In this document: positions 1 to 64,000 of the stretch, one piece after another
Position numbering within the stretch: position 1 is the stretch's first letter
How the letters are laid out: every line of letters begins with the position of its first letter
Virus record (IMG/VR): IMGVR_UViG_3300029705_000062
Length of the DNA stretch: 64,000 bases
Reading direction: 5' to 3' (one strand)
From: a virus
Notes under the pieces: model-generated
Seen by the model: the letters and a program-made list of their open reading frames with translations, nothing else
Databases searched by the model: none
What the model was told of the DNA's origin: nothing
Made by a program: the position numbers and the translations under genes

Positions 1-357
1 AAGATAACAGAGCCTTTAAACCTATGCGATACAAGAGCATAGAAGGAATAATAAATTAGTACACATGATAAAACAGGCTATACAGTGCAAGTAGTTCAAG
101 TCTTGCAAAGAGCAACAGAAAGAGCCAATCCCCTACAATTACCTAGATTTTAGCCGAAATCCCCACAGGGTTCGACATACCCACACCCCCAATGGTGTCG
201 GTTATTTAGTCAAGGAGACAATAACTAATGCTATTGAGTCCAAAAATATTTAGTTGTCCCCCAACTGTGGTATGGGAATACCCTTCTAAGGCTCACCTGT
301 AATGGTTTATTGTTCCGTTGAAGAATGCTATTTCTCAACTGTCTGTGTGTCATTTCC

Positions 358-654
358 TTAAGTTGTTTATACTTAAATAATAGCACCGTTTAATTTGATA
401 TGCAATAAAAATTTAAAAGTTTTTTCAAATTTTTTTAGTTAGTGTTTTAAGTGCTTTTATTAAGTTGTTTATACTTATATTATATCACTTTTTTTTAATT
501 ATATACCTACTTTTTAAAAATTTTTAAGATTTTTTTATTGGTGCTAGTAAGTATTAATTAAATGATAAATATTAAGTTATATTTATAGTATAGCAAATAA
601 TTAATAAAATATACCTATTAATTAATATTTTTTTAAAGTTTTTTATTGGTGCTA
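358..654. repeat. AT-rich ORF-free region with two pairs of direct repeats
   Basis: TTAAGTTGTTTATACTTA at 358-375 and 460-477. TTTTTTATTGGTGCTA at 531-546 and 639-654, each preceded by an ATATACCTA-type block. No ORF >=60 aa on either strand. Confidence 0.6.
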
Positions 655-860
655 TAAATACAAGGTAAAAAAGTATTAAATATATTGATATATCAATGAT
701 TATAACAATTTAATGATAAAATAGTATCTATATAATATAGTAACTATATAAACCAATATAAAAGATATATATAAAAGTATATAGTAGTTATTGGATATAA
801 GTATCTATATAATAACTATAGTTACTATATAGGATTATATAAAAAGTATTGGATTATATA

Positions 861-886
861 AAAGGACTTAAAAGTCCTTTTTTTAT
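861..886 (+). terminator. Rho-independent terminator-like hairpin in the ORF-free region
   Basis: AAAGGACTT / AAGTCCTTT stem followed by a T-run. No upstream CDS, which implies a non-coding transcript. Confidence 0.5.
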
Positions 887-1985
887 TGCTTTTATAGATT
901 AGATAATAAATAAAATAGATTAGATAAATAAATATAAAATAAATATAAAATAAATTATAGATGTATAATTATTAAATTTATCAGCTACTTAAAAAAATAT
1001 TTAATAGTATCATCAACTTATTTTTTTTATTGTTCAGTTACCAGTACCGAACATTTAAAAAAAATTCTATGTATTATCATTCACTTTTTTATTAATTGTT
1101 TATCAGGCGAACGGCTAAAACAGTCCACCAAATAAAAAAAGGGTAAAAGCTCCTAAAAGCTAAAAATTAAAAATATAGTATTTTCAATAGGTTTAAAGAT
1201 TTTAATATTAATTTCACATAATAATTAGTTATATGCAATTATATTTGGTAAACGGTAAATATTAATATCAGATAACCTTTTTTAAGTGTTTTTTTATGCT
1301 TTTTTAATTTGGGAAATAACGGGAAATGCAGATGGGGACTGGGTTTCAGAAATTCCGACAAATATTTTTTATTTTTTGACATAGTTATTCCAATTACAGA
1401 GAATGGGTATTTTTCAAGGCTAATATTTTTAAAAGCTAATATATTCAGGGGTAATATTATAGGGAGGGGGGTACTTTATAAAATACCTATATCATACTGA
1501 ATTTTACCCATACCACACTAATATAGGCTTAAAAATATTTACAAATAATACCAACACACCAAATAAAGCTCTAAATCAGGCTTAAAACAATTCTATACAT
1601 CTTAATGATAATTATATCAAACACTTCGATACCGACCTGTTACAGTCGAATATATTAAGGCAATATTTTTCAACTTTCTATTCGTTTTTAATTTTTAGCT
1701 ATTTTAAAAGTAATTTTATCGGATCAAACTCCAATTATTAATAAAATTCATAGGGATACTGAAATATAAATTTGATATATATAATGAGGGGACTATATTT
1801 TATTATTGAACCTAAGTTAATATACAGTAATAGGTTTGTATGTAAATCGAATATAAAAAAAGATGTGTAAAATTAGATCACACATCCCTAAAAAAATAAG
1901 TAAAAAATAAGCATAAACCTTGTAATAAACTTTCATAACAATAGCATTGTGAAACTATTATGTAATAACATCTAGAAGCATCTTT

Positions 1986-2029
1986 AAATAAAATAACACT
2001 CATTGGGAAAATAGAGTGTTATTTTATTT
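1986..2029. repeat. Perfect 16-bp-stem hairpin (possible bidirectional terminator)
   Basis: AAATAAAATAACACTC ... GAGTGTTATTTTATTT with a 12-nt loop. Confidence 0.45.
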
Positions 2030-2245
2030 AAATTTTATGATTAAAAAGAGACAAAATAAAATTATTCAATTTGAATACTAAAGAATATTCGTAACAATTT
2101 ATATTATACAATAGAAATAAATGGATGTAAATGATTTTTTTAATTATTTGCTTGGAAATACTTCTATATGCTATACTATACATACTATACAGGGAAGGAG
2201 GAGAGTTTCTTTTACCAATTACACAGCATAGAGGAACAGTATAAG

Positions 2246-3334
2246 ATGGGGAGAAAAGAATTTGAAAATCAGCTAGTTGAAGGTATTTTTACATCTAAAG
2301 AACTATGTTCAATGCTAGATTATAGCTATGAAACATTTAAAAGAAATAAGGGAAGAACATTTTTTTCAAAGTTAAGCAGGGTTTGTAATGTTGAAAAAAT
2401 TGGAAGTGGCAAAGGTGCAAAATATATTATATCAAATGTAACTAATGCTAATGTAGATATAAACAAAAGGAAAACTAGAGAAAATAAAGGTAGAAAGGAA
2501 TATAGGACTATGAGTGATTTATTTAAAGCACCTATTATACAACTTTTAATCAATAAAGATAATGGATCACACACTGGAACTTTTGACAATTGGCTAGTGT
2601 ACACAAGTTTAGTTCAAAAGGGATTTAGAAAACAACATGAGAAATTTTTAAAGGATTCAAAAACTTTAGGTGGTATGGAGAAAGATTTCTTTAATGTAGA
2701 AGGTCAATCTTTACACTATAATTTTGTACAAGCATTAGAAAAACTTAGAAAATCTAAACATATAGTTTGGTACAAAGTCCGTATGGTTGTTGAAAATGGG
2801 GTAGATGAAAATGGTGATGTGCTAGAAGTTCATAGAAGTATTAAAGATGATAATGAGTTATCTGCACTATTGGAATTTGAAAATAAATTTAACAAAAGAT
2901 ATGGAATAAAAGACCGTAATGATATTGTATATGGAAATCCCAAAGAAGGTATTAAAAGAAATACTACTTTACTAAAGGAATATGACAGGGAGCTAAAAAA
3001 AGAAATGTCCAAATCACTAGGATATAAAAGTACTTATACAGCATATATGGTTGCACTAAAAGATAATTCAGAAGAAAATAAAATGAAGTTACATTCAGAG
3101 TTTTGTGATTGTTTTGATATAAGCTTAATTAAAGATGATATATATCAATATAGATTAAAGAAAGCTGAACTTAGACAATCTAAAGCTAAAAGTCAAATGA
3201 CAAAAGGTTTTGGTGATAATAATATAATAGTTATGCTAAGTGAAACAGAAGTAAGACAGTTACAATATGAAAAGAAGTATGTTGCTGAATGGTTACAATT
3301 ATATAAAAAATATATACATAGATATGAAAAATAG
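2246..3334 (+). CDS. Hypothetical protein (362 aa from the ATG at 2246; ORF is open from 2168)
   Basis: Long ORF. GAGGAACAG RBS-like motif just upstream of ATG 2246. No motif I recognise. Confidence 0.6.
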   Translation: MGRKEFENQLVEGIFTSKELCSMLDYSYETFKRNKGRTFFSKLSRVCNVEKIGSGKGAKYIISNVTNANVDINKRKTRENKGRKEYRTMSDLFKAPIIQLLINKDNGSHTGTFDNWLVYTSLVQKGFRKQHEKFLKDSKTLGGMEKDFFNVEGQSLHYNFVQALEKLRKSKHIVWYKVRMVVENGVDENGDVLEVHRSIKDDNELSALLEFENKFNKRYGIKDRNDIVYGNPKEGIKRNTTLLKEYDRELKKEMSKSLGYKSTYTAYMVALKDNSEENKMKLHSEFCDCFDISLIKDDIYQYRLKKAELRQSKAKSQMTKGFGDNNIIVMLSETEVRQLQYEKKYVAEWLQLYKKYIHRYEK

Positions 3335-3356
3335 AAGCCATTGAGCTTCTATTTTG
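3333..3356 (+). terminator. Terminator-like hairpin after the 2246..3334 CDS
   Basis: AGAAGC ... GCTTCT stem overlapping the stop codon, followed by ATTTT. Confidence 0.45.
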
Positions 3357-3516
3357 TATTATAGCGATTTTAGTATTATATTAAAGAGATATATTTAAAA
3401 GAAAATATAATATAACTTTAACATTGGTCATAATTAAAGTTACAAGGGGTACTGTTGTTTTTCAACACTTAAAATTATATAGTAAATATTTAGAGAAGAC
3501 AACAAATGTTTTTATA

Positions 3517-3616
3517 TTTTAGGTGCTTTTATAAAAATGACATTGTAATATATATATAAATAAATGTAAAAGTATTATTATATTATACAATGTTAAAATT
3601 ATAAAAGCACCTAAAA
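3517..3616. repeat. About 100-bp long inverted repeat
   Basis: TTTTAGGTGCTTTTATAA (3517-3534) pairs with TTATAAAAGCACCTAAAA (3599-3616). Inner arms are ACATTGTA / TACAATGT. Confidence 0.6.
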
Positions 3617-3752
3617 ATTTAAAATATACTATTTACTTTCAATTATTTGTGTAGTAAACTATCCATAAAGAATGTTCTTCTTTTTAGAAGATTAATTTAT
3701 TTAATAAATATCCAATATTCCATTTTTTATGTTTAAGTAAATAGTAGATAAC

Positions 3753-3801
3753 AAAAAGCCAATTATAGTTTTTATATCAGTTTGACTATAATTGGCTTTT
3801 T
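3753..3801 (-). terminator. Terminator of the minus-strand operon
   Basis: 16-bp stem AAAAAGCCAATTATAG / CTATAATTGGCTTTTT. On the minus strand it is followed by a T-run, directly after the stop of 3804..4739. Confidence 0.7.
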
Positions 3802-3803
3802 GT

Positions 3804-4739
3804 TTATATTTCAAATGTATCATAACAATCTATTGATGTTAAATTTACTTCACTTGCACTATCTATTAGAATAATATCATTTGAATATTCATCTGTGCTT
3901 AAGCAGTAAGTTTTACTTGATTCACCTAGAAGATTGCATTTAATATAATCTATCTCCCTATCAGTTGGTTTTCTGTCATAGTTTAATATTCTTAATTTAT
4001 TTATTCCATCTTCATTATATACATGAATATTACAACCAGTATTGGTGAAGTAACAGTTATCATCTGATTTAAATATATTAATTTTTTCTGTTAAATCTAT
4101 TGTTGGATTTATTTTTTTTCTTTTCAATAAAGCTACTCTTGAAGTTGATCTACCCTTTATTCCTGTTTTTATTTTTTCAATATCTTTGTTAGGATAGCAT
4201 CTATGTATGAAACTTGCCAAGCTTCTATACCTACTTCTTATAATTTTTCTATATACTAAATCATCTTCTTGTGAGTCAACTATTCTAATTAGACCAACAA
4301 CATTATCTTCATTTAGACCAAGATGTTCTTCTATATACCACTTAGGGAAAGCTTCTTCCAAAGGTATTTCTCCTTCCCATAGTCCTTTTCCAAACCAAAG
4401 CTCATTACAGATTATTGGCATTTTATATGGATGTACTTCAGGGAAGATTTTTTTAAACATAACTTCAAGCCTATTTTTAAATAAAATAGAATAAGGTGTT
4501 ACAAGCTTCGCTTCCATGATAAGTTTTTTTGATATTATTTTATAAGGTATTTCATCTTTGGGATATTCTAAAACTTCATGTATATAGTAAAGTAAAAATC
4601 TTTTAAATTGAAGTTCATCCCCTTCCCCACTTTTCTCCCAGTATCCACTAGGGAAAGATTTTTGTTTTCCTTCTAAGATATATTTATACATATTCAATTG
4701 CATTTCTTTTTGTTCTTCTTCAAAGCTTTTAAATATCAT
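3804..4739 (-). CDS. Hypothetical protein, 311 aa
   Basis: Long ORF, co-oriented with and 57 nt downstream of 4797..5381. No recognised motif. Confidence 0.6.
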   Translation of the reverse strand: MIFKSFEEEQKEMQLNMYKYILEGKQKSFPSGYWEKSGEGDELQFKRFLLYYIHEVLEYPKDEIPYKIISKKLIMEAKLVTPYSILFKNRLEVMFKKIFPEVHPYKMPIICNELWFGKGLWEGEIPLEEAFPKWYIEEHLGLNEDNVVGLIRIVDSQEDDLVYRKIIRSRYRSLASFIHRCYPNKDIEKIKTGIKGRSTSRVALLKRKKINPTIDLTEKINIFKSDDNCYFTNTGCNIHVYNEDGINKLRILNYDRKPTDREIDYIKCNLLGESSKTYCLSTDEYSNDIILIDSASEVNLTSIDCYDTFEI

Positions 4740-4796
4740 ATGTAAACTCTCCTTTCCTATATATGGTATTATACATCATTAGGAAAGGAGCAACAA

Positions 4797-5381
4797 CTAG
4801 AAGTAGTTTAAGAATACTTTATCAAAGTCTTCTAGTGTGAATTTTAATTTAATGACTTCAAGCTCTTTAAATATATCTCTTCTTCTTCTATTACTAATGC
4901 TAATTATAGGAGGAGGAAGAAACCCATACTCTTTAAAGGCTCTATAATATTTTGCTGTAGTAAGTTCCTTTGTATTGTCTACTTCAATAAAAAACTCATA
5001 TTCAACTCCATCTTTTTCTATTGTTATAATTGCATCAGGTATTAGTGTAAATTTACCTTCTTCAAGGACAAACCTCTTTTCTCTTTCTATATAAGTTACA
5101 TTTAAGTCACTGGTAATACACCTTGTATAAAACTCACTTATAGCTAAGATAGATTGAACTTGCTTAGGTTTTTTACCTAGATAATATAGATATGGACTCC
5201 AATTATCTTTTCTAAATCTTTTTAGTTTCTTATGGTCAACAAGTTTCTTACATCTATGTGCTTGAGCCTGTTGACTAGAGTAAAATAACCTTTCTATCTG
5301 AGTTGCAGACATTAATCTTAGTGTATCTACAGTTTGGATGATTTCATAATCTCTTTGTGTCATAACAATCAATCTAATCAA
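4797..5381 (-). CDS. Replication-relaxation family-like protein (N-terminal winged-helix); start uncertain (TTG/ATG options)
   Basis: N-terminus TQRDYEIIQTVDTLRLMSATQIERLFY...KKLVDHKKLKRF resembles the Replic_Relax architecture as I recall it. The similarity was not computed. Confidence 0.4.
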   Translation of the reverse strand: MIRLIVMTQRDYEIIQTVDTLRLMSATQIERLFYSSQQAQAHRCKKLVDHKKLKRFRKDNWSPYLYYLGKKPKQVQSILAISEFYTRCITSDLNVTYIEREKRFVLEEGKFTLIPDAIITIEKDGVEYEFFIEVDNTKELTTAKYYRAFKEYGFLPPPIISISNRRRRDIFKELEVIKLKFTLEDFDKVFLNYF

Positions 5382-5527
5382 CCCCTTTAAATTATAGTAT
5401 TCATATTATTAAAAAAATTTACTAATTTATCCAAAAATGGATATGAAAAAAATTCAGGAACGAGCATTTGTTTTTAGAGGGGTTAGTTGGAAAGGGAGAG
5501 GATAAAACGTATCTCCCTTTTAGTGCT

Positions 5528-5642
5528 TGGACAATTTAAGTGTGTTGGGGATACTAGGTTTGGTTAATTTTGGACAATGTATGATGAACAAGACAGTCGA
5601 ACAACCAGTGGTACAATAGAGTGGAACAATAAGAGCTACAAT
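5528..5642. promoter_or_regulatory. Array of TGGNACAAT-like motifs in a divergent intergenic region
   Basis: TGGACAAT at 5528 and 5571, TGGTACAAT at 5608, TGGAACAAT at 5622, GCTACAAT at 5635, plus degenerate GAACAA copies. Confidence 0.3.
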
Positions 5643-5735
5643 AAAAATATTAAAAATAATAGGAAAGTTTTTTTACTTTGAGCATAGTATGTAATGTAGA
5701 AATAGTTAATACACAAACAAAGGAGAAGATCAAAG

Positions 5736-6170
5736 ATGATACAAGAGCTAAGTAAATTACAATGTTTAAAAACATATAAGAAAGTTAATATTACTTTCTT
5801 AAAGGATGAAACTAATGACTACATTGAAAATCTTCAAATGTTAGTTTTTTTAGAAGGGTTTGAAAAACCAGTATATGCAACTAAGCTAAATGTATTTGAA
5901 TTTTATGATAAAACTGTTTATGAAACAGAAAGATATTGGGTGAATGTTCCTTTTATTAATGGTACTATAACTAAAAAGGAAGTTAGAAAAATAAGATTAA
6001 AAGATAGTGAACTTAATAGGTTAAGAAAGTTTCTATCTAAATTTAATCTTAGAACAATAAATCTTGTTTTTGGGGAAGTTATGCATAACTTAAATAAGTT
6101 AGATGCTTCAAAGTTTAGTAATAAACCTGTTGGAAAAACAAGAGAAAAGGTGCAGGTATTCATTCCTTAA
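5736..6170 (+). CDS. Hypothetical protein, 144 aa
   Basis: ORF with an AAGGAGAAG RBS 8 nt upstream. Confidence 0.6.
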   Translation: MIQELSKLQCLKTYKKVNITFLKDETNDYIENLQMLVFLEGFEKPVYATKLNVFEFYDKTVYETERYWVNVPFINGTITKKEVRKIRLKDSELNRLRKFLSKFNLRTINLVFGEVMHNLNKLDASKFSNKPVGKTREKVQVFIP

Positions 6171-6421
6171 AGTTACATTATTTAATTATAGTAAACCTAA
6201 TTGTATAATCTAGTGTGGCTATAGATGTCCACCAATAGATATATACTAGAGGTTTATCATAATATAATAGTGTAAATGAAAGGGCAGATTACCTGCTCTT
6301 TTTATTTATGAAAATAAATGGAATAATTATCACAAATCTATTCAAATAAATTAAAAAAAGATATACTAAGTAATGAAAAAAAGTATTTATTAAGTATAAA
6401 AAATGCAGGGAGAAGTAATAA

Positions 6422-6739
6422 ATGAATAAAGAAAAAATAGAAGTTAGATTAAAACTAACAGAAGATAAGTTAAAATTAATAGAGGGAATTAGAGATATTG
6501 ATAAAAAAACAAGTAAAAGCCTAATCATTACAGGAGGATTTGTTTTAGCTTCAATGATTATTTCTTCACTTATATCAGATAAATTAAATGCATTTAATGT
6601 ATTTTTAATATCTTTATTAACAATATCATTACACAAAGTTATTAGTGATTATATTGTAAATAAGAGAAAAAATGAGCATGATATAAAAATAGTTAAAATG
6701 GAAAAAGAATACTATGAATCAATTTTAAAAGAAATGTAA
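6422..6739 (+). CDS. Small membrane protein, 105 aa
   Basis: Hydrophobic stretches LIITGGFVLASMIISSLI and VFLISLLTISL. GGGAGAAG RBS. Confidence 0.55.
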   Translation: MNKEKIEVRLKLTEDKLKLIEGIRDIDKKTSKSLIITGGFVLASMIISSLISDKLNAFNVFLISLLTISLHKVISDYIVNKRKNEHDIKIVKMEKEYYESILKEM

Positions 6740-6759
6740 TATGGAGGATTGAATAGAAA

Positions 6760-7035
6760 ATGAAGGTTTTAAAGTTAGATTGTAATACACTAGAAATACT
6801 TGATATTTATAAATCTTTAAGTGAAGCCAGTAGAGTTGTTGGCTGTAAACCTGCTTGTATTAGAGAAGCATGTGTTTGGACACATAGAGGAAGAAGAGCT
6901 AAAGGATTTAGATGGTTTGCTATGGATGAAAGAACTGGGTTAAATCACTATGATATTAGAAAAAATGAAAAAGGAGAGAATCTTTCTTTGGAGGAAGTTA
7001 AGGAAATTATAAAATATATCAGCAATAATAAATAA
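6760..7035 (+). CDS. Small DNA-binding protein resembling homing-endonuclease NUMOD/IENR-type modules
   Basis: YKSLSEASRVVGCKPACIREAC...AKGFRWF matches the 'S..eAar.lg.....I...c......Gf.W' pattern of free-standing endonuclease DNA-binding modules (from memory). Confidence 0.4.
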   Translation: MKVLKLDCNTLEILDIYKSLSEASRVVGCKPACIREACVWTHRGRRAKGFRWFAMDERTGLNHYDIRKNEKGENLSLEEVKEIIKYISNNK

Positions 7036-7046
7036 ATAAAAAACAT

Positions 7047-7085
7047 AAAAACCCCTTGATTTTAACTTATCAAGGGGTTTTTTAT
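7047..7085 (+). terminator. Rho-independent terminator
   Basis: AAAACCCCTTGAT ... ATCAAGGGGTTTT stem plus a T-run. Confidence 0.8.
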
Positions 7086-7213
7086 AGCAATACAGGTTTC
7101 CTGTTAATTAAAGCACTAAATTTATTATACATAAAAAGTAAAAAATAGGAAACTTTATTAAAAAGTCGCATATAAATAAAGTATAAAAAATAAAAACAAA
7201 GGAGAAAATCAAA

Positions 7214-7660
7214 ATGATAATTAAACCATATGAAGAAGTTAATACTTGGAAAAGACATAATGTAGAAGTCTTTTTTATTAATGGAAAAGGAGAGGATGAA
7301 GAAGTTCTAAATAGAGAAAGTTTTATTAAGCTTAACAACCTAAAGAATATGAAGATGATTGTACTGTTTAATGGAGTAAGAGTTTATGAATCTAACAGTG
7401 GATCATTTAGTGTTCAGGAGTTCTCTTATAGACTTCTAAAGAGAAAAGGTATTTTTTTTAAAACTGTAAATTATGTAGTAGATGTTCTAGCATGGGAAGA
7501 TAAGCAAGAGTATGAACAGTTTATTAAATGGGCGGATCATTTTAGGGAGTCTAGAGTAATACAAGAGCTTGTAAAACTGAAGTTTATTGAAACCTATTGT
7601 AAAGAGGTAAACAATGAAGAAATCCAAAGACCTGAGATATTAAAGTATATTCAGATATAG
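7214..7660 (+). CDS. Hypothetical protein, 148 aa
   Basis: ORF with an AAGGAGAAAATC RBS. Confidence 0.6.
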   Translation: MIIKPYEEVNTWKRHNVEVFFINGKGEDEEVLNRESFIKLNNLKNMKMIVLFNGVRVYESNSGSFSVQEFSYRLLKRKGIFFKTVNYVVDVLAWEDKQEYEQFIKWADHFRESRVIQELVKLKFIETYCKEVNNEEIQRPEILKYIQI

Positions 7661-7807
7661 ATACTAAATAAAATTTCACATCACTCCTTATAGATGTGTA
7701 GTGATGTGAAATACTTATTACAGTATTTCCTATATTTGATATATAGATATATTAAAGGAATTAGATTTTAAATTAAAACTTTTTTACCAATAAGGAGGAT
7801 TAAACAG

Positions 7808-8029
7808 ATGTATGCAACTAAGTATTTGAAGGATACTTACCCTACTATAGAGGATGCCTGTTCTGAATTTACTTGGGATTATCTTGCAGATTTTATTCCA
7901 TGTCAGCTACAGGATTACATTGATTACCACAGATTTTTAAAAAATACCTTTGATGAATTAGAAATAGAAGAAACAAAGGATAGTTATATTTTCTTAAGTG
8001 AAACAGATTTTGAAGACTTATATCTTTGA
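7808..8029 (+). CDS. Small acidic hypothetical protein, 73 aa
   Basis: ORF with an AAGGAGGA RBS. Rich in D/E and aromatic residues. Confidence 0.55.
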   Translation: MYATKYLKDTYPTIEDACSEFTWDYLADFIPCQLQDYIDYHRFLKNTFDELEIEETKDSYIFLSETDFEDLYL

Positions 8030-8041
8030 AAAAGGAGAAAT

Positions 8042-8497
8042 ATGCAAATGAAAAATGAATTAGAGTTAAGAATTGGAGATTATATTTCTGAGCCAAATGA
8101 TGAAGAAATATACTCTAAAGAAGATTTTGTTTTATCTCAAATAGTAAGAAAAGGTAATAGATATACTAGATTGTTTGTTGAAAAACTTATTATTGAAGAT
8201 AAGCTATATGATACTGTTGATGAATTAAAGGAAAACTTACACAAGGATGCCTACCTTTATTATGTGGAAGATGACTTTGAGTTTAGTGTAGGAAGTTACT
8301 TGGTTTATAATTCTGATATTTGTAGTGATTACGAAATATTGGTAAAACAAGAAAATTCTAAGTTTAGGATTTTTATGTTAGAGTTTAATGATTATTATGA
8401 CGAAGAAGGTTTTGATACTTTAGAAGAAGTTGAGTCCTATTTAAGAAAAGGATTTAGTTTAATAAAAAAATTAAGGGTATCAACATGCAACTGTTAA
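8042..8497 (+). CDS. Acidic hypothetical protein, 151 aa
   Basis: ORF with an AAAGGAGAAA RBS. D/E-rich. Confidence 0.55.
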   Translation: MQMKNELELRIGDYISEPNDEEIYSKEDFVLSQIVRKGNRYTRLFVEKLIIEDKLYDTVDELKENLHKDAYLYYVEDDFEFSVGSYLVYNSDICSDYEILVKQENSKFRIFMLEFNDYYDEEGFDTLEEVESYLRKGFSLIKKLRVSTCNC

Positions 8498-8587
8498 GAT
8501 GGAAATAAAATTAAATATGAAATTTTTAGAAGTGCATTATATGGTGTGTGAGGGGGCATCATATAGTGGACTTCTACTTAAAATGTA

Positions 8588-8623
8588 AAAAAAAACTAGG
8601 TCTGACATCTGACCTAGTTTTTA
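8588..8623. terminator. Bidirectional terminator between convergent genes
   Basis: AAAAACTAGGTC ... GACCTAGTTTTT, flanked by an A-run and a T-run. Confidence 0.7.
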
Positions 8624-8673
8624 AGTTTAAGAAAAAAATGATATAATTACAGAAGAATTAAAAAGATTGAATT

Positions 8674-9378
8674 TTATTCATTAATAACCTCAACCACATT
8701 ATTAATTCTATCTTTGATTTGGGTGGCAATACTTTCAACAGTATTGTCCCACTCAGAGTCAGAGCTATACATCTCATTTACGTTAGAAATAGATAAACCT
8801 TTATAAAACCTGCCTTGTGGATCAATATAATCTTTGCATAATAGTTCTGCTGTCTTCAAAATACTTTCATCTATTGATGAAAAAGAAGCACCTTTTGAAT
8901 TATCTGAATAGACAGCATACCCAGTAACATTGTTTTGTTTTAAAGTTCTGTTTGATGTCAACCAAGCACTTTCATTAGCTACAATGCCGATCATAACTAA
9001 TGAATTTATGTTATAGTGTTTCTCAACAGTTAGAAAGGAGTCAATACATGTAGATAGCTTTGTATCTTTTAATGCATAAGAAAGTTGTTCATATGTAACT
9101 CCACTTAGCTCAGTTATATTATTTGGATTGAAATAGACGAAGGAATTAAAACTTCCTTTTTTTTCTAGCTCATGCTCTAATGATACGATATTTTTATTCA
9201 TTCTGTCAATGGTTTTTTTCAATTCTTTGCTTGAGTCTTTTATTTCTTTATTTTCTTTTGTTAGAATATTTGTTTTTTCATTTAGTTTATTTATAGTATA
9301 TGCCTGATTAAATGAATAAACCATAGTAAATACAAGTAAAGTATTTAAAAAAATAATACTTGGTTTTTTAAATTTCAT
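8674..9378 (-). CDS. Membrane-anchored peptidoglycan hydrolase (glucosaminidase-type domain)
   Basis: Start chosen at MKFKKPSIIFLNTLLVFTMV (signal/TM segment) with a GAGGGGGAAT RBS. Coiled-coil linker. C-terminal IGIVANESAWLTS...NNVTGY resembles the glucosaminidase 'ESgwG.S....nN.fG' motif. Confidence 0.6.
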   Translation of the reverse strand: MKFKKPSIIFLNTLLVFTMVYSFNQAYTINKLNEKTNILTKENKEIKDSSKELKKTIDRMNKNIVSLEHELEKKGSFNSFVYFNPNNITELSGVTYEQLSYALKDTKLSTCIDSFLTVEKHYNINSLVMIGIVANESAWLTSNRTLKQNNVTGYAVYSDNSKGASFSSIDESILKTAELLCKDYIDPQGRFYKGLSISNVNEMYSSDSEWDNTVESIATQIKDRINNVVEVINE

Positions 9379-9493
9379 ATATTCCCCCTCTATTAAATAT
9401 TTATACGTTATTATAACACTATAATAAATTTGTTTTTTTTGCAAGGAAATCTTCAAGTTTTCATTAAAAAGACTGTAAAAATTGTTAAAAAAC

Positions 9494-9526
9494 AATAAAA
9501 ATCAATAATTATTATTGATTTTTATT
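9494..9526. promoter_or_regulatory. 33-bp palindrome in a divergent control region
   Basis: AATAAAAATCAATAAT-T-ATTATTGATTTTTATT, centred on 9510. Confidence 0.5.
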
Positions 9527-9614
9527 AAAAATTATTGATATTTAATAATTTTTAACAATTTTTAATAAATTTAAGAAATGAATCAAGGGTTAGAATTATT
9601 GATAATTATTAAAA

Positions 9615-9660
9615 ATTAACAATTATCAATAATAATTAACAATTATCAATAATAATTACT
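9615..9660. repeat. 20-bp tandem repeat ATTAACAATTATCAATAATA, about 2.3 copies
   Basis: Exact copies at 9615-9634 and 9635-9654, then a partial third. An AATTGTTAAT inverted copy lies at about 9664. Confidence 0.7.
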
Positions 9661-9907
9661 GAAAATTGTTAATTAAAAAATGGGTAAATAGGTTGCACTA
9701 AGTTTTTTAGAGTATGTTAGATAAAAAAATCTTAGATTTGATCGGAGTTGAACATAAAGCTGTCAAAGAGATTGGCAGAGTATAAGACTGTATACAGTTT
9801 TGGATGGGGCTTTCAACCTTTGATATTTTAAAATAGTTTAATATATTTTTAACTTTTGAAAATTATGGTATAATAATTGTGGGTAGGGTATCTCAGGGGG
9901 AAGTAAA

Positions 9908-11275
9908 GTGATACCGAATAATAATTTTTATGGAAAAAAAAGTGGAAAAACAATAAGGGATTTTACTGTTGACTTAGATTATAAACTTGAAACAGTTGAG
10001 GATAGAATAGAATTTCTAAACAACAGATTAGAAATTTCAAGGGTTGGAGATGTTGAGTTTGCTCATGATTTCTTTGTAGAATTATTTGACCAAACTTTTG
10101 ATGTTATTTTAGATAAGGATGGAATTTACTGGGTTGAAGAAGAACAGAGATATATGAATTGCTCTGAGTTTATATCTTGGTCTAGTAAAAATAATGTAAA
10201 TATTAATAAGTATCTAGATATACATACAGCATTTGATGAAATAGAGTATGAAGATGAATTACAAGAAAAAGGTTATTGGAACTACAGTAATGTAAATACA
10301 AGTAGTGTTAAATTACTTTTAAATTCAACGGATGCTCAATACAGTGAAAGTAATATAGCTAATGAACTTACAAAGTTAGCAGATTATATACTTGCAAAAG
10401 ACAAAAAAGAAAGCAAAGAAAAGATAAAAATATATAGTGAGGAAGACTTTAAGAAAAGACTACATGCAGAAAAAAACAAACTTGAGCCTTTAGAAAGAGT
10501 TAATGGAGATGAGTTTGTAATATTAAAAAAAGTTGAGAATTATAGATTAGCTCCTAAAATGACTATAAATAAATCTGATTATAAATTGCCTCTTATATAC
10601 AGAGGAACTTATGAAGATTATTTAGAGCATTGGAGAACTCATCAATATAAAAAAGTTTATTTAGATGGTAAATATAAAAAAGTTTATTTAGATAAGAGTG
10701 AAATAACTAATATAGCTCCGAGTGTTTGCATGACAGAGTTCCAATGGAATAAAGGTAAGAAAAATATGTTAGATAAGATTAAGCTTTTATCTGATGCTGA
10801 AGAAAATAAATCAGCTTTAAGAAATGAGCAAGATGGATGTAGGATAAGAGGTAATTCAGTTAAAAAAGTAGTTAATAATATTGGAGATATAAATGAATAT
10901 ATGAAATCTGTAAAAACATCTTATCATAATTATGTGTGCATAAAACCTGATAAATGTCCTGCAACAGTAGATATTCTAAATATGATTGATTACTCAAATG
11001 AAAAACATATATTAGGTCTAATTGGATTTCAAGGCTCAAAAAATGATTTGCAAAATGATATGGCTATACTTTTATATGATGTGGACAATGCCATAAAAAA
11101 AGCCAGTGAATTAGGTTTAATTGATACTACTGATTTAGGAATTATATTGCTTTTAAGAAAGGGTGTGTCTAAAGAGGATATATCCAAGAAAAAAAATCTT
11201 AGTAGGATGACAGTTCATAGAAGGTTGAAAAAAATCACTCTTTCAGTTATAGATATATTAAAAGGCAAAAAATAA
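9908..11275 (+). CDS. Putative transcriptional regulator with a C-terminal sigma-70 region-4-like HTH, 455 aa (GTG start)
   Basis: C-terminus LLLRKGVSKEDISKKKNLSRMTVHRRLKKI is HTH-like. Lies just upstream of the packaging genes. Function is inferred. Confidence 0.45.
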   Translation: MIPNNNFYGKKSGKTIRDFTVDLDYKLETVEDRIEFLNNRLEISRVGDVEFAHDFFVELFDQTFDVILDKDGIYWVEEEQRYMNCSEFISWSSKNNVNINKYLDIHTAFDEIEYEDELQEKGYWNYSNVNTSSVKLLLNSTDAQYSESNIANELTKLADYILAKDKKESKEKIKIYSEEDFKKRLHAEKNKLEPLERVNGDEFVILKKVENYRLAPKMTINKSDYKLPLIYRGTYEDYLEHWRTHQYKKVYLDGKYKKVYLDKSEITNIAPSVCMTEFQWNKGKKNMLDKIKLLSDAEENKSALRNEQDGCRIRGNSVKKVVNNIGDINEYMKSVKTSYHNYVCIKPDKCPATVDILNMIDYSNEKHILGLIGFQGSKNDLQNDMAILLYDVDNAIKKASELGLIDTTDLGIILLLRKGVSKEDISKKKNLSRMTVHRRLKKITLSVIDILKGKK

Positions 11276-11370
11276 ATTTTAAAAAACTATGTTACATTTT
11301 TAATTCTTCACTTCCAATATATATATGTAGGGCAAATGAATATGCTCAAATAAAATATATAGATAAAAGG

Positions 11371-11679
11371 ATGAGAGAGAATATGAAATACATAGATTTT
11401 GTAAAAGAAATATCAGCACAATCAAAAGAAACAGAAAGACCTTTAGCTCAAGATGATGTTAAAGTATGTTTTGATTTAGCTAGAGAAGTTATAATAGATT
11501 TATTAAAAGCAGGAGATCAATTAGTTATAAGAGATTTCTTAAAGTTTGAAACTAAAGTTCAAAAAGGTAGAACTATAAATGCAGTCAACTCTAATAAGAA
11601 AGTTGAAATACCTGATACTGTAGTTGCTAAAGTATCTTTAAGTGAAAACTTCAAAAAAGAAGTTAAAAAAGTTTGTTAA
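11371..11679 (+). CDS. HU/IHF-family DNA-binding protein (alternative start ATG 11383)
   Basis: MKYIDFVKEIS...V.I.DFLKFETKVQKGRTINAVNSNKKVEIPDTVVAKVSLSENFKKEV follows the HU pattern (..gfG.F....r.aR.g.NP.t.e...i......v.F). Confidence 0.7.
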   Translation: MRENMKYIDFVKEISAQSKETERPLAQDDVKVCFDLAREVIIDLLKAGDQLVIRDFLKFETKVQKGRTINAVNSNKKVEIPDTVVAKVSLSENFKKEVKKVC

Positions 11680-11791
11680 TAAATAATTTTATTGTTGCAT
11701 AAAAATATATAAAAAGGCTATAATATTAGTAAGGATAATATTTTATATATTATTCACTAATCCTTTTTAAAATTTTTTTGCTAATATTGAT

Positions 11792-11820
11792 AAACACCTT
11801 TTCAGGTGTTTATTTTTTTT
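11792..11820 (+). terminator. Rho-independent terminator
   Basis: AAACACCT TTTC AGGTGTTT followed by a T-run of 8. Confidence 0.75.
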
Positions 11821-11833
11821 GGAGGAAAAGGAT

Positions 11834-12025
11834 ATGGCTAAGAAATCATTTTCGATATCATTTTCAAAATGTGAATTATACTTTGAAGAAAATGATGTTG
11901 TTGTAATAGAGAGAACAAAAGAAGAAGAAAAGACATATAACTTTTTAGAGGTTTTAAAAAGTCTTGAAGGTATAGAAGGATTAAGTATAAAAATATCTCA
12001 TGACAATGAACTTCCTACAGAGTAG
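11834..12025 (+). CDS. Small hypothetical protein (63 aa from the ATG at 11834)
   Basis: GGAGGAAAAGG RBS. The upstream part of the tracked ORF lies in the terminator T-run. Confidence 0.45.
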   Translation: MAKKSFSISFSKCELYFEENDVVVIERTKEEEKTYNFLEVLKSLEGIEGLSIKISHDNELPTE

Positions 12026-12142
12026 ACCTTCTTTATAGCTCTAGTTTTATTTAACTAGAGTTTTATAAGGGGGTTTACCCCTTCAATCTCTCACTCTTTT
12101 TAAGGGTAGGTAACTACCCTTATTTTTAAAAGAGGTGATTTT

Positions 12143-13039
12143 ATGGCTAAAAATCAAAAATGTTCTTGTTGTGGAAATTTAAAAAGCACAGTTACAGGTT
12201 ACTATATATCATACTCTCCTATGTGTGCATCTAATGATAAGAGAATGAACATATGTAAGGATTGTGTAATTGATATATATGAAAGATATGTTGATTTTTA
12301 TGGTGATGAAGTAAAGGCTTTATATAGAATTACATTATTATTTGATGGATACTTTAGCTCTTCCTTGGTTGATGTTTTAATGGCTCAAGCTAAGAAGACT
12401 AATACAAGTTTAGTTAGAGTATATTTTCAAAAGGTTAATTCTATGCCACAATTCAAGGGCAAAACAAGTTTAGATAGTGAATTTATGTCTTTAGAAGATG
12501 GATCAATCTATTCAGATGTAAGTTCAAGCGAAGAAGAAAATAATGTTGAAGTTGAAGATGATTTTATGGTTACTTCTGAAATGGTGAGAAGATGGGGTAG
12601 AGGTCTTCCAAAAGATGATTATGCTTATTTGGAAGAAAAATACCAAGAGCTAGTAGCAGTATATGACCATAGAAATCCTGTTCAACGTATGTTATATGAA
12701 AATATTTCTAGAACTCAATTAGAAGCAGAAAAAAGTAGAAGGTCAGGAAACTTACAAATGTATGAAAAAATGATGTCTACTTTATCTAAGTTAATGGGGG
12801 ATGGAAATATAAAACCTGTCCAAGAAAATACTGTGTCTGATGATGAAGCAAGTTTTGGTTTATTTATCAAGAAGATAGAAGATGAAGAGCCAATACCTGA
12901 GCCATTGGATGAATTTAAAGATGTAGATGGTTTCCGAAAGTATATCAATGAATGGTTTGTAAAACCTTTCGCTAGAATATTTGATTTAGATATGGAGAAC
13001 ACTACAAAGGAAGAAGAAGTTTATGAAGACGAAAACTAG
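12143..13039 (+). CDS. Putative terminase small subunit (position-based), N-terminal CxxC...CxxC zinc-ribbon-like
   Basis: Immediately upstream of terL and overlapping its start by 17 nt. Acidic C-terminal half. No motif-level proof. Confidence 0.4.
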   Translation: MAKNQKCSCCGNLKSTVTGYYISYSPMCASNDKRMNICKDCVIDIYERYVDFYGDEVKALYRITLLFDGYFSSSLVDVLMAQAKKTNTSLVRVYFQKVNSMPQFKGKTSLDSEFMSLEDGSIYSDVSSSEEENNVEVEDDFMVTSEMVRRWGRGLPKDDYAYLEEKYQELVAVYDHRNPVQRMLYENISRTQLEAEKSRRSGNLQMYEKMMSTLSKLMGDGNIKPVQENTVSDDEASFGLFIKKIEDEEPIPEPLDEFKDVDGFRKYINEWFVKPFARIFDLDMENTTKEEEVYEDEN

Positions 13040-13493
13040 GAAACGTAAAAGAGGTCTTCAACAGGACAGAGTTAATTTTAATGATGGAGTAAAGCTGTGG
13101 TGTGGTTTTTATAGAGAGCATATCCACAGATTTGCGGTAGATTATCTGCAATTACCACTATTTGGGTTTCAGATGATTCTACTATATATGATGAATATTA
13201 ACAATTTTTTCTATTTTTCTGCGAGTAGGGGCTTGGGAAAATCCTACTTAACATCTATATTTTGTTGTTGTAGATGTATTCTGTATCCTAACACAAAGAT
13301 TATAGTAGCGAGTGGAACTAAATCTCAGGCTAGGTTATTAATATCACAGAAGATAGAAAAAGAGTTGATGGGTATGTCTCCAAATTTAAGAAGGGAGATA
13401 GCCTATGTAAAAGTTGGGGCAAATGATGCCTTAGTAAAATTTAAAAATGGTTCAACAATAGAAGCAGTTGCATCTTCAGATAGTGCAAGAGGT
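13023..13493 (+). CDS. terL: Terminase large subunit, exon 1 (Walker A)
   Basis: SASRGLGKSY Walker A. The ORF stops 2 codons after ...SSDSARG. The frame continues in exon 2. Confidence 0.8.
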
Positions 13494-13769
13494 TATTAAA
13501 GATAGCCGTCTTAAATAGAAATATTTAAGATTATCAGAGGGTAAAATCGGAGAAAGCCTAAGTTAGAAGTAATATGGTAACACCGAGGTAATCAGGGAAA
13601 TTAAAGCATCCTTGACACCGTAGAGAGTAGATAGTGAAACTGCAAATGTAGAATATAATCTATCCACGAGTGTCCTCCACCTGACCATTAAGTTGAAGGT
13701 GAAAATATACTCCAAACTCATAAGAAATTATGAGAGCTGTAGATAAAGAGCTACAGGTTAATACAAATG
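13494..13769 (+). mobile_element. Group I-like intron 1 in terL (276 nt, no ORF)
   Basis: The upstream exon ends in T and the intron ends in G. Core blocks (GGGTAAAATCGG, AGCCTAAGT, GGTAACACCGAGGTAA, GAAACT, TAGAATATAAT) are shared with three other inserts. Removal fuses ARG to YRCNILILDE. Confidence 0.65.
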
Positions 13770-13834
13770 TATCGTTGCAATATTTTGATTTTAGATGAGT
13801 GTAGACTTATAAGTCAACATGTGCTTAACTCGAT
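13770..13834 (+). CDS. terL: Terminase large subunit, exon 2 (Walker B, 65 nt)
   Basis: Encodes YRCNILILDECRLISQHVLNS(I), an hhhhDE Walker B motif. Confidence 0.7.
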
Positions 13835-15274
13835 AAAAATGCATATTTGAGTTTTTGAGTGTAGTGTGATAACATTATTTTATGGAGGTGTTATCATGGA
13901 AGATAAATACTCAGAAAGTGAAAAACAATTTGTAATAGAGAATTACAATAAGATGACTAAAAAAGAGATTGCTAGATGTATTGGAAGAAGCGAATCATCT
14001 GTAAAAACTTTTGGAAAAAGAAATGGACTATGTAGACAATCGTCTAAAAAATGGACAGATGATGAAATAGAATTTTTAAAAAATAATTATATGAATATGA
14101 CACAGCAAGAGATGGCAAATGAACTTGGAAGAGGATATACAGCTATAAGAACAAAGTGTAGTTTGCTAGGTTTAGTTAAATTAGATTTAAGTTGGTCTGA
14201 TTCACATTCAGAGTTTTTGAAGAGTAACTATAAGAATATGACAGCCACTGAAATATCTAAAATATTAAATTGCAAAGTGTCAATGGTAAGAAACAAAGCC
14301 TTTGATATGGGACTCTTAAAAGATAGGTACACTATTGATAAAAAATTTTTTAAGTTTATAGATACAGAGGAAAAAGCCTATTGGTTAGGTTTTTTATATG
14401 CAGATGGTTGTGTAAGGAAATTTAAAGGAAAAAGCCAGTTATGTGTTGGTTTAAATGAAAGAGATATAAATCATTTGAAAAAACTAAAAAAATCTTTAAA
14501 ATCAAATGCTCCTATTTCAAAGAGAAGGAAAGATAATGCAGTTACCTTGACTATAAATTGCACTGAACTTGCAGAAGATTTAATTTCATTAGGTTGCATA
14601 CCTAGAAAAACATATAGTGAACTTTCCATACCATTGAATATACCACAAGATTTAAAACGACATTTTATAAGAGGTTTTGTTGATGGTGATGGGTGGATTA
14701 TAAATGGAGAGTACAATGGTTTTGATAGGGTTGGTATAGGTGTTGTATCTCTCAAAAAAAATATTCTATTAGATTTTAGAAAAGAATTTGAGAAACTTGA
14801 TTTACAAAGCAAAAATAAAAAATTAATATATGATAAATCAAGTAACACTTATAAGATAACTTATGCATCAAAAATAGATTCACATAAAATTTTAAATTAT
14901 TTATATAATAATTCAACAATATATCTTGATAGAAAGTATGAAAAAGCTCAAAAAGTAATGCAAAGATGTCGCACCACATCAACATCCATAGGAGATGTGG
15001 TTGAAAAGAGGGGAAAATCGGTCATAACTGAATAAATAAAATAAGTTGGTAAGAGAGCCTAAGTCCTAATGGGATATGGTAATACCGAGATAATCATGGA
15101 AAGTAAAAGTTCCATGACATTGTAGAGCATACAGGATGAAACTACAGTAGTAGAATATAATTCCTGCAAGAGTCTCCTTAAACTGTATGGATATAATAAA
15201 GTTTATAATATATGCCGAACTTATGGGAAACCATAAGAACTAGAGGATAAAAAGCCTTTAGGATAACATAATTG
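13835..15274 (+). mobile_element. Group I-like intron 2 in terL (1440 nt) carrying a LAGLIDADG endonuclease gene
   Basis: T before the 5' junction, G at the 3' end. Same core family downstream of the ORF. Removal gives ...VLNSI-LRPFLTVV. Confidence 0.65.
13896..15035 (+). CDS. Double-motif LAGLIDADG homing endonuclease with three N-terminal HTH-like repeats
   Basis: YWLGFLYADGCV and FIRGFVDGDGWI motifs. Three roughly 50-aa repeats (MTKKEIARCIGRSESSV / MTQQEMANELGRGYTAI / MTATEISKILNCKVSMV). GGAGGTG RBS before ATG 13896. Confidence 0.85.
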   Translation: MEDKYSESEKQFVIENYNKMTKKEIARCIGRSESSVKTFGKRNGLCRQSSKKWTDDEIEFLKNNYMNMTQQEMANELGRGYTAIRTKCSLLGLVKLDLSWSDSHSEFLKSNYKNMTATEISKILNCKVSMVRNKAFDMGLLKDRYTIDKKFFKFIDTEEKAYWLGFLYADGCVRKFKGKSQLCVGLNERDINHLKKLKKSLKSNAPISKRRKDNAVTLTINCTELAEDLISLGCIPRKTYSELSIPLNIPQDLKRHFIRGFVDGDGWIINGEYNGFDRVGIGVVSLKKNILLDFRKEFEKLDLQSKNKKLIYDKSSNTYKITYASKIDSHKILNYLYNNSTIYLDRKYEKAQKVMQRCRTTSTSIGDVVEKRGKSVITE

Positions 15275-15384
15275 ATTAAGACCATTTTTAACTGTTGTTC
15301 GTAGACCTAAGTTTTACGATAAACCACAATATAAAGATTATCCTCTTGAGGAGAATAAGGAGTTATACTTAACAAGTGCATGGT
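15275..15384 (+). CDS. terL: Terminase large subunit, exon 3 (110 nt)
   Basis: Encodes (I)LRPFLTVVRRPKFYDKPQYKDYPLEENKELYLTSAW(Y). The frame is consistent with the neighbouring exons. Confidence 0.65.
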
Positions 15385-15744
15385 AGTTAAAAATTGCCTA
15401 GTATCAAGTAAATTATGGGTGCTTGATACTGTAATTGGGCTAAATCGGTGCAGTTATGCATAGTTTTAATGATATCTGCATATCATTAAAATAAGAGAAG
15501 CTAAGTTTTATATAGTTCAAATTTATATAAAATATGCTAATACCGAGCTAACTAAAAAGGTAAAATCTTTTTAGAAGTGTAGAGCATAGTGGTTGAAACT
15601 ATACTTTTATATAAAAGCATAGAATATAAAACCACCAAGAGAGTCCAATCGTTGCCATAAATGACAAAGAGACGAAAAATATATGCCGACCTTATGGGAA
15701 ACCATAAGAACTAGAGGATAAAAAGCCTTTAGGATAACAATGTG
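15385..15744 (+). mobile_element. Group I-like intron 3 in terL (360 nt, no ORF)
   Basis: T/G junction rule satisfied. The 61-nt 3' end (15679-15739) matches intron 2 (15208-15268) with one mismatch. Confidence 0.65.
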
Positions 15745-16313
15745 ATAAAGAACATCATTCATATGATAAATTCGTTTCATTTAAAAATGATATGTGTAGA
15801 GGTAAAGATTATTTTTGTTGTGCTTTTCCATATCAATTAGCAGTTAAACATGGATTGCTTACTCAGTCTAGGGTTGAAGCCATAAGAAATGAAGAGGATA
15901 TGAATGAGATAACTTGGTTAATGGAAATGGAATCCATTTGGTATGGTGAGAGTATGAATGCTTTCTTTAAGTCCGCAGAGATAAATCCTTGCAGGACTAT
16001 GAAAAAAGCATGGAATCCACCAACTCCAATAGAGTATCTTCAAGAGAAAGATAAAACAAAGAAAAAATACTATCTACCTAAAGTGGGTGGAGAGAAAAGA
16101 ATAATAAGTGCCGATATATCAGTTATGGGAGGATCAGCAAATGATGCTTCCATTTTTACGTTGATACGATTAATCCCACAACATGAGGAATATATAAGAC
16201 ATGTTGTTTATATAGAATCTCATGAAGGTGGGAAGTCAGATAAACAGGCACTAAGACTTAAGCAATTATTTTACGATTTTCAAGCTGATTATATTGCACT
16301 CGATACACAGGGT
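15745..16313 (+). CDS. terL: Terminase large subunit, exon 4
   Basis: ...SAW-Y-KEHHSYDKF... through ...ADYIALDTQG. The tracked ORF 15792..16361 reads on into the intron. Confidence 0.75.
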
Positions 16314-16567
16314 AGGGAACTGCCCCTTACATTAGAAATAGTGTATAGAAAATTGGGTTAAAATTGGGAAGCTAAGGGTTTTTATCTATGCTAATCAATT
16401 ACCAATCTACATAGGGATATGTAGAAGGTTTAGAGACTAGGAGAAGTAATCTAGAACAGAAGAAACTCCCATGAAATCCAACATCTTAACTTATGAAGAT
16501 GAAGAGATAGTCCCACACTCTTATGAAAATAAGAGTTCTAGGATAAAGAGCCTAGATACAAGAGCTG
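16314..16567 (+). mobile_element. Group I-like intron 4 in terL (254 nt, second subfamily)
   Basis: Contains AAGAGATAGTCC (16502-16513), which resembles the canonical group I J8/7-P7 AAGAUAUAGUC element. Ends in ...CTG. The exact 3' junction is less certain. Confidence 0.55.
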
Positions 16568-17083
16568 AGTGGAATTGGTGTCTATGATGCCATAACTAAA
16601 GTACAATATGATGAAGACAGAGATGAAGAATATGAGAGCTTTAGAGCATTTAATGATGAAAAGATGAGTGAGAGAGCAGATAAAACTGCACTGCCAGTCA
16701 TATTCTCAATCAAAGTAGTTAAGCTTGATACAAACCATGAAATTGCAATGTCTTTAAAAGATGCATTCCAAAAAAGAAAAATAAAGCTGTTAATTAATGA
16801 GATAGAGGGAAGGGACTTCTTAGTTGAAAAACAAAATATGTTGAAGAAATCTCCTGAAGAACAGGCTTATATGATAAAGCCTTATGCTCAAACTACAGCT
16901 ATGATAAATGAGCTGATAAACCTTGATTCTCAAATTTATAATGGATTTATAAGAATAAGAGAAAGAGGTAGAAACCGTAAGGATAGATACAGTTCTCTAT
17001 CTTATGGAAATTATTTAGCTAAAATTCTCGAAAGAGATTTAAAGAAAACTAAGAAAAAAACTAAATTTATAAGTTTATGGTAG
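16568..17083 (+). CDS. terL: Terminase large subunit, exon 5 (nuclease domain C-terminus)
   Basis: Open frame SGIGVYDAITK... from 16568 continuing into tracked ORF 16664..17083. The five exons total 1731 nt, about 576 aa. Confidence 0.7.
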   Translation, partial: SGIGVYDAITKVQYDEDRDEEYESFRAFNDEKMSERADKTALPVIFSIKVVKLDTNHEIAMSLKDAFQKRKIKLLINEIEGRDFLVEKQNMLKKSPEEQAYMIKPYAQTTAMINELINLDSQIYNGFIRIRERGRNRKDRYSSLSYGNYLAKILERDLKKTKKKTKFISLW

Positions 17084-18526
17084 GTGGAAATGATGTCTGA
17101 AAAAGAAGTTAATTACAAAGCTCAACGTTTTGCAAAAGATAGTGTTTCATACTCTACACCTTCAGTAAAAACTCCTAAAAAGTATACTAAGCAAAATATA
17201 TTATCTTATTTAGAATCTCCTTTTAAAAATAGTAATTCACTGCAAGAAGTGTCTGCCTATATCAGGTATAATAATGGAGTTTATAACAGATTAATAAAAT
17301 ATTTTGCTAATATGCCTACATTTGACTGTATGTTGTATCCTTTAGAAGTTGATAGTAAAAAATCAACATCAGGAGAAAAGTTAATGAAGTCCTACCAAGA
17401 AACTGCCAAGTATGTAGAAAGATTAAATCCAAAATATAATCTAGGTTGGATGATAGACCGTCTACTTCAAGATGGAGAACTATACCTTTATAAAATAGAA
17501 GATAGCCAATCTGTAGTCTATAAGCAAATGCCAACAGATTTATGCAGGATTTCCTCTGTAGAAGACAATGTATGTAAATATGCTATAGATATAAGAAAAC
17601 TTAATACTAAGTCTATTTATGAAACAATGCCTGAAGAATTACAGAAACTTTCTGATAAATATCAAACTGGTGGTATAAAAGCAGAAGAATTAATAGATAA
17701 TGGTTGGTATGAATTACAGGAAAATGCTGTGGCTTTTAATGCCATATCACAATTTTTACCTAAAGGATTTCCACCATTTTCATATCTTTTTGATGGATTA
17801 ATGCACTTAGATGAAATGAAACAACTTCAATTCAACAGTGCTAATGCAAACAATTTAAAAATAATACATCAAAAAGTACCTATTGATGCAGATGGGGAGC
17901 TATTAATCGACTATGAATTGGTAGAGGAGTATCACAAAAGTACCAAAAGAAACTTGCCTGATGGCATAGCAATAACAACTAACCCACTTGATTTACAATC
18001 TGTAACCTTATCTAGAACTGGTGCAGAAGCTATAAATCAGAGAAATGATGCATTAGAAAGTTTACTTAATGATGCAGGTGTCAATTCTGAAATATTTAAT
18101 GGTGCAAAGTCTACAAATGAGGCTATTGCAATGGGAGTAAAGGTTGATGAAATGTTTATAAATAACATATTATCAATGTTTGAAAACTTCCTAAACTATG
18201 AAATAGCTCAAAATAAGAAAACAAGTTCTTGGAGGGTTAAACTGTTTAATTCAACTTACTTCTCAAGAGATGAATATATCAAAAGAAGTAGAGAGAATTT
18301 ACAGTATGGTGGTTCAAGATTAGAATATTTAGCAGTACAAGGCTTTAGTCCACTACAAGGCTACAATGTCTTAAAAGGTGAACAGGCACTTGGAATAGAT
18401 AAAATTCTAATACCACAGCAAACATCTCATACAATTAGCAGTACTTCTAGTGAAAATAATGGAAGACCTTCAAAAGAAGATACTGACAATACAGGAAGTG
18501 TTGCAAAAACACCTGAAAATCAATAA
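17084..18526 (+). CDS. Portal protein
   Basis: 480-aa ORF directly after terL, which is the canonical position and size. Confidence 0.7.
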   Translation: MEMMSEKEVNYKAQRFAKDSVSYSTPSVKTPKKYTKQNILSYLESPFKNSNSLQEVSAYIRYNNGVYNRLIKYFANMPTFDCMLYPLEVDSKKSTSGEKLMKSYQETAKYVERLNPKYNLGWMIDRLLQDGELYLYKIEDSQSVVYKQMPTDLCRISSVEDNVCKYAIDIRKLNTKSIYETMPEELQKLSDKYQTGGIKAEELIDNGWYELQENAVAFNAISQFLPKGFPPFSYLFDGLMHLDEMKQLQFNSANANNLKIIHQKVPIDADGELLIDYELVEEYHKSTKRNLPDGIAITTNPLDLQSVTLSRTGAEAINQRNDALESLLNDAGVNSEIFNGAKSTNEAIAMGVKVDEMFINNILSMFENFLNYEIAQNKKTSSWRVKLFNSTYFSRDEYIKRSRENLQYGGSRLEYLAVQGFSPLQGYNVLKGEQALGIDKILIPQQTSHTISSTSSENNGRPSKEDTDNTGSVAKTPENQ

Positions 18527-18540
18527 AGGAGTGATGTAAA

Positions 18541-18738
18541 ATGACTAACTTTATATATGCTTTTTCAGAGGAAGATAGAGATGAGTTGCTAAAACAAGGT
18601 ATGAAACAAATATGTGAAATGCCTATAAGTGGGAAAATTACATATGTATTTGAAAATAAACCTGATAAGGTATTTTTTAATGAAAATAATAAGAAGAAAT
18701 TCTTATTCACAAATAAAGTATTTTTTAACAGGGGGTAG
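18541..18738 (+). CDS. Small hypothetical protein, 65 aa
   Basis: ORF with an AAGGAGTGATG RBS, between the portal and protease/scaffold genes. Confidence 0.5.
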   Translation: MTNFIYAFSEEDRDELLKQGMKQICEMPISGKITYVFENKPDKVFFNENNKKKFLFTNKVFFNRG

Positions 18739-18741
18739 TAT

Positions 18742-20124
18742 ATGAAGATAAATAATGTTCCCTGCACATTAAATTTTTCTGAATCTCAAAATAACAGTAA
18801 CTTAATGAAAGTTAAGATAGTTGTTATGCATGAAGGTGAAAACCGTAATGGTAGTGCCTTTTCTATGCAATCAATAGAATTTGCAAAAGAGAGTTTAAAG
18901 AATGTTCCTATACTTGGGTATATACTTAGATCAGATGAAGGTGAAGCCTTAGATTTTGATGAACATAATATGTCTGTAAAACTTATAGAAGGAAAAGAAG
19001 GCTATGAGTTAAAAGAATTTTATGAGGAACAGATAATAGGTATCATTCCTGAAAGTAATGATTACCACTATGAAATGATAGATGGAGTTAATCATGTTTG
19101 CTGTACAGGTTATATATTTAAATCTTATAGTAACGGTGGAGCTGATTTAATAGAAGAATGCGATAGTAAAGGTGTTTCAATGGAAATATCTGTTGAAGAA
19201 GGTAACTTTGTAAACAAGATATATCATATAAATAAATACCAATACCAAGCAGTTACAATATTAGGAGACCATGTTCCTCAAGGAATGAATGGTACTTGTA
19301 ATATTAAGAAGTTTTCTTTTGATTCTAGTGCCAAGCAAACAATTAAAAATATAAATGAGGAAATTCAGAAAATAAATCATGGAAAGGAGGACTTCACTAT
19401 GGAAAACAATACGGTTGAGTTTGAGGAAAAGAAAAAGGTTGATGATACTGTTATAGAAGAATTGGAAAATAAACCTGAAGAAATAACAGAAGATAAACCT
19501 GAAAGCAATGTTGCTGATAGTTCTAATGAAGAAGAAGTAGTAGAAACAGATGTTGATGTTAATCCTGAAACAGATGTTGAACAATCAGATGAATTTGCTT
19601 GTAATAAAGAAAAGAAAAAGTATGAAGATGAAGTAGTAAAAGCTTGTGAAGAGTGTGGAGCAATAAATGAAGAAGACTGCACTTGTAACATAGCAGATGA
19701 AGAAGAAAAGTTTTCTTTAGAATGTTTTTCAGTTTTCTTTGAAGAAGTTCCACAAACAGTAGTTGAAGTATGTGATGCCTTAGTTGAAAAATTTAACAAG
19801 TTAAATGAAGAATTAGCTATGTTAAAGGAATTTAAAGCAGAGATAGAAGCTCAAAATCTTCAAGTTAATGTAGATGAAATTTGTGCAGAATTTGACTTTG
19901 CTGAGGAAGAAATATCTGAGGTAAAAGAAAAAGCTTATAAGGGAGAAATAACTTTAGAAGCATTTAAGAAAGAACTATTTGCTTTAGAAGGTATGAAAGC
20001 TCATGCTAAAAAGGAAAAGTTCTCTCAAAAAGAAAAAGTTGCTAAACCTAAGATAGCAATATTAGAAACTAGAGCAGATAAAACAGAACCTTATGGTGAT
20101 TTATTTGCAAAATATGGTAAATAG
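18742..20124 (+). CDS. Prohead protease / scaffold-like protein (N-terminal protease-like domain, acidic coiled-coil C-terminal half)
   Basis: VMHEGENRNG... and KGVSMEISV resemble the prohead serine protease His/Ser regions. The E/D-rich helical tail is typical of scaffolds. Position is between portal and capsid genes. Confidence 0.5.
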   Translation: MKINNVPCTLNFSESQNNSNLMKVKIVVMHEGENRNGSAFSMQSIEFAKESLKNVPILGYILRSDEGEALDFDEHNMSVKLIEGKEGYELKEFYEEQIIGIIPESNDYHYEMIDGVNHVCCTGYIFKSYSNGGADLIEECDSKGVSMEISVEEGNFVNKIYHINKYQYQAVTILGDHVPQGMNGTCNIKKFSFDSSAKQTIKNINEEIQKINHGKEDFTMENNTVEFEEKKKVDDTVIEELENKPEEITEDKPESNVADSSNEEEVVETDVDVNPETDVEQSDEFACNKEKKKYEDEVVKACEECGAINEEDCTCNIADEEEKFSLECFSVFFEEVPQTVVEVCDALVEKFNKLNEELAMLKEFKAEIEAQNLQVNVDEICAEFDFAEEEISEVKEKAYKGEITLEAFKKELFALEGMKAHAKKEKFSQKEKVAKPKIAILETRADKTEPYGDLFAKYGK

Positions 20125-20138
20125 GGGGATTAATTATT

Positions 20139-20582
20139 ATGGCAAACGTAATAAGATTGGATAAAGTAAAAGGATATCCAGTATCATTTGAAAACTCTAT
20201 AGAAAATCTTGAGCAAGGATATTTCTTAGAGTTAAAAGGACTATCTAATGGAGATTATGAAGCATATGAGGTAGAGTTAGCAAAAGCAACTCCTGATAAT
20301 ACAGTAGTATTCCATGCTTCAGTTGTTATGCAATATGATGAAAGATTAATGGAGCAAGACTTCGTATTAGCTAACGGAAAAGTAGGTAGAGCTTACATAC
20401 CTGAAAGAGGAGATATAATAACTGTAGCTGAGAATATAGTTAATGGTTCAGTTGAAATAGGAGATAAATTAGGGTGTGTTGGAGATGGAAAATTAGGTAC
20501 TTCAGGAGATACTAAAATAGCAAGAGTTTTAGATAAAGAAAACTTTGGTGGACAACCATCTCTAGTAATAGAGTTTATATAA
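20139..20582 (+). CDS. Capsid-associated protein (possible decoration protein)
   Basis: 147-aa ORF between the scaffold and major capsid genes. Assigned by position only. Confidence 0.35.
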   Translation: MANVIRLDKVKGYPVSFENSIENLEQGYFLELKGLSNGDYEAYEVELAKATPDNTVVFHASVVMQYDERLMEQDFVLANGKVGRAYIPERGDIITVAENIVNGSVEIGDKLGCVGDGKLGTSGDTKIARVLDKENFGGQPSLVIEFI

Positions 20583-20605
20583 TTCATTTAAGGGGGAGAA
20601 ACTTA

Positions 20606-21607
20606 ATGGCTAAGTTAAGAAATTTAACTGACCTTCAAAAGTTATCTTTAGATATAGCTAAAGGTAAAGTAGAAAAATATTCTATGACAGAAGGTTCAGA
20701 TGTAATAAGAGAAGCAATATTAGATGCATGTGGAATGGAAAATGGATGGGATGTTTACAAATTCCAACAAAACAAATATGAGGTTTACAGAATATTATCT
20801 GAAACTATAACTGTTGCAATATCAGAATTAATGATAGACAAGTATAGAGATTGGGTAGACTTCAAAGATACTGCACTTGGGGACATAGCTGAGTTCAGAG
20901 TTACAAACAATGACTTATTCAAAGTTGGTTTAGTTGCTGACGGTACAAATGAATTAAGAAGACAAAAGTTATTACAAGGTAGACTTGCAATGACAGGATT
21001 CCCTATGGGAGTTAAAATCTATGCTGAATTTTTAGATTTCATGATGGGTAAAATAGATTGGCAAGATTTAGTAAATAGAGTTGCAAAATCTATGGATAAC
21101 AAAGTTGCTGAATTAATAGTTAAGCAAATCGAAAGTGCTTATAATGGTTTAGATACTAAGTATGTTCAATCAGGTTCTTATGATGAAGAAAAATTAATGG
21201 ACTTAGTTGCTAGAGTAGAAGCTAAAACTGGTGAAAAAGTTGCTATATTCGGAACTAAAAAAGCATTAGCTAAATTAAGAAAAGGTGAAATAGCAACAAT
21301 GGCAGTTGCAGATAAAGATGACATAAGAAATCATGGTTATGTTACTGTATTACAAGGAACTCCTGTTGTTGAAATACCTCAAACTTTAGACCAAAAAGGA
21401 GACTTCGCATTATCTGCTGATATGTTATTTATAGTTCCTCAAGGTACTAAGATGATAAAACTAGGATTTGAAGGGGATGCTTATATATCAGAAATAAATG
21501 ACCCTGCAACTAGAATGGATCAACAAATGGAATACTTAATTACAAGAAAAGTTCAACTTGGTGTAGTTAAGGCTTCTTACTACGGAGTGTATCACTCAAT
21601 AGTTTAA
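20606..21607 (+). CDS. Major capsid protein
   Basis: 333 aa, strong AAGGGGGAG RBS, follows the scaffold gene and is followed by a terminator. Confidence 0.7.
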   Translation: MAKLRNLTDLQKLSLDIAKGKVEKYSMTEGSDVIREAILDACGMENGWDVYKFQQNKYEVYRILSETITVAISELMIDKYRDWVDFKDTALGDIAEFRVTNNDLFKVGLVADGTNELRRQKLLQGRLAMTGFPMGVKIYAEFLDFMMGKIDWQDLVNRVAKSMDNKVAELIVKQIESAYNGLDTKYVQSGSYDEEKLMDLVARVEAKTGEKVAIFGTKKALAKLRKGEIATMAVADKDDIRNHGYVTVLQGTPVVEIPQTLDQKGDFALSADMLFIVPQGTKMIKLGFEGDAYISEINDPATRMDQQMEYLITRKVQLGVVKASYYGVYHSIV

Positions 21608-21620
21608 TTTTAACTTATAT

Positions 21621-21646
21621 ACCCCTGCCTTTTGGTGGGGGTTTTT
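21621..21646 (+). terminator. Terminator-like hairpin after the capsid gene
   Basis: ACCCCTGCC TTTT GGTGGGGGT (imperfect stem) plus a T-run. Confidence 0.55.
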
Positions 21647-21669
21647 AAATAAGAGGAGGGAGATTTGAA

Positions 21670-22293
21670 ATGACAACTACAAAAAAAACAACTACAAGAA
21701 AAACAACTAAAAAAGAAACTGTTGAAACAGTTGAAGTTACTAAGAAACCAAAAAGCTTTAGAGAGCTTAGAAAAATGTTGACTAGAGACACAGAGGTATT
21801 AATAATGAACAATACTCAAGGTGGTTTCTATTATAAATGTCCAAAAACTAATATGGAAATAAATATGTTAGAGTTTGGAGATACAGAAGTTGTAACAATT
21901 GAACTATTAGAAGCAATGAAAAATAGAAGTAGAATAGTTTTTAAAAATTATTGCATAATGATAGTTGATGTTTATCCTGAAGTTGAATTTGAAGATGTGA
22001 TAGAAATATCAGATGTTTTAAATTATCTAGGGATAGCAGATTTATATAATATAGTTAGTGATGAATTAGAAAATAATGGTGATTTATATAGCGAAGAGTT
22101 CTTTGATAACTTAATAATAAATAAGTCTAGAGATGAGTTTGAAAAGATAGCTAAGAAAATGAATAGAAAGTTATTAATTCAGTTAGCTCATAGGTCTGTT
22201 TTATTATATCAAACAGGAAAATTTGATAGTAGATATAAGATGGAATTTATACAAGATAAATTAGGTATGGAAGATTTATTTGCTGATATATAA
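21670..22293 (+). CDS. Hypothetical head-region protein with a basic T/K-rich N-terminus
   Basis: ORF with a GAGGAGGGAG RBS. Confidence 0.55.
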   Translation: MTTTKKTTTRKTTKKETVETVEVTKKPKSFRELRKMLTRDTEVLIMNNTQGGFYYKCPKTNMEINMLEFGDTEVVTIELLEAMKNRSRIVFKNYCIMIVDVYPEVEFEDVIEISDVLNYLGIADLYNIVSDELENNGDLYSEEFFDNLIINKSRDEFEKIAKKMNRKLLIQLAHRSVLLYQTGKFDSRYKMEFIQDKLGMEDLFADI

Positions 22294-22321
22294 GCCAATA
22301 ATATAAAAGGAGTGATTTGCT

Positions 22322-22948
22322 GTGGCTACTCAACTAGATACAATTTACAATAAGTTTTTATCTCAGATAGATGATATTGAACTAAGTTTATTAAAAGATG
22401 AAGACTTAGAGGATATATTAATTGATTATCTAGAAAATGCAACAGTGGAGTTTAGAGAATGTAAAAAAGACCTTACGATAAATAAACCATTTGTGAGTGA
22501 GCATGAGTTCTCTCGTAGTGGGTCTTTCTCTATAAATACACTGTTGGATGAATTTACAATTATAACAGTGAGAGATGGTATGAAAAAACTAAAAGAGAAC
22601 GTTGATTATTCAATACAGTATGATAAATCACTTTGTGAGTTAAAGATAGAAATTAAATCTAACCCAAAAGATAGAATAAAGGTAAAGATTTTAAGTGAAG
22701 GCTCAATAGAAGCTGATTTAACCCTTGAGGAGATATATATACTAGCTTTAAGTATGAAATTATTTTGGTTAAGTCCAAAAATACATAGAGAAGAAAATCT
22801 TCGTCAAATGATGAATGACAGAGATTTTAAGCAATTATCTAATGCAAACATGCTAAAGGTTTTATTACAACTTCAAACAGCAACAAGACAAGAGCTTCAA
22901 AAGTTCAAGCAAAGATATGCAATGAGGGAGTTTAGAGGATTAGATTAA
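22322..22948 (+). CDS. Head-tail connector/adaptor candidate
   Basis: Position in the head-completion block. GTG start after an AAGGAG RBS. Confidence 0.35.
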   Translation: MATQLDTIYNKFLSQIDDIELSLLKDEDLEDILIDYLENATVEFRECKKDLTINKPFVSEHEFSRSGSFSINTLLDEFTIITVRDGMKKLKENVDYSIQYDKSLCELKIEIKSNPKDRIKVKILSEGSIEADLTLEEIYILALSMKLFWLSPKIHREENLRQMMNDRDFKQLSNANMLKVLLQLQTATRQELQKFKQRYAMREFRGLD

Positions 22949-23928
22949 TGAAATCTTTAAGTAGCTTTAAAAGAAGGACACAACGTTCAGGTTCAAATAG
23001 CAAGGAAATAGCTATTAATGAAGGAATAAGGAATTTTAGGAAAACTTTGCAAGAAAGTCCAACTTGCTTTGAAGTTCAAGCCACAGTTCCTGATGAGGTA
23101 TGTGTCACAAATGTTACAAGGTATATTATGGCAATGATAACTGATGTTACATTAAATGACCAAAGAGCATTAGATGACAAGTATATTCATGTTGATATTG
23201 AAGAAGAAATAGATGTTGGGTGCTATGTAAAGTGGCAAGGAATTAACTGGCTACTTGTTTATCAAGAGGTTAATGGATTCCCCACTCACAAAACATTTGT
23301 TATGAAACGTTGCAATCAAATATTTAGATATAAACAAAATGATATTATCTATGACATACCAGTAAGTGTTACAAACCTAACTCTTTATAGTGATGGTTTA
23401 GCTGATGGAAAGTTTTTAAGTAAAGCAGATGCAAAACGTAATATAAAAATTGGCTCAAGTCCTATTACTAGAAGTATGGATTTAGGAACTAGAATAATGC
23501 TTACAAATAAAACAGTATTTAGATTTACTCATATAGATAATTTCTCTCAAGAAGGATTATTAGCATGTATAGGATTACAAACTGCTATTATACCTCTTGA
23601 TGATACTGTAAATAATATAGCTTACAACTCTACTATTGTTGAGGATAATAGTAATGTTAATGATGAAGAAGATATAAACCCTTCTCCTGAAATAGAGGGT
23701 GAAGACTACATATATCTAGGAACAGAAGAAACTTATTATACTAATATTCCAAATGCACTTTGGATTGTTGAGGATGATAGTTGTAAGATAACTTCATTTG
23801 ATGATGGAGTTTGTACAATATCTGTTTCAGATAATAGTAAATTTATAGGACATACATTTACATTATCTATTGAAAGTGAAGGTAGTTGTATTGCTACTAA
23901 AGATATAACCATAAAAGGTTATTTCTAG
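22948..23928 (+). CDS. Hypothetical structural protein, 326 aa
   Basis: Start overlaps the upstream stop (TAATG), suggesting translational coupling. Confidence 0.5.
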   Translation: MKSLSSFKRRTQRSGSNSKEIAINEGIRNFRKTLQESPTCFEVQATVPDEVCVTNVTRYIMAMITDVTLNDQRALDDKYIHVDIEEEIDVGCYVKWQGINWLLVYQEVNGFPTHKTFVMKRCNQIFRYKQNDIIYDIPVSVTNLTLYSDGLADGKFLSKADAKRNIKIGSSPITRSMDLGTRIMLTNKTVFRFTHIDNFSQEGLLACIGLQTAIIPLDDTVNNIAYNSTIVEDNSNVNDEEDINPSPEIEGEDYIYLGTEETYYTNIPNALWIVEDDSCKITSFDDGVCTISVSDNSKFIGHTFTLSIESEGSCIATKDITIKGYF

Positions 23929-23940
23929 AGGTGAGAGAAT

Positions 23941-24453
23941 ATGGTTCAAGCTTATGGTTTTGCAAATAGGTGTTTATCAGAAGTAACAGCTCAAATGATG
24001 GGAAGCGAAGATTTGTGTAAGTTTTTATATTATACACAAAATGGAGAGAATGATAAATTTCTTGAAAAAGAGAAACCTACTGCAAATAAACTAATAGATA
24101 TAAATATTTTCACAGGAAGAAGAGTTCCTGAAATTTTACACAAAAGTGGAGCTTATGTATGCACTAGAGTTTTAAATTATGCCCCACTTAGAAAAAGCTC
24201 AGAAGTAATGAAGGTAATTGAGATAGAAATTATGGTTATTGTTCATGATGATTGTGCAAAAACAATTTATGGAACAAGGGATATTTCTATTATTACAGCT
24301 ATAGAAGAAGCATTAGATGAGCAAAAGATAAGTGGTGTTGGAAAGTGTGTAGTTACTGGTGTTTCAGATATACAAGGACTTCCTGTAGAATACTCAGGGT
24401 ATTATTTATTTGTTGAAGTACAAGGATTCCCTACTTTAAAGGTGAGAAGATAA
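23941..24453 (+). CDS. Head/tail completion protein candidate
   Basis: ORF with a GAGGTGAGAG RBS. Assigned by position. Confidence 0.4.
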   Translation: MVQAYGFANRCLSEVTAQMMGSEDLCKFLYYTQNGENDKFLEKEKPTANKLIDINIFTGRRVPEILHKSGAYVCTRVLNYAPLRKSSEVMKVIEIEIMVIVHDDCAKTIYGTRDISIITAIEEALDEQKISGVGKCVVTGVSDIQGLPVEYSGYYLFVEVQGFPTLKVRR

Positions 24454-25187
24454 TGTTACCTTCTGAGTATTATTTTATGACTGGTTTGCCAGTTAAGTTA
24501 AATCACAATCTAGGAGAAATACATCAACCAAGATTATTTGATTTCATGGAGAAAGATATAACCATTGAAGAATTTGCACAGCCTTTTTGTGCAAGAGTTG
24601 ATGTTGTTGATTTTGGAGAAGGTGAAAAAATTAAAGAACTTCTAAAAACATTAAAGGATTTTGACCTTTTCTTTGTGGACAAAGGAGTAATGGTAGATAA
24701 ACTTATAACCTCTTTATCTATATTGTATAAAACAGATGATATTCAATTAGATACATACGGTCAACGTATATTTGTATCAAAGTCTATATTAATTGATAGG
24801 GATAATTTTACATACCTTGCTGATGTTGTCCTAAATATGCTTTGTATGGAAAAACCTAAAAAGCAGGAAAATAAAAGAAAATATGCTGATGACTATAGAC
24901 AAAAGCTTTGGGAAAAAATGCAAAAGTATAGAGCTGAAAAAGAAAAGAAAAATGCTATTACATTTTTAGATATAGTAAATTTTGTTGTTCACTCTAACTC
25001 AGTTATAGACTATGAGAAGGTTTACAACTTAACCTACTACCAGTTGGTTAATTCATATACTACCCTTATGAACAAAATGGGATATGATGAGTATATGATG
25101 TACAGAACTTCAGGTCAATTTAAAATGGAAAGTGAAGTTAAGCACTGGGGTATTCAAAGTAAAATAAAAAAAGGCATTGATTTATAA
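24453..25187 (+). CDS. Hypothetical structural protein, 244 aa
   Basis: ATG overlaps the upstream TAA stop. Confidence 0.45.
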   Translation: MLPSEYYFMTGLPVKLNHNLGEIHQPRLFDFMEKDITIEEFAQPFCARVDVVDFGEGEKIKELLKTLKDFDLFFVDKGVMVDKLITSLSILYKTDDIQLDTYGQRIFVSKSILIDRDNFTYLADVVLNMLCMEKPKKQENKRKYADDYRQKLWEKMQKYRAEKEKKNAITFLDIVNFVVHSNSVIDYEKVYNLTYYQLVNSYTTLMNKMGYDEYMMYRTSGQFKMESEVKHWGIQSKIKKGIDL

Positions 25188-25236
25188 CAATGTTTTTAAA
25201 ATATAATAAATTTAATTAATAAGGGGGAAATGCAAT

Positions 25237-26007
25237 ATGGCATTCGCATTAAAAGATGCTTGTAATGTTTTAATAACATCAAGAGCAACAAACAAACCAT
25301 TTTTATATGCAGATTACTTAAACTCTTGTTCTTTATCTATAAGTTCAGAGCCAGTATTTGCAAAAGCAAAAGGAATGAACAAAATAACATTTGATGGTGC
25401 TAAAACTGGTACTTTCACAATGGAAACAGAAATATTTGAAATAAAATATCTTGCTTTAATATTAGGTGGAAAAGTATCTAAAGAAGCAGGTAAATTTGCT
25501 AAGAGATATGTTGGAACAGTTGATGAAGCAGGAAAAATAACTTTACCTGAAAAACCAGTAGTAGGTTCTATATCTACTTTCGTATTAGGAAGAGATGGTA
25601 AGGAACATAAGAAAGAAGTAGTTACTGTTCCTGAAGTAGATGACATGGCTTTAACTTACACTGGTGGGGATGCTCCTACAGTAAATGATAAAATAGCTAT
25701 ATACTATTTAGTTGAAGTTCCTAATGCTACTAAAATATCTGTAACAGATGCAGTAAACTCAGAGGCTTTCAAAATAGAAGGTATAACAGCAATAAGAAAT
25801 GAGTTTAATGAAGATGAATTATTCCAATTAAGAATATTCAATGCTAAACCTCAAACTAATGCTGAATTAACAATGAGTGCAGAAAACGTATCTAGCTTCT
25901 CTGCAACTTTTGACTTAATGGTTGATGAAGATAACAATATGATAGAATTATTAATGTTACCTTCTGAAGATGAAGCTGTTGTTGTTAAAGAAGTGAAAAG
26001 AAAATAA
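25237..26007 (+). CDS. Major tail (tube) protein candidate
   Basis: 256 aa, strong AAGGGGGAAA RBS. Precedes the chaperone-like and tape-measure genes. No sheath-sized ORF is present, so a siphovirus-type tail is inferred. Confidence 0.55.
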   Translation: MAFALKDACNVLITSRATNKPFLYADYLNSCSLSISSEPVFAKAKGMNKITFDGAKTGTFTMETEIFEIKYLALILGGKVSKEAGKFAKRYVGTVDEAGKITLPEKPVVGSISTFVLGRDGKEHKKEVVTVPEVDDMALTYTGGDAPTVNDKIAIYYLVEVPNATKISVTDAVNSEAFKIEGITAIRNEFNEDELFQLRIFNAKPQTNAELTMSAENVSSFSATFDLMVDEDNNMIELLMLPSEDEAVVVKEVKRK

Positions 26008-26203
26008 TTTATTTTAAGAAGGGGAGAGAAATCTTCTCTTCTTATTTTAATATGAGAAATTGTATGTTTAATAAGCATACAAGATTGTTTACACTTGGTT
26101 TTTGTTATTTTGGTTTACCTCCAAAAACTAGATAACAGCTCCCTAATAAATTTATTAGGGAGCAAATTAATGATTATTAAATGTAGAATTTTTTATATTA
26201 AAG

Positions 26204-26680
26204 ATGGGAGAGAGAATTGCTATGACTATAAAATTAAGTAGTTTAATAAAAAATGAAATAAGAAGAAAAATAATTTTCAGTAACCTAGAAGGAGAAAAGG
26301 AAATAATAATAGTTAAAAATCCTAATAATGAAGAAAAAATTAAGTTAATGGAATTTTTAATGGATAGAATAAATGAAAATGAAAGTGAAGTAACTATTGA
26401 GCCAAAAGATATATTAGTTCATTTATTACCTTTATTAACTAATATAGAGATAGATACTGCGAATATAGATGCGATAATAGAAAATCCAAATACACAATTA
26501 ACAGAGGTATTTTATCATTTAGGAGAAATAATACAAGAAACTATAAATGAAATGTTAATGATACAAAGTTCAAATTTATCAATGGTATCTAAAAATAGTG
26601 TAATAGAAGATATACAAAATAAAATAGAAAAAGTATCTGAAGAAGCTCCTAAAAGAGGAAGAAAAAAGAAAATTAACTAA
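26204..26680 (+). CDS. Tail assembly chaperone candidate
   Basis: Acidic 158-aa protein upstream of the tape-measure gene. Confidence 0.4.
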   Translation: MGERIAMTIKLSSLIKNEIRRKIIFSNLEGEKEIIIVKNPNNEEKIKLMEFLMDRINENESEVTIEPKDILVHLLPLLTNIEIDTANIDAIIENPNTQLTEVFYHLGEIIQETINEMLMIQSSNLSMVSKNSVIEDIQNKIEKVSEEAPKRGRKKKIN

Positions 26681-26705
26681 AATTTATTTTAGGTGGTATT
26701 AGTTT

Positions 26706-27245
26706 ATGGCAAAGATGAAAATAAGTGATAGTAGTTACTATGCTTTATACAATATTGTTGGAGAGATAGTTACTAAACTAGGAAATGATATTGAAGATAT
26801 TTTAAACAATGATAGTCTAAATTCACCTTCAGGATTTCTTAAAAAAGCTTATTCAGAGTCTGCTAGTAGAGCTGTGTATTATGCTCCTAGAAATCCAAAT
26901 GATGGTTTTCCACCAAGACAGTATACTTTAAAGGATACAAATAACTTTGCTGTTAGAGTTAGTGGGGTAACAGGTGGAAGAGGATTTAAATTATATGATG
27001 ATATTGAACTTACTCAAGGATATAAGTATAAACATAAAAGTCTTTGGGGAAGCACAAGAGGTAAAGGTGTATATCCTTGGATATGGATTGATGAAGGTAC
27101 TACTTGGGAAAATAGGTTTACAGGAAACCCTAGAAACATTAACCAAGCCTTTACAAGAGATTGGCATTCCCAAGGTTATAGAGGTATATTTATAAATAAA
27201 CTAGGAAGTCAACTTAAAGGAAGAGGTTGGGAAGTTGTTAGTTAA
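26706..27245 (+). CDS. Hypothetical protein, 179 aa
   Basis: ORF with a TAGGTGG RBS. Confidence 0.5.
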   Translation: MAKMKISDSSYYALYNIVGEIVTKLGNDIEDILNNDSLNSPSGFLKKAYSESASRAVYYAPRNPNDGFPPRQYTLKDTNNFAVRVSGVTGGRGFKLYDDIELTQGYKYKHKSLWGSTRGKGVYPWIWIDEGTTWENRFTGNPRNINQAFTRDWHSQGYRGIFINKLGSQLKGRGWEVVS

Positions 27246-27369
27246 AGAGTAATAGATATTATTTATCTACTTTATTTTTATTTGTTAAAAATTTCTCACC
27301 TGAAAATAACATTATTTAAGATGTCAGGTGAAGATGACATTAAATAATATTTTTGAAGGGGGAGATGGA

Positions 27370-30300
27370 ATGTCAGATGTATTAAAGGTCAGGGTTGCAC
27401 TTGAACTTGATGCTATGGAATCAAGTAGGGATTTAAACAAAGCAATTGAAAAAATTGATTTACAGCCTATTTCAATAGGTTTAAGACTTGATCCAAATAA
27501 AGTTGATTTAAGTGCATTGCATAAACTTGATTTTTCTGATATTAGAAATAGATTTGAAGATATATTTGATATAGATAGTTCGGTTATTCGTGATTTAAGA
27601 GAATCTATGAACTCTATAGAAAGAATTATAAATACAAAGCTAAGTGTAAAAAACATAGCTATGTTTGACCAGTTAGCAGAGTCTTTAACTGATTTAGGAA
27701 GAGCTTTTAATATAGACACTAAATCACTAGATAGATTTGAAACATTAAACTCAACTCTTGCAGAGTTTAATAAACTTAGTAAGGAAGCTCAAAATGCACT
27801 TATTAGTAAAAATCCTACTAGAAAAGTTGTAGGTAATTTAGATGATATTTCTAATGAAGTAGATAAAAAGTTTGGAGTATCTTCTAGCCAACTTGCTAAG
27901 AGTATAGAAAAAGGCTCAAAGGAATTAAATGAGTCATTAGGAAAAATGGCAGATGCTCAAATAAAGAGTGCTACAAAATACCTTGATGTACAAGATGGTA
28001 TATCACAGGTTATAAGAAGTAAATGGAATGATTGGACAGATTTAACTGAAACTATTTTTACAGATGGAAGTAAATTAGGTAAATTAACTGCTAATACGGA
28101 AACTTACCTAAATAAAATGGAAAAACAGTATAAATCTGTTTCAGATAATATAAGAAAATATAGTATAGATTTACATAAGGCAATGTCTGAAGGTGATTTA
28201 GGTGGTATTGCTCACTATGAATCTATAATTAAAGATTTTAAAAATCTTAAGAAGAAAATGGTTGAGGATATAGGTGCTTCTCCATTTGCAGATAAATTAA
28301 ATTCAGAGTTTTCTAGAATAGATGCTTTAAATAAAAAAATTCAAGATTTTTCTACTTCACAGTATGATAGTGGAGTTTTAGAAAAACAGCAAAAGCAATA
28401 TATAGAAAAAATCGAAACTTTTGCTAATAAGATTTTAAAATTAAATAAAGAGATAAGTAAAGCCAAAGATGAAGGTTTGGTGGGGGAATATACACAAACT
28501 TTAATCTCAGATGTAAAAAAGGCAAAAGGTGAATTATCAAAGTATTTAAATGAAGCTGTAAAAGATATATTCCCTGATGACTTAAAAGCTAGAGCTGAAC
28601 TTAAGAAAAAAGCTACTGATATTGTAGAAGCTATGGATGATGCTAAAAATCTATTCCAAGCTAAAATAGATGAGAAGAGGGATAAAAAAACCCAAGATAG
28701 TGATTTAAGTAAATTTATAAAAGAATACAAGCAGAACATCAATGAAATAGAATCATTAAATAAAAAGATGGAAACTGCTTTAAGTAAAGGTCAGTTTGAC
28801 TATGCAAGTGATTTACAAACTGAAATTAATTTACTTAATAAAAAACAAGAAGAACTACAGAAAAATGCTAGTGCTTTAACTTCTTATAAAAATGCTATGA
28901 AGAGTGTTGCTGAGATAGAGGAAAAATCTAGGAAGAACACTGAGCTTCATAATTCTTACTTAGAGAATAGAAATAAACTTCAACAGCAACTGGCAGACAA
29001 AAAAGCAGAAGAAAAATTAGCCAAAGAAGAAAGTGCTAAAAGGGATCAAGAGTTAAGGGATATCCAAAATAAGCAAAAACAATATTGGGAGGATATGCTT
29101 AAGCATCAAGATATTGTAGCTAAAGGTTATGAACAAGTTACTAAAACTTTAACTGATAAGCAAAATCAATATATAAAAGCTTTATCTGAGGATTCTACTG
29201 AAAAGGCAAAGGGTCTTCAAGAAAGTATAAAATATTGGAAGGCACAAAAGGATAGCCTTCTTGATGAAATAAATAGAGGTAATTTTACTTCTGATTTCTA
29301 CGATAAGATAAATGCAATAGATAAAAGAAATAATTTAACTGTCAATGAGTTTGAAGGCTCTTTAAGTGACAAGATAGGAAAACAAAATAGTCAAAAAGAA
29401 AAAGCCTTAATTTCTGTCTATGATAAATTAGCTAAAAATCTTGCTAAACAAGAATCAAAAGTTTTAGAAGCTCTATCTAAAGGTAATATGGATCAATATG
29501 AAGCATATAAAAATACTTTAGATGAATATAAGCAACGTACTTCTGATTTTATTAAAGGTATAGATTTTGATAATTTTTCTTCTGAACTTAGAGAAGCATT
29601 TGCTAAAATTGATGTTGATAGTGGTTTACTATTATCTGAAAATATTGCAAAAGTAGATGATAAGTTAAGAGATAAACTTGTTAAAGATAATGAGAATTTA
29701 CAGAAATCTTTAATTAATGAATATAAAAATATATCTAAAGCTATCACTTCTAAAGAAGGAGAACTTGTAAAAGCATTTGCAAATGATAGTACACATTCAG
29801 CAGATGCTCTTGAGAGGACTTTAGAAGGTTTATATAAGCAACATGAAGAAACTATATCAAAAATAAAATCAAATAGCTTAGGTGATGTTTTAAAAGCTCA
29901 GATGGATGAGATAGATGCCATTAGAGTTAATAGGTTAGGTGAAGTTGACGGTAAGGTTGCAGATAGTTTAGAAAGAGAAAATTTAAAACAGGAAAATCAA
30001 GCTATAAGTAAACTTTTAGCAGAATATAGAAAAAATGCTACTGAACTTTCTAAATTAAAGAAAGAGATGTTTACTGCTCAAGAAGATGGGGCAACAGTTA
30101 AGTTTGCTCAATCTAGGATAGATGATTTAAACCTTGAACAACAGGAGATAAGAGAAAGCATAAAGGCTTATAATGATTATGCTAATGCTCTTAGTCGCAT
30201 AGATAGTTTACAAAGTCAAATTAATGCAAATGATGAACTTGCTAAAGCTAAGAATATTGATAAGGTCGCTAAGGAAACAGGAAAAAGCGAAGAAGATATT

Positions 30301-32151
30301 CTTAATAAGATAGCAAAAGAACGAGAAAAAATTGCTAAGTTAGTTGAGAAGGAACAGTCTTCTGTTGTTGATGTATATGAAAAATATGCCAAACTTGTTT
30401 CTCAAGCAGAAAAGCAATATCTAACTGCGGTTATTAATGATGATAATACTACTGCACAAGCTATAGAAAAAGTTATTGATAGATATCAAAAGTTAAAAGC
30501 TGATATTTTAAATCAAATAAATGATAAAGGTTTAGATACTTTATTTAAAGATAGACTTAGTAGTATAGACAAAGATATATCTCTTGATTTTAATATTCAT
30601 GCAGGTAAGTTATCTGACAAGGTAGCTAAAAATCAACTTAAAGAAGATGCAAAAGCATTGAAAGAATTTGTTGATGAGTATGATAGATTATATAAGAGTA
30701 TAACTGATGAAAAAATTAAGATAGCAAATTACAACCAAAAAGGTGAAACTGTAAATGCTCAGGCTCACACTTCTAATTTAAATAGACTTGAAAAAGAACT
30801 AAAAGCTCATAATAAAACTATCGAAGCCTTAAAGTACAAAGAAAAGGCTTTAAAAGAAGTTGCCAATATTGAAAAGCACTATGGCAATACCTTAGAATTA
30901 GGCATGGCAGGTGTTGGTCAAAAAATACAAACTTCTACTTATAAGGAGTTTAATAAACTTCAAAATGAGTTGGTATCTAAGTATAAGGATTTATACAATG
31001 AACAGTTAAGATTTGAAAAGGCTATATCTAAAGCTGTTGATACTTCTGAGTATAATAAATTAAATTCAGATTTAGAAAAAGTAAAAGATAAACTTAAAGA
31101 AATTAGAAGTCAAATAAAAAGCCAAGATCATATAGATAATATAGAATTATTTGAGGAAGGTAAGGTAACTGCTCAAAGTAGAGAGGTTACACAGTCTATA
31201 AGTAAGATAAGAAGTGAAGCAGAAAAACTTTTAGCTTCAACAAAGGAACTAAGAAATAGTGAGTTTGTAGATAAAGCTTCTTTATCTCTTGTTGAAAATT
31301 ACTTTACAAAATTATCTACAACAAGTCTTGATGGAACAATAAGTGATGTTAGGCAATTAAATACTCAATTAGCTCAAGCAAAAGATTTACTATCTCATTT
31401 GGAAAAAGGAATAGATAATAGAATTTTCCAATCTAATAAACAAATAGAGATGGGTAAAATTAATGACTCTATTGCTAAGTTTAAGAATGATTTTAGTGGT
31501 GTTTTAGATAGAGCATCTTTTGAAGCAATAGAATCTTCTGCAAGAAGATTAGCTAGTGTAATGGATAAAGATTCCTTTAGTCAAGGTGCTAAAGAATTAA
31601 CAGCTCAGTTAAAACAAGCTAGAAACCAAATGGATGGTTTGGTTAGATCAAGTAATAAGTATAATTTCTTTGAAGATTTATACACTAATATGAGAACATA
31701 TCAATTAGGTGATTTAATTTTTGATGGAGTGCAAAATGCTTTATATAGTGTTAAGCAGATAGTAATAGATTTAGATTCTGCTATGGCAAACATTAGAAAA
31801 GTTGCTGACCCTATCGATATCAATACAATTGATAAGTTAGATGAAATAAAATCTAAGGCTATACAAGTTTCTAAAGAAGTTGGTATGGCAAGTTCAGATG
31901 TTATAAATTCCATAGCTGATACTATCCAATCAGGTGGGTATCGTATGGAAGAAGCAATAGAAATTGCAAAGCAGACTATGATGTTAGCAAATGTTGGTGA
32001 GATGACTGCTGATAGTGCAACAAAAGGTGTTGTATCTATGTTAGCAGGATTTAACTTAAGTCCACTAAGAGAAATGCAAGTAGAAGTAAATGGCATGACT
32101 CAAAAGACAAATGAACTGACAAATGCAATGGATATGGTCAACCATGTGGGT
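27370..32151 (+). CDS. Tape measure protein, exon 1 (about 1594 aa, coiled-coil rich)
   Basis: Start chosen at the ATG after the GAAGGGGGAG RBS (the ORF is open from 27328). Ends ...AMDMVNHVG just before the conserved TMP core. Confidence 0.75.
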
Positions 32152-32517
32152 TAATTTATAGCTCCTGCATATAGTGATATATGCTGAAAATTTCTTGAAT
32201 TGCTAAAAAATCCTTAGAGATTGTTAAACTACAACATGACTGGAAACGGTGAGTGTGAATGTTTTAAAAATTAACAATATTGGACAATTAGCAGGGAAGA
32301 TTCTAAATTATAATAATTTTAATAAAAATGCATATAATAAAATTGTAACAAGAATAACCTTCAACGACTATTGCAGACATGCAAGTACATCACAAGCTAT
32401 GGGTGATGGAAGTGGGAAACATCCCTAGTGGATGAAGATATAGTCTACTCTATATGGAAACATATAGCAGTTCATAGGAGAACGGTGTATGTGTAGCGAA
32501 CATATATGAATAAAAGG
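32152..32517 (+). mobile_element. Group I-like intron 1 in the tape-measure gene (about 366 nt, no ORF)
   Basis: Contains AAGATATAGTC (32435-32445), identical to the classical group I J8/7-P7 element. An in-frame stop at 32494-32496 forces the 3' splice site to 32498-32517. The exact junction is ambiguous (G32508 or G32517). Confidence 0.55.
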
Positions 32518-32672
32518 AATAACTTTGCAATTTCAACAGAAGGTATTATAAATGCAATGCAAAGTGGGGGTACTGTTTTACATTCATATGGAATAGATAT
32601 GGAAAAAACAATTGCTCTTATCACTGGTGCAAATAAGACCTTACAAGACCCTAGTGTTACTGGGAATGGGCT
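32518..32672 (+). CDS. Tape measure protein, exon 2 (conserved TMP core, about 52 aa)
   Basis: NNFAISTEGIINAMQSGGTVLHSYGIDMEKTIALITGANKTLQDPSVTGNGL matches the conserved TP901-type tape-measure core pattern (from memory). Confidence 0.7.
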
Positions 32673-33968
32673 AAGATTTTGGCGTTCTATGTAGAAATAT
32701 ATAGAAAGATAAGAGGGCAAAATCGGTCATAGTTATTGTGAAATAACTGGTAAGAAAGTTTAAATCTTGGTATAAAAAATAAAAAATAGTAATATAATTA
32801 CATAGGAGGTGTATCTGAATATGGCGAGAAGATTCTCATATGAAGAAGTTAAAACCTATGTACAATCAAAGGGAGTTGAGTTAGTAAGCACAGAATATAT
32901 AAATGGGAAAATTCCATTAAATTTTATATGTAAATGCGGAAAACCATTTAAAAGAAATTTAAAAAATTTTAAATACAATAATCTGTGTTTAAGGTGCGGT
33001 AGTAATTCTCTTTCTTATGAAGAGGTTAAAGAATACATTGAGTCAAAAGGGTGTAAATTAATAAGTGAAGAGTATGTAAACAATGAAACTGAATTGGAGG
33101 TTAAATGCCCCTGTTCAAAAACTTACTTTGTAATGTTTAGGGATTTTAAATCTAAAAAAAGATATAAGTGTCCTACATGCAATAAAAGACCAAACTACAC
33201 ATATGAAGAGGTTAAACTTTTTGTGGAAGGTAAAGGATGTAAATTAATCAGTAAAACTTACATTAATAATGCCACTAAATTAGATATTGTATGTAAATGT
33301 GGAGAGCCATTTAAAAGAAGGTTTAATAGTTTTAAAGACTCTCAACAATATTTTTGTTTAAAGTGTAGTAAAACTTCAAAAGGTGAGTTAAAAATAAAGG
33401 AAATATTAACTAACTATAAAATTAACTTTATACACCAATATAAGTTTGATGATTGTAAATTTAAACATCCTCTTGTTTTTGATTTTTACTTACCTGAATA
33501 TAATATATTAATAGAATATGACGGAAGACAACATTTTGAAATAGTTAAAGCATTTGGAGGGTTAGATGAATTTATTAATATTAAAATAAGGGATACTATA
33601 AAAAATGAGTATTGTAAAAATAATAATATAAAACTAATAAGAATACCTTACTGGGAATTTAAAAACCTAAAAAAACATTTAACTAAAATATTAAATGAAA
33701 ATATCAAGATAAAATAACACCGAGGTAAGTCAAAGAAGTAAAGAACTTTGACCACCGTAACGCATAGGATTTGAAACTATGCTTTTTTTTATGAAAAAAG
33801 TATAGAATATAATAATCCCAAGAGTGTCCTCCACCTGACCATTAAGTTGAAGGTGAAAATGTATGCTAAACAGGGTATGAAAAGACATACCGATAACTTT
33901 AGTAAAATAAAGAAATGAGGGAAACCTCCTGAGCCTAAGATAAAAAGCTTAGGGATAATAACAATTTG
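32673..33968 (+). mobile_element. Group I-like intron 2 in the tape-measure gene (1296 nt) carrying a Vsr-like endonuclease gene
   Basis: The exon ends in T32672 and the intron ends in G33968. Junction codon CT|A gives GNGL-KSIAINMAGIK. Cores AGAGGGCAAAATCGG, TAACACCGAGGTAA, TAGAATATAAT and a 39-nt block match terL intron 1. Confidence 0.7.
32821..33717 (+). CDS. Intron-encoded endonuclease: three zinc-ribbon DNA-binding repeats plus a C-terminal Vsr/PD-(D/E)XK-like nuclease domain
   Basis: Three roughly 55-aa repeats (SYEEVK.Y.ESKG..L.S..Y.N....L...C.CG..F.....F). C-terminal FDFYLPEYNILIEYDGRQHF...IRIPYWE is typical of Vsr-like/DUF559-type nucleases. TAGGAGGTG RBS. Confidence 0.7.
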   Translation: MARRFSYEEVKTYVQSKGVELVSTEYINGKIPLNFICKCGKPFKRNLKNFKYNNLCLRCGSNSLSYEEVKEYIESKGCKLISEEYVNNETELEVKCPCSKTYFVMFRDFKSKKRYKCPTCNKRPNYTYEEVKLFVEGKGCKLISKTYINNATKLDIVCKCGEPFKRRFNSFKDSQQYFCLKCSKTSKGELKIKEILTNYKINFIHQYKFDDCKFKHPLVFDFYLPEYNILIEYDGRQHFEIVKAFGGLDEFINIKIRDTIKNEYCKNNNIKLIRIPYWEFKNLKKHLTKILNENIKIK

Positions 33969-36900
33969 AAAATCTATTGCCATTAATATGGCAGGTATAA
34001 AAGCTGATGCTTATACAGGCGAACTAGCTTTAAATAAAACAGCTCTTGCTCTTAAAGAAATAGCAAATATAGATGTCTACTCTGATAAGAAAAAGGGTGA
34101 GATAAAAGATATGGTTTCTATCCTTGACGAACTGTATGAACGTTGGGGAGATTTTACGGAAGAGGAACAGCTTGGACTAGCTGAAAGTATAGCGGGTAAG
34201 CAACAGTCCAAAGTTTTCCAATCTTTAATGACAAACTACAAAGATGTTTTATCTGTTAGAGAGCAATTATCTAATCAGGAACATTTTGGTAGTGCAGAAA
34301 GAGAGAATACTCAATACTTAGATAGTATCAGTGGTAAACTAAATGAGCTTAAGCAAACATGGATTTCTATATTAGATACATTTGCAAATTCAGATAGTAT
34401 AAAGAGTGCATTAGATGTGCTAATATCTGTATCTGAAGGTGTGGAAACAGTTGTAAAAGCTTTGGATGATGCAGGAATATTATTACAAGCTACTTTCACA
34501 GCATTTACATCAGGTGGAAGTCTACTTAAGAATCTAGCAGGATTTGGTGAAAGTTCTTATCAAATAAGACAAGTTGGAAATTCATTACAGCTTGTTGCAA
34601 CTCAAGCTAGTGCAGGAAATATACCACTAAAGCAAATGTTTAGTGGATTTACTAAGGGAACTACAGTAACTCAAAAACTTGGTAATGGATTAAAAACACT
34701 TGGTAAGTCTATGACTGCAAATTTAATACCAAGTTTTAAAGGTATGCTTTCAGCAGGATTAAAAGGCATGGCTGTGTCAGCAGTGATTACAGGTATTGGA
34801 TATGCACTTGATAAAACTGTAAATAAGTATAAGAATTTAGATAAGGAGTTACAGGCTCAAGCTGATACTACAGCTTCGCAACTAGAAGGATATAAAAAGC
34901 AAAAAAGTAGTTTAGAAGCTTTAGCAGATCAGTATGATACATTAGCTAAAAAATCTAATAAAACTGCTGAGGAACTTGCAACATTTAATGAATTAAAACA
35001 TCAAATTGCAGATTTATCTCCTGATTTGGTAATAGGTTATGACAGTGAGAATAATCCTATACTAAACTTAAATGGTAGCTTAGAAACATATATATCAAAC
35101 TTAGATGATGCCATTACTAGACAAAGAACTTTACTAGCAGGAGATAGTATGGCAGTTGGTAAAAATGCACTTGATAGTTTAAGTAGCACTTTAAACTTTA
35201 ACTTAACTCCTGATTTTAAATTAGATGATAGTGCTTTAAAAGAACAAGATGAAGCTATAGGTACTGCTAGGGAAAATTTAGTTAAAAAGCTTAATAAAAT
35301 AAATGAAGGACTTAACTTCAAAAGCCTTGAAGGAGAGTTAAAAAGTTATGCTCAACAAAATGACAAATACAATGAGCAGATAGTAAAGAGCTATCAAAAA
35401 GTTCAGGAAGCTCATGCTAAGATAACTGAACAAACATCAAAAGCAAAACAAGGTATAAATGCTCAATTAATGGACACTTCTGAAATGAAGAAAGCAGGGG
35501 AAGAAGTTCAAAAACTTGGAGCAAAAATGATTTCTGCTTTTGACTGGTCAGAGGTGGATTCAAATAGAGTTGACCAAATGGTTTACAATATGTCTAAAAA
35601 TCTTACTTCAGGGGAGTTTGATACAGCACTACAAAAAGTTGCGGAACTTAGACAAGAGCTTGAAGAAACTTATGATGTTGAAAAGTATGAATCACAAATA
35701 GATAAGTTCGTACCTCAAGTAGCAGATTTCTTAGGTGTATCAGAAGACATGGCTAGGTCTATGTTAAAAGTTCCTGAGATAATGAAGAGTTCAGAAGATG
35801 CTTTAGATCAGTTCCTTAGAACTATGGGTAAAACTAAAAAGTCTTTAAACTTTGATGTTGAAGCTCAAAATTTAGCGGAACAGTTCTATGCTGTTAATGA
35901 TGCAATATATCAATTAGCAGATACCTCAAATCTTGTAACAATAGATAATAAAATACAATTAAATCCTGAACTTGTTTTAAACACACTAAATAATGAATCT
36001 ATTCCTGAGCAAATAAGGAAATTATTAGGAGAGTTTAATAAAGACGGAGTTGTTGATGTTGGCGAAGTAGAACTTATGCTAGATGTTATGACAGCATTTA
36101 AATTAGGGGACACTCACCAGTCAAAAGAAATATTGGCACAAGTTCAAGAGGAGTTAGATAAAACATTAGGTGAAGGTGTAATAAATGTAAAAGACCTTAA
36201 ATTTGATGTTAATGGAAAAGTTGAAAATGTCAATATAGATAGCAAGGAACTTGAAGAAAAATTATCTGTACTTGGTGATAAGAAAGAATTAAAAACTCTT
36301 TTCACAACTGAGGTTATAGGATTAGATAGACTAGAATATTATACAGAAATTGTAAATAAGCTTCCTGCTGATTCTGAACATACAGAGAAATTTATAGTTG
36401 ATAATCAACAGGCTATATCTGAATTAAATAACTATAAAGAAGTAAAGGAATGGATAATAGCTCATCCTGAAGTTATTTCTAAATATAGATTAAATGTAGA
36501 AAAAGACCCTGAACTTAAAACTGCCTTAGAAGAATTTGAAAAGAACAACGGTAAAACAAGTGAAATTAAGGCTAAAGTAACAGAAGAAGGGGCAGATGAA
36601 ACTAACCAAAAACTTGAGGAAACAAAGAATAAAGCTGATGAGCTAGATAATAAAGATATTAACTTAACAGTTAATAATGGAGAATTACAAGGCTCAGTAG
36701 AAGATTTTAATAAACTTATAGAATACTCATCTAAATTAAAAGATGGTGAATATAAGTTATCTTTTACCTCTGACACTGGTGAATCTATAAACCAAATAAA
36801 TAATCTTAAAAATGCTATAAATGACCTTTCAGGTGCATTTAGTTCTTTACCTAGTGTAACAGTAAAAATTGAAACAGCACTTGCTAGTCAGAATATAACA

Positions 36901-39900
36901 GGATTAAGAAATAATATAGAAAGTTTTAAAACTTTAGCAGGTGGATTACAAACATTAGTATTTAAGACTGATACTGCACTTGCTAGTAAGAATGTTACAG
37001 GATTAAGAAATAATGTAGATAGTTACATTAAACAAAGAGCAGGGAAATCTTATTCTACAAGATTTAACACTGAGACAGCCTTAGCTAGTAAAAATGTTAC
37101 TGGTTTAGCAAATAAGGTTTCTAGTTATGTAAGAAGCTATGGTAATAGAACTATTAAGACTACTTTTAGTGTGGTAACAAAATATTCTACACAGGGAACT
37201 CCTACAACTCAAAGCAAAGGAGCAAAAGTTACTGGAAGAGCTATTCCTACATATGTTCCTGAATCATATGAAGTGGCACAGGTAAATGCTTCTCCTTTAA
37301 GTGAGTTTGCCAATCAAGTTCAAAGTGATACTGTAGCAATACAACGTATGGCAAGAACTGGTCAGGGAGTTTCAGAAGCTGTATCATCATATAGTTCTTC
37401 TATGGCTAGTATATCATCAAGAGCATTAACAAAAGCATTAGATAGTAATAAAGTTATTGATATGCTAAATCTTGATGTTGATCCTTTTAAAGATTTAGAA
37501 GATGTTTTAGAAAGAATTTCCAGTGAGTTAGATTTACTTAGTAAAAAAGCTGACTTAGCTTTTGGAAATGAAAAAATAACATATCTTAAAAGACAAGTAG
37601 AACTTCTTAAACAACAACAGCAAATCCAAAATAAACTAAGTAAAGATTATGCAACTCAACAAAATGAGTTAAAGTATTACTTAGGAAAAAAAGGATTTAC
37701 CTTTAACAGTCAAGGTGATGTAACTAATCAAGTTGATAAGTTATATCAAATGGAAAAATACGTTAAACAGCTTGAAGATAAAGTTAATGCACAGGGAGAT
37801 AAGAAAAATGAAGCTTTATCTAAGCAGTATGAAAGTGCTAGAGATGAATTAGAAAAAACTAAGGAAGTCTTAGAAGAGTATGTTAATAATAATTCTAAGG
37901 GTGTTACTGGTGCTACTAAGGAATGGTACGAACTTCAACAACAAATAAATGAAGCTCGTATGGAGATAATTCAAGCAACTATAGATGCTAAGAATTTTAA
38001 GTTTGAGATAGGTGCTAAAAAGTTTGAAGCAGAAGTTGATAAATTATCTAATGCAATTAACTTAATAGATAAACAGATTGAATATGCTTTTGGAGATGAA
38101 AAAGATAAGTTATTCAAGAAGAAGATAGAGTTATTAAAGAAACAGCAAAAAGAAGTTCATAATTTAGCTAACCAATATAGGGAACAGGCTAAAAGTATAG
38201 GGCAATTTTTAAATCAACAAGGTTTTATAATTAATTCCAGTGATGGAAGTATAGGTAATATAGAACACCTAGAGAGCTTTAAAAACAGTGGAATATATGA
38301 AGAAATAACTGAACAACTAGAGAAGTATATAGAATTAACTCAAAGTAAAATACCTGACCTTCAAGAAGAATGGTGGGAACTAAGAGAAGCAATAGATGAA
38401 GCTAGAATTGCTACTTTAGAAGCAAAAGATGAAATGTCTGATTTAGTATTAGAAATAAATATTTCTAAACTAGATACTGCTCTTAAAAAGATAAAGACTG
38501 AAATCAATAGACTAGAAAGAGAAATTGATAAAGCCTTTGGTAGCAAGAAAGAAGGTTTATTAAATGATAAGATAGATAAGTTAAAAGAAGAGCAAGATAA
38601 ACTTCATCAAATGGCAAATGAATATAGACAGCAAAGGCAAGAAATAGCTAACTTCTTAAATTCAAAAGGGTTTATAATTCATCCTGATGGCTCAATAGGA
38701 AATCCTGAATTTATCCTTAGCTTTAAAGAAGACCCTGCTCTAATGGAGTATTTACAAGGTCTTATAGATAAACATACTAGCTTAGGTGATAAAATAGCTG
38801 ACCTTGGAGAAGATTGGTGGAGTGTTCAAGATTCCATAGAAGATACAAAAGATGCTATAGAAGAAGCTAGAAAAGAATTAGAAAAATTCTTAAATGAAGC
38901 GAAAATTGAAGCACTGCTTGACCAGTTTAATGACCTTGCTCATAAACTTGATTTAATAGATAAAAAACTTAAACATGCAACTGGCAAGGATAAGTTAGAT
39001 TTATTAAGTCAAAAACTTGAGTTAATAAAAGAACAACAAATAGAATTACAAAAACATTGGGAGTTCTTTACTAATAAAAAGAATACTCTTCAAATGGAGT
39101 TAGGTCAACTAGGATTTACATTTGATGCAGATGGAGATATTACAAATTATGTAGAACAACTTGAAAGTATAGCTAACTCATCTGATGATTTTGAGGAAGT
39201 TAAAGATAAGTTAGAAGAATACTTTGATATTCAAAATGATAGATTACCTAGTATTGAAAGTGATTGGCTAGACCTTGAGAATACATATAAAGATGTCTTA
39301 AAAGAACAGCTTAATACAACTAAGGAAATTGAAGATAAAATTACTGAAATGTATAAAAAGCAAGTTGAAGACAGAATAGATGCAATGAACAAGGAAACTG
39401 ATGCCAAGATAAAAGCTCTTAAAAAGCAACAGGATGCCTATAATAAATATCGTGAAGAAACTGATTACAAAAATGAGTATGAAGATAAATTATTAGAAAT
39501 AAATGATATACAAAGGCAACTTGATATAGCAATGAAAGATACTTCTTTGGCAGGGCAAAAGAAAGTTAAGGAGCTACAAAAGCTATTAGCTGATGCTCAA
39601 AAGGAGTTAGATAAATTCACTCAAAATAAAATTGATAGTGATATCAATGATATGTTTGATAAAGAGAGTGAAAGAATAGAAGAAGAAAATGATAAGGCTA
39701 TAGAAGAGCTTGAGAAAGAATGGTCAGATAGTAAGATAGCTGAAATGGTTGCACAAGCATTACAAACTGGTATATTTACAGGAATAGATGGAAGTGTACA
39801 AGACCTTCAAGATGCTATGTTACAATTTGCCAATGATACTGGTGAATTGTTTGGAGTTATGGGAACTGTTATAAAATCCGAGTTAATAACTAACTTAGAT

Positions 39901-40188
39901 ATAGCAAAAAATACAGTTAAAGAACTTAACAAGATAATTAAAGAATTAGACTTGGAACAATTTGCGGTACTATCAGGTGCTTCAAGTTTTAGTAGAACTA
40001 TTTCAGGAGTAAGTATGGAAAGTTATACAAAGCCTATTCAAAATAATTATAGTCCTGAAATAAGATTTGATTCTCCATTAATTCATATAGAAGGAAATGT
40101 TGATAATGATGTATTAATGACTCTTGAAAGCTACGGAGAAAAATTAACTAAAGATATAATAAATCAAATTGCAGGAGCAATAAGATAA
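33969..40188 (+). CDS. Tape measure protein, exon 3 (about 2073 aa)
   Basis: The frame is open from 33970 (KSIAINMAGIK...), upstream of tracked ATG 33988. Hydrophobic segment near aa 250, then long coiled-coil repeats. Confidence 0.75.
36871..37140 (+). repeat. Three tandem 33-aa repeats (ETALASKNVTGLRNNV.S) inside the tape-measure gene
   Basis: ETALASQNITGLRNNIESF / DTALASKNVTGLRNNVDSY / ETALASKNVTGLANKVSSY. Confidence 0.8.
37500..39250 (+). repeat. Four tandem modules of about 140 aa inside the tape-measure gene
   Basis: Each module has L(D/I)L(L/I)(S/D)K..(A/E/K).AFG.(E/K)K......(I/V)ELLK.QQ ... N..GF(T/I)(F/I).....G.I.N plus WWEL/WWSV/WLDL. Confidence 0.75.
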
Positions 40189-40194
40189 TAAAAA

Positions 40195-40221
40195 TAAGGA
40201 GTAGGTTTCCCTACTCCTTTT
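40195..40221 (+). terminator. Terminator-like hairpin after the tape-measure gene
   Basis: AGGAGTAGG TTT CCCTACTCCT followed by TTTTT. Confidence 0.6.
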
Positions 40222-40240
40222 TAATATAGGGGGTGGTACA

Positions 40241-40954
40241 ATGATTTTTTATTCAGATAAGTTTTACTATAATGGCTTATATTCACAAGACTTAGGAGTT
40301 CTTTTAGTATCTGAAAGTACAGATGTATTAAATGAATACGGTATTTCTTATATGAGTGGAGAAGAAAGTGAAATAGTCCTTAGCTTTTGTTATGTAGATA
40401 GTGTAGATCAACCACTGCCTTGGAATAATGAGAAATTAGAAAGTATTTTAGGGTGGCTTATGGCTGATGAATACTTAGAGTTTATAAGTGAAGATAATAA
40501 GGATATAGTATATTTCTTAAAAGGTATAGGATATAAAAAAAGATTTACTCCTGATATGAAAGGTCTTATAGATGTTACATTTAAAGCTTTAAGTGGTTAT
40601 GGATATAGAAACTATGTTAAAAAAATTGAAAAGCCAGTTGGTGAGTTTGTTTTATTAAATAATAGTAATATAAATAAGCCTTGTAAACCTATTATAGAGT
40701 TAAGTAATATATCTAGTGAAACAATTCAAATAACAAACTTAACTACCCAAAAAGCTCCTTTTGTAATTAACACTCAGTCTAGTAAATCAATTGTTATAGA
40801 CAATGAAACAGGAGTTATCACTAATGATAATAATGAAAATTTAATAATGAGTAGCAATAGGAAATGGATAGAACTTATAAAAGGTGATAATACAATGCTA
40901 GTAGAAGGTGACTGTGATATTACCTTTAAAGTCCATTGTCCAATTATGGTGTAA
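40241..40954 (+). CDS. Distal tail protein (Dit-like)
   Basis: First gene after the TMP. The N-terminus F.YNG.YS.DLGV is typical of the siphovirus tail family. Confidence 0.6.
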   Translation: MIFYSDKFYYNGLYSQDLGVLLVSESTDVLNEYGISYMSGEESEIVLSFCYVDSVDQPLPWNNEKLESILGWLMADEYLEFISEDNKDIVYFLKGIGYKKRFTPDMKGLIDVTFKALSGYGYRNYVKKIEKPVGEFVLLNNSNINKPCKPIIELSNISSETIQITNLTTQKAPFVINTQSSKSIVIDNETGVITNDNNENLIMSSNRKWIELIKGDNTMLVEGDCDITFKVHCPIMV

Positions 40955-42642
40955 TGCTTATGAATAGAATTTTTATTAATAAATTAGATAGAGACTTTGA
41001 ATTAGAGTTATGCAAAGTTAATAAATCTCCTATAAGTCCAATAGATGTTAAGTATGTTGATAGTATTACAAGAAGTTTAAATGAAATAGATAAAATAGAA
41101 TTAACTATACCAAAGACTATTAAAAATGGATTTATGGAAGATGTGATTAATCCACTGTGGAATGAAATTAAGGATGAAAGGCTGATATGTCTTAATGGAG
41201 AAGATTATTTTGTAATTAAAACAAATACCTTCAACACAAATGAACTAAAGAAAAGTATTACAGCATATTCAAGAGAATATAAATTAGGGAAAATAGACAT
41301 AAATGTTGAGGATATAGTTTTTAGGCTTATTACACCTGATGAAGATTTAGAAATATATTCTTTAAATGACCATATGAAAGATGAAACAGGTTGGAAGTTT
41401 GGTCATATAGATGACACTGTTTTATATGATATAGATGTAGAAGGTAATAAAACGGAAAAAGTAAGAATACAAACTACTGTTAATAAAAGATGGTATGATT
41501 ATATTGAAACAGATATTTGTGAAAGTTATAATTGCATAGCTACTTATGATACAGATAAAAAAGAAATTAATTTATATGATATTAATACAGTTGGAGAAAA
41601 TGTTCAATTATATTTATCCAATGATAATTATATAAAAAGTTTATCAAGAGTAGTTAGTAGTGAAGATATTGTAACTAGACTTACACTTATTGGAAGTGAA
41701 GAAATGGATATTATAGGAGCAACGGTTACTGGGTATCCATACTTAGAGGATTATTCATATTTTATGAATAATGGAGAAATGAGTGAAGAACTTATAAATG
41801 ATTTAAAAAAGTATTATGAAATGGTTGAGATTAGGTCTGTTATTTGGGAAGATTTAATAAAAAGAAAGCAAGAAAAACAAGAATTATTAATCAGAAAGAA
41901 AACTGATTTATATGTTATATATGATGAGATTAGAGCTTTAAAAGGCATTAAAGAAGCCTATAGTTCAAATGGGGATACTGTAAATGAAGCTCTTATAATG
42001 GCTCAAATATCTGAAAAAATAGATGCTCAAACTATTTTAGAAATTGAAGTCAAACATCTTGAAGAAGATATTGAAAATTTGGCTTCAAGTATATTAGAGA
42101 TAACAATACTATGCAAAAGAGAAACTGCAACTGATCAAAATGGTGAGCTTATATTTTCTGAAAATACTTTAGAGGAGTTAAAAGAGTTCATATATTGCGA
42201 TACATATTCAAATGATTCATTTTTAGATGTAAAAGACTTATTGGCAACAGGTAAGAGAGAATTATCTTTAAAATGCTATCCAACTACAGATTATGATATA
42301 GATGTAAAAAACTTTATGTCTAGGATAATGGATAATAGTTTTAGGATACATTGGAAAGGTGATTTAGGTTTAGGTGATATTATAATACTTTATGATGAAG
42401 ACCTTGATGAAGAGGTCTTTTTATTTGTAACAGATTATACTCAGAAACCAAACTCTGAGGATGACGGTTTAATTATAACTTTATCTAATAAGAAGTATAA
42501 GGATAAAAACTTAAGAACTATAGCTGATAAGTTAAAAGAAGGAAGTTTGGCTATGAGAACAATCCAAAGGAAAACTTATCTAATGAATGAACAAAAATAT
42601 AATAGATTAAATATGAAAAATTATGAAAGAACTTATGTATAA
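40954..42642 (+). CDS. Tail-associated protein (Tal / prophage tail endopeptidase-like)
   Basis: The ATG overlaps the Dit stop (TAATG). Second gene after the TMP, 562 aa. Confidence 0.55.
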   Translation: MLMNRIFINKLDRDFELELCKVNKSPISPIDVKYVDSITRSLNEIDKIELTIPKTIKNGFMEDVINPLWNEIKDERLICLNGEDYFVIKTNTFNTNELKKSITAYSREYKLGKIDINVEDIVFRLITPDEDLEIYSLNDHMKDETGWKFGHIDDTVLYDIDVEGNKTEKVRIQTTVNKRWYDYIETDICESYNCIATYDTDKKEINLYDINTVGENVQLYLSNDNYIKSLSRVVSSEDIVTRLTLIGSEEMDIIGATVTGYPYLEDYSYFMNNGEMSEELINDLKKYYEMVEIRSVIWEDLIKRKQEKQELLIRKKTDLYVIYDEIRALKGIKEAYSSNGDTVNEALIMAQISEKIDAQTILEIEVKHLEEDIENLASSILEITILCKRETATDQNGELIFSENTLEELKEFIYCDTYSNDSFLDVKDLLATGKRELSLKCYPTTDYDIDVKNFMSRIMDNSFRIHWKGDLGLGDIIILYDEDLDEEVFLFVTDYTQKPNSEDDGLIITLSNKKYKDKNLRTIADKLKEGSLAMRTIQRKTYLMNEQKYNRLNMKNYERTYV

Positions 42643-42656
42643 GGAGGTGGCTTGAT

Positions 42657-45600
42657 ATGGCTTTATATAATAATGTACCCACATTTAGTTATATCCATGC
42701 AACTGGTGTGTCAGTAATATGGAATGGTGAGCTTTATATGGTGCAGGATTTTTCAACAAACTTAAAATATGTTTATTGGAATGCAGATTTACCAAACCAG
42801 TTAAATGCTTCAAACATTATGCCAAACAGATCAACTAAGCAACATTTAGTATTAATAAATGATAATGGTGTTGCAACTGAAGTTCCTCCTACTACAGAAG
42901 ATTTTTCTATTAATTATGATGGAAATAATGTTCAAGCTATTAAAGATAGGATTTTTGGATTATACGAAAAAAATGAAAACTTTGGAAATAAATTTGTTGC
43001 AATAGAACAAGACATTGACGGAATTAAGCAGATTGTAGGTAACTCAGGGGAAAGTTCAGACGGAAGTTTAATTGATAAAGTTTCTAAAATAGAGCAAACT
43101 GTTGAAGAAATAGATTTATCTGTCAAAGAAGTTTCTAAAAAATATAATGATGATAAAGAAACTAATAAATTAAGAGAAGACTTAAATAGCTCTATTATAA
43201 AGTTAAATTCTACTTTAGGTACTTTTAAAGGTGAATTAACAGGCTATTTTAAAAATAATGAAATAACATCTGAGGAAAAAGTTAAGATAGAAACTCAGTT
43301 AGGTATATTAACAAATGAGAAAACTGTACTTGACGGACTTGTTGATACAGTTAAACTAATAGCTGAAAATAACAATCAAACACAAGATGTTGTAGCAATA
43401 GAATCAGCTAAACAAGCTCTACAGATAGCACATGATAATTTATGTAACAACATAACAAATGCTACTATAGATGATATTATAACACCTACTGAAAATACTA
43501 TTATAATAGATGGATTTGCTAAGTATAATTTAAGAATTAATGAATTAAAGAAAACTTGTGATGATGTCATAATACTTGGACTTGGTGGAGTTATAACGGA
43601 AGAGTTGGCTAACATAAATATAAAATCTGATGAAATAAAATTATCTGTTTCTAAGGTTGAAAGTGATTTTAAAAGTGATATGAGTGTTCAAAAGATTGAA
43701 TTTGAAAATCAAATTAAAGATGTTAGTATAGCACTTAATAATTTTGAAAATACTGTTAATACAACTTTTAAAGATGGAATAATAGATGAAGCAGAGAAAC
43801 AACTTCTTCAAGAAAAGATAGGTTTGATTGATAAGGAAAAAGTGGATATAGACTCAAGGTATAATTCTATATCAGAAGATTTAAACTTATCTGAGGAATT
43901 AAAATCTGAATTAACTGCTAAGTACAATGAATATTGTAGTAAGCATAGTGAGTTAAAAGAAAAGATTAATCATGTAATATCAGATGATATGGTTAATGAT
44001 GCTGAAAAATTAGAAGTTGATACTTTGTTTAAAGCCTATGCTAACTCTCTTGCATATTTTTCTGCTTTAATAAACAAGGCTATAGAAGATATTACATTTA
44101 ATACATCTAAAGCTGAGTTGGAAAAGGCTAAGGAGGAACTTCAAAGTAGTATAAACGGAGTAAAAGATACTATTGAAGGTATAGATAAGGTTTTAGATGG
44201 AACATTTGAAAATAATATACTAGATGAAGTTGAGAGAGAAAATATCAAGCAAAATTTAGAAAATTTATCTAGGGAAAAATTAGATATAGATAAAACATAC
44301 ACAGAACTGTATGAAAATACTTATCTAACAGGACAAGATAAAATAGATTTAAAAAATCATTATGATAATTATATTTCTAAGTATAATGAGGTTGTAAATG
44401 TATCAAATGGTATATTAGAAAAAGAAGAATTAATCGACAATGTTGATAGAGCAAATATGAATAGTGCTATTGCTAAACATAATGAAGCTCTTTCTTTCTT
44501 CTACACTCAGGCTAATAAATCTATTGATGTTATAGCAACTAATAAAGTAAATAGTGCAAAGAATGAATTGTCTAATAATATTGATAAAATAAGAAATGAT
44601 GTTAGTGGACTAAATGACTACATTGATGGAACTTTTAAAAATAATGTTATAGATGATGCAGAAAGAAAATCTATATCGCAAAATATAGAAACTCTAAATA
44701 GAGAAAAAGCAGATATAGATAAGACATATGAAGTATTATACTCAAATGTATACTTAGAAGGAAGTTTAAAAGTAGATTTAAAAAATAGTTATGATGATTT
44801 TGTTTCTAAACATAATAATGTTTTAAGTGTTATACAAAATATCTTAGATAAGGAAACACTTATAAATGATAATGATAGAGAAAATATGAGCAATTCATTT
44901 ACTGAATTAAACTCATCTCTTTCTATACTTATAAATAATATAAGTAAGGCATCTGAATATGTAACTATAAAAAGTATAGAAGCTACAAAATTAGAGTTAC
45001 AAGAACAAATAAAAGGTGCAAATGATAGAATAGATGATGTTATTTCAGAAGTTGAAGGAGTTTTAGGTGATGGTATTATTGATGAAGCTGAGACTATAAC
45101 TATTGCCGATAATATAAATAGACTTAACAAAGAAAAGCTAGAAATAGATGCTAAGTATGAAACTATTTATAATAACTCTGATTTAGATGGAGATGTAAAA
45201 ACTCAATTAGCTAATGCCAAGAAAGATTTTGATACTAAATTCTCTTCTGTTGTTGATACTATAAATACTATAGTTGACGATAAAAAGATTACAGATGAAG
45301 AAAGACTTAAATTTCAAAATGATATAAATTCTTACAATACAAGTTTTGCTAATTTAGTTAAACATTTTGATATATGCATTGACTATATTGCTAATAAAAA
45401 AGTAGACAATGTATCAAGTTCTCTATCAAAAGAGTTACAAGAACTACAAGGTGCATTAGGTGGTTTAGAAGAAACTATGAATGGAACTTTTAAAGACGGT
45501 ATTTTATCTGATGCTGAGAAAAATGCTATAAAGCAAAATTTAAAAACATTAGAAACCAGTAAGTTAAATGTAGACAAGCAATATGATGTAGTCTACAACA

Positions 45601-47165
45601 ATGAAGCTCTTACTGGTAATGTAAAAACTGAGTTAGAAAGTTCTTATAATAATTATATTTCAAAATATAATTCTTTAGTAGTAGTTATAAATAATATCTT
45701 GGATAAAACAGGATTATTAGTTGAAGCTGATAATACAACTCTTAACAATGCTTTTAAAGAACATAATACAGCAATGAGTTCCTATAATGAAAAAGTAAAT
45801 ATAGCAATAGACTACATTGCTACAAAAAATATAGAAAATGCAAAAAATGAGCTTTCTAATAATATTAATGAGTTAAATGGAGCATTAAATAATTTAGAAA
45901 GTACAATGAATAATGCTTTCAAAGACGGTGTTTTATCAGAAGCAGAAAAGAGTTCTATAAAGCAACATTTATTATCTGTATCAAGTAAAAAATCTGATAT
46001 AGATAAAAGATATGCAACATTATGTGCAAATGAAAATTTAGAGGAAGAGCCAAAAGCCAATTTAACAACAGCTTACAATAGTTATATAAGTTCATATAAT
46101 TCTCTTGTTAAAGTAATTAATAATATACTTGAAAAAGAAGGTTTAATAGATAGTACAGATCAAACTGATTTAAATAATGCATTTAAGGAACATGATAATA
46201 AATTAGGTTTATATACAACTGCTGATTTAAATGCACTTAATTCCATAGCAAAGAAGAAGGCTGAAGTTGAAAGTGAAAAGGTTGATAAGAAATATGCTGA
46301 AATAATCCTTGATCCTGAAAATGGAATACTAAGTAAGGTGGAGCATGTTAATGAACAACTGAATGGAGATGGTGGAATAAACCAAAGACTTCAACTTGCA
46401 GAAGAAAAAATTACAGCAGAAGGTATAACTCAAATTGTTAAAGATATTGAATATATTAAAGATATTGAGGCAGGAGTTGAAACAAATAGGCAAAATATAT
46501 CTGAGATAGACCAAAAGGCTGATAGTATAAATCTAAAAGTTGAAAGCAAGGCAGATAGTTCTAATATAATTAGTTTGATAAATGTTTCAACAGAAGGTAT
46601 TAAAATAAAAGCAGATAAAGTTAATATAACTGGATTTGTTACATTTAGTGATTTATCAGGAACAGGAACTACTACCATAAATGGGAGTAATATAAAGACA
46701 GGTACTATAAATGCAAATTTAGCAAATATAATTAATATTAATGCAAGTAATATAGTAACAGGTACACTTAATGCAAGTCTTATAAATGTTACTAACCTTA
46801 ATGCAAGTAATATAACTACAGGTACATTAAGTGGTGATAGGATAACTGGTGGTATAATAGAGGGTACAACATTAAAAACGGTTGAACCTAGTACAGTAGG
46901 TGGAGTTTGGATAAAAAGAGATGGACTACAGCTTGGTTCAACAACTTTTCATTATGTTGATGATAAATTTAAAATAGAAGCAACCCAAAACGTATCTATA
47001 TCTACTATGGATGAAATACATTTAATGGCAGGTTTAAAACAAGACGGTACACCTGACCCAAATAAAGAAAGACTTATAAATTTAAGTGGTAAAGTAACTT
47101 GCAACTCACTTTATGTCAATGGAGTTCAAATAACTGGAAATGGTGGAGTAGCTGTTTTCGGATAG
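42657..47165 (+). CDS. Giant tail fibre / minor structural protein, 1502 aa
   Basis: Modular coiled-coil repeats. C-terminal NASNI(V/T)TGTLNA repeats. Confidence 0.65.
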   Translation: MALYNNVPTFSYIHATGVSVIWNGELYMVQDFSTNLKYVYWNADLPNQLNASNIMPNRSTKQHLVLINDNGVATEVPPTTEDFSINYDGNNVQAIKDRIFGLYEKNENFGNKFVAIEQDIDGIKQIVGNSGESSDGSLIDKVSKIEQTVEEIDLSVKEVSKKYNDDKETNKLREDLNSSIIKLNSTLGTFKGELTGYFKNNEITSEEKVKIETQLGILTNEKTVLDGLVDTVKLIAENNNQTQDVVAIESAKQALQIAHDNLCNNITNATIDDIITPTENTIIIDGFAKYNLRINELKKTCDDVIILGLGGVITEELANINIKSDEIKLSVSKVESDFKSDMSVQKIEFENQIKDVSIALNNFENTVNTTFKDGIIDEAEKQLLQEKIGLIDKEKVDIDSRYNSISEDLNLSEELKSELTAKYNEYCSKHSELKEKINHVISDDMVNDAEKLEVDTLFKAYANSLAYFSALINKAIEDITFNTSKAELEKAKEELQSSINGVKDTIEGIDKVLDGTFENNILDEVERENIKQNLENLSREKLDIDKTYTELYENTYLTGQDKIDLKNHYDNYISKYNEVVNVSNGILEKEELIDNVDRANMNSAIAKHNEALSFFYTQANKSIDVIATNKVNSAKNELSNNIDKIRNDVSGLNDYIDGTFKNNVIDDAERKSISQNIETLNREKADIDKTYEVLYSNVYLEGSLKVDLKNSYDDFVSKHNNVLSVIQNILDKETLINDNDRENMSNSFTELNSSLSILINNISKASEYVTIKSIEATKLELQEQIKGANDRIDDVISEVEGVLGDGIIDEAETITIADNINRLNKEKLEIDAKYETIYNNSDLDGDVKTQLANAKKDFDTKFSSVVDTINTIVDDKKITDEERLKFQNDINSYNTSFANLVKHFDICIDYIANKKVDNVSSSLSKELQELQGALGGLEETMNGTFKDGILSDAEKNAIKQNLKTLETSKLNVDKQYDVVYNNEALTGNVKTELESSYNNYISKYNSLVVVINNILDKTGLLVEADNTTLNNAFKEHNTAMSSYNEKVNIAIDYIATKNIENAKNELSNNINELNGALNNLESTMNNAFKDGVLSEAEKSSIKQHLLSVSSKKSDIDKRYATLCANENLEEEPKANLTTAYNSYISSYNSLVKVINNILEKEGLIDSTDQTDLNNAFKEHDNKLGLYTTADLNALNSIAKKKAEVESEKVDKKYAEIILDPENGILSKVEHVNEQLNGDGGINQRLQLAEEKITAEGITQIVKDIEYIKDIEAGVETNRQNISEIDQKADSINLKVESKADSSNIISLINVSTEGIKIKADKVNITGFVTFSDLSGTGTTTINGSNIKTGTINANLANIININASNIVTGTLNASLINVTNLNASNITTGTLSGDRITGGIIEGTTLKTVEPSTVGGVWIKRDGLQLGSTTFHYVDDKFKIEATQNVSISTMDEIHLMAGLKQDGTPDPNKERLINLSGKVTCNSLYVNGVQITGNGGVAVFG
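43700..46250 (+). repeat. Six modules of about 143 aa (about 430-nt period) in the giant fibre gene
   Basis: Each module has (G)TFK(D/N)(G/N)(I/V)(I/L)D(E/D)AE(K/R)..I.QN...L...K.DIDK.Y..(L/V)Y.N..L.G. Copies start near 43764, 44200, 44630, 45065, 45485 and 45915. Confidence 0.75.
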
Positions 47166-47175
47166 GGGGTAAATA

Positions 47176-48531
47176 ATGGCACAATTATATGTAAACACAG
47201 TTACAGCTAGTAGTTTTAGGTGGAGTGTAACAGGCTTGGGAAGTAGTTTTACATCTTCAAATTATACAAGTGTAGGTATATCTACAAGTTATTTTACAAG
47301 TGGAACTACTACTAGACCAAATGTATTAACCTATACACAAAGTTATACAGGTACAACATCAACTAATACAACTACTTTTTATCATAGTTTAAGTGCAGGT
47401 ACTTATACTTTATATGGATTTGCTTCAACTGGTGGAAAGTATTATAGTTGTGGTAGTGTTACAATAACTGTTCCAAGCTCAGATTCAACCGCTCCAACAA
47501 TAGGAACTCTAACCGTTGATGTACCTTCTCATGGATATGTCAATACAACAACATTTACCGCAAGTGCTGTTGTAACAGATAATGTTGGGGTTTCAAATGT
47601 TACATGTACTTTTAATGGATCAACTTATTCGTATGGTAGTAAAAGTGGAAGTACATATTACTTTAGATTAAATACTCCAACTTCAGGAGCAACTAGAACT
47701 CTTACTTTTAATGCTTATGATAGTGCAGGTAACAGTAGATCAAAATCTACTTCTGTATGGTGTTGTTATGACGGTACAGCTCCTTCTATATCATATATAG
47801 AAGCTGTGAGTGTAGGTACTGCAATTAAAGTTGGACTTACTGCAAGTGATTCTTTGTCAGGGGTAGGAGAAGTTTCATATAGAATATCTCCACCTTCTAG
47901 TAGCCAACCTGCTGAAAGTTCCTTTGGAAACCTACAATCAATAGATGTGTCAAACGGAGGGAGTAATTCATACACCTACTATTCGGATGGTAATGGCAAT
48001 AGTCTTTCATATGGTAGTAAATATTGGATTCAATATACCGTAAAAGATAAAGCAGGAAATTATAGTAGTAAAAAATATGCTTCCTGTGTAGTAGAGTATG
48101 CAAAGCCAAGTGCTTGGACTTGGACTCAAGCAGAATTAAATGCTTTTCAAAATGGTGGAAGTATATCGACATTAACATGGCAAAGGTGGAATGCATTTGT
48201 TGACAATGTAGTGGCAATGGCAAAGTGGAAAATAGGAGATAGTTACACACAATATGATTTAGCAAATGCTAGAATGACACAAGATAATAAAAAACTTACT
48301 GCTAATAAATTTAATTTAGTTAGATTTGCAATAGGAAGTATGAACTCTAGTGGAAGTGGCATTTCGGCTGTTGTAAGTGGGGATAGAGTTATGGGTTCGT
48401 ACTTCACACAGCTAAGAGATAGATTAAATGGAATAGAAAGAAGTTCAGCAATAGGCTCAATGGAACAAATTCACAACATAGATTTGTTATATGATATAGG
48501 GAGAATAGAAGATGCAATTAGAAGCGAGTAA
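47176..48531 (+). CDS. Tail fibre/receptor-binding candidate with S/T-rich N-terminus and two Ig-like D.TAP.I...D..GV..V segments
   Basis: DSTAPTIGTLTVDV...VTDNVGVSNV and DGTAPSISYIEAV...SDSLSGVGEV. Confidence 0.5.
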   Translation: MAQLYVNTVTASSFRWSVTGLGSSFTSSNYTSVGISTSYFTSGTTTRPNVLTYTQSYTGTTSTNTTTFYHSLSAGTYTLYGFASTGGKYYSCGSVTITVPSSDSTAPTIGTLTVDVPSHGYVNTTTFTASAVVTDNVGVSNVTCTFNGSTYSYGSKSGSTYYFRLNTPTSGATRTLTFNAYDSAGNSRSKSTSVWCCYDGTAPSISYIEAVSVGTAIKVGLTASDSLSGVGEVSYRISPPSSSQPAESSFGNLQSIDVSNGGSNSYTYYSDGNGNSLSYGSKYWIQYTVKDKAGNYSSKKYASCVVEYAKPSAWTWTQAELNAFQNGGSISTLTWQRWNAFVDNVVAMAKWKIGDSYTQYDLANARMTQDNKKLTANKFNLVRFAIGSMNSSGSGISAVVSGDRVMGSYFTQLRDRLNGIERSSAIGSMEQIHNIDLLYDIGRIEDAIRSE

Positions 48532-48661
48532 ATTATACAATGTTGCACTAGAGCAATGTATGGTATTACAACAACAAGTAATAGAATTAAGAGCTTTATA
48601 TTTACAAGCAAAGGAAGAATTAGATAGATTAAAAAGCGAAGGAATTGAACTAAGCGAATAG
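48512..48661 (+). CDS. Possible small coiled-coil protein (49 aa), below the ORF-track size cutoff
   Basis: ATG after a GGGAGAATAGAAG RBS. Translates to MQLEASKLYNVALEQCMVLQQQVIELRALYLQAKEELDRLKSEGIELSE. Overlaps the upstream stop by 20 nt. Confidence 0.35.
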   Translation: MQLEASKLYNVALEQCMVLQQQVIELRALYLQAKEELDRLKSEGIELSE

Positions 48662-48672
48662 AAGGTGATATT

Positions 48673-49422
48673 ATGGCAAGTCAAGTGATACCTTTTAGAA
48701 AAATAAAAAAAATAGATATAATTAATGTAAAAGGCGGTATAACTGCAAGTGATGTTATGAAAAAATACAAACCTGATATATTAATTAACTTAGCTTTATA
48801 TGATGTAAACTCAGGAACAAATATAACTTATTTAGAAGATGAAAATATTTCTAGTGGGTATTTATTTTCAAATAATGGAATTGGAATAAAAAATGATAAA
48901 GAATTAGTATGGACTACTTTTGATAATTCTAAATCTAGTAAAGATATTAGAGACTATGTATCAGGTAGTCCTGTTTTGGTTTCAAATGGTAAAGTTGATA
49001 TAGACTGGGGAAATAAATACTCATCATATGTTAATGGAACTCACAAAAGAAGTGCAATAGGATTTAATGATAATAGTTTAATTCTTATATGCACTGATAA
49101 TGAAGTTAAATTAAATTCACTAGCAAATACTTGTGTAAATAACTTTGGTGCAAAGTTTATGATTAACTGTGATGGTGGAGGTAGTTGCCATTTACAAGTA
49201 GGAACAAAAATATATGTTAAAAGCACAAGAAAAAATGCCAGTTGGTTGCTAGTATATCTAAGAGGTGAAAATGATATGGTAGTCAAAGTAGACGGAAAAG
49301 AATATGATTTTGATGCTGTAACTAAAGATGGATACACTTATGTAAAGTTAAGGGACTTTGAACAAGCAGGTTATTTGATAGGATATGAAAATAATATGCC
49401 TTCAATAGATAAGCCAAAATAG
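48673..49422 (+). CDS. Phosphodiester glycosidase (NAGPA/DUF2233)-like domain protein
   Basis: RSAIGFNDNSLILICTD...LANTC..FGAKFMINCDGGGSCHL matches the 'RtaiG...l.l...dg......lGa..a.nLDGGGS' pattern (from memory). Confidence 0.55.
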   Translation: MASQVIPFRKIKKIDIINVKGGITASDVMKKYKPDILINLALYDVNSGTNITYLEDENISSGYLFSNNGIGIKNDKELVWTTFDNSKSSKDIRDYVSGSPVLVSNGKVDIDWGNKYSSYVNGTHKRSAIGFNDNSLILICTDNEVKLNSLANTCVNNFGAKFMINCDGGGSCHLQVGTKIYVKSTRKNASWLLVYLRGENDMVVKVDGKEYDFDAVTKDGYTYVKLRDFEQAGYLIGYENNMPSIDKPK

Positions 49423-49427
49423 GGGGT

Positions 49428-49763
49428 GTGCTTTTGCTTAAAATAGATAATAAAAGAAGAATACAGATAGTAAAAGGTGATACAGCTATATTTGACATAA
49501 CTGTAAATAATTATGAATTTGTAGAAGGTGATAAAATCTATTTTACAGTTAAAACAAGTGTAGGTGATACAGAAAGTATCATACAAAAAGTTGTCTCTGT
49601 TTTTGATGAAAATAAAGCTAAGGTAATTTTTTGTAAAGAAGACACAAATGTAGATGTGGGTGTATATCTATATGATGTACAATGCTCACTTACAAATGGA
49701 GTTGTTGATACTATTATTCCTCCTACTAGATTTGAAGTGTTAGGGGGAGTAACACATGATTAG
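49428..49763 (+). CDS. Small beta-rich structural protein, about 110 aa (GTG/TTG start)
   Basis: ORF whose end overlaps the next gene. Confidence 0.45.
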   Translation: MLLLKIDNKRRIQIVKGDTAIFDITVNNYEFVEGDKIYFTVKTSVGDTESIIQKVVSVFDENKAKVIFCKEDTNVDVGVYLYDVQCSLTNGVVDTIIPPTRFEVLGGVTHD

Positions 49764-50670
49764 ACAGAAGTTGAGGTCATACAGTAACTCTATGAATAGT
49801 TTAGAATGTGATATTTCTGTAGGTAGAGGAGAAAAAGGTGAAGCCTTTACATTTGATGACTTTACTCAGGAGCAATTAGAACTACTAAGAGGAGAAAAAG
49901 GTGACAAAGGTCAACCATTTACTTATGACGATTTTACCCAAGACCAGTTAGAATCACTAAAAGGTGAAAAAGGTGATAAAGGTGAAAAGGGAGATACTGG
50001 TACACAAGGGGAAAAAGGTGATAAAGGAGATGCCTTTACTTACAATGACTTTACCCCTGAACAACTTGAGTTGCTAAAAGGTGAAAAAGGTGAAGCAGGA
50101 GATAAGGGACAAGATGGCAAGAATATTGAACTTAATAAATCAGATTCTCATATCCAATATAAGCATACTGGTGAAGAAGAGTGGATAGATTTAGTTCCAT
50201 TAGATGATTTAAAAGTTAAGGATGAAGTTATAGATACTCTTTTATCTCAAATTCAACAGCTTACAGATAGAATTACTGCACTTGAAGAAAATGGGGTTAA
50301 ACCACCTGAAGATAAACAAGCTCCTACCTTTATAGGGTTAATTTCTCCATTTAAGGATATAAGTGATATCACATATACAGATTTAGATGTAGATACAGTT
50401 CAAAAAAATATTGTATCTAAACCACAGTCTGTATATGCTCATAGTTCAGGAACTCAATTTAACAGGTCTTGTATTATAGCCATACCTAAATCATTTGGTA
50501 CTATAACAGGAGTTGTTGATGGAGCAGATATAAGTATAACTGGCTCTTATCATTGGAGTGAAGTAAATCTTGAAGTGCCTAATATCGGAACAGTTGAATA
50601 TATAATAGGTGGAAATAAAAAAGCTCAGGCTTATAATAATTCTTCTGTTGTTAAATGGAGTTTAGTATAA
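49756..50670 (+). CDS. Collagen-like repeat fibre protein
   Basis: G-X-Y runs (GEKGDKGEKGDTGTQGEKGDKGD) interleaved with four FT(F/Y)(D/N)DFT.(E/D)QLE(L/S)L(R/K)GEKG units. Confidence 0.7.
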   Translation: MIRQKLRSYSNSMNSLECDISVGRGEKGEAFTFDDFTQEQLELLRGEKGDKGQPFTYDDFTQDQLESLKGEKGDKGEKGDTGTQGEKGDKGDAFTYNDFTPEQLELLKGEKGEAGDKGQDGKNIELNKSDSHIQYKHTGEEEWIDLVPLDDLKVKDEVIDTLLSQIQQLTDRITALEENGVKPPEDKQAPTFIGLISPFKDISDITYTDLDVDTVQKNIVSKPQSVYAHSSGTQFNRSCIIAIPKSFGTITGVVDGADISITGSYHWSEVNLEVPNIGTVEYIIGGNKKAQAYNNSSVVKWSLV

Positions 50671-50695
50671 ATAATTGTAAAGGGGTGAATTTATC

Positions 50696-51094
50696 TTGAA
50701 AGATTTTATAATGGAAATAGATAACTCTTATCCTATTCCTTCCCAAGTTTCCATAATGTCAGGCAATGAGCCTATAGATATGCGACAAACTTGTGATACT
50801 GTTGATGATTTTGAAAAATTTAAAACTGATACAGGTATGGAGTTAAGATATGGGGGTCTTATAACTTATGAAAAAAGTACTAAGTTATTTAAAGGCTGTA
50901 TAGAAAATGAAGATGGAACTTTTTCTTGGACTGACCTTAATATTGAAGGAGAGAAAACAATAGTTGAACAAATAATTGAAACAAAAATAGTAGAAATGAA
51001 AGATACTGTTAATCAATTACAAGAAAAAGTTTCTTCTGTTATGCTTGAATTTGAAGAAAGCATGAGATTAATGAGTTTAGATTTTAATCAATAA
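50696..51094 (+). CDS. Hypothetical protein, 132 aa (TTG start)
   Basis: ORF after an AAAGGGGTG RBS, followed by a terminator. Confidence 0.45.
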   Translation: MKDFIMEIDNSYPIPSQVSIMSGNEPIDMRQTCDTVDDFEKFKTDTGMELRYGGLITYEKSTKLFKGCIENEDGTFSWTDLNIEGEKTIVEQIIETKIVEMKDTVNQLQEKVSSVMLEFEESMRLMSLDFNQ

Positions 51095-51098
51095 GACA

Positions 51099-51146
51099 AA
51101 AAAAACCAAGTTGTGTTAAGTCAATTAGCATTAACTTGGTTTTTAT
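51099..51146 (+). terminator. Rho-independent terminator
   Basis: AAAAACCAAGTT ... AACTTGGTTTTT. Confidence 0.7.
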
Positions 51147-51189
51147 TTATAAATAATAAAAAATATATATTAAGAAAGGTGATTTTAAA

Positions 51190-52065
51190 ATGTCAACAAA
51201 AAATGCAAAGTACAGAGTAAAAAATGCAATGGGTGAGTATGAAGTAGTTCACCTAGAAACTAATGTGGATCAAGTTGTAGAAAATGAACACAAGCAATTC
51301 GTATCTGCTGATAAGAAAGCTCAATATGATGAAAATACTATCTTTAACACAGATATGCTAACTGTTAATGCTTTAGGTGGTATAAAGGCAGGGGAAAACT
51401 TAGACAATATGCCTGTTCAACAACTTTTAACTAAGTTATTATACCCATATGTAGCTCCAACTATAAGTGCTACTGCTTCTCCAAACGGTGGTACTTTTGA
51501 AAAAGGTAATGGTCAAAACGTTACTAGCATAAAAGCTGTTGTTACAAAGAAATCTGAAAAGATAACTAAAGTTGAAGTATTTGATGGATCAGTTTCTTTA
51601 GGTGTACAAACAGAAGGAGTTGAAAATGGTGGAACATTTACTTTCCCTGTAAATGTAGCTGTTTCTTCTAATAAAGGTTTCCAAGCTAAAGTAACTGATG
51701 CTATTGGTAAAGTTTACTCAGCTAACACAGGAAGCTTCAACTTTGTTTACCCTTATTACATGGGAATATGTGCTGAAGATGCTGTAATAGATGCAGAATT
51801 AGTAAAAGGTCTTACTAAGAAAGTAGAAGCAAAAGGTAATAAATCTAATGCTTTTACTTGCGATTATCAAAGAATGGTATTTGCTTATCCAAAAGCTCAT
51901 GGTAAGTTAAAGTCTATAATAGACCCAAATAATTTTGATGTTACAGGAACATTTGGTGTACAAGAAGTAACTATAACAGGATTAGATGGTACTGCTCAAG
52001 CATACTATGTATATGTAAATAGTGCATCAACTGTATCTAACTTCACTATGAAATTTAACTATTAA
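51190..52065 (+). CDS. Fibre/receptor-binding protein paralogue (shared KYRVKN N-terminus)
   Basis: N-terminus NAKYRVKNAMGEYEVVHLETNVDQV is paralogous to the 54258 gene's NGKYRVKNSKNDYDIVYLETGANQV. Confidence 0.55.
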   Translation: MSTKNAKYRVKNAMGEYEVVHLETNVDQVVENEHKQFVSADKKAQYDENTIFNTDMLTVNALGGIKAGENLDNMPVQQLLTKLLYPYVAPTISATASPNGGTFEKGNGQNVTSIKAVVTKKSEKITKVEVFDGSVSLGVQTEGVENGGTFTFPVNVAVSSNKGFQAKVTDAIGKVYSANTGSFNFVYPYYMGICAEDAVIDAELVKGLTKKVEAKGNKSNAFTCDYQRMVFAYPKAHGKLKSIIDPNNFDVTGTFGVQEVTITGLDGTAQAYYVYVNSASTVSNFTMKFNY

Positions 52066-52087
52066 TCATAATAATTTAACAATAATT

Positions 52088-52120
52088 CCCCTTACTAAAA
52101 ATAAAGTAAGGGGATAATTT
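52088..52120 (+). terminator. Rho-independent terminator
   Basis: CCCCTTAC ... GTAAGGGG followed by an AT-rich tail. Confidence 0.6.
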
Positions 52121-52155
52121 TAAAATATTAACTATTCAAAAGGGGGACTATTAAT

Positions 52156-54111
52156 ATGTCAAAAATGAAATCAATAAGAGAAATAGAAATGGAAAGAGCA
52201 ACTGAGCCTAATTTTGGAAAAGGTATAACTGTTGCTTCAGGATTTGACTTAGGAGCTAAAGCACCACTTGATTCTAGGCTTACTGTAAAAACGATAGAGG
52301 AAAGAGATGCTCATGTAACTGGAAACAGAAGTTATGAGGGGATGCTAGTTTTTGTAGAAGCTGACAAGAAAACTTATCAATTAATAGATGGAGCTTGGGA
52401 AGAATTTGGATTCAATGAAGAGAAATTCCAAGCAGGTGTTAAAGATATAGTTGATAAAAACGTTGAGCAAGATGAAAGATTAACTACTTTAGAAGGTTTA
52501 GTTGTAGGTGGCGAAGGAGAAGGTTTAAGTGCTGTAATAGAAGATGTTGCTAAAAACAAAGCTAATATATCTGAATTACAAACTGGATTAGCAGGAGAAA
52601 TATCTGCTAGAGAATCTGCTGATACTTTAATAAATGCAGAAATATCTAAAAATAAAGCTAATATAACTAACTTACAAGAAGGATTAGCTCAAGAAATATT
52701 AGACAGAGAAACTGCTGAAGCTTCAATAAGAGAAGAATTAGGTGAAAAAGCTGACCAAGTTGATTTACAAGCTGAGATAACTAGAGCAACTGGTGTTGAA
52801 CAAGGATTAAACACTAGATTAACTGCTGTTGAAGGTAAAGTGGATGAAAATGAAGCTAAGATAGAAGCTAACACTCAAGCTATAGCTGAGGAAGTTGCTA
52901 ATAGAAAAACAGAAATAGCTAGAGTTGAAGGATTAGTTTCTGCTGAAAGACAAAGAGCTGAAGGTGTTGAACAAGGTCTTCAAACTGCTATAGAAGGAAA
53001 AGTTTCTAAAGAAGACTTTAATGCTGAACAAAGTAGAGTAAATGTTGAATTAGGTAAGAAAGCTACTAAAGAAGAATTTGTGGCAGAACAAGAAAAAGTG
53101 GAAGGACAATTTGAACAAGTTCAATCTACTCTTGAAGGTCATAGTGGATTAATAGATACAGTTACTGCTTTAGCTCAAGAAAACAAAGAAAATAAAGCTG
53201 ATAAAACTCAAGTTGCTACAGATATAGCTACTGGTGTTGCTCAAGCTAAAGGTTATGCTGATGAAAAATTAGTTGAAGCAAAAACTTATGCAGATGCTAA
53301 ATTAGTAGAAGGGAAAGAATACACTGATGAAGAAATAGTTAAAGTTAATGCTACTATAACTGATTTAGATTCAGCTTATAAATTAGCTGATGCTCAAATA
53401 CTAGCAGATGCTAAAGCTCATGCTAACAAGGCTGTTGCTGACTTAGTGGACAACGCTCCTGAAACAATGGATACTTTAAAAGAATTAGCAGATGCTATCA
53501 CAAACCACGAAGATGCATATGGTTCTTTATTAGAAACAGTTGGTAAGAAAGCTAACAGTTCAGATGTTTACACTAAAGATGAAGTAGAAGTAATAAAATC
53601 AGGATTAGAAACTGCTGTAGCAAAAGTTGAATCTGATTACAAATCTGCTGATTTAGCTTTAGATGGAAGATTAACTGCTGTTGAAGGTATAACAAGTGGT
53701 GTAGGTGCAATACGTTCTGAACTAGATAAAGCTAAGGAAGATATAGTTGCTAACACTAATGAAATAGAAGGATGTAAGCAATCTATAGAAGTTAATGCTA
53801 CTGCAATAGCAAAAGAAGTTCAAGATAGAGCTAAAGCTGACTTAGAACTTGATGGGAAAATAACTGCTGAAAGAGAAAGAGCAGAAGGTGTTGAAGCTAA
53901 CTTAGATGGAAGATTAGCTACAGTAGAATCTGACTTAGGAAAAGCTAAGGGAGATATAGTTGCTAATGCTAATGCAATATCTCAAGAAACTGCTAACAGA
54001 GAAGAAGCTATAAACACAATAAATGCAAAAATAGATAACATGATGCCTGTGGCTGGATCAGTTCAACCTGTTGACAGATTAGAAGGTCATATATGGATAG
54101 AAATACTTTAA
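52156..54111 (+). CDS. Coiled-coil tail fibre protein, 651 aa
   Basis: Repeats NKANI(S/T).LQ.GLA.EI and ER.RAEGVE. DNAPETMDTLKELADAI motif is shared with the 54258 gene. Confidence 0.6.
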   Translation: MSKMKSIREIEMERATEPNFGKGITVASGFDLGAKAPLDSRLTVKTIEERDAHVTGNRSYEGMLVFVEADKKTYQLIDGAWEEFGFNEEKFQAGVKDIVDKNVEQDERLTTLEGLVVGGEGEGLSAVIEDVAKNKANISELQTGLAGEISARESADTLINAEISKNKANITNLQEGLAQEILDRETAEASIREELGEKADQVDLQAEITRATGVEQGLNTRLTAVEGKVDENEAKIEANTQAIAEEVANRKTEIARVEGLVSAERQRAEGVEQGLQTAIEGKVSKEDFNAEQSRVNVELGKKATKEEFVAEQEKVEGQFEQVQSTLEGHSGLIDTVTALAQENKENKADKTQVATDIATGVAQAKGYADEKLVEAKTYADAKLVEGKEYTDEEIVKVNATITDLDSAYKLADAQILADAKAHANKAVADLVDNAPETMDTLKELADAITNHEDAYGSLLETVGKKANSSDVYTKDEVEVIKSGLETAVAKVESDYKSADLALDGRLTAVEGITSGVGAIRSELDKAKEDIVANTNEIEGCKQSIEVNATAIAKEVQDRAKADLELDGKITAERERAEGVEANLDGRLATVESDLGKAKGDIVANANAISQETANREEAINTINAKIDNMMPVAGSVQPVDRLEGHIWIEIL

Positions 54112-54129
54112 TAAGTAATGATTAACATT

Positions 54130-54165
54130 AAAATGGAGTTAATATAATTTAACTCCATTTTTTAT
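54130..54165 (+). terminator. Rho-independent terminator
   Basis: AAATGGAGTT ... AACTCCATTT plus a T-run. Confidence 0.75.
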
Positions 54166-54217
54166 TAAGTATATAGTTTTTATTAAGTATATACTTAATA
54201 GGAATTATATACTTAAT
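54164..54217. promoter_or_regulatory. Four ATTAAGTATATA half-sites, including an 18-bp perfect palindrome
   Basis: ATTAAGTATATA at 54164. ATTAAGTATATACTTAAT at 54182-54199. TATATACTTAAT at 54206-54217. Confidence 0.45.
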
Positions 54218-54257
54218 AAAAATGTTTTTTAATTAAAATCTAAGATAGGAGGTTGTT

Positions 54258-56156
54258 ATGGCTATATTGAATGGTAAATATAGAGTTAAAAATTCTAAAA
54301 ATGATTATGATATAGTGTACTTAGAAACAGGTGCAAATCAAGTTAAGTTTAATGATGGAAAAACATTTCAAGAAAAATTAGAAGATGGAACTTTAAAAGG
54401 AGATAAAGGTGACAAGGGTGATACTGGTATAACTCCAACTATAAAAGCAGGTAGTGTAACAACAGGAAGTTCAGGATCAAGTGCAACAGTAACCGCAAGT
54501 ACAGTAGGAACTACAACTACATTTAATTTTGTAATTCCACAAGGTATTAAAGGAGATACTGGTGCAAAAGGAGATAAAGGAGACCAAGGTATACAAGGTG
54601 TTAAAGGAGATAAGGGTGATAAGGGAGAAGATGGTTTAACTACTTCTATTACTGTTGGCTCAACAAAGTATACACACTCTAATGGTAATATAACTATTCC
54701 TGCTTATCCTACATTATCTTCTTTAGGAGCTTCTGCATCTTCTCATACTCACAGTCAATATGAAAATCAAAATGCATTTTCTAGTGTGAAAGTTGGTTCA
54801 ACAACAGTGACTGCTGATAGTCCTACAGATACTATAGAATTAAAAGCAGGTTCAAATATAACTTTAACTCCTGATAGTACAAATGATGCTATAACAATAG
54901 CTGTTAATGGTATGACTGTTACAAGTTCTGAAAAATCTGATTGGAATGCTAAGGAAACTACATCAGGTTCTCAAGCTAAGGCAGACAAAGCTAAGTCAGA
55001 TGCAATATCTTCTGCTAAATCTTATACAGATGAAAAGGTTGCACAATTTATTGATTCTGCTCCTGAGACATTAGATACACTAAATGAACTTGCTAAGGCT
55101 CTTGGCAATGACCCTAATTTTGCTACTACAGTAGCAACTCAAATAGGTACTAAAGCAGATACTTCTTATGTAAATACTGAATTAGATAAAAAAGCAAATG
55201 CTTCACATGGAACTCATGTAACTTACTCAACAACTGCTCCTTTATCTAATGGAACAGCATCTGTAGGTACATCAGGAAGTGTTTCTAGAGGAGACCATGT
55301 TCATCCACTTCAAACAACGGTATCAGGAAATGCAGGTACAGCTACTACATTACAAACTGCAAGAACTATTAATGGAACAAGTTTCAACGGTAGTGCTAAC
55401 ATTACTACTGCAAACTGGGGAACTGCTAGAAATATAACAATAGGAAATGCAACAAAATCTGTAAATGGTTCAGGAAATGTTTCTTGGACATTGGCTGAAA
55501 TAGGAGCTTCATCTACATCAGTGGCTACTACTTCTGCAAATGGTTTAATGTCCGCACAGGATAAAACTAAGTTAGATTCAATAGCTACAAATTCTCAATT
55601 TAAAATAACAGTTGCATCAAGCTCTTGGACTACTGACGGTTCACTTTACAGTACAACAATCAAACACAACTTAAATAAAGAGGTTCTTTATGTAAGTGCT
55701 TATGATTCAAGTTCAAAGAAGAGTATATTTGTTTCTTATACAATAACAGATAACAACTCTTTAAAAGTTACAGTTGAAAGTGCTATAAATGCGGTTATAA
55801 CTATTGTTGTTGAAGGTGGATTGGTAAATCTTGCAGGAGGAGGAATAAGTGACTCTACTGTTTCTGCTACTAGCACTTGGTCAAGTACAAAAATAGAAAG
55901 TGCAATGAGTGGACTTGTTAAAGACGGTACAACTAGCCAAAAAGGTATCGTACAATTATCTTCGGCAATTAATAGTACAAGTACAACATTAGGTGCAACT
56001 GCAAGTGCTGTAAAACTTGCTTATGATTTAGCTAATACAGCTAACAATTTAGCTAATACAGTTAATAATTCAACTAATAATCAACGTACAATAACAATGT
56101 CTACTGCTGACCCTTCAGGAGGTAAGGACGGAGATATATGGTTTAAATATGAATAA
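54258..56156 (+). CDS. Tail fibre protein with collagen-like G-X-Y runs, 632 aa
   Basis: GDKGDKGDTG and GDTGAKGDKGDQGIQGVKGDKGDKGEDG. DSAPETLDTLNELAKAL motif. S/T-rich C-terminus. Confidence 0.65.
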   Translation: MAILNGKYRVKNSKNDYDIVYLETGANQVKFNDGKTFQEKLEDGTLKGDKGDKGDTGITPTIKAGSVTTGSSGSSATVTASTVGTTTTFNFVIPQGIKGDTGAKGDKGDQGIQGVKGDKGDKGEDGLTTSITVGSTKYTHSNGNITIPAYPTLSSLGASASSHTHSQYENQNAFSSVKVGSTTVTADSPTDTIELKAGSNITLTPDSTNDAITIAVNGMTVTSSEKSDWNAKETTSGSQAKADKAKSDAISSAKSYTDEKVAQFIDSAPETLDTLNELAKALGNDPNFATTVATQIGTKADTSYVNTELDKKANASHGTHVTYSTTAPLSNGTASVGTSGSVSRGDHVHPLQTTVSGNAGTATTLQTARTINGTSFNGSANITTANWGTARNITIGNATKSVNGSGNVSWTLAEIGASSTSVATTSANGLMSAQDKTKLDSIATNSQFKITVASSSWTTDGSLYSTTIKHNLNKEVLYVSAYDSSSKKSIFVSYTITDNNSLKVTVESAINAVITIVVEGGLVNLAGGGISDSTVSATSTWSSTKIESAMSGLVKDGTTSQKGIVQLSSAINSTSTTLGATASAVKLAYDLANTANNLANTVNNSTNNQRTITMSTADPSGGKDGDIWFKYE

Positions 56157-56167
56157 AGAGGTGAAAT

Positions 56168-57073
56168 ATGAGCATAAGTGCAACATTTACAAATAATCCT
56201 ATATATAACTTTGACTATACTGGCACACAGCAAGAGTTTATTGCTCCTTATAATGGAACATATCAATTAGAGGTATGGGGTGCTGAAGGTGGTAACAGAA
56301 GTGGTACTGCTTCAGGTGGAAAAGGAGGATATTCTTGTGGTCAAATTAATCTTAAAAAAGGAGATATTCTTTATATCTATGTAGGTGGAAATGGTAATGA
56401 CGGTAAAGGTTATAATGGAGGAGGTCAGGTTGGCTCTACTGCTGTATATGGCGGTGGTGGCACTGACATAAGAAAAGACGGTACTGAATTAGCCAACCGT
56501 ATAATCGTAGCAGGGGGAGGAGGCTCTGTTGGAGCTTCATATAATGCAGGTGCTTACGGTGGAGGTACTACAGGTGGTTCTGCTTCTGATGGATATGGTA
56601 CTGGTGGTGGCGGTGCAACTCAGACCGCAGGTGGGTCAGGTTATTCAGTTTATCCAGCTTCCATAGGTTCTCTTGGAAAAGGTGGAAATGGTTATTATGC
56701 TTCATCTGGTTACGGAGGAGCAGGAGGAGGGGGCTACTACGGTGGTGGTGGTGTCTATCCTGATTCATCAGTAGATGATGATAGAGGTGGAGGAGGAGGT
56801 TCAGGGTATATTAATACTTCTGTACTTTCGGTTGCTTCAACTAAAGCTGGTAATACATCTATCCCAACTACAGGTACAAATCTAACTGGCTCAACAATAG
56901 GAAGGTCAGGTCATGGTAGTTGTAGAATAATATTAGTAACAAAGGAAACAACTCCTGTATATATAAATGTAAATGGAACATGGAAAGAAGCTGTTACATA
57001 TATAAATGTAAATGGAACATGGAAAGAAACAACTCCACAAATAAATGTAAATGAAACATGGAAAAATTTATAA
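56168..57073 (+). CDS. Glycine-rich domain protein with a triple C-terminal YINVNGTWKE repeat
   Basis: EVWGAEGG...GGKGGY......GD.LYIYVGG.G...GGGGTDIR......RIIVAGGGG is the pattern of the 'glycine-rich domain' family. The 39-nt repeat occurs 3 times at 56963-57067. Confidence 0.6.
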   Translation: MSISATFTNNPIYNFDYTGTQQEFIAPYNGTYQLEVWGAEGGNRSGTASGGKGGYSCGQINLKKGDILYIYVGGNGNDGKGYNGGGQVGSTAVYGGGGTDIRKDGTELANRIIVAGGGGSVGASYNAGAYGGGTTGGSASDGYGTGGGGATQTAGGSGYSVYPASIGSLGKGGNGYYASSGYGGAGGGGYYGGGGVYPDSSVDDDRGGGGGSGYINTSVLSVASTKAGNTSIPTTGTNLTGSTIGRSGHGSCRIILVTKETTPVYINVNGTWKEAVTYINVNGTWKETTPQINVNETWKNL

Positions 57074-57163
57074 AATTTTAATGTAATTACGATATTTATT
57101 TAGCAATATTAATATATTGCTAAATAAATATTAAATAAATATTAGCACTAGGAGGGATATAAA

Positions 57164-57337
57164 TTGTTATCTGAAACTATGATGACTAAATTAAAAAATG
57201 TTCCCAGTAATCTTAATTCTAAAATAACAGAATTAAATAACAAATTAGCAACTTTAGAAAGCAAAGCAAAATCTATTTCCCATACAGAAGAGGAGGTAAT
57301 TAATAATGCTAGGGTCTACGATTCAAGAAAAAGTTAA
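57164..57337 (+). CDS. Possible small protein (57 aa, TTG start), below the ORF-track cutoff
   Basis: AGGAGGG RBS 8 nt upstream. TKLKNVPSNLNSKITELNNKLATL is paralogous to the N-terminus of the next ORF. Confidence 0.4.
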   Translation: MLSETMMTKLKNVPSNLNSKITELNNKLATLESKAKSISHTEEEVINNARVYDSRKS

Positions 57338-57536
57338 GAATTTGCCTACTAATACAAACAGCACTATAAGTAGTATGGAAACAAGAATAAACACTATATC
57401 CACAGATGTTGATAATGGCAAAAACGCAATAGCTTCTGCTATCACTTCAAAGGGAACAAGTGCTAGTGGTTCAGAAACTTTTGACGAATTAGCTACTAAA
57501 ATAAGAAACATGCAAAGTGGTGCTGTTTTTTCGTAA
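57306..57536 (+). CDS. Small protein, 76 aa
   Basis: GAGGAGG RBS. N-terminus EKVKNLPTNTNSTISSMETRINTI is paralogous to 57164..57337. Overlaps that ORF by 32 nt. Confidence 0.5.
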   Translation: MLGSTIQEKVKNLPTNTNSTISSMETRINTISTDVDNGKNAIASAITSKGTSASGSETFDELATKIRNMQSGAVFS

Positions 57537-57568
57537 AAATAAAGTAAATATAGAAAGGGTGTTTGTAT

Positions 57569-58315
57569 ATGGCAACAATAGATTATAATGCTCAAAATTT
57601 TATAGATATGAAGCAACGTATAAAAAATGAAGTTAATAGAAGACAGTATACAGGCTCGATAACTTCATATGGAACAGCAACTTATGACTATACAGTAACT
57701 CCTGTTAAAGGGAATAAAGTTCTTGTTGAACATTATAATAAAATAGCTACTCCATTAAGAGCTATTAATCCTGATGGAATAATTGAATCAGCAAAAGTAG
57801 GTGATGATGTAAGTACTGTTACTACACCAACAGAATTAGATGCAAGAATAACTTTATATGCTTCTAAATCACTTACAGCTTCATCTTCTAATACAGGTTG
57901 TGCTACAAGTTGCACAGGACTGTGTTCAACTGCTTGTACAGGAACTTGCTCAGGCGGATGTAGTGGGAGCTGTACTGGAACTTGTAGTGGAACTTGTTCA
58001 GGAGGATGTACTGGATGTAGTGGATGTGGAGGTTCTTGTTCATATAATTGTTCAGGAACTTGCTCAGGAAGTTGTTCAGATGCATGTACTGGGTGCAGTG
58101 GGTGTAGTGGAACTTGTTCAGGAACATGTACAGGATGTTCAGGTGGGTGTACTGGTCAATGTACTGGTGGATGTGGAGGTTCTTGTTCAGGAGCTTGTTG
58201 GGGTTCTTGTGGCGGAGCTTGTGCAAATGGATGTTCAACAGGATGTGGTAACTCTTGTTCAGGAGCTTGTTGGGGTTCAGGTGGAAAAGGAGTTACACAA
58301 TTTAAAGTAAAATAA
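57569..58315 (+). CDS. Cysteine-repeat protein: about 110-aa N-terminal domain plus about 125-aa C(S/T)G(S/T)-type repeat with 33 Cys
   Basis: ATG 57569 after a GAAAGGGTG RBS. The C-terminal half is almost only C, G, S, T and A with CX3C (some CX2C) spacing. Confidence 0.7.
   Translation: MATIDYNAQNFIDMKQRIKNEVNRRQYTGSITSYGTATYDYTVTPVKGNKVLVEHYNKIATPLRAINPDGIIESAKVGDDVSTVTTPTELDARITLYASKSLTASSSNTGCATSCTGLCSTACTGTCSGGCSGSCTGTCSGTCSGGCTGCSGCGGSCSYNCSGTCSGSCSDACTGCSGCSGTCSGTCTGCSGGCTGQCTGGCGGSCSGACWGSCGGACANGCSTGCGNSCSGACWGSGGKGVTQFKVK
57899..58270 (+). repeat. 12-nt-periodic coding repeat (TGY-WSN-GGN-WSN) encoding the CX3C array
   Basis: 33 Cys codons in about 124 codons. The low-complexity sequence leaves extra frames open (shadow ORFs 57858..58310 + and 57903..58238 -). 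Confidence 0.85.
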
Positions 58316-58326
58316 GGGGGTATAAT

Positions 58327-58881
58327 ATGAAAGATGATTTTAATAGATATTTAAAATCTGCAAATCACAGAGTTGATATTGTAAGATATCTTCGAGGTGG
58401 AGAAAAAGATGAAACAGTGTTAAGAGAAATATTAGAAAATTTAAAAGCTTCGTCTATAACTGAGTATGAAGTTCATACATTTATAACTGAGTTAATAACA
58501 GTTCATTTAGAAGATGTTAATGTAGATACACTTTATATGTTCTTTAGAATATTAAATGAAGTATTTGGATATGAACTAGATGCTGATAAATATGTTTATA
58601 TGTCTATGTTATATATAGAATATCCTAAAATACCTAAGAAATTAAGTAAGAGTGATATAGATTCATTGTCAGATATTTTTAATGATGGTGATTTTATAAA
58701 TTCTTGTAAACCAAGATTATTAATGTCTTTTTCTTCTCTTTATTTAGAAATTCTTCTAAATAGTGGAAAAGATTATGAAGAAATGGCAAAGATAAGTGCA
58801 ATTTTAAGAAATGCTCATACAGTTATGATGAATGAAGAAAAAAAATTAGTTAAAGAACTATCAGAAAATTTACAAAAGTAA
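58327..58881 (+). CDS. Hypothetical helical protein, 184 aa (cassette member)
   Basis: Starts 11 nt after the Cys-repeat gene stop, with a AAGGGGG RBS. Confidence 0.6.
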   Translation: MKDDFNRYLKSANHRVDIVRYLRGGEKDETVLREILENLKASSITEYEVHTFITELITVHLEDVNVDTLYMFFRILNEVFGYELDADKYVYMSMLYIEYPKIPKKLSKSDIDSLSDIFNDGDFINSCKPRLLMSFSSLYLEILLNSGKDYEEMAKISAILRNAHTVMMNEEKKLVKELSENLQK

Positions 58882-58901
58882 AAAAATGTGAGAGGTTGAA
58901 A

Positions 58902-59234
58902 ATGAAAAATAAAATATATATAAAAATAGATGAAATCACTTGTGGATATATTCAATATCTTAATCACAGGGTTAATGGATATAAAGAAGTATTAACAGAG
59001 GTTATATCTAATAAAAGATTTGGTTTAAAAATAGATGAAAAACTATTTGAAATGTACAATGACCTTTATGTAAAGTATTATACTGAATTTCAGACAACAA
59101 AGGATGTTTTAATAGAGGAATTATTCCCTGTTAAAAACAGAAAAAAAGATACTATGTATATGTATACTATAGATTATATAAGCAATGAGCTAATAATAGA
59201 GGAAGTGAGGGATTTACATGAGACTAAAAGGTAA
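58902..59234 (+). CDS. Hypothetical protein, about 110 aa (cassette member)
   Basis: GAGAGG RBS. Its stop overlaps the start of the radical SAM gene by 17 nt. Confidence 0.55.
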   Translation: MKNKIYIKIDEITCGYIQYLNHRVNGYKEVLTEVISNKRFGLKIDEKLFEMYNDLYVKYYTEFQTTKDVLIEELFPVKNRKKDTMYMYTIDYISNELIIEEVRDLHETKR

Positions 59235-60564
59235 AACTACTTCATTTCAAGACTCTATATTTGCTATAGAAGTTGCAAAAAATATTTTCTTAGGTGAAAA
59301 AGCAGATGATAGAACAGTAAGAGTAGTTACATTTCAATTAACAGAAAGATGTAACTTAGCTTGTACTTACTGTTATCAAATTGCAAAGACACCTAAAGTA
59401 ATGGATTTTGAAACAGCAAAAAGATTTATAGATATGTTAGTTAAAGATAGTTATGACAAAGATTCTGTTGTATCTATCTTTAATACTAATGGTTTAATAA
59501 TTGAATTTATAGGCGGAGAGCCACTTTTAGAAATTGAGTTAATGGATAAAATAACAGATTATTTTAGAAAAGTTTTAATAGAAAAAAATCATCCTTGGCT
59601 TATCAATTTTAGAATAAGTATGATTTCTAACGGAGTTCTTTATTTTAAACCTGAGCTCCAAAATTACATCAAGAAAAATAGGTCTATATTGAGCTTTTCA
59701 ATATCATTAGACGGTTGTAAAGAGTTACATGACAAATGTAGAATTTTCCATAACGGAGAAGGTTCTTATGATATAGTAGAAGAAGCATGTTTACACTATA
59801 TGAATAACTATGACCATGAAATGACTACAAAGATGACATTTGCTCCTGAGAATGTTGATTATGCATATGATGCAATAGTAAATCTTATTAATTTAGGGTA
59901 TAAGACGATATATTGTAACCCAGTATATGAGAATGTATGGAGTGATGAACACCCAAAAGTATATTATAACAATTTAAAAAAGGTTGCAGATTTTCTAATA
60001 GAAAATAAACTTTATGAAACAGTTGAGATAAGTGCTTTTGATAAATCTCTCTTTGGGAAAATAGACCTTAAAGCTGATAACAGAAATTACTGTGGTTCAA
60101 CTGGTAGTATGATATCTCTTGACTGTGAAGGAAACATATATCCATGTATAAGGTTTATGAAATCTTCATTAGGAGACGGAGTAAAACCTTTTACAATAGG
60201 AAGTATAGATAAAGGTATAGGAAAGTTGCCTAAGTATAGAAATAATATAAATATATTAGACAGCATTACACTAACATCTCAGTCAACAGATGAATGTATT
60301 AATTGTAATATAAATAGTGGTTGTGGTTGGTGTACTGCTTACAACTATCAAGAAACAGGCTCTCCAAATAAAAGAGTTGTAAGTATATGTGGTCTACATA
60401 AAGCTAGAGCATTAGCAAATGTTTATTATTGGAATAGTATCTATAATAAAGAAGGGGTTAATGATGTTTTCAAAATAAATATGAATAAAGATGACATTGT
60501 AAATATAGTTGGAGAAACAGAAGCTGAAAATTTAATAAATTGCCAAGAACTCTTGCGACTTTAG
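59218..60564 (+). CDS. Radical SAM enzyme with a SPASM-type C-terminal Cys clusters (anSME / peptide-maturase-like)
   Basis: CNLACTYC (Cys45/49/52, CX3CX2C). GGEPLL. C-terminal CGSTGSMISLDCEGNIYPC and CINCNINSGCGWC...ICGLHKA. Confidence 0.85.
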   Translation: MRLKGKTTSFQDSIFAIEVAKNIFLGEKADDRTVRVVTFQLTERCNLACTYCYQIAKTPKVMDFETAKRFIDMLVKDSYDKDSVVSIFNTNGLIIEFIGGEPLLEIELMDKITDYFRKVLIEKNHPWLINFRISMISNGVLYFKPELQNYIKKNRSILSFSISLDGCKELHDKCRIFHNGEGSYDIVEEACLHYMNNYDHEMTTKMTFAPENVDYAYDAIVNLINLGYKTIYCNPVYENVWSDEHPKVYYNNLKKVADFLIENKLYETVEISAFDKSLFGKIDLKADNRNYCGSTGSMISLDCEGNIYPCIRFMKSSLGDGVKPFTIGSIDKGIGKLPKYRNNINILDSITLTSQSTDECINCNINSGCGWCTAYNYQETGSPNKRVVSICGLHKARALANVYYWNSIYNKEGVNDVFKINMNKDDIVNIVGETEAENLINCQELLRL

Positions 60565-60708
60565 TCGAGGGTAGTTCACTAAAACTTATGGGGAATATAT
60601 AAAATAAATTTTGAAAATTAAGTTGATTATATCAATTTTAAGATAAAATGGAAAGGACTGATATATCTTTTATATCAGTCCTTAAATTATATGATTTAAG
60701 GGGGTATT

Positions 60709-61434
60709 ATGAGCTTAGTAATTTTAGATAGCGGACATAATGAATATGTTAAAGGAAAAAGCAATGGGGATTTTAAAGAATGGGACTTTAACAATAAAAT
60801 GCAATGTAAAATTAAGAAAAGACTTTTAGATCATGGAATAGAAGTTTACTTAACTAATCCAAACCCTGAGAAAAAAGATGAAATAGGTTTAAGTAAAAGA
60901 GCAACCATTTCAAATGATTATTGGATAAAGAAAGGTAAGCCGAAGGCTGTATTTATATCTTTGCATGGAAATGCTTATAGTGATGCTAGTGTTAGAGGAA
61001 CAGAAACATTCCATGCTAATAATGCTTCGTCTACATCAAAAACATTTGCAAAAACATTAAATGATGAAGTTGTAAAAACAATGAAATCATTAGATAAAAA
61101 TGCAAAGGATAGAGGAGTTAAATCACAAGATTTCACTGTAATATATAAAACTTCTATGCCTTCAGTGTTAGTTGAGTATGGATTTTACAGTAACCCTGAT
61201 GATTTAAAGATATTAAAAAATAACCAAGATGACCTAACAGAAGCTACAGTTAAAGCCATATGCAAACACTTTAATATAACATATAAAGCTGTACAAAAGG
61301 AATCTACAACTTCAAGCACAGGAACACAGTTGTATGCAGTATGTGTAGGAGCTTATGGATATGACCAAGCTAAAAAAATGCAACAAGAAATGATATCAAA
61401 AGGATATACTAGCACTTATATAATCCCTAGATAG
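60709..61434 (+). CDS. N-acetylmuramoyl-L-alanine amidase endolysin (Amidase_3-like) with a SPOR-like C-terminus
   Basis: ILDSGHN...E.DFN...FISLHGNA...GTETF...DRGVK...F.VI....PSVLVEYGF.SNP.D. C-terminal YAVCVGAYGYDQAKKMQQEMISKGY. Confidence 0.85.
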   Translation: MSLVILDSGHNEYVKGKSNGDFKEWDFNNKMQCKIKKRLLDHGIEVYLTNPNPEKKDEIGLSKRATISNDYWIKKGKPKAVFISLHGNAYSDASVRGTETFHANNASSTSKTFAKTLNDEVVKTMKSLDKNAKDRGVKSQDFTVIYKTSMPSVLVEYGFYSNPDDLKILKNNQDDLTEATVKAICKHFNITYKAVQKESTTSSTGTQLYAVCVGAYGYDQAKKMQQEMISKGYTSTYIIPR

Positions 61435-61527
61435 ATTAGTTGTATAATAAAATAAAAAATGGTAAAACCTAATAAGAATATAAAAAGAAATGATATATAA
61501 AAATAAATCTAAATAAAATTTATATCG

Positions 61528-61556
61528 TTGACAATTGTCGATAATTAATGTATATT
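61528..61556 (+). promoter_or_regulatory. Sigma-A-type promoter with an overlapping palindromic operator
   Basis: TTGACA, 17-nt spacer, TATATT. The perfect palindrome GACAATTGTC overlaps the -35 element. Confidence 0.65.
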
Positions 61557-61600
61557 AGAAGCATAAAGCAAATAATTGAAAAAAGCCTTTACTCTATCAA

Positions 61601-61653
61601 TCAGATGTAGGAGCATCTGAGAGATATAAAACTTTCAAACTGTAGGAGCAGTT
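61601..61653 (+). promoter_or_regulatory. Two leader hairpins with identical UAGGAG loops
   Basis: TCAGATG-TAGGAG-CATCTGA (61601-61620) and AACTG-TAGGAG-CAGTT (61638-61653). Confidence 0.5.
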
Positions 61654-61748
61654 CAAAAGAGTTGGTAAAAGCTTTATCTGATATTTATATTATACAAGCA
61701 TGTAAAGAAATATGCAAGTATTTTTTTAAGTAAGATAAAGAAATTTAC

Positions 61749-61786
61749 GGACTTATGTTTAACTGTTTAAGCATAAGTCCTTTTTA
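61749..61786 (+). terminator. Intrinsic terminator in the leader, 16 nt upstream of the rep gene (possible attenuator)
   Basis: GGACTTATG ... CATAAGTCC followed by TTTTT. Confidence 0.65.
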
Positions 61787-61801
61787 ATATACAAAAGAAA
61801 G

Positions 61802-63100
61802 GTGAGTAGTGTGCAACTAGAAGAATATTGTGAGCATTTATATGATGATAGTACAGAAGGCTATTTGCATATTGCTCACTTAGACAAAAATAGACGAATA
61901 AAAATATATAATACAAATAATGCAAATATAAGGGAAATAGTTGAGGAAGTTGGACAAGAAGATGTCTTTATAACTCCTAATACAACTTTTATACCTGTAA
62001 GAAAAGCACAAAATATAAGACAATTTAGAGCATTATTTATAGATTTAGATATACAAAAATTAGGTTACCATAAATCGGAAACTGTTTACATGGTTTGGGA
62101 GCTTTATTATCAAGATAAGATTCCTCAACCTACAATGGTAGTTGACAGTGGAAGAGGAGTGCATATTTATTGGAGAATAGAAAATGCACCGATACAAGCA
62201 TGGAGTACTTGGCAAGAGTTAGAAGATTATCTATATTATCAATTAAGACATCTAGGAGCTGATAAACAAGCTACAGATAGTGTAAGAGTACTTAGATTAC
62301 CTAGTTCAATTAACTCTAGGAATGGATCAGAGTGTAAGATACTTTATATAGATAATGAAACAACATACTCTATGTATGATTTAAGACAAACTTATTTAAA
62401 CTATAAACCTAAAACAACCCAAATAAAAATGCTAGAGGTTAAAAGTACACCAACAGCAAAAGTAATATCTAATAAATTCTTTACTTCTTATAGTTTACAT
62501 TTAGCTAGAATAGAAGATATAGAAACTTTATGTAAATTAAGAAACTATAATGTAAAAGGATATAGAAACTTCATACTTCACTGTTATGCATATTGGCAAG
62601 GGGTTACTATTAGAGATGAAGAATCACTAAGAGAAGAAGTATATTCCTTAAATAATGCCTTTAAAGAGCCTATGAAGGCTACTGAGGTAGATGCAATACT
62701 AAGATGCATACCAAAAGCTATAGATAAGTTTATAGCATATGAACAAGGTGTAAGAAGTGGTGAAGTTAAAAGAGTTACTAAGGGTATGCGAGATAAGGGA
62801 GGTTACTGGTATAAGAATGAAACCTTAATTGAAAGGCTAGATATAACAGAAGCTGAACAAAAGCATATGAAGACCATTATAGGTACAGAAGAAAAGTATA
62901 CTAGAAGAAGAGATAAGGATAGAGAATATCAAAGAGCTAAGAGAAGAAATGAAAATGGTTTAACTAAGAAACAACAGGAAAAGCAAGATATGATAAAAGA
63001 ATTAGATTTATTGTTAAAGCAAGGGTTAAAAAATCAAGAGATATCAGAAAAGCTAAATATTTCTGTAAGACAAGTTCAAAGATTAAAAAAGGAACTTTAA
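61802..63100 (+). CDS. Prim-Pol (AEP-type) replication protein with a C-terminal HTH
   Basis: FIDLD (motif I), SGRGVHIYW (motif II), DSVRVLRLPSSIN (motif III). C-terminal NQEISEKLNISVRQVQRLKK is an HTH. GTG start; 61811 is an alternative. Confidence 0.7.
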   Translation: MSSVQLEEYCEHLYDDSTEGYLHIAHLDKNRRIKIYNTNNANIREIVEEVGQEDVFITPNTTFIPVRKAQNIRQFRALFIDLDIQKLGYHKSETVYMVWELYYQDKIPQPTMVVDSGRGVHIYWRIENAPIQAWSTWQELEDYLYYQLRHLGADKQATDSVRVLRLPSSINSRNGSECKILYIDNETTYSMYDLRQTYLNYKPKTTQIKMLEVKSTPTAKVISNKFFTSYSLHLARIEDIETLCKLRNYNVKGYRNFILHCYAYWQGVTIRDEESLREEVYSLNNAFKEPMKATEVDAILRCIPKAIDKFIAYEQGVRSGEVKRVTKGMRDKGGYWYKNETLIERLDITEAEQKHMKTIIGTEEKYTRRRDKDREYQRAKRRNENGLTKKQQEKQDMIKELDLLLKQGLKNQEISEKLNISVRQVQRLKKEL

Positions 63101-63366
63101 TAAGGGGTGACAAAAAACATCGTCTTTATAAATGTGTGTATGTGGTTGTTAGGATGAATATCCTAACAACTTTTTTCTTTAGAATTACTCATACAATAAA
63201 TAGGTAACATCATCTTTATAAATGTGGGGTGTAGTAATTTTTATAAAGAAAGAGCCACCCAATAAATAATCAGCTACATTCTACTAGGAAGATTATCGGT
63301 ATTACAAAAGATATGGTTATAGTCTAAATAAGAAGTAAGAGAATAATATAAAGGGGGATAATAGTC

Positions 63367-63615
63367 ATGGATATGGTTAGTTTTGTACCTGAATCATTAT
63401 TTATATTAGTTGTAGCAATAAATATATTAGGAACATTCTTAAAGAAGTTAGAACAAATAAAGGATAACTTCATACCTATCATATTATTAGGATTTTCTAT
63501 TATATTTGCTATGTTATTAGAAGGGATGAGTCCTACAAGTTTCTTACAAGGTATAATAACTTGGGGAGTTGCTGTAGGTACACATCAAACAGTTCATCAA
63601 ATAAAAAAAGGATGA
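63367..63615 (+). CDS. Holin (phage_holin_1-like, multi-TM)
   Basis: 82 aa with 2-3 hydrophobic helices and a charged C-terminus HQIKKG. Confidence 0.65.
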   Translation: MDMVSFVPESLFILVVAINILGTFLKKLEQIKDNFIPIILLGFSIIFAMLLEGMSPTSFLQGIITWGVAVGTHQTVHQIKKG

Positions 63616-63629
63616 TAGGGGGATAGGCA

Positions 63630-63890
63630 ATGCAAGAGTTAATTAAACTTATATTTACATCTATTTTCTCAGAGTATGGTGTAATAGGTGCATGTTTTGT
63701 TGTATTGCTACTTTGGACTATGAAGGAGAATAAAGACAGAGAAGGTAAGTATCAAGAAACAATAGCTAAAAATCAAGAAATAATTCTTGAACAGGCAAGA
63801 AACTTTGACATTGTAAAAGAGATTAGAGAAGATGTATCAGATTTAAAAATAGCTATAACAACTGCAAAAGCTAAAAAAGAAAGTCATTAA
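63630..63890 (+). CDS. BhlA/UviB-family holin-like protein
   Basis: N-terminal TM helix YGVIGACFVVLLLW, then MKENKDREGKYQETIAKNQEII, typical of BhlA/UviB. Confidence 0.65.
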   Translation: MQELIKLIFTSIFSEYGVIGACFVVLLLWTMKENKDREGKYQETIAKNQEIILEQARNFDIVKEIREDVSDLKIAITTAKAKKESH

Positions 63891-63906
63891 GACTTTCTTT
63901 TTTATT
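63876..63906 (+). terminator. Rho-independent terminator
   Basis: AAGAAAGTC ATTAA GACTTTCTT followed by a T-run. Confidence 0.75.
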
Positions 63907-64000
63907 TATATATGATTTAAAAAGTCTAAATTGTCATCTAAGATTACTCCATGTTCATCTAACCATTTAATGGGTAGGGATTTTCTAGTTTCGGTTTGTC

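Follow-up and report, generated by a model that had tools for sequence, protein, structure and literature searches.

The td, nrdB and sunY genes of phage T4 carry group I introns of the IA2 type. Three group I introns are reportedly present in orf142 of Staphylococcus phage Twort, and the large terminase gene (terL) of Lactobacillus phage LL-H is said to hold a single one. The likeness of the Twort and T4 systems to the locus described here lies presumably in the phage IA-type ribozymes, the peripheral P7.1/P7.2 helices and multiple introns per gene at conserved functional sites, the host gene being different.

In Bastillevirinae phages of Bacillus, up to three group I introns interrupt one terL, and both in vitro and in vivo experiments demonstrated splicing, some introns being spliced in vivo and not in vitro; small internal exons and exon skipping were also observed in these genes (PMC11878797). 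The precedent is thus wider than the single-intron phage named in the initial annotation, and it includes Staphylococcus, Streptococcus and Arcanobacterium records.

We analyzed a 64-kb stretch of viral DNA, hereafter the window. The terL gene of this SPbeta/phiCD211-like clostridial phage consists of five exons separated by four group I introns, whose removal by splicing is predicted; to this reading as a whole we assign a probability of about 0.92. As in the multi-intron genes for TerL (e.g., of SIOphi) and DNA polymerase in Bastillevirinae, the introns are IA-like, a kind that often carries homing endonuclease ORFs (PMC11878797). In contrast to Bastillevirinae, where two or three terL introns are spliced, four are predicted here, in a temperate-type phage; the short internal exons measure 65 and 110 nt, and their skipping would shift the frame. 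The fourth intron is one above the published terL maximum of three that we found, and the open-access literature searched contained no report of a phage gene interrupted by four or more such introns. Overall, this terL is a well-supported and conceptually ordinary case of mobile phage introns. The exons are as follows (a caret marks a splice junction here and below).

13023..13493, + strand: terL exon 1, 471 nt, residues 1-157, with Walker A SASRGLGKS
13770..13834, + strand: terL exon 2, 65 nt, YRCNILILDECRLISQHVLNS, with Walker B
15275..15384, + strand: terL exon 3, 110 nt, with the C motif LTSAW at its end
15745..16313, + strand: terL exon 4, 569 nt
16568..17083, + strand: terL exon 5, 516 nt, stop included

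Joining the exons gave 1731 nt, corresponding to 576 codons and a stop, with no internal stop codon. The initial annotation had attributed three tracked ORFs and two short coding pieces to terL, and both the coordinates and the 576-aa frame proved correct. At the four junctions the exon always ends in T (GGT^, GAT^, GGT^ and GGT^) and the insert in G (ATG^, TTG^, GTG^ and CTG^), where the frame and the intron-less homologues place the junctions; the T and G rule by which they had originally been chosen agrees with these homologues. If an intron were retained, an in-frame stop would follow 0-16 codons past the 5' junction, and the loss of exon 2, exon 3 or both would cause a frameshift; all four introns therefore need correct removal. 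No terminator-like site was seen on the + strand within terL.

The joined product matched Pfam Terminase_6N with 31.3 bits (cut-off 22), and its Walker A and Walker B motifs aligned to T4 gp17. The earlier statement that the inserts interrupt the most conserved ATPase motifs holds for sites 1 and 3, which lie beside Walker B and the C (coupling) motif. It does not hold for site 2, where the ATPase domain is moderately conserved, or for site 4 (ALDTQG^SG), in the C-terminal nuclease half outside the ATPase motifs.

As a tblastn query, the joined TerL matched 138 phage records over at least 80% of its length; the best of them align in one piece, with approximately 45% identity. Coverage against YonF and phiCD211-type TerL proteins was 94-100%, again at approximately 45% identity. 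The alignment to intron-less proteins proposed as a check showed no gap at any junction against LIBA2945, SPbeta YonF and LC76P1 TerL. Among close relatives (86-94% amino acid identity), some or all of the four sites were empty. All four are empty in L015 (86%); L018 (94%) has sites 2 and 3 empty and sites 1 and 4 occupied; in L014 site 3 is empty and site 4 occupied. Across the empty site 2 of L018, which reads AAGTCAACATGTGCTTAACTCGAT^ATTAAGACCATTTTTAACTGTTGT, 48 of 48 nt are identical to the window, and the spliced TerL of L018 is also exactly 576 aa long. The spliced terL genes of the window and L018 gave a dN/dS of 0.076 at a dS of 0.61, which indicates strong purifying selection on the spliced frame. 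The relatives offer six occupied sites and clear empty alleles. A megablast search against phages and plasmids returned just 50-80-nt matches to intron 3' ends and no near-identical record, and a scan of genome contigs recovered a single relative.

In our models, all four inserts form a full group I scaffold from P1 to P9.1 with the P3/P7 pseudoknot. The introns and their scores are given below, where R2 is a covariance model built from the introns of other phages only, on RNAalifold's own structure.

13494..13769, + strand: intron 1, 276 nt, no ORF; Rfam 45.2 bits (E 1.4e-10), R2 135 bits
13835..15274, + strand: intron 2, 1440 nt; helix table, R2 134.9 bits, no Rfam match; ribozyme core P2-P9.1 at 14974-15274
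15385..15744, + strand: intron 3, 360 nt, no ORF; R2 136.4 bits, match ending exactly at 15744, no Rfam match
16314..16567, + strand: intron 4, 254 nt, no ORF; Rfam 63.5 bits (E 4e-16), R2 51 bits

The helix tables contained intact core helices P2-P9.1 for each intron, and the P1-P9 fold on which the initial annotation had staked its reading was recovered as a complete helix set in all four, with P1 as a candidate pairing. Its claim of shared conserved cores was likewise confirmed: introns 1, 2 and 3 are mutually 69-71% identical over 210-220 nt (69% over 223 nt for intron 2 against intron 1), and intron 4, more distant, also has a group I core. The intron 1 orthologue at the same site of L018 is 92% identical. 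Intron 3 has extra hairpins between P4 and P5.

In a plain MAFFT alignment, P3-P9.1 including the pseudoknot were 93.7% paired, compared to 38-43% in slid controls, and in this same unfitted alignment 32 of 55 pairs had changed on both sides. For a set of 22 introns, pairing reached 98% and 27 of 34 pairs were compensatory. The alignments were restricted by intron type; MAFFT runs with both types or with L006 misaligned P4'-P6 and P7.1. RNAalifold on the foreign introns alone recovered P7, P7.1, P7.2, P8, P9 and P9.1.

P7 has a bulged A next to a G-C pair in every terL intron (G-a-GAGUA/UACUC-C in intron 1, G-a-GCAUA/UAUGC-C in introns 2 and 3, G-a-GACUA/UAGUC-C in intron 4). This candidate guanosine-binding pattern, flanked by the R/S-like consensus AGAGNNUA ... 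AAUAUAUNNNCC, is present as a sequence pattern; the closing G-C is replaced by A-U in 8 of the 22 relatives. The R/S-like elements of intron 4 read GUUUAGAGACUA ... AAGAGAUAGUCC. The P7.1 helices (GAUAG/CUAUC, CAGGA/UCCUG, GUGGU/ACCAC, GGAG/CUCC) enclose a further helix (CUGC/GUAG, CUAC/GUAG, CUAU/AUAG), and all five P7.1 pairs covary. The terL introns are modeled as IA type by the position of P7.1/P7.2, which follow the 5' strand of P7 and precede the 3' strand of P3.

R2 matches end at most 2 nt from the predicted 3' splice site in all four introns, and over the 64 kb R2 found nothing beyond the terL introns except introns in the tape-measure (TMP) gene. The Rfam Intron_gpI check (RF00028, gathering score 50 bits) gave a mixed outcome: intron 4 passed, intron 1 scored below gathering, and introns 2 and 3 had no match. 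Scans of the whole window at the gathering score and of 4.4 kb at E of at most 10 gave no matches. These misses on long stretches are due to the speed filters, as searches on short stretches did score introns. The group I identity of introns 2 and 3 follows from their homology to intron 1, from compensatory helices and from the independent covariance model.

Guide pairings were placed 5' of P2, the canonical position, in introns 1 (GAUA^GCC(g)UCU with AGAGGU^UAUC) and 4 (ACU^GCCC with GGGU^AGU). The canonical guide candidate of intron 2, GAU^GUCG, also lies just 5' of P2, 1.13 kb downstream of the 5' splice site (GUCG at 14968-14971); a nearer 6-bp candidate, UUGAGU at 13847-13852, sets a U opposite U(-1). 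P1 of intron 3 is weak, with 3 bp (GGU/GCC, GCC at 15396-15398) and 1 bp of P10; another guide candidate there is GUUAUGCAU (15453-15461). These P1/P10 matches are short and individually not significant, a match as good as the best one arising at some place in the intron in 12-95% of shuffles; their location where a guide is expected counts as consistency only. A scan for G.U-anchored guides was dropped as statistical evidence, its best matches being no better than shuffles.

From these structures, we propose that terL would be transcribed as one RNA with terS and portal, and that each intron would fold into its P3-P9 core. The internal guide would base-pair both with the last nucleotides of the preceding exon (P1, where a U.G wobble marks the cleavage site) and with the first nucleotides of the following one (P10). 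The 5' splice site would be attacked by an external guanosine held in P7, and the 3'-OH thereby freed on the exon would then attack just past the intron's terminal G. Four such excisions would yield the mRNA for the 576-aa TerL. This chemistry and the ability of the introns to self-splice are predictions from sequence and structural models, and strict self-splicing is not guaranteed, given the Bastillevirinae introns spliced in vivo and not in vitro.

Intron 2 carries the only ORF among the four.

13896..15035, + strand: intron-2 ORF, 379 aa, three HTH repeats and a double-motif LAGLIDADG homing endonuclease

It is preceded by a Shine-Dalgarno sequence (GGAGG, 13884-13888) and is located upstream of the ribozyme core, overlapping P2-P4. 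Its translation contains two LAGLIDADG motifs (LGFLYADGCV and IRGFVDGDGWI) and matched Pfam LAGLIDADG_3 (37.7 bits, cut-off 22.5) and the phrog_4645 endonuclease (1.5e-52), which makes it a putative homing endonuclease of this family. The terL introns are polymorphic in presence among close relatives and are mobile now or were so formerly. For the three introns that lack an ORF, the probable route of spread is co-conversion beside intron 2 or past homing. Introns 1-3 sit within 175 nt of coding sequence. Rather doubtful, in our view, is the stronger proposal that these three form one mobile unit, in which repair of a LAGLIDADG cut at empty site 2 from the present allele would co-convert the two neighbors without ORFs, and that the ORF occupies the P1 loop, with the guide of intron 2 within the ORF, rendering endonuclease translation and terL splicing mutually exclusive; if true, four GTP-dependent ribozymes, one after another, would gate the synthesis of TerL.

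Introns of the same family (sequence similarity; covariance model R1, 75-165 bits) occur in Streptococcus thermophilus phage CHPC1042, Staphylococcus 6ec-like phages, IMEP5, Arcanobacterium TPWB06 and Clostridioides phiCD211/phiCDKH02, also in terL or TMP and mostly as unannotated gaps between CDS fragments. The terL intron of CHPC1042 passes the Rfam gathering score. Unlike the window, these records hold one or two introns per gene, at sites in unrelated TerL families.

The weak P1/P10 of intron 3, the unclear guide of intron 2 and the lack of an endonuclease gene, lost or never present, in three of the four introns would suit a terL pseudogene in a decaying prophage, with relic introns of which at least one (e.g., intron 3) is dead for splicing and no full-length TerL made. 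We consider this improbable: the core helices are all intact in the four introns, the exact 576-codon frame is kept, dN/dS is 0.076 with respect to a relative in which two of the introns are likewise kept, and the window's structural module is made up throughout of long, intact ORFs. Much less probable still is the production of TerL as separate polypeptides that assemble without RNA splicing, as with free-standing endonuclease insertions. The three sizeable fragments in the ORF track and the endonuclease gene in one insert would fit such an arrangement, but exons 2 and 3 (21 and 36 codons) have neither an in-frame ATG nor a Shine-Dalgarno sequence, yet encode the Walker B and C motifs, and the inserts contain ribozyme cores with covariation.

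The bare fact of interruption would agree with group II introns, inteins, IS/MITE or translational bypass elements, to which we give almost no credence given the group I core. The in-frame stops close to each 5' junction speak against inteins. A reverse transcriptase is absent and Rfam gave no group II match, bypassing is ruled out by lengths of 254-1440 nt, and no inverted or direct terminal repeats of an IS/MITE were seen by eye. Five exons joined by removal of four group I introns is the reading we retain.

For gene callers, this essential gene appears as three fragments, and the micro-exons with Walker B and the C motif are lost; the TMP gene is broken into three pieces in the same way. 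Getting the introns right is therefore important for annotation and for the classification of phages by TerL. A further pitfall is that Rfam with default filters misses all introns in the 64 kb, two of which pass the gathering score on short stretches. In the locus and its relatives, homing, co-conversion and the order of splicing could be studied in a compact natural setting.

The features of the TMP gene are listed below.

32152..32517, + strand: first TMP group I intron, Rfam Intron_gpI 70 bits; junction HVG^NNFAIS set by intron-less TMPs
32673..33968, + strand: second TMP group I intron, R1 111 bits, R2 140.6 bits; junction GNGL^KSIAIN
32821-33717: Vsr/EDxHD-like endonuclease ORF in the second TMP intron, phrog_559, 5e-71

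The second TMP intron belongs to the same family as terL introns 1-3. Candidate TMP junctions after FWR and before NKR were rejected, being off by 9-12 nt against intron-less TMPs. Pfam gave nothing useful for the ORF of the TMP intron, terS and portal; all three are recognized by PHROGs.

The large terminase gene (terL) lies on the + strand in five pieces (13023-17083), three of which appeared in the ORF listing as long fragments, each extending a few codons past the exon end to a stop codon inside an insert. As the initial annotation had proposed, the pieces join in one frame (1731 nt, 576 codons and a stop, no internal stop), and at all four junctions the exon ends in T and the insert in G. 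The joined product matched Terminase_6N in Pfam (31.3 bits), terL is neighboured by a portal gene (phrog_2739) and by a terS candidate of phiCD211/YonG-like type (phrog_3314), and no terminator-like site was found on the + strand within terL. When 50,697 phage records were searched by tblastn with the joined protein, 152 gave matches, and in 138 of these one place covered at least 80% of the query. The best were single pieces at about 45% identity, and the top matches included the Clostridioides phages phiCD211, LIBA2945 and phiCDIF1296T and the SPbeta group (YonF). Alignment with the intron-less TerL of LIBA2945, SPbeta and LC76P1 showed no gap at junction 1 (...SARG/YRCNILILDE), 2 (...LNS(I)LRPFL), 3 (...TSAW(Y)KEHH) or 4 (...LDTQG/SGIG). 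Overall, the five-piece organization is confirmed, and its reading as five exons and four group I introns is supported.

Split genes of the window and their introns
13023-13493 (+), terL exon 1
13494-13769 (+), terL intron 1, 276 nt
13770-13834 (+), terL exon 2, 65 nt
13835-15274 (+), terL intron 2, 1440 nt
13896-15035, ORF in terL intron 2, 379 aa, Shine-Dalgarno GGAGG 7 nt upstream
15275-15384 (+), terL exon 3, 110 nt
15385-15744 (+), terL intron 3, 360 nt
15745-16313 (+), terL exon 4
16314-16567 (+), terL intron 4, 254 nt
16568-17083 (+), terL exon 5
27328-32151, tape-measure exon 1
32152-32517, tape-measure intron 1, Rfam 70 bits
32518-32672, tape-measure exon 2
32673-33968, tape-measure intron 2, same family as terL introns 1-3
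33969-40188, tape-measure exon 3

The conserved cores initially ascribed to the inserts were recovered: introns 1, 2 and 3 are paralogues with 69-71% identity across 210-220 nt, and when every helix was located and its pairs checked by script, all four introns carried P1, P10, P2, P3, P4, P5, P6/6a, P7 with a bulged A, P7.1, P7.2 (an inner helix), P8, P9 and P9.1. Membership of subgroup IA is indicated by the additional helices that lie between P7 and P3'. Two elements, J8/7-P7 (AAUAUAUGCC, AAGAGAUAGUCC) and J6/7-P7 (GUAGAGCAUA, GUUUAGAGACUA), are similar to the classical S and R consensus of Cech and Michel-Westhof. The helices of the paralogues vary by compensatory changes.

Helices of terL introns 1, 2, 3 and 4, in that order
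P3: GAGGGU/GUCCUC; GAGGGG/CUCCUU; AUUGGGC/GUCCAAU; GGGUU/AAUCC
P7: GAGUA/UACUC; GCAUA/UAUGC; GCAUA/UAUGC; GACUA/UAGUC
P7.1: GAUAG/CUAUC; CAGGA/UCCUG; GUGGU/ACCAC; GGAG/CUCC

In an unfitted MAFFT alignment of seven introns, 93.7% of cells in the P3-P9.1 structure, including the pseudoknot, were paired compared to 38-43% in slid controls, and both sides had changed in 32 of 55 pairs, which none of 500 shuffles equalled. The 3' half by itself was 98.9% paired in eight sequences; it was 98.0% paired, with 27 of 34 pairs compensatory, in 22 model-aligned introns from 13 loci, an alignment fitted to the model and therefore biased towards structure. To avoid circularity, a covariance model (R2) was built exclusively on introns from other phages, 12 in all, using RNAalifold's own consensus, which recovered P7, P7.1, P7.2, P8, P9 and P9.1. 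This model scored intron 3 at 136.4, intron 1 at 135.0, intron 2 at 134.9 and intron 4 at 51.1 bits, every match ending at most 2 nt from the predicted 3' splice site, and its matches elsewhere in the 64 kb were confined to the tape-measure introns, one at 140.6 bits and the other at a weak 17.

The Rfam Intron_gpI search suggested at the outset succeeded in part: with the full model on short stretches, intron 4 (63.5 bits, gathering score 50, E 4e-16) and intron 1 (45.2 bits, E 1.4e-10) were detected, but introns 2 and 3 gave no match. Scans of the 64-kb window and of 4.4 kb matched no terL intron; since introns 4 and 1 score on short stretches, these long-stretch negatives are filter artefacts. 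With default or 4.4-kb filters, cmscan reported none of the six introns of the window, and three of the six score 45-70 bits when 0.3-1.9 kb is searched. In AT-rich phage DNA, a negative whole-window Rfam scan is no evidence against group I introns, and phage introns are under-detected by Rfam and GISSD models (PMC11878797).

Each terL intron would be removed by standard two-step, guanosine-initiated splicing. Translation into unspliced introns 1, 2, 3 and 4 stops after 2, 5, 0 and 16 codons, and the lengths of exons 2 and 3 imply a frameshift if one or both are skipped; exon skipping is known from SIOphi TerL and Twort orf142 (PMC11878797). The guides of introns 1 and 4 are at the canonical position and pair continuously with the ligated exons (intron 1: P1 of 6 bp with one bulged guide base, P10 of 4 bp; intron 4: 7 bp). 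For intron 2, the sole guide with a G.U wobble, GAU/GUCG (14965-14971), sits just 5' of P2 and 1.13 kb from the 5' splice site, so that the P1 loop would contain the ORF; a second match, nearer and 6 bp long, puts U opposite U(-1). The canonical-position guide of intron 3 yields a P1 of only 3 bp, and short P1/P10 pairings alone had no significance against shuffles. At a non-canonical guide place, an intron 3-specific insertion between P4 and P5, GUUAUGCAU (15453-15461) complements the final 9 nt of exon 3, including three G.U pairs. An equally long match occurred in 233 of 2000 shuffles, and this complementarity may be due to chance.

The intron 2 ORF encodes a LAGLIDADG domain with two motifs as well as three HTH repeats, and its final ~62 nt overlap P2 and the 5' strands of P3 and P4. 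A hairpin, UGAUAAC/GUUAUCA (13867-13896), surrounds the Shine-Dalgarno sequence, adjoins the ATG and may restrain translation of the endonuclease.

We mapped by tblastn the occupancy of the four insertion sites (sites 1-4, those of introns 1-4) in relatives of the window TerL from IMG/VR and one MAG.

Intron sites in terL of relatives (identity of TerL to the window, amino acids)
L018, 94% (540/576): site 1, intron 92% identical to intron 1; sites 2 and 3 empty; site 4, intron 70% identical to intron 4; no other insert
L015, 86%: sites 1-4 empty; 1.3-kb insert (1627-2959) after residue 70, inside Walker A
L014, 59%: sites 1-3 empty; site 4, intron with a 373-aa endonuclease ORF (1360-2481); further insert (1-262) of the window's intron family, ending just before residue 71
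L020, 56%: sites 1-4 empty; insert (3262-5000) after residue 101

The empty site 2 of L018 is identical to the spliced junction of the window (48/48 nt), and its spliced TerL is likewise exactly 576 aa. Between the two spliced genes dN/dS is 0.076 at dS 0.61; therefore, selection sees the spliced frame. Near sites 1-2 their exons are 97-100% identical, and the figure drops to 72-77% near site 3 and 80-82% near site 4, a pattern that would fit co-conversion tracts brought in with the introns. Two additional sites carry inserts in relatives, L021 among them: one after residue 70 (SASRG/LGKS), the other after residue 101. Those of L015 and L014 belong to the window's intron family (covariance model, 91-107 bits). 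In this clade, terL has six or more intron sites. In terL CDS 181-240 (~13203-13262), identity to L018 and L015 is only 58-68%, compared to 88% overall for L018. This stretch surrounds the Walker A site, intron-occupied in L015, and may be the footprint of a past intron or reflect endonuclease-resistance variation.

Genes with two or three group I introns (IA2/IA3-like), spliced in vitro and in vivo, were described in 2025 for terL of Bastillevirinae (PMC11878797). The window terL differs in having four, one above the published number, and in its phage lineage, and we found no report in the open-access literature of four or more group I introns in one phage gene. It is ordinary biology in kind and notable in degree. 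The intron family of the window also splits terL of S. thermophilus phage CHPC1042 (51 bits with Rfam), of Staphylococcus IMEP5, S-CoN_Ph1 and SpP, and of Arcanobacterium TPWB06, whose terL is broken into three. It also splits the tape-measure gene of phage 6ec, of C. perfringens plasmid-phages and of phiCD211, whose neighbouring intron is annotated Intron_gpI. Directly upstream of the latter, phiCD211 (LN681537.2; our L008, ~2949-3223) has an unannotated intron of the family (covariance model R1, 147 bits), leaving a micro-exon of only ~25-30 nt; a single gene probably accounts for both its annotated 'Minor tail protein' and its 'Tail tape measure protein'.

In the window, the tape-measure gene (27328-40188) has three exons, with junctions HVG/NNFAIS and GNGL/KSIAIN set by the intron-less proteins of phages AR1086-1 and LIBA2945; the ORF track wrongly continues for 3-4 residues into each intron. 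Its intron 2 holds, in the P5 loop, a 298-aa ORF (32821-33717) of phrog_559, labelled HNH and Vsr/EDxHD-like (motif EYDGRQHF). This ORF and the LAGLIDADG ORF of terL intron 2 thus represent different enzyme families in different loops. By eye, the site-4 endonuclease of L014 looks related to the phrog_559 enzyme, both having a C-terminal EYDGxQH motif. A weak blastn match of terL intron 4 at 10576-10643 (E 0.006) was confirmed by neither covariance model. At 9908-11275 lies a 455-aa ORF matching a phage sigma-factor family (phrog_5767, 3.7e-28).

Follow-up and report, generated by a model that had tools for sequence, protein, structure and literature searches.

A phage tape-measure gene probably split by two unrelated group I introns within its conserved core domain

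The tape-measure protein (TMP) gene at positions 27370-40188 of the 64-kb window (the whole stretch of viral DNA that was analysed) most likely consists of three exons split by two unrelated self-splicing group I introns of the subgroup-IA type, a reading which on the strength of sequence comparison we hold with a probability of about 0.9. Both introns are positioned within the conserved TP901-type core domain of the TMP. A first-pass annotation had already proposed two group I-like introns in this gene, and its proposal is borne out by an Rfam match for intron 1, by covariation for intron 2, by an ungapped alignment of the spliced segment with the domain model PF10145 and by intronless homologs.

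The three open reading frames (ORFs) from which the gene would be assembled are present as first described. Exon 1 (27370..32151, plus strand) comprises 1,594 codons from an ATG at 27370, which lies downstream of a GAAGGGGGAG ribosome-binding site at 27355-27364 and is the likely start of the TMP. Its frame is open from a GTG at 27328, and the ORF 27328..32154 is seen in translation to terminate in ...AMDMVNHVG and a stop codon; the exon itself ends in ...MDMVNHVG with GGT as the closing codon, the final base of which, U32151, would be the 5' splice-site U of intron 1. Exon 2 (32518..32672, plus strand), a micro-exon of 155 nt, contributes 51 codons and then the CU with which a split Leu codon begins. 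Its product reads NNFAISTEGIINAMQSGGTVLHSYGIDMEKTIALITGANKTLQDPSVTGNG(L), and the 62-aa ORF at 32506..32694 indeed holds NNFAISTEGIINAMQSGG...GANKTLQDPSVTGNGL. In exon 3 (33969..40188, plus strand) A33969 finishes the Leu codon and is followed by 2,072 codons and a stop, the encoded protein beginning with (L)KSIAINMAGIK. ORF 33988..40188 can be extended upstream in frame to 33970, right after a TGA at 33967-33969, and joining T32672 to A33969 recreates the codon CTA and the peptide GNGL-KSIAINMAGIK, both as had been claimed. With a 32151/32518 join at the first junction the spliced product would be a single TMP of 3,718 aa (a 3,733-codon ORF if counted from GTG 27328), with junction peptides VNHVGNNFAISTEGIINAMQSGG... 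and one spanning GNGLK; about 11.1 kb of exon sequence is open in frame in total.

When spliced, the segment matches PF10145 in one ungapped stretch (positions 3-201 of 201) with 88.8 bits against a cut-off of 33.2, and TIGR01760 with 90.1 bits (cut-off 28.8). The pieces of the domain are colinear over the three exons: the last 200 aa of exon 1 cover PF10145 positions 3-87, exon 2 covers positions 87-139 (TIGR01760 positions 127-179), and the exon 3 ORF, read from ATG 33988, covers positions 150-201 (TIGR01760 positions 189-345). The micro-exon thus represents only the middle part of PF10145 and not, as had been suggested, exactly the conserved TMP segment. Domain models above cut-off at the expected gene position place the product in the TP901 family of TMPs; the gene downstream shows a weak Dit-like match, as expected after a TMP gene. 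Among 117 phage records, 108 align over at least 80% of the spliced TMP query. AR1086-1 and phiCD211 are ungapped across junction 1, as are AR1086-1 and LIBA2945 across junction 2, where intronless homologs read VGTALKTIGINMSGIKA. Related Clostridioides difficile phages either read straight through at each junction or have introns at other sites nearby, and this presence or absence of the same two intron families among relatives is the pattern expected of mobile introns.

Intron 1 (32152..32517, plus strand) is 366 nt long, has no credible ORF and opens with an in-frame TAA. The Rfam scan for Intron_gpI that the first-pass annotation had put forward as a check came out positive for this intron and negative for intron 2: RF00028 (gathering score 50 bits) matches 32142-32467 over its full length (model positions 1-253 of 253) with 70 bits and E=3.8e-17, so that a curated covariance model recognises a group I catalytic core from P3 to P9. 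Whole-window Rfam scans overlook intron 1 because of their speed filters. P1 pairs G32148-U32151 with G32161-C32164 (GGGU/GCUC) and places the wobble pair U32151·G32161 at the splice site, and the terminal G, G32517, directly precedes AAUAAC. The element at 32435-32445, AAGATATAGTC, which had been recognised as the J8/7-P7 motif, is identical to the Rfam consensus at that place. The Rfam alignment also shows a 40-nt insert where P7.1/P7.2 would be, which on manual reading may form two putative hairpins. Group I introns are known from Lactococcus phage r1t and from Twort-like phages of Staphylococcus. The P7-P9 region of intron 1 shares 91-93% identity, across about 55 nt, with r1t-like Lactococcus phages and with Staphylococcus phages; the r1t-like records have no feature under this match, and the Staphylococcus records have none or only 'hypothetical protein' CDSs. 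An IMG/VR relative with about 76% identical DNA retains the same intron 1 splice context, and its 3' hairpin has changed in a compensatory way.

Intron 2 (32673..33968, plus strand; 1,296 nt) belongs to a different family, here called family 2, whose further members are the three introns in the window's terminase gene (terL) and introns of other phages of Firmicutes. The kinship of the second insert with terL introns 1-3, as originally noticed, was confirmed by an exact match of 39 nt between 33822-33860 and 13668-13706 in a terL intron and by an nhmmer profile of the family, which detects four copies, and no more, across the window (starts at 33718, 13581, 15083 and 15541). RF00028 has no match to intron 2 within 31900-34200 at E<=10, nor to the ORF-less members of the family (including a 1.3-kb scan, E<=10); we ascribe the result for intron 2 to a failure of this model to detect family 2. 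The group I status of intron 2 is supported by a manually derived structure and by covariation. In this structure P1 is formed by 32670-32674 with 32679-32683 and includes U32672·G32681, P2 by 32687-32693 with 32698-32704, P3 by 32713-32718 with 33826-33831, P4 by 32723-32727 with 33719-33723, P6 by 33729-33735 with 33746-33752, P7 by 33762-33766 with 33862-33866, P7.1 by 33767-33771 with 33814-33818, P7.2 by 33777-33788 with 33794-33805, and P8 by 33832-33836 with 33851-33855, and G33968 is the terminal G. The helices follow the canonical order P3-P4-P6 and P7-P3'-P8 with a P3/P7 pseudoknot.

Across 15 members of the family 98.7% of the cells are paired and 23 of 34 pairs show compensatory changes; in a composite alignment of 12 members, from which the variable P5/ORF region was removed, the values are 97.0% and, for changes on both sides, 35 of 58 pairs. 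None of 500 shuffles scored as high, and slid controls reached 34-52% paired cells (37-46% for the 12-sequence set). Covarying pairs in the 12 sequences include all six of P3, six of seven in P6, four of five in P8 and two of five in P7, and P7 and P8 have no broken cells. The splice-site U·G column is found in 11 of 12 members and the terminal UG in all 15. Assignment to subgroup IA is supported by P7.1 and P7.2, located between P7 and P3', the former with all five pairs covarying in the 15-sequence set and the latter with 12 pairs.

Between the two P4 strands, in the P5 region, intron 2 contains an ORF for a homing-endonuclease-like protein of 298 aa (32821..33717, plus strand), which is preceded by an AGGAGG ribosome-binding site at 32804-32809. 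The protein carries three repeats (YEEVK...CxCG) near its N terminus and a nuclease-like domain towards its C terminus, and it gives strong matches to PHROG families labelled HNH endonuclease, homing endonuclease or intron-encoded nuclease (phrog_559, E=5e-71; phrog_9084 'homing endonuclease', 1e-30; phrog_7140 'intron encoded nuclease', 2e-16). It has no above-threshold match in Pfam or NCBIfam and no sequence match in the PDB, and its AlphaFold model, with a pLDDT of 45, is too poor to be used. Sub-threshold Pfam hints point to RAP (E=0.003) and DUF559 (E=0.085), which we take to be restriction-endonuclease-like folds.

But where exactly would the first junction lie? Both joins that had been proposed, 32151/32518 and 32151/32509, are in frame, and we favour the former because homologs are ungapped across the junction. 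Placement of the same introns with junction 1 elsewhere, either at 32151/32509, which adds NKR, or at 32147/32517, which yields VNHV-NNF and loses the Gly, is improbable in our view, even though both of these joins keep the frame and leave an intron that follows a U and ends on a G. The Rfam alignment does put P1 of intron 1 in the other register, U32147·G32167, which with G32516 as the terminal G is in frame and gives VNHV-NNF, and the IMG/VR relative retains ATGAAC AAA AGG in frame. However, intronless homologs read NYAGNNFAITT or NHVGNNFAVGT through the junction, so that the consensus N-(Y/H)-(A/V)-G-N-N-(F/Y)-A contains a conserved Gly and no insertion, and metagenome TMPs without the junction 1 intron carry the identical peptide NHVGNNFA. 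Moreover, pCD1602_4 has an intron at precisely this site (GGT|TAA...GAAAG|AATAAT). Comparison with the intron tail of AR1086-1 likewise supports G32517 as the terminal G: the tail after the conserved AGCGA-loop hairpin is then 11 nt long, close to the 12 nt of AR1086-1, whereas the alternative leaves 2 nt.

Could the gene instead function in pieces, with three separate polypeptides assembling without any splicing and the inserts being either mobile cassettes for an endonuclease or what remains of dead introns? GenBank annotators did enter the homologous genes of phiCD211, LIBA2945 and AR1086-1 as two separate CDSs, and ATG codons are available at 32506 and 33988. Yet ATG 32506 has no ribosome-binding site at a usable distance upstream and ATG 33988 is not preceded by one either; among the endonuclease-like ORF, exon 2 and exon 3, only the first has such a site. 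The breaks also fall inside one conserved domain, where homologs run continuous, and the conserved L that precedes K is restored only if A33969 completes the CU at 32671-32672. Finally, both inserts have an intact catalytic-core structure with compensatory changes, which dead remnants would lack. We therefore consider separate polypeptides very unlikely. Most improbable of all is that the gene is decaying in a defective element which has lost splicing and has no functional tape measure. Intron 1 has lost whatever endonuclease gene it may once have had, as decay would allow, but the exons are still open in frame throughout, the intron cores are intact, and the relative with about 76% identical DNA keeps the splice context of intron 1 along with the compensatory hairpin change. 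In addition, many metagenome contigs, two of them about 126 kb long, carry genes identical to these. The split layout (gene calls of 1606, 57, 62, 298 and 2066 aa) is repeated in contigs from several independent samples, and hence the inserts are not an assembly artefact. The endonuclease-like protein is identical on at least 23 metagenome contigs, and among these listed matches there is no layout without the inserts. Weighing against the reading as introns, no intronless allele of this exact phage turned up in the searches, and P1 has no more than 3-4 exon base pairs in either intron.

On the reading as two introns, the whole TMP gene would be transcribed into one late mRNA in which each intron folds into its catalytic core and P1 holds the U at the 5' splice site in a wobble pair with a G. 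An external guanosine would attack after this U, and the freed exon end would then attack after G32517 or G33968, so that ligation yields ...VNHVG-NNFAIS...GNGL-KSIAINMAG... as one continuous TMP. Unspliced mRNA would give only a truncated product because of the in-frame TAA at the start of intron 1. The endonuclease-like gene of intron 2 would be translated separately, and in a co-infection its product presumably cleaves the intronless TMP alleles of relatives, into which intron 2 would then be copied by repair. Intron 1, which has no endonuclease gene, would be passively inherited. Splicing itself, the endonuclease activity and homing are all inferred here from the DNA.

The nearest relatives are the 130-kb phiCD211-like phages of C. 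difficile, with 36-52% aa identity. Five of them (phiCD211, LIBA2945, AR1086-1, pCD1602_4 and ES-S-0173-01) have a homologous TMP core and the same two intron families, DNA identity being limited to the intron cores. In phiCD211 a micro-exon is flanked by a family-2 intron and an Rfam-type intron, and its RefSeq record NC_029048.2 has one Intron_gpI annotated between two TMP CDSs. The window differs from these phages in that the site of intron 2 (GNGL|K) is vacant in all of those compared, in that their family-2 introns are without an endonuclease ORF, and in that exon 1 has about 1,594 aa as compared to 541 aa in phiCD211.

This annotation of phiCD211 and two published studies contradict the earlier remark that no tape-measure gene with introns was known as a standard example. 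For prophages of the Bacillus cereus group, Tourasse and Kolsto (2008, NAR 36:4529, PMC2504315) describe the group I introns TMP-IVS1/2/3, which occupy three sites in TMP genes, some genes having two; these introns are of IA1/IA2 type, P1 adapts related introns to different sites, and different introns share a site. The same prophages have terL introns too, and some of the introns lack a complete endonuclease gene (PMC2504315). The locus described here resembles them in its IA-type introns in the TMP gene, two per gene, and in having terL introns as well, and differs in host clade, in TMP lineage and in that its introns are only 155 nt apart. In vibriophage ICP1 three introns divide the TMP transcript into four exons, as established by RNA-seq and by Sanger-sequenced RT-PCR products; one TMP intron contains an endonuclease gene, terL is split as well, and TMP is described as a frequently interrupted gene (Barth et al. 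2023, NAR Genom Bioinform, PMC10448857). ICP1, whose splicing is experimental and not, as here, deduced from sequence, has a Gram-negative host and an endonuclease of the HNH-3 type, and we found no sequence relationship between its introns and those of the window. Introns in TMP genes have thus been on record since 2008, and this locus is an ordinary further example. It is a well-resolved case of a pattern already known, in which the most conserved parts of TMP and terL accumulate introns and homing endonucleases, and it leaves the general picture unchanged.

For annotation it follows that the three ORFs and the spurious 57-aa call in intron 1 should become one TMP; the public records of phiCD211, LIBA2945 and AR1086-1 share the same error. 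As to detection, with its default filters Rfam overlooks group I introns in this AT-rich window of 64 kb even where they are detectable, and an intron family that is widespread in Firmicute phages is invisible to RF00028. Since intron 1 starts with an in-frame stop codon, the efficiency of splicing might decide how much truncated TMP is made relative to full-length TMP. That this amounts to a checkpoint in tail assembly and that, separately, family 2 is promiscuous and spreads to new sites by reverse splicing or drift of the guide sequence rather than by endonuclease homing is, taken as a pair, an unlikely proposition. For its P1 the family-2 intron requires just three bases of the exon, GCU or else GGU/GUU when the guide sequence has changed to match; members of the family are found at five or more different sites of the TMP core in related phages and at three in the terL of this phage.

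The tape-measure protein (TMP) gene of this virus is best read as one gene split by two group I introns, as the first-pass annotation had proposed; the observation itself is confirmed and the analysis supports the reading. The three open reading frames (ORFs) of that proposal are present (27328..32154, 1,608 aa; the micro-exon ORF 32506..32694, 62 aa; the exon-3 ORF 33988..40188, 2,066 aa), the peptides quoted from them are found in their translations, and a further ORF of 302 aa (32809..33717) occupies the second gap. The TMP pieces match consecutive stretches of one domain model, PF10145, the end of exon 1 (27370-32151) at positions 3-87, the micro-exon (32518-32672) at 87-139 and the ORF from the exon-3 ATG at 150-201. 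Spliced in silico, the TMP gives a single PF10145 stretch from 3 to 201 (88.8 bits) and scores 90.1 bits against TIGR01760. When the spliced 319-aa segment was compared by tblastn with 50,697 phage records, 117 matched; in 108 of these a single location aligns with 80% or more of the query, in most cases without interruption. The closest relatives are the 130-kb phiCD211-like phages of C. difficile (36-52% identity). The TMP of AR1086-1 is uninterrupted across both junctions (...LDLSNYAGNNFAITT... and ...VQNAEKVGTALKTIGINMSGIKA...), that of phiCD211 is continuous at the first and that of LIBA2945 at the second, the peptide NHVGNNFA stands unbroken in two distant metagenome TMPs, and these alignments have no gap at either junction. 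No ribosome-binding site was found before ATG 32506 or ATG 33988. The gene likely starts, judging from the sequence, at the ATG at 27370, which is preceded by GAAGGGGGAG; from there the mature TMP comprises 1,594 + 52 + 2,072 = 3,718 aa.

The first insert (intron 1, 32152-32517) carries at 32435-32445 the motif AAGATATAGTC, which the first-pass annotation had called identical to the J8/7-P7 element of group I introns, and it matches the full Rfam Intron_gpI model at 32142-32467 when 31900-34200 is scanned (70 bits, with a gathering threshold of 50; E=3.8e-17). When all 64 kb of the window were searched at once, Rfam reported no group I intron, either in gathering mode or at E<=0.01. This null is a filter artefact, since two such introns, intron 1 and one in the large terminase gene terL, exceed the gathering score once pieces of 0.6-2.3 kb are scanned. 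A 59-aa ORF at 32249-32428 inside intron 1, where metagenome annotations call a 57-aa gene, overlaps the ribozyme's P5-P6 region; a ribosome-binding site was not seen, and the ORF is probably not a gene.

Both joins put forward in the first-pass annotation for the first junction, 32151 to 32518 and 32151 to 32509, are in frame. We favour 32151/32518 (predicted ligated sequence GTCAACCATGTGGGT/AATAACTTTGCAATT) because the homolog alignments are ungapped and the 32509 join would insert NKR. This placement is supported by protein colinearity with intronless homologs, by an intron of pCD1602_4 at the same codon boundary (...AAT TAT GCT GGT/TAA...GTGAAAG/AAT AAT TTT GCT) and by the intron-1 tail, in which UGAAUAAAAGG, past a conserved AGCGA-loop hairpin, parallels UUGAAGAUUUUG of the homologous AR1086-1 intron. 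Base changes in this hairpin compensate one another both in AR1086-1 and in an IMG/VR relative ~76% identical in DNA. GGGU(32148-32151) and GCUC(32161-32164) can pair to form P1, which puts U32151·G32161 at the splice site. The Rfam alignment puts P1 in another register, U32147·G32167, which with a terminal G32516 would give VNHV-NNF, likewise in frame; set against colinearity, the shared pCD1602_4 site and the tail, a junction there or elsewhere is quite improbable. At the second junction, the open frame of exon 3 extends upstream as far as 33970, directly after a TGA at 33967-33969, and joining 32672 to 33969 restores the codon CTA (Leu) and the peptide GNGL-KSIAINMAGIK (predicted ligated sequence ACTGGGAATGGGCT/AAAATCTATTGCC). 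The pair U32672·G32681 and G33968 obey the splice-site rules at exactly this originally proposed join.

Intron 2 (32673-33968) has no Rfam match. Its suspected kinship with the terL inserts holds: the two share a 39-nt exact repeat (33822-33860 = 13668-13706), and by an nhmmer profile of the family, which we call family 2, the window contains exactly four copies. Three lie in terL, which is split by four inserts (13023-17083): intron A (13494-13769), intron B, which ends at 15274 and carries a LAGLIDADG ORF (13866-15035, PF14528), and intron C (core 15540-15744). The fourth terL intron (16303-16535) scores 63.5 bits in Rfam, only in a 600-nt scan. A short terL exon after intron A encodes a Walker B-like motif, ILILDE. 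RF00028 misses family 2, with no match to it in 9500-17200 and none at the ORF-less ES-S-0173-01 locus even in a 1.3-kb scan. In place of Rfam, the structure was derived manually by comparison and then tested by covariation counts. Across 15 sequences of the 3' core, 98.7% of cells pair, as compared to 34-52% in slid controls, 23 of the 34 pairs are changed on both sides, and the covariation score of 0.548 (shuffled mean 0.162) was reached in 0 of 500 shuffles. In a composite alignment of 12 sequences, made by omitting the variable P5/ORF region and placing the 5' part as far as P4 directly before the 3' core, 97.0% of cells are paired and 35 of 58 pairs are compensatory. P3 covaries there at all six of its pairs (GAGGGC/GUCCUC, CUUACC/GGUAAG, GUAACC/GGUUAC, UUGAGC/GCUCGA and others), the U·G splice-site pair is present in 11 of the 12, and every family-2 member ends in ...UG. 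The helix order P3-P4-P6-P7-(P7.1/P7.2)-P3'-P8-P7', with P3 crossing P7, is by sequence comparison that of a group I core, in which the predicted P7.1/P7.2 extras mark subgroup IA.

The 298-aa product of intron 2, whose ATG at 32821 has AGGAGG 11 nt 5' of it, matches phrog_559 (E=5e-71) and, also strongly, phrog_9084 (labelled 'homing endonuclease') and phrog_7140 ('intron encoded nuclease'). Searches of Pfam, NCBIfam and PDB sequences returned nothing significant; weak RAP and DUF559 matches hint at a possible restriction-endonuclease-like fold, and a single-sequence AlphaFold model was unusable (mean pLDDT 44.9). Its presumed target, the intronless TMP site, would read ...ACTGGGAATGGGCTAAAATCTATTGCC....

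Other readings of the split gene were rejected. An assembly artefact is ruled out because the same layout recurs in metagenome contigs, two of them ~126 kb, from several JGI, ENA and Logan samples; the phage is carried by samples JGI 3300024270, 3300024269 and 3300018878, ENA ERZ272483xx and SRR7031455. Inteins do not fit inserts with in-frame stops and structured RNA cores, nor programmed frameshifting or readthrough inserts of 366 and 1,296 nt with many stops, and group II introns are rejected by the lack of an Rfam match and by the group I topology. For a gene split by two group I introns we infer, beyond the RNA structures, that it would be transcribed as one mRNA, that each intron would excise itself in the standard two steps initiated by guanosine and that exon ligation would yield the 3,718-aa TMP, of roughly 400 kDa. 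Before splicing, translation would halt at the TAA opening intron 1. The intron-2 endonuclease may drive homing into intronless alleles, with intron 1 as a putative endonuclease-less passenger. A search for natural intronless alleles with exact ligated-junction 20-22-mers gave 0 matches in viral contigs, and a related-locus search of metagenome contigs confirmed no relative; the contigs listed with an identical exon-3 protein all have the split layout or end inside the intron.

Blastn with ORF-deleted intron 2 recovered its core from the TMP introns of phiCD211, LIBA2945, pCD1602_4 and ES-S-0173-01, and from terL or TMP of C. perfringens, Staphylococcus, Streptococcus and Arcanobacterium phages, among them Streptococcus phage Javan355, annotated TMP, homing endonuclease, TMP. 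Family-2 introns interrupt the TMP genes of Javan355 (records L008/L013; ORF annotated homing endonuclease) and of Staphylococcus phage PG-2021_4 (L006/L014; ORF unannotated), and in each of them P3 keeps full pairing through compensatory changes (CUUACC/GGUAAG and GUAACC/GGUUAC). The phiCD211-like phages of C. difficile carry one to three introns of the same two families, Rfam-type and family 2, at differing TMP-core sites. Where the phiCD211 record (L001, NC_029048.2) annotates a single Intron_gpI, we find two introns (L001 9538-10133 = record 28580-29175), a family-2 intron (9538-9825) and an Rfam-type intron (9859-10133) around a 33-nt micro-exon (9826-9858) encoding EKVGTALKTIG; splicing in silico gives the uninterrupted VQNAEKVGTALKTIGINMSGIKA of AR1086-1 exactly, and the annotation makes two distinct proteins of the CDSs on either side. 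There is no intron annotation in the records of pCD1602_4 (L004, three introns, 2521-3500), LIBA2945 (L002, 9376-9663), AR1086-1 (L003, ~9793-10074) and ES-S-0173-01 (L012, ~534-823). Across the window and five C. difficile phages, seven distinct sites within ~130 codons of the TMP core are occupied, each vacant in some relative, and the family-2 copies always follow GCU, with the guide sequence UUGGC. In the relative IMGVR_UViG_3300029305_008799 (L033, 2770-3522; ~76% DNA identity) intron 1 occupies the same site. A family-2 intron with a homologous endonuclease is also present; this intron seems to begin ~11 nt farther 5', following ...CCT ACT GTT GTT, and its guide is changed from GGC to GAC, matching GUU. 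The contig stops within the endonuclease gene and does not reach the 3' exon.

The first-pass view that introns in a TMP gene have no standard example is wrong. Tourasse & Kolsto (2008) described IA1/IA2 group I introns at three TMP sites in B. cereus-group prophages, some TMP genes having two, and terL introns in the same prophages (PMC2504315); Barth et al. (2023) describe the TMP gene as frequently interrupted and showed by RNA-seq and RT-PCR with Sanger sequencing that the ICP1 TMP transcript has four exons and three introns (PMC10448857); and in the RefSeq record of phiCD211 an Intron_gpI feature separates two TMP CDSs. What the window adds is a new TMP insertion site (GNGL/K), a family-2 copy bearing an endonuclease-like ORF, a clear view of an intron hot spot in the TMP core, and a very long TMP. 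At 3,718 aa the spliced protein is unusually long as compared to ~2,700 aa in phiCD211 (sum of its exons). Tail length scales at ~1.5 Å per TMP residue, and if this rule holds, a tail of ~0.55 µm is predicted.

Follow-up and report, generated by a model that had tools for sequence, protein, structure and literature searches.

The late region of an uncultured gut phage of about 126 kb raises the question of what a radical SAM (rSAM) enzyme and a Cys-repeat protein do when they are encoded together between fibre and lysis genes. In the window, which is the whole 64,000-nt stretch of this phage (IMGVR_UViG_3300029705_000062) that was analyzed, four genes form a tightly packed block on the + strand. 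They encode a 248-aa Cys-repeat protein, here called the target (57569-58315), a 184-aa protein (58327-58881), a 110-aa accessory protein (58902-59234) and a 448-aa rSAM enzyme (59218-60564). Counted from the ORF at 57306-57536 onward, the intergenic gaps are 32, 11 and 20 nt, and the stop of the 110-aa ORF runs 17 nt past the rSAM start. Shine-Dalgarno-like sequences precede the cassette ORFs and every ORF of the first-pass annotation is present on the + strand, confirming the tight co-directional block which it had described between a fibre-like gene and the endolysin, with its gaps and stop/start overlap. Furthermore, gene calling gave the four genes identically on 23 or more metagenome contigs of up to 126 kb.

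Upstream of the block, a fibre gene with Phage_fiber_2/collagen domains according to Pfam (54258-56156) is followed on the + strand by a 301-aa glycine-rich-domain (GRD) protein (56168-57073; PF12810 ALK_LTK_GRD, Pfam E 5e-33), whose GRD homologues are found near the cassette in 12 surveyed loci. Two small + strand ORFs which overlap by 32 nt come next: a coiled-coil-like ORF of 57 aa (57164-57337), outside the conserved cassette, and an ORF of 76 aa (57306-57536) with a tail-fibre-type motif (phrog_26419 'tail fiber protein', E 1.2e-11). Both match each other in jackhmmer and are therefore paralogous, as had been proposed. The length of the 57-aa ORF and its 32-nt overlap are kept in the close relatives L003 and L004, and the motif of the 76-aa ORF recurs within fibre proteins of 401-571 aa in L009, L012 and L019. 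Downstream of the rSAM gene, a hairpin with a 13-bp stem (60653-60683, no strand assigned), where the late transcript may end or be processed, precedes the gene of an Amidase_3 endolysin (60709-61434, + strand; Pfam E 1.5e-36) which delimits the structural block.

The rSAM enzyme matches TIGR04115 ('radical SAM peptide maturase, CXXX-repeat target family') over positions 2-359 of the 359-position model; its score of 402.5 bits exceeds the family cutoff of 350. Some phage relatives fall below this cutoff, such as the L001 enzyme with 300.6 bits. Pfam shows Radical_SAM and Fer4_12 domains. The canonical CX3CX2C motif is found as CNLACTYC at residues 45-52 (59350-59373), and Cys 292, 310, 360, 363, 369, 372 and 391 (60091-60390), which are invariant in a four-sequence alignment, fit a SPASM-type pattern, so that both clusters read by the first-pass annotation were recovered. 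Its pairing of the enzyme with the Cys-repeat protein also stands, as the family whose cutoff is passed is defined by such targets.

The next-best family is PapB (NF047865), with 187.7 bits against a cutoff of 340. Identity with PapB/freyrasin was rejected on this score, on the near absence of acidic residues in the repeat (1 Asp, 0 Glu) and on a 110-aa folded domain where a leader would be. SCIFF/CteB (121 vs 425 bits), QhpD (119 vs 453) and anSME (71 vs 349) were rejected as well, and neither SCIFF peptide, QhpC nor sulfatase families were matched by the cassette proteins scanned. The enzyme thus does not fall into an anSME, QhpD or cofactor family, all of these scores being far under the cutoffs; a clean fit to a family with an unrelated known substrate had been named as a refutation of the pairing. 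With the HxsB model the score is 91 bits, where 370 would be needed. Among solved structures, the thioether synthase CteB is the closest (5WGG, E 5e-21); the alignment begins at CteB residue 94, indicating that the phage enzyme lacks the N-terminal region of CteB. The second- and third-best families and the nearest structure are thioether synthases (PapB, SCIFF/CteB and QhpD). In a neighbor-joining tree, the phage rSAMs form a clade of their own.

The start of the accessory ORF is most likely the ATG at 58902, giving 110 aa, as both independent gene calling and a 110-aa homologue with 92% identity indicate. The curated TIGR04116 HMM shows no match to this protein at E ≤ 10. Nevertheless, jackhmmer searches started from it and from a true TIGR04116 member share 149 ORFs, out of 157 and 150 respectively, and hhalign, run with profiles from 64 phage-type and 54 Bacteroidota sequences, aligns both families over their full length (97.4%, E 1.2e-11, 86 columns). 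By these profile comparisons, it is a predicted remote member of TIGR04116 ('CXXX repeat peptide modification system protein') which the curated model does not recognise. AF2 models it with a pLDDT of 90 as a beta strand, a long alpha-hairpin and two beta strands (beta-alpha-alpha-beta-beta), with no PDB analogue at E ≤ 0.001. A PqqD-like RRE (winged-helix beta3-alpha3) was considered and rejected, being neither present in the rSAM N-terminus nor the fold of this model. In all 64 phage-type gene pairs, the accessory and rSAM genes are coupled, with -70 to +14 nt between the accessory stop and the rSAM start.

The first-pass annotation had listed the 110-aa and 184-aa proteins as two unknowns; the former now has a putative family and the latter stays an orphan. 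The 184-aa protein (58327-58881) shows no match in Pfam, NCBIfam, PHROGs or PADLOC, only two matches among 1.84 billion representative proteins and no homologue in 160 related loci. Its gene lies at a hypervariable position, with the target gene on one side and the accessory gene on the other, and its positional analogues in relatives are unrelated to one another.

The target contains 33 Cys, all of them within residues 111-234, at spacings of 4 (27 cases) or 3 (5 cases). Its N-terminal helical domain of about 110 aa, named CysN (57569-57898), had been described as folded-looking, and AF2 agrees: it places helices at 8-24, 53-66 and 87-99, and the pLDDT is about 90 across residues 10-100. Of the 162 loci surveyed, 75 keep this domain, and 95 database proteins, none of them named, contain it; it has no match in a PDB fold search, only uncharacterised phage homologues in BFVD, and is absent from a collection of 50,697 records of isolated phages. 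The CXXX/CXX array that follows (57899-58270), the presumed substrate region and fibre shaft, has the unit C-[ST]-G-[GST] and a degenerate 12-nt periodicity in its DNA. Its 124 aa include 35 Gly, 33 Cys, 24 Ser and 17 Thr, with one Asp and no Glu, and AF2 finds no confident structure in it (pLDDT <50). A phrog_6085 match lies in the array, and the curated repeat HMMs remain below threshold (TIGR04114, 12.7 vs 20; TIGR04117, 14.4 vs 50); the L001 homologue reaches 21.3.

Across 66 phage-type targets, the Cys number ranges between 17 and 95, with a median of 35. The target is 248 aa long in the window and up to 891 aa elsewhere. Five loci (L022, L024, L028, L030 and L033) join the N-domain, the repeat and a beta-rich C-terminal domain of about 180 aa in a single protein of 538-543 aa. 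Furthermore, L049 and L079 encode proteins of 809-816 aa in which an N-terminal Cys repeat is joined to two GRD domains; in L049 the repeat begins at residue 6, therefore no leader is needed.

The survey covered 162 loci, the best 80 matches from each of two collections and thus not a random sample. A CXXX-repeat ORF lies within 4 kb of the rSAM homologue in 148 of them, across phages, Bacteroidota and Firmicutes, which is the opposite of an enzyme usually encoded without a Cys-repeat neighbour, and a TIGR04116-like gene is present in 150. None of the 75 phage-type loci has TIGR04119; elsewhere, 52 loci have it as a gene of its own and 15 as a fusion, the fused form being Firmicutes enzymes of about 720 aa. 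In the window its only match is the SPASM domain of the rSAM itself. The upstream neighbours are diverse: eight out of ten match tail or virion-structural PHROGs of different families. In the prophage of Neglectibacter timonensis SN17 (L089), genes for a baseplate hub, a wedge, a baseplate protein and a wedge subunit are followed by a 156-aa minor-tail-like ORF, the Cys-repeat protein, the accessory protein and the rSAM; after intervening ORFs there is a tail-fibre gene and, about 1.7 kb further on, the endolysin. Both here and in the window, the cassette is located in a baseplate/fibre module.

The gene combination, which the first-pass annotation did not recognise as described, can be assigned from its families to the curated, in-silico-defined CXXX-repeat system of NCBIfam/TIGRFAMs (TIGR04114-04119). 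In this system TIGR04114 or TIGR04117 is the target, TIGR04115 the rSAM, TIGR04119 a second, SPASM-only maturase and TIGR04116 a small protein; the literature searched contained no experimental work on members of the TIGR04115 family. The Bacteroidota representative (L002) shares with the phage the TIGR04115 rSAM, a homologous accessory protein of about 100 aa and the C-[ST]-G-x repeat, a unit common to all three system types compared. However, the gene order is target, rSAM, TIGR04119 and TIGR04116 in the cellular system and target, variable gene, accessory and rSAM in the phage, which has no TIGR04119 and lies in tail-fibre modules. Cellular targets show a Tat signal or a short leader instead of a folded N-domain of about 110 aa: the L002 target has a Tat-type signal and a possible lipobox, and Firmicutes relatives have precursors of 50-100 aa beside proteins of about 590 aa, unlike phage targets. 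The median Cys numbers are 14 and 10 in the cellular types. On account of its own rSAM clade, the lack of TIGR04119, the folded N-domain, the fibre-type fusions and the tail/baseplate neighbours, the phage cassette is a distinct variant of this system and not an undescribed one.

Characterised systems offer partial parallels. PapB and CteB are, like the phage enzyme, SPASM rSAMs acting on Cys-rich ranthipeptide substrates (PapA and SCIFF); in PapA, one thioether closes each of the tandem CXXXD units (PMC12373016), PapB forms six Cys-Asp thioethers in these motifs and CteB a Cys-Thr S-C-gamma link (PMC12373016, PMC11002830). The phage enzyme is far below their family cutoffs and has no N-terminal RRE domain, its repeats essentially lack Asp/Glu, and its substrate is a multidomain protein rather than a leader-core peptide, with no protease or exporter. 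QhpD introduces Cys thioether cross-links into QhpC, a protein subunit and not a secreted peptide (PMC11002830), and its part in maturing the quinohemoprotein amine dehydrogenase gamma-subunit gives a precedent for rSAM action on a structural protein, although the enzyme differs in score, the phage has no dehydrogenase genes and a repeat array replaces the compact subunit. HXS has a similar design, with the effector HxsA carrying His-Xaa-Ser repeats and an extra domain, the rSAMs HxsB and HxsC and the small HxsD (PMC13128918); however, it is a host-encoded defence with a periplasmic signal-peptide effector and another rSAM subfamily, whereas the phage cassette lies among tail genes. Collagen-like Gly-X-Y fibre shafts share the N-terminal anchor, the low-complexity repeat of variable length and the distal domain, and the disulfide network of the phage Milano tail (PMC10811340) shares the idea of covalent links stabilising tail structures. 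In neither case is a dedicated enzyme involved in the folding or oxidation of the repeats, whereas here a dedicated radical enzyme is encoded beside the fibre gene. The prophage-bearing hosts are Clostridia-type Bacillota, presumably anaerobes, in which a phage could not rely on disulfides.

Our best reading, which stands at about an even chance, is that the cassette is a phage-adapted minimal CXXX-repeat system for an rSAM-cross-linked fibre shaft on the virion. From the family assignments, the conserved gene linkage, the modular architecture and the tail-module context, we infer that the rSAM modifies the Cys-repeat protein and that the latter is incorporated in the virion. Late in infection, a fibre-like protein with the helical N-domain, the 124-aa repeat array and a short C-terminal tail would be made, and the translationally coupled pair of accessory and rSAM/SPASM proteins would act on its Cys repeats in the anoxic host cytoplasm. 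By analogy with PapB, CteB and QhpD, the enzyme would most likely abstract a hydrogen atom and bond the sulfur of Cys to a carbon atom in a neighbouring residue, the cross-link thus being probably a thioether; with one Asp in the array, the Cys-Asp chemistry of PapB cannot simply be carried over. The flexible repeat would become a ladder of small thioether rings, and this a covalently stiffened shaft that withstands proteases and does not respond to redox conditions. Anchoring the target to the baseplate or fibre apparatus would be the task of the N-domain, and a lineage-specific variable module would follow the repeats, the 184-aa orphan here and the fused beta-rich domain in some relatives. 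The cross-linked virion rod suggested by the first-pass annotation is favoured by this context, namely the variable repeat number, the fusions to beta-rich and glycine-rich domains, the tail neighbours and the baseplate-wedge slot, and its interpretation as a whole is partly supported. Against the fibre shaft speak the absence of the N-domain from the isolated-phage collection, the low AF2 confidence in the repeat and the non-RRE fold of the accessory protein. If the shaft is confirmed, it would be the first case in which a radical SAM enzyme encoded by a phage matures a protein of the virion.

Alternatively, the cassette could be a moron, a non-structural cargo whose matured Cys-repeat protein is a very large RiPP-like effector. 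It might be a bacteriocin, adhesin or signal released at lysis, or might act in or on the lysogen, for instance in superinfection exclusion like HxsA of HXS. We consider this possible but rather unlikely. A further point against the fibre shaft is that in the window no other block separates the cassette from the endolysin, and a position just before lysis genes is a classic moron site; elsewhere, however, it lies between baseplate and fibre genes and not at a module boundary, and within it no consensus + strand promoter or terminator was found. The cellular relatives resemble true secreted or envelope products, as in the Firmicutes precursors and the Tat-type signal of L002, but the phage targets show neither signal peptide nor leader-cleavage motif, and the window cassette has no protease or exporter gene. 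HXS, an rSAM, repeat-protein and small-protein system of in-silico-defined type, proved to be antiphage (PMC13128918). PADLOC, on the other hand, gives only weak pVip (viperin) matches confined to the generic rSAM core (E 4e-12, residues 36-169) and no defence-model match for the other cassette proteins, and both the fusion of the target to fibre-type domains and the highly variable repeat number argue against cargo.

Less probable still, and in our view improbable, is a metallothionein-like metal or Fe-S scaffold, in which the rSAM would carry out another reaction, such as Cys oxidation, or aid metal loading. The extreme thiol density (27% Cys), the lack of Asp/Glu acceptors and the failure of AF2 to fold the repeat without ligands are consistent with it, as is the L002 Tat-type signal, the Tat route being typical of cofactor-bearing or pre-folded proteins. 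However, no metal-handling genes are found in the cassette, the anSME-type similarity is weak, and the closest characterised relatives are all thioether synthases which bind substrate Cys at an auxiliary cluster (PMC12373016). Finally, a chance adjacency, with another substrate for the rSAM and a low-complexity artefact as Cys-repeat ORF, is very improbable: repeat DNA does yield long spurious ORFs in other frames (57858-58310 on the + strand and 57903-58238 on the - strand), but the co-occurrence survey effectively refutes it, the Cys frame runs on from an N-domain that is conserved and confidently folded, and the curated TIGR04115 definition itself names a CXXX-repeat target.

The gene block that the first-pass annotation described between the fiber genes and the endolysin is present on the + strand with all of its ORFs. 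It starts with two small ORFs of 57 aa (57164-57337) and 76 aa (57306-57536), which overlap by 32 nt, followed by a 248-aa Cys-repeat protein (57569-58315), a 184-aa protein (58327-58881), a 110-aa accessory protein (58902-59234) and a 448-aa radical SAM (rSAM) enzyme (59218-60564), whose start overlaps the accessory stop by 17 nt. A TTG further upstream, at 58896, would make the accessory 112 aa long. All genes of the block are preceded by a purine-rich ribosome-binding site. On the 5' side of the cassette lies a Phage_fiber_2/collagen fiber gene and then a gene encoding a glycine-rich ALK_LTK_GRD protein, and on the 3' side an Amidase_3 endolysin. A scan of the window turned up neither a consensus promoter nor a terminator within the cassette, and the block appears to be transcribed together with the fiber genes. 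An identical rSAM protein is encoded by at least 23 metagenome contigs of up to 126 kb, for which independent gene calls give proteins of 248, 184, 110 and 448 aa. The source of the window is a large uncultured phage whose host is low in GC (about 29%). The portal protein is 37.5% identical to the portals of phiCD211-type phages of Clostridioides difficile (~131 kb), from which we would guess a Clostridia-type host.

Comparison with NCBIfam assigned the rSAM enzyme to TIGR04115 ("radical SAM peptide maturase, CXXX-repeat target family"), with 402.5 bits over the full model length and a curated cutoff of 350. The PapB, SCIFF maturase and QhpD models gave 187.7, 121 and 119 bits (cutoffs of 340, 425 and 453, respectively), and the anSME model was far behind the other families with 71 bits (cutoff 349). 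Assignments as anSME, QhpD or a cofactor enzyme were ruled out by these scores below the curated cutoffs. Residues 45-52 of the enzyme form the motif CNLACTYC, and seven further cysteines, of SPASM type, are conserved. Among solved structures, the thioether synthase CteB comes closest (5WGG; E 5e-21), in an alignment that begins at CteB residue 94; the N-terminal region of CteB is thus missing from the phage enzyme.

The earlier suggestion that this gene combination is undescribed does not hold at the level of curated families, since in-silico models already define the set of target (TIGR04114/04117), rSAM (TIGR04115), second maturase (TIGR04119) and small accessory protein (TIGR04116), and name exactly this pairing. 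A canonical CXXX system was met incidentally in locus L002, where a Cys-repeat protein with a Tat signal is accompanied by an rSAM (630 bits), a TIGR04119 protein (235 bits) and a TIGR04116 protein (105 bits). The N-terminus of its target (L002:2222-2746) shows a Tat-type motif, SRREFFK, and after it ILGC, a possible lipobox; instead of a diffusible peptide, this Bacteroidota-type product may be a lipoprotein exported by the Tat route. A full-text search of a literature library returned no paper on CXXX-repeat/TIGR04115 systems and none on rSAM maturases of phage structural proteins.

A single-sequence rSAM search of viral contigs gave no match, but a query built from an alignment of four rSAMs did retrieve related loci, and the best 80 of at least 207 IMG/VR and the best 80 of at least 468 GTDB confirmed matches were surveyed, their neighbors being classified by jackhmmer on mechanically called ORFs. 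Three architectures were found among these loci, which, being selected by similarity to the rSAM, do not represent a random sample, and whose IMG/VR contigs can contain bacterial DNA. Type A (52 loci) belongs to Bacteroidota and shows one or more Cys-peptides followed by an rSAM of ~400 aa, TIGR04119 and TIGR04116. Type B (15 loci), from cellular Firmicutes, shows an rSAM of ~720 aa that includes a complete TIGR04119, followed by TIGR04116 and Cys peptides of 50-100 aa, often with a further protein of ~590 aa. Type C contains 75 loci: 66 on viral contigs, eight in prophages of Clostridia-type genomes, and the window. Its order is a target with a conserved N-terminal domain of ~110 aa (N-domain) and CXXX repeats, an optional and variable gene for ~180 aa, a TIGR04116-like gene and an rSAM of ~440 aa. 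A CXXX-rich ORF lies within 4 kb of the rSAM in 148 of the 162 loci, and the pairing of the enzyme with a Cys-repeat neighbor proposed from the window was thus borne out; several of the loci without such a neighbor are contig ends or frameshifted assemblies. TIGR04119 was never found in the 75 type C loci. In the Firmicutes enzymes (~710-735 aa, L097-L133; for example L097:6947-9082) the TIGR04115-type rSAM is fused to a complete TIGR04119, for which reason it is probable that the two maturases work as a single unit, one that is entirely missing from the phage systems. A midpoint-rooted neighbor-joining tree of the rSAMs, which carries no support values, splits cleanly into a cellular clade (types A and B) and a phage clade. 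The cassette is a phage-specific variant of the CXXX-repeat rSAM system. It is of a kind known but experimentally uncharacterized, since the literature search found nothing on TIGR04115, the homologues of the N-domain are unnamed, and the N-domain was not found in the isolated phages of a 50,697-record collection. The closest rSAMs in that collection belong to unannotated gut-virome contigs, with identities of at most 40%.

All 33 cysteines of the 248-aa protein lie in residues 111-234, spaced by 4 (27 cases) or 3 residues (five cases), in a region made almost wholly of G, C, S and T. The DNA of this region shows only a degenerate 12-nt periodicity, and the array is thus old and diverged rather than recently expanded. 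In the window and in all three system types the unit consensus is C-[ST]-G-[GST], of which Cys alone is invariant; Asp and Glu are rare. Phage-type targets contain 17-95 cysteines (median 35), and the medians of the two cellular types are 14 and 10. By analogy, this variation in repeat length resembles that of spacer or shaft elements such as collagen-like fiber repeats. The N-domain was modeled with AF2 at a pLDDT of ~90, with helices at 8-24, 53-66 and 87-99, and the repeat region was unpredictable. Foldseek found no match to the N-domain fold in PDB, a PDB profile search gave nothing under E 0.38, and BFVD returned uncharacterized homologues only. Its 95 database homologues are all unnamed or "hypothetical", many of them bearing the precomputed Pfam accession PF27846. 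No signal peptides were seen in phage targets, and neither a protease nor an exporter was found in the window cassette.

Domain order varies among the targets. In L022, L024, L028, L030 and L033, a single protein of 538-543 aa joins the N-domain, a repeat of ~240 aa and a beta-rich C-terminal domain of ~180 aa, for which L028 and L022 gave no Pfam, PHROG or PDB match. The 809-816-aa proteins of L049 and L079 show the Cys repeat from the N-terminus and then two glycine-rich (PF12810) domains, and the N-domain is therefore dispensable for the co-occurrence of repeat and enzyme. In L064 the repeats come first and an N-domain-like region last. Cys repeats followed by a C-terminal non-repeat domain were observed in L064:8236-9288 and L095:8930-9928, where the rSAM gene precedes the target.

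The curated TIGR04116 HMM gave no match with the 110-aa protein. Jackhmmer searches started from this protein (157 ORFs) and from the TIGR04116 protein of L002 (150 ORFs) retrieved 149 ORFs in common, and a profile-profile comparison of disjoint sets, 64 phage-type against 54 Bacteroidota-type accessories, aligned them along their whole length with 97.4% probability (E 1.2e-11), including a common C-terminal W/Y-x-[IL]-D-F motif. Between the accessory stop and the rSAM start, 64 of 64 phage-type pairs show a distance of -70 to +14 nt. The AF2 model (pLDDT 90) consists of one strand, a long helical hairpin and a beta-hairpin, and Foldseek found no match to it in PDB at E <= 0.001. This predicted beta, alpha-hairpin, beta-beta fold, together with the lack of a PDB analogue, argues against a PqqD-like RRE, which was ruled out on the model. 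The TIGR04116-like protein could possibly present the substrate via a beta-sheet edge. A tandem-duplicated TIGR04116-like domain was observed in a single 219-aa protein of L094 (6244-6903).

The 184-aa protein is an orphan. It had no match in Pfam, NCBIfam (E <= 10), PHROGs or PADLOC, phmmer against 1.84 billion representative proteins found just two relatives (79% and 30%), and neither jackhmmer nor phmmer found a homologue in 160 related loci, even the closest. Other phages show in the same slot mutually different, mostly helical-looking proteins of ~170-200 aa unrelated to it; hhalign gave values of at most 4.6% with these positional analogues and 0.1% with TIGR04119.

We favor the Cys-repeat target as a structural protein rather than a leader-core precursor, in view of the confidently modeled N-domain, the varied domain fusions, the range of Cys counts and the missing signal peptides, protease and exporter, and also of the gene context. 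Eight of ten upstream neighbors from diverse loci match tail or virion-structural PHROGs of different families. In the prophage of Neglectibacter timonensis SN17, a cultured strain (locus L089; NZ_LT160640.1, about 929.8-945.2 kb), genes for a baseplate hub, a baseplate wedge, a baseplate protein, a wedge subunit and a 156-aa minor-tail-like ORF are followed by the Cys-repeat protein (335 aa), the accessory, the rSAM, intervening ORFs, a tail fiber and, after ~1.7 kb, the endolysin. In P2/Mu-like baseplate modules, the fiber gene usually comes next after the wedge genes, and then its assembly factor; by analogy, the SN17 Cys-repeat protein and its maturase pair occupy about this position. Directly upstream of the window cassette, the ALK_LTK_GRD (PF12810) protein lies at 56168-57073. 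Other phages join this domain to CXXX repeats within one polypeptide of 809-816 aa (L049:3713-6142 and L079), which suggests that the GRD and Cys-repeat proteins belong to one structure.

Our main reading, held tentatively, is that phages of anaerobic Clostridia make a tail or baseplate fiber with a Cys-repeat shaft that is covalently stapled in the cytoplasm, before assembly, by the phage-encoded rSAM, in effect an enzymatic fiber chaperone encoded at the usual site of a fiber-assembly gene. We infer both the chemistry and the virion location of the Cys-repeat protein. The surveyed prophage-bearing genomes are Clostridia-type Bacillota, anaerobes in which rSAM enzymes can function and disulfides are undependable. 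In the most economical model, one thioether per repeat would tie the Cys sulfur to a carbon atom in a neighboring Ser, Thr or Gly, and the resulting ladder of small rings would stiffen the shaft and make it insensitive to reduction. The six thioethers made by PapB connect Cys and Asp in tandem CXXXD units, the substrate Cys being bound to an auxiliary cluster (PMC12373016); CteB joins Cys to the C-gamma of Thr, and QhpD introduces cross-links into a protein subunit (PMC11002830).

It is less probable, but still plausible, that the product is a non-structural effector released at lysis or acting in the lysogen: the cellular relatives do resemble secreted or envelope products, and the analogous HXS system, with a repeat effector, two rSAMs and a small protein, is an antiphage defense (PMC13128918), but the target fusions and the baseplate context argue against this explanation. 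PADLOC returned nothing specific, and a defense-system reading of the cassette was left without its support. That the Cys-repeat protein is a metal-binding scaffold seems quite improbable. A coincidental adjacency of rSAM and Cys-repeat genes is effectively excluded by the co-occurrence survey.

Covalent stabilization of virions is known from the isopeptide chainmail of the HK97 capsid. In phage Milano it takes the form of a disulfide network (PMC10811340). If true, the stapled fiber would be the first radical-SAM post-translational modification on a virion structural protein, a protein-scale "poly-thioether" material replacing disulfides in a permanently reducing habitat, and would provide TIGR04115, hitherto defined solely by curated in-silico models, with both a biological function and a substrate amenable to study. 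With rSAM relatives on at least 207 IMG/VR contigs, the variant is, by this count, common, and because many of these contigs come from gut metagenomes, it may affect how stable gut phages are or which hosts they infect. A repeat protein with dozens of enzyme-installed cross-links would also be an attractive scaffold for protein materials and peptide-stapling engineering, a use to which PapB has already been put (PMC12373016).

The phage-clade rSAMs of 746-799 aa (L077:5909-8299, L079:5807-8206, L083:6542-8863, L078:5972-8212 and L084:6044-8314), judged by eye, show a putative intein inside the CX3CX2C motif, with the extein C-x3-C-x2, an insert C-[LP]-x-G-[DT]...VHN and then C-Y-[EQ]; the +1 residue would be the final cluster cysteine. 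The L078 insert has a different beginning and the same ending. LAGLIDADG-like blocks are found in the L077 and L079 inserts, and the remaining ones are mini-intein-like. A conserved N-terminal extension of ~200 aa is present in the rSAMs of L070 (6446-8257), L078, L083 and L084, on contigs of 246-289 kb where listed and of 61 kb for L078. No separate TIGR04116-like gene lies nearby in L078, L083 and L084, and a match is present in L070; the extension is possibly a module for substrate recognition that became fused to the enzyme. The Cys-rich neighbors of these enzymes have 551-891 aa, with large extra domains.

The 57- and 76-aa ORFs of the window (57164-57536) are paralogous, with a +1 frame offset across their overlap, and their lengths and overlap are kept in L003 and L004, whose Cys protein is ~63-72% identical. 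The motif of the 76-aa ORF also occurs inside tail-fiber proteins of 400-570 aa. These ORFs could be fiber-associated adaptors, fiber-gene remnants or a frameshift-joined product. Two off-frame ORFs over the Cys-repeat region (57858-58310, + strand, 150 aa; 57903-58238, - strand, 111 aa) are by-products of repeat composition that could be miscalled as genes; in the GC-rich relatives L008, L013 and L038, off-frame ORFs artificially lengthen the accessory gene upstream. The lysis region of the window (60709-63890) is split, with the Amidase_3 endolysin (60709-61434) apart from two holin-like membrane proteins at 63367-63615 (Phage_holin_5_2, precomputed Pfam) and 63630-63890. Between them lies a gene for a 432-aa protein with a C-terminal HTH (61802-63100), and the region also contains a strong promoter-like site (61528-61556) and a terminator-like hairpin (61749-61780).

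Follow-up and report, generated by a model that had tools for sequence, protein, structure and literature searches.

Within the window (the whole 64,000-nucleotide stretch of viral DNA that we analyzed), four genes lie in a row on the plus strand: the gene for a 248-amino-acid protein with a cysteine array, which we call the target; the genes for two proteins of 184 and 110 amino acids; and the gene for a 448-amino-acid radical SAM/SPASM enzyme (Table 1). The cassette is tightly packed, with gaps of 11 and 20 nt and then a 17-nt overlap between the 3' end of the gene for the 110-amino-acid protein and the start of the enzyme's gene. The enzyme's gene is on the same strand and starts 903 nt downstream of the end of the target's stop codon. 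From 56020 to 61749, we found no terminator-like site on the plus strand; the sole strong plus-strand terminator-like hairpin is at 61749–61780, after the Amidase_3 endolysin. The order of the two genes upstream of the cassette is the same in L088–L092. None of the cassette's proteins has a paralog elsewhere in the window. The best explanation is that the carrier phage is siphovirus-like and infects a low-GC, anaerobic bacterium of the gut, with the cassette in the late, tail-fiber end of the phage genome.

Table 1. Features of the cassette and its neighborhood, in window coordinates.
Feature	Position	Strand	Basis or content
Collagen-like tail fiber protein (upstream context)	54258–56156	+	tail-fiber PHROGs
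Protein with ALK/LTK-type glycine-rich domain (upstream context)	56168–57073	+	PF12810, E = 5e-33
CXXX-repeat target protein gene, 248 aa	57569–58315	+	ORF; N-terminal domain, Cys array, tail, and stop
N-terminal domain of the target, ~110 aa, conserved, helical	57569–57898	+	profile search, AF2
Cys array of the target, predicted modification substrate	57899–58270	+	unit C-[S/T]-G-x, occasional C-x-x
Accessory protein, 184 aa, fast-evolving	58327–58881	+	ORF
Accessory protein, 110 aa, divergent TIGR04116 homolog	58902–59234	+	profile-profile comparison
Radical SAM/SPASM peptide maturase, CXXX-repeat target family, 448 aa	59218–60564	+	TIGR04115
Amidase_3 endolysin (downstream context)	60709–61434	+	family scans

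From its first to its last cysteine codon, the array is exactly 124 residues long. Its 33 cysteines (27% of the residues) are spaced by 4 residues (27 times) or by 3 residues (5 times) and never otherwise, in agreement with the original prediction. The same prediction slightly overstated the simplicity of the array in stating that it consists only of Cys, Gly, Ser, Thr, and Ala: these account for 116 of the 124 residues (35 Gly, 33 Cys, 24 Ser, 17 Thr, and 7 Ala), and the remainder is three Asn and one each of Leu, Tyr, Asp, Gln, and Trp. There is no Glu, and none of the three X positions of the unit has a conserved side chain. Translation also bears out that there are two tryptophans near the end of the array, both in CSGACWGS. 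One is inside the array coordinates and the other directly follows the last cysteine. A C-terminal tail of 14 amino acids (WGSGGKGVTQFKVK) completes the protein. In a six-frame translation of all 64 kb, this is the sole segment with at least 8 cysteines at a spacing of 3–5 residues, and the array is far beyond chance. It has a match to phrog_6085.

At the DNA level, the GC content is 47.3% in the array, as compared to 30.6% in the N-terminal part of the target's gene and 29.4% across the window, and the self-identity of the array peaks at lags of 12, 24, and 36 nt (0.55, 0.55, and 0.50, versus ~0.2 off-phase), so both the GC excess and the 12-nt periodicity that had been noticed are real. The repeat is degenerate: Tandem Repeats Finder (TRF) reported only short imperfect arrays of 9, 12, 24, 42, and 78 nt, with 62–93% matches.

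The original prediction raised the concern that such a region could be a misassembled repeat or be translated in another frame, and the real gene might also be on the other strand. As it had noted, the array can be read through in two further frames: +1 along its entire length (ORF 57858–58310), and one on the minus strand (ORF 57903–58238). Nevertheless, we consider an artifact to be extremely unlikely. The extra open frames occur in the arrays of homologs as well, and we interpret them as a side effect of the codon periodicity. The annotated gene begins with an ATG at 57569 that is preceded by GAAAGGG, its frame is continuous with a conserved N-terminal domain, and gene callers on identical contigs also give a protein of 248 amino acids. 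If we compare the array to that of the L002 homolog, there are 15, 10, and 36 differences at codon positions 1, 2, and 3; for the L004 homolog, there are 17, 18, and 41. All of the aligned cysteines are conserved (30/30 and 32/32, respectively). The excess of third-position changes and the full conservation of the cysteines support the annotated frame, in which the array is under purifying selection. Finally, the 747-nt gene has no differences across three independent assemblies (JGI, ENA, and Logan), each of which also has the identical maturase, which rules out an assembly artifact.

These data also bear on how the array changes in length. The array has 31 cysteines in L002, 32 in L004, 22 in P0123, and 17 in P0121, and the indels in L002 and L004 are in frame, so the suggestion that repeat number varies among relatives held up. 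On the other hand, we saw no sign of active slippage, and we rejected the idea of a hypermutable contingency repeat, given the degeneracy of the DNA repeat and the lack of any difference in the gene among the three assemblies. Some prophage loci have arrays with 59 or 72 cysteines, for a family range of 17–72. The array in the window, which was described as extreme, is not extreme within its family, but it is indeed much longer than the characterized sactipeptide or ranthipeptide cores.

The enzyme encoded by the last gene of the cassette scores 402.5 bits (E = 2.1e-120; cutoff 350) against the NCBIfam family TIGR04115 ("radical SAM peptide maturase, CXXX-repeat target family"), and the match covers positions 2–359 of the 359-position profile. 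It also matches Radical_SAM and Fer4_12 from Pfam, and the next-best maturase families are PapB (187.7 bits), the SCIFF maturase (121.1 bits), and QhpD (119.3 bits). All three of these form thioethers. The CX3CX2C motif (C45, C49, and C52) is invariant in 34 aligned homologs, including the window's protein, as are seven C-terminal SPASM cysteines (C292, C310, C360, C363, C369, C372, and C391). The nearest solved structure is CteB (5WGG; E = 5e-21), with residues 32–379 aligning to residues 94–425 of CteB. The enzyme lacks a fused N-terminal RRE: the alignment starts at residue 94 of CteB, and the match to TIGR03974 starts at profile position 76. A scan of Pfam and NCBIfam found no PqqD match in the accessory proteins either. 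The original prediction did not include this maturase, ~900 nt downstream of the array, or its TIGR04116-like partner, which are the decisive context.

The 110-amino-acid protein aligns with the ~100-amino-acid partners from other cassettes. It has no direct HMM match, including to TIGR04116 (CXXX repeat peptide modification system protein), even at the reporting limit of E = 10. TIGR04116 directly matches 3 of 13 partners from other cassettes (best E = 2.7e-24). When we used hhalign to compare the phage-type partners to three peptide-type partners, presumably the TIGR04116-positive ones, the probability was 91.4% (E = 9e-7) across 81 columns, which is nearly full length. It is this profile-profile comparison that suggests that the 110-amino-acid protein is TIGR04116-like. 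A single-sequence AF2 model had a pLDDT of just 46, which is too poor to judge if the protein is an RRE, and a search against PDB profiles gave only weak helical noise.

The 184-amino-acid protein is probably all-helical. It is not related to the 110-amino-acid protein (hhalign probability of 0.1%) and has no match in Pfam, NCBIfam, or PHROG, and a search of 1.84 billion proteins gave just 2 representative clusters. At seven related loci (L001, L002, L004–L006, L086, and L088), there is a positional counterpart; four others (L007–L009 and L087) lack one.

The N-terminal domain of the target has no signal peptide, and it ends in a conserved junction, SK-x-LT-x-SSS-x-x-G, that lies directly before the first cysteine. 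Structure prediction, which had been proposed as a check, gave a clear result for part of the protein only: block-mean pLDDT values from AF2 are ~79–94 across residues 11–100, so about 100 residues are predicted with confidence to fold, while the array has pLDDT below 50 and, without modification, is predicted to be unstructured. The fold has no match in PDB (best E = 3.6). In BFVD, the only significant matches (E ≤ 0.001) are three uncultured-phage proteins with the same layout, and neither database showed similarity to a known tail or adaptor fold. The tryptic peptides of the domain include QYTGSITSYGTATYDYTVTPVK.

It had also been suggested that this domain be sought in other phage fiber loci. 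A profile search found 191 proteins, and a Cys array follows the domain in 119 of the 120 best. For three of these proteins (on four contigs), the maturase is two or three genes downstream in all of the contexts that we examined. Many relatives of the domain, including P0123, have precomputed matches to PF27846 (tSAM_targ_Cxxx_rpt). The window's array scores 12.4 bits against TIGR04114 (cutoff 20) and 13.9 bits against TIGR04117 (cutoff 50), and the L001 homolog reaches 21.3 bits against TIGR04114. In P0121 and P0122, a C-terminal segment with only scattered cysteines continues past the array, as expected of a protein and not of a peptide core.

More broadly, the identical maturase is on 23 contigs, and among the candidates tested we found over 2,400 homologs with E ≤ 1e-30. 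The phage is seen repeatedly in gut metagenomes, and the contig of one relative comes from the pig gut. At every TIGR04115-like genome locus with enough flanking sequence, except for L017, an ORF with a Cys array adjoins the maturase; at L017, we found no precursor near the maturase. Most of the weaker radical SAM matches do not have a Cys-array ORF alongside. Many phages and prophages, most of them from anaerobes of the class Clostridia, have this cassette in their tail-fiber modules. For instance, in L087 there are tail or tail-fiber PHROG matches on both sides of the cassette, and L006 has tail-fiber-like matches downstream. Almost all of the genome loci are annotated as Clostridia-class taxa. 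These are strict anaerobes, which fits an oxygen-sensitive enzyme.

Other loci appear to encode peptides instead. L014 and L015 have Cys-array precursors of 57–72 amino acids, a TIGR04116 protein, and a maturase ORF of ~720 amino acids, followed by an ORF of ~550 amino acids that we interpreted as an ABC-type exporter. In L012, a short precursor is accompanied by a TIGR04116-type partner, but there is no long maturase ORF and no exporter.

A megablast search of 50,697 phage records found no match to the cassette. At the protein level, the best matches to the maturase among phages are from uncultured human-fecal phage contigs (40% and 37% identity). Some jumbo phages have radical SAM genes at ~26% identity, but these belong to a different family. 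A pattern scan of IMG/VR with the single maturase gave no match.

If the array is not modified at all, then it might be a flexible spacer in a fiber that becomes cross-linked by disulfides outside of the cell, and its adjacency to a radical SAM gene would be a coincidence. The array's length does vary freely and its center is poorly conserved among relatives, as might be expected of a linker. But every aligned cysteine is kept while the residues between them change, the adjacency of array and maturase recurs across distant phages and bacteria, and disulfides would not be stable in an anoxic habitat. We consider this explanation to be very improbable.

Another potential explanation is that the thiolates chelate zinc, copper, iron, or Fe-S clusters, as in a metallothionein, while the radical SAM enzyme acts elsewhere or uses the target only as a cluster donor. 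The array is rich in cysteines that are set among small residues, the protein is made in the reducing cytoplasm, and AF2 shows no fold in the absence of ligands, all of which would suit a metal-binding protein. As had been predicted, though, the target is neither metallothionein-like nor collagen-like: it has no Pfam or NCBIfam match of either kind, and for metallothioneins this holds even at the reporting limit of E = 10. Nor does it match any family of Fe-S scaffolds. Metallothioneins and other cysteine-rich low-complexity proteins share the high cysteine content and the small intervening residues, but they have CxC or CC clusters, not a regular CX3C/CX2C ladder that is linked to a peptide maturase. 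Also, a ladder that varies freely from 17 to 72 cysteines is unlike defined metal sites, and at the family level, the array protein co-occurs with the TIGR04116-like protein and a SPASM enzyme of the peptide-maturase type. We doubt strongly that metal binding is the explanation.

Instead, the array is very likely to be the substrate of the adjacent maturase. On balance, we think it probable that the four genes form a CXXX-repeat peptide modification cassette, with the array as its substrate region, and that the array is stapled into a tail-associated rod. The 248-amino-acid protein would be made late in infection in the reducing cytoplasm, with its folded N-terminal domain serving as a handle. 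The 110-amino-acid partner, together with the 184-amino-acid protein in this lineage, would present the target to the maturase, which would then proceed along the C-[S/T]-G-x units. By analogy to PapB, CteB, and QhpD, each turnover would cleave SAM and abstract a hydrogen atom from a nearby carbon, and this carbon would be joined to a cysteine sulfur that is held on an auxiliary Fe-S cluster, yielding a thioether. With many such bridges, covalent staples would hold the disordered segment in the form of a rod or knot, which would be resistant to reduction and to proteases.

As to the chemistry, we lean slightly towards thioether cross-links as the product, and the actual reaction could be another one. 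With no Glu and just one Asp in the array, PapB-type chemistry cannot apply. Given the single Asp and the lack of a conserved side chain at the X positions, the acceptor is more likely to be the backbone Cα or a carbon of Ser or Thr than the β-carbon of an Asp.

The fate of the modified protein is another question. It would probably stay intact as a tail-associated component, with thioethers standing in for disulfides, which would be unreliable in an anaerobe's environment. Synteny points to the tail, the protein resembles no known structural protein in fold or in sequence, and we propose only tentatively that the 248-amino-acid protein is a component of the virion or tail. In phages, the slot between the tail fibers and the lysis genes also carries non-structural cargo genes. 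The fuller idea, in which the phage's own enzyme converts the 33 cysteines into a thioether ladder in the tail, as an oxygen-independent replacement for disulfides in phages of strict anaerobes, is rather doubtful.

Alternatively, the N-terminal domain could serve as a leader and be removed by cleavage later on. Some RiPP precursors, for instance those of the NHLP and Nif11 types, do have long leaders. The modified core would then be released at lysis as a bacteriocin-like or signaling peptide, and this free peptide would benefit the phage or the lysogen. Consistent with this, TIGR04115-like maturases are also found in classical peptide clusters (L014 and L015), and the conserved junction before the first cysteine could be a processing site. 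However, we found no protease or exporter beside the phage-type cassettes that we examined, and the cassette is in or at the end of a tail or tail-fiber module, not in a cargo island. Furthermore, the putative leader is conserved and is predicted to be well folded, and some members of the family have a further segment past the array. Overall, we think that a released peptide is unlikely.

The family of CXXX-repeat proteins is large and recurs in gut phages and prophages, yet we found no paper or experimental study on the chemistry or role of the system; the only mention of TIGR04115 is as an annotation in a paper on the pig gut. (The two papers by Daugavet on "cysteine-rich repeats" are not relevant: they deal with another repeat module, which is found almost exclusively in eukaryotes.) The phage in the window is a compact and abundant test case, with a four-gene cassette, 33 potential sites, and a maturase on 23 contigs. 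If the array is stapled by thioethers and is on the tail, then radical SAM peptide chemistry extends to virion proteins, which might explain how tail appendages could be covalently stable in the reducing gut. To our knowledge, this would be the first report of RiPP-type radical SAM cross-linking in a viral structural protein, and the number of cross-links would far exceed the six that PapA receives from PapB. An enzyme that handles dozens of sites on a protein-sized substrate would also be of interest for stapling peptides and proteins. If a peptide is released instead, then this would be a phage-borne RiPP.

How does this locus compare to known systems? By its gene families, it appears to belong to the catalogued, and apparently uncharacterized, CXXX-repeat system, which was defined bioinformatically and comprises the TIGR04115 maturase, the TIGR04116 partner, and the targets TIGR04114 and TIGR04117/PF27846. 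As in that system, there is a maturase with a score past the curated cutoff, a target with tandem Cys-Xaa-Xaa-Xaa repeats that is immediately upstream on the same strand, and a partner of ~100 amino acids, for which profile comparison indicates homology. The genes follow one another (target, one or more partners, maturase) as they do at the phage-type loci that we retrieved. There are differences as well. The window's target combines a folded ~110-amino-acid domain with 33 cysteines, while the peptide-type targets are just 57–72 amino acids; the phage-type maturase is ~440 amino acids and lacks the extension of ~280 amino acids at the peptide-type loci; there is no exporter here; this lineage has the extra 184-amino-acid orphan; and the window's target and partner are below the curated HMM cutoffs.

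Among the characterized systems, PapB/PapA (freyrasin, a ranthipeptide) is the second-best match for the maturase, and its cysteines also recur with a gap of three residues. PapB is a SPASM enzyme that forms six thioethers in CX3D motifs (PMC9413430). Unlike PapB, which needs an Asp, Glu, or C-terminal carboxylate as the acceptor, the window's maturase faces an array with a single Asp, and its score of 187.7 bits is far from the NF047865 cutoff of 340. Also, PapA is modified at six sites, and its short leader is read by an RRE, as compared to 33 sites and an enzyme without an RRE here.

CteB, which acts in the SCIFF system (thermocellin), is the closest structure across the radical SAM and SPASM regions, and it belongs to a clostridial, cysteine-rich, thioether-forming system. 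But residues 1–93 of CteB (the RRE) have no counterpart in the window's maturase, the score for this family is 121 bits versus a cutoff of 425, and SCIFF is a small peptide, with six cysteines in ~45 residues.

Finally, QhpD (119 bits) is also a SPASM enzyme, and the thioethers that it forms staple a protein subunit, QhpC, that is kept within a larger assembly. QhpC differs from the window's target in that it has a few bridges from Cys to Asp or Glu and no repeat array, and it is periplasmic and part of an enzyme. Nevertheless, for a role that is structural and not antibiotic, QhpD/QhpC offers the closest precedent.

The array lies in a gene cassette that belongs to the catalogued CXXX-repeat modification system. 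The last cassette gene encodes a 448-aa protein that scores 402.5 bits (cutoff 350; E = 2e-120) against NCBIfam TIGR04115 ("radical SAM peptide maturase, CXXX-repeat target family"), and direct inspection of the array shows the repeat target. With the curated auxiliary models, the Cys-array protein stays below cutoff (TIGR04114, 12.4 bits versus 20; TIGR04117, 13.9 versus 50), and TIGR04116 does not hit the 110-aa protein directly. The next families (PapB, 187.7; SCIFF maturase, 121.1; QhpD, 119.3) each fall under their own cutoffs. The family is large: more than 2,400 of the scored candidates match the maturase at E <= 1e-30, and JGI or NCBI names several homologues after the TIGR04115 family. 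The CX3CX2C motif and seven C-terminal cysteines are invariant in 34 homologues; judging by its sequence, the maturase therefore possesses a complete SPASM domain. Among solved structures, CteB (5WGG) is the closest (E = 5e-21); the match starts at residue 94 of CteB, and the maturase thus lacks an equivalent of the RRE that is fused to CteB.

As originally noted, nucleotides 57899-58270 (+) encode 33 cysteines in 124 residues, with Cys at both ends; in the translation, Cys-Cys spacings are 4 (27 times) or 3 (5 times). Units read C-[S/T]-G-x, and those of the CX2C kind lack the x. The claim that only C, G, S, T, and A occur was a slight overstatement: Gly (35), Ser (24), Thr (17), and Ala (7) dominate, but N, L, Y, D, Q, and W together account for eight residues. 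The noted GC-richness (47%, versus 29% for the window) and 12-nt periodicity (DNA self-identity maxima at lags 12, 24, and 36) are both seen, and TRF reports only short imperfect arrays (62-93% matches). No other segment with at least 8 Cys at such spacing was found in the six frames of the 64-kb window.

As had been noted, another plus frame and one minus-strand ORF stay open through the array. By sequence comparison, translation uses the annotated frame, because this frame is contiguous with the conserved N-terminal domain, substitutions are in excess at the third codon position (15/10/36 and 17/18/41 at positions 1/2/3, against two homologues), and all aligned cysteines are kept (30/30 and 32/32). 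An artefact of assembling the repeat, also considered at the outset, comes last among the alternative explanations: we rejected it because the gene has 0/747 nt differences across the JGI, ENA, and Logan assemblies.

A profile search with the N-terminal domain (57569-57898) found 191 proteins, many of them annotated with PF27846 (tSAM_targ_Cxxx_rpt). Among the best 120 of these 191, the array begins near residue 106 in 119, there are 4-33 Cys, and usually just 2-12 residues lie beyond the array; spacings of 4, 3, and 5 occur 2027, 449, and 19 times. None of the X positions has a conserved side chain among these relatives. The array had been called extreme, but prophage loci reach 59 Cys (Neglectibacter timonensis) and 72 Cys (a Eubacteriales MAG), so it is long for the family yet not extreme. 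In an AF2 model from 93 sequences, the N-terminal domain is confident and helical (block-mean pLDDT about 79-94, residues 11-100). We found no PDB match for this fold, and in BFVD just three proteins match significantly, all on contigs of uncultured sipho- and podoviruses. The array is disordered in the model (pLDDT below 50). An unmodified linker is a less likely reading of the array; we rank it behind metal binding and ahead of an artefact.

Array length varies among relatives. Locus L002 (maturase 97% identical to the window's) has 31 Cys and L004 (79%) has 32, with indels that keep the frame, while P0123, a relative of the 248-aa protein, keeps both ends of the array but lacks ~40 central residues (22 Cys). 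Contigs that carry the window's maturase unchanged also carry its array unchanged. The sequences thus indicate that array length changes over evolutionary time and that it is no hypermutable switch. Over the final ~140 nt of the array gene (window 58133-58312; CGGSCSGACWGSCGGACANGCSTGCGNSCSGACWGSGGKGVTxFKVK), the window is nearly identical to L002 and L004, and elsewhere the gene differs by ~20%; this points to constraint on the C-terminal tip or to a recent recombination event. In the close relatives P0121 and P0122 (L088 7126-7740 and L089 3362-3976), the array is shorter and gives way to a ~45-aa segment with only scattered Cys (..SVSSECLWENNKYQLGKNIDIDEIDYKCEFNLGKITIKKGEN), so it is flanked by two other segments and is not C-terminal. 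In a MAG contig (L005 5360-6272), the array is in two frames: the frame of the N-terminal domain holds 12 Cys, and an overlapping ORF holds the next 31. The frameshift in the repeat is either real or an error of assembly or sequencing.

Features of the window around the Cys-array cassette
Feature	Position	Strand	Remarks
455-aa ORF	9908-11275	+	phage sigma-factor PHROG, E 4e-28
Portal protein	at 17084
Tape-measure-like ORF, 1608 aa	27328-32154	+	tape-measure PHROG match
Tape-measure-like ORF, 2066 aa	33988-40188	+	tape-measure PHROG match
Tail protein with glycerophosphodiesterase region	at 42657
Tail fibres	up to 56156
301-aa protein, ALK/LTK-type glycine-rich domain	56168-57073	+	PF12810, E 5e-33
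Small ORFs, 57 aa and 76 aa	57164-57337 and 57306-57536	+	32-nt overlap
Cys-array protein gene	57569-58315	+	248-aa ORF
184-aa ORF	58327-58881	+	11-nt gap after Cys-array gene
110-aa ORF	58902-59234	+	between 184-aa ORF and maturase
Radical SAM maturase gene	59218-60564	+	448-aa ORF; 17-nt overlap with 110-aa ORF
Amidase_3 endolysin	60709-61434	+	next after maturase

The window covers the structural half of a siphovirus-like phage. Because terminator-like sites are absent from the plus strand at 56020-61749, the cassette is probably read together with the late tail and lysis genes. The sigma-factor-like ORF hints that these late genes, cassette included, may use a phage-specific promoter that a sigma-70 scan would miss. 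An identical maturase is present on a 126-kb contig, and a relative's contig encodes NrdD/NrdG, RecU, and guanylate kinase; this is thus a large phage that encodes an anaerobic nucleotide metabolism of its own. The 301-aa protein ends in three ~13-aa tandem copies (..YINVNGTWKE..; an 88%-identical 67-nt self-match), and the same gene precedes the cassette in L088-L092. The 57-aa and 76-aa products are alike (KNVPSNLNSKITELNNK.. and KNLPTNTNSTISSMETR..) and are called at the same positions in those loci; they could be paralogues or the two parts of one gene that is read through a frameshift. A weak resemblance to the coiled-coil SF-assemblin is seen for the 76-aa product.

Other phage-type loci have the same order: array protein, an optional ~180-aa protein, a ~100-aa protein, and the maturase. 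These include close relatives (L002, L004, L090-L092) and more distant phages or prophages (L001, L005-L009, L086, L087, L088, L089); in L016 and L018, an array ORF precedes the maturase. Tail genes flank the cassette in L087 (tail protein upstream, tail-fibre protein downstream), tail-fibre-like matches lie downstream in L006, and the genes that follow often encode an endolysin or a holin. A second, non-phage architecture occurs in bacteria (L014 and L015): 57-72-aa Cys-array peptides, a TIGR04116 protein, a ~720-aa maturase ORF, and, following it, a ~550-aa ORF that may be an ABC-type exporter. L012 has only the precursor and partner of this architecture, and no Cys-array precursor was found in L017 (an Aminicenantes MAG). 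The genome loci are annotated almost wholly as Clostridia-class taxa.

The 110-aa protein has no direct family match, but it aligns with the ~100-aa proteins that precede the maturase in other cassettes, and 3 of 13 of those give a direct match to TIGR04116 ("CXXX repeat peptide modification system protein"). In a profile-profile comparison, the phage-type partners match three peptide-type partners over nearly the full length (91.4% probability, E = 9e-7). The 184-aa protein is nearly an orphan, as a set of 1.84 billion proteins holds two representatives of it; several cassettes lack it, and we found no relation between it and the 110-aa protein.

PapB, CteB, and QhpD are SPASM enzymes that bond a Cys sulfur to a carbon radical formed by 5'-deoxyadenosyl hydrogen abstraction. 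By analogy, the window's enzyme would staple the array in the same general way, with the TIGR04116-like 110-aa protein standing in for the missing RRE. PapB forms six thioether bridges, in CX3D motifs (PMC9413430). Because there is just one Asp in the array and the X positions have no side chain in common, the acceptor is more likely a backbone C-alpha or a carbon of Ser or Thr. We infer that the product remains joined to the N-terminal domain and serves as a tail-associated element that withstands reduction. The strongest alternative reading is a leader-core RiPP that is freed at lysis.

The TIGRFAMs entries for the system reportedly date from about 2011-2012, and our literature search found neither publications nor experimental work on the family. 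With its phage-tail setting and 33 sites on a substrate the size of a protein, this cassette is a good starting point for experiments on the family. The array is not a metallothionein, and metal binding by the array is less likely than the RiPP reading. Nor is the system a member of the PapB type or the SCIFF type.
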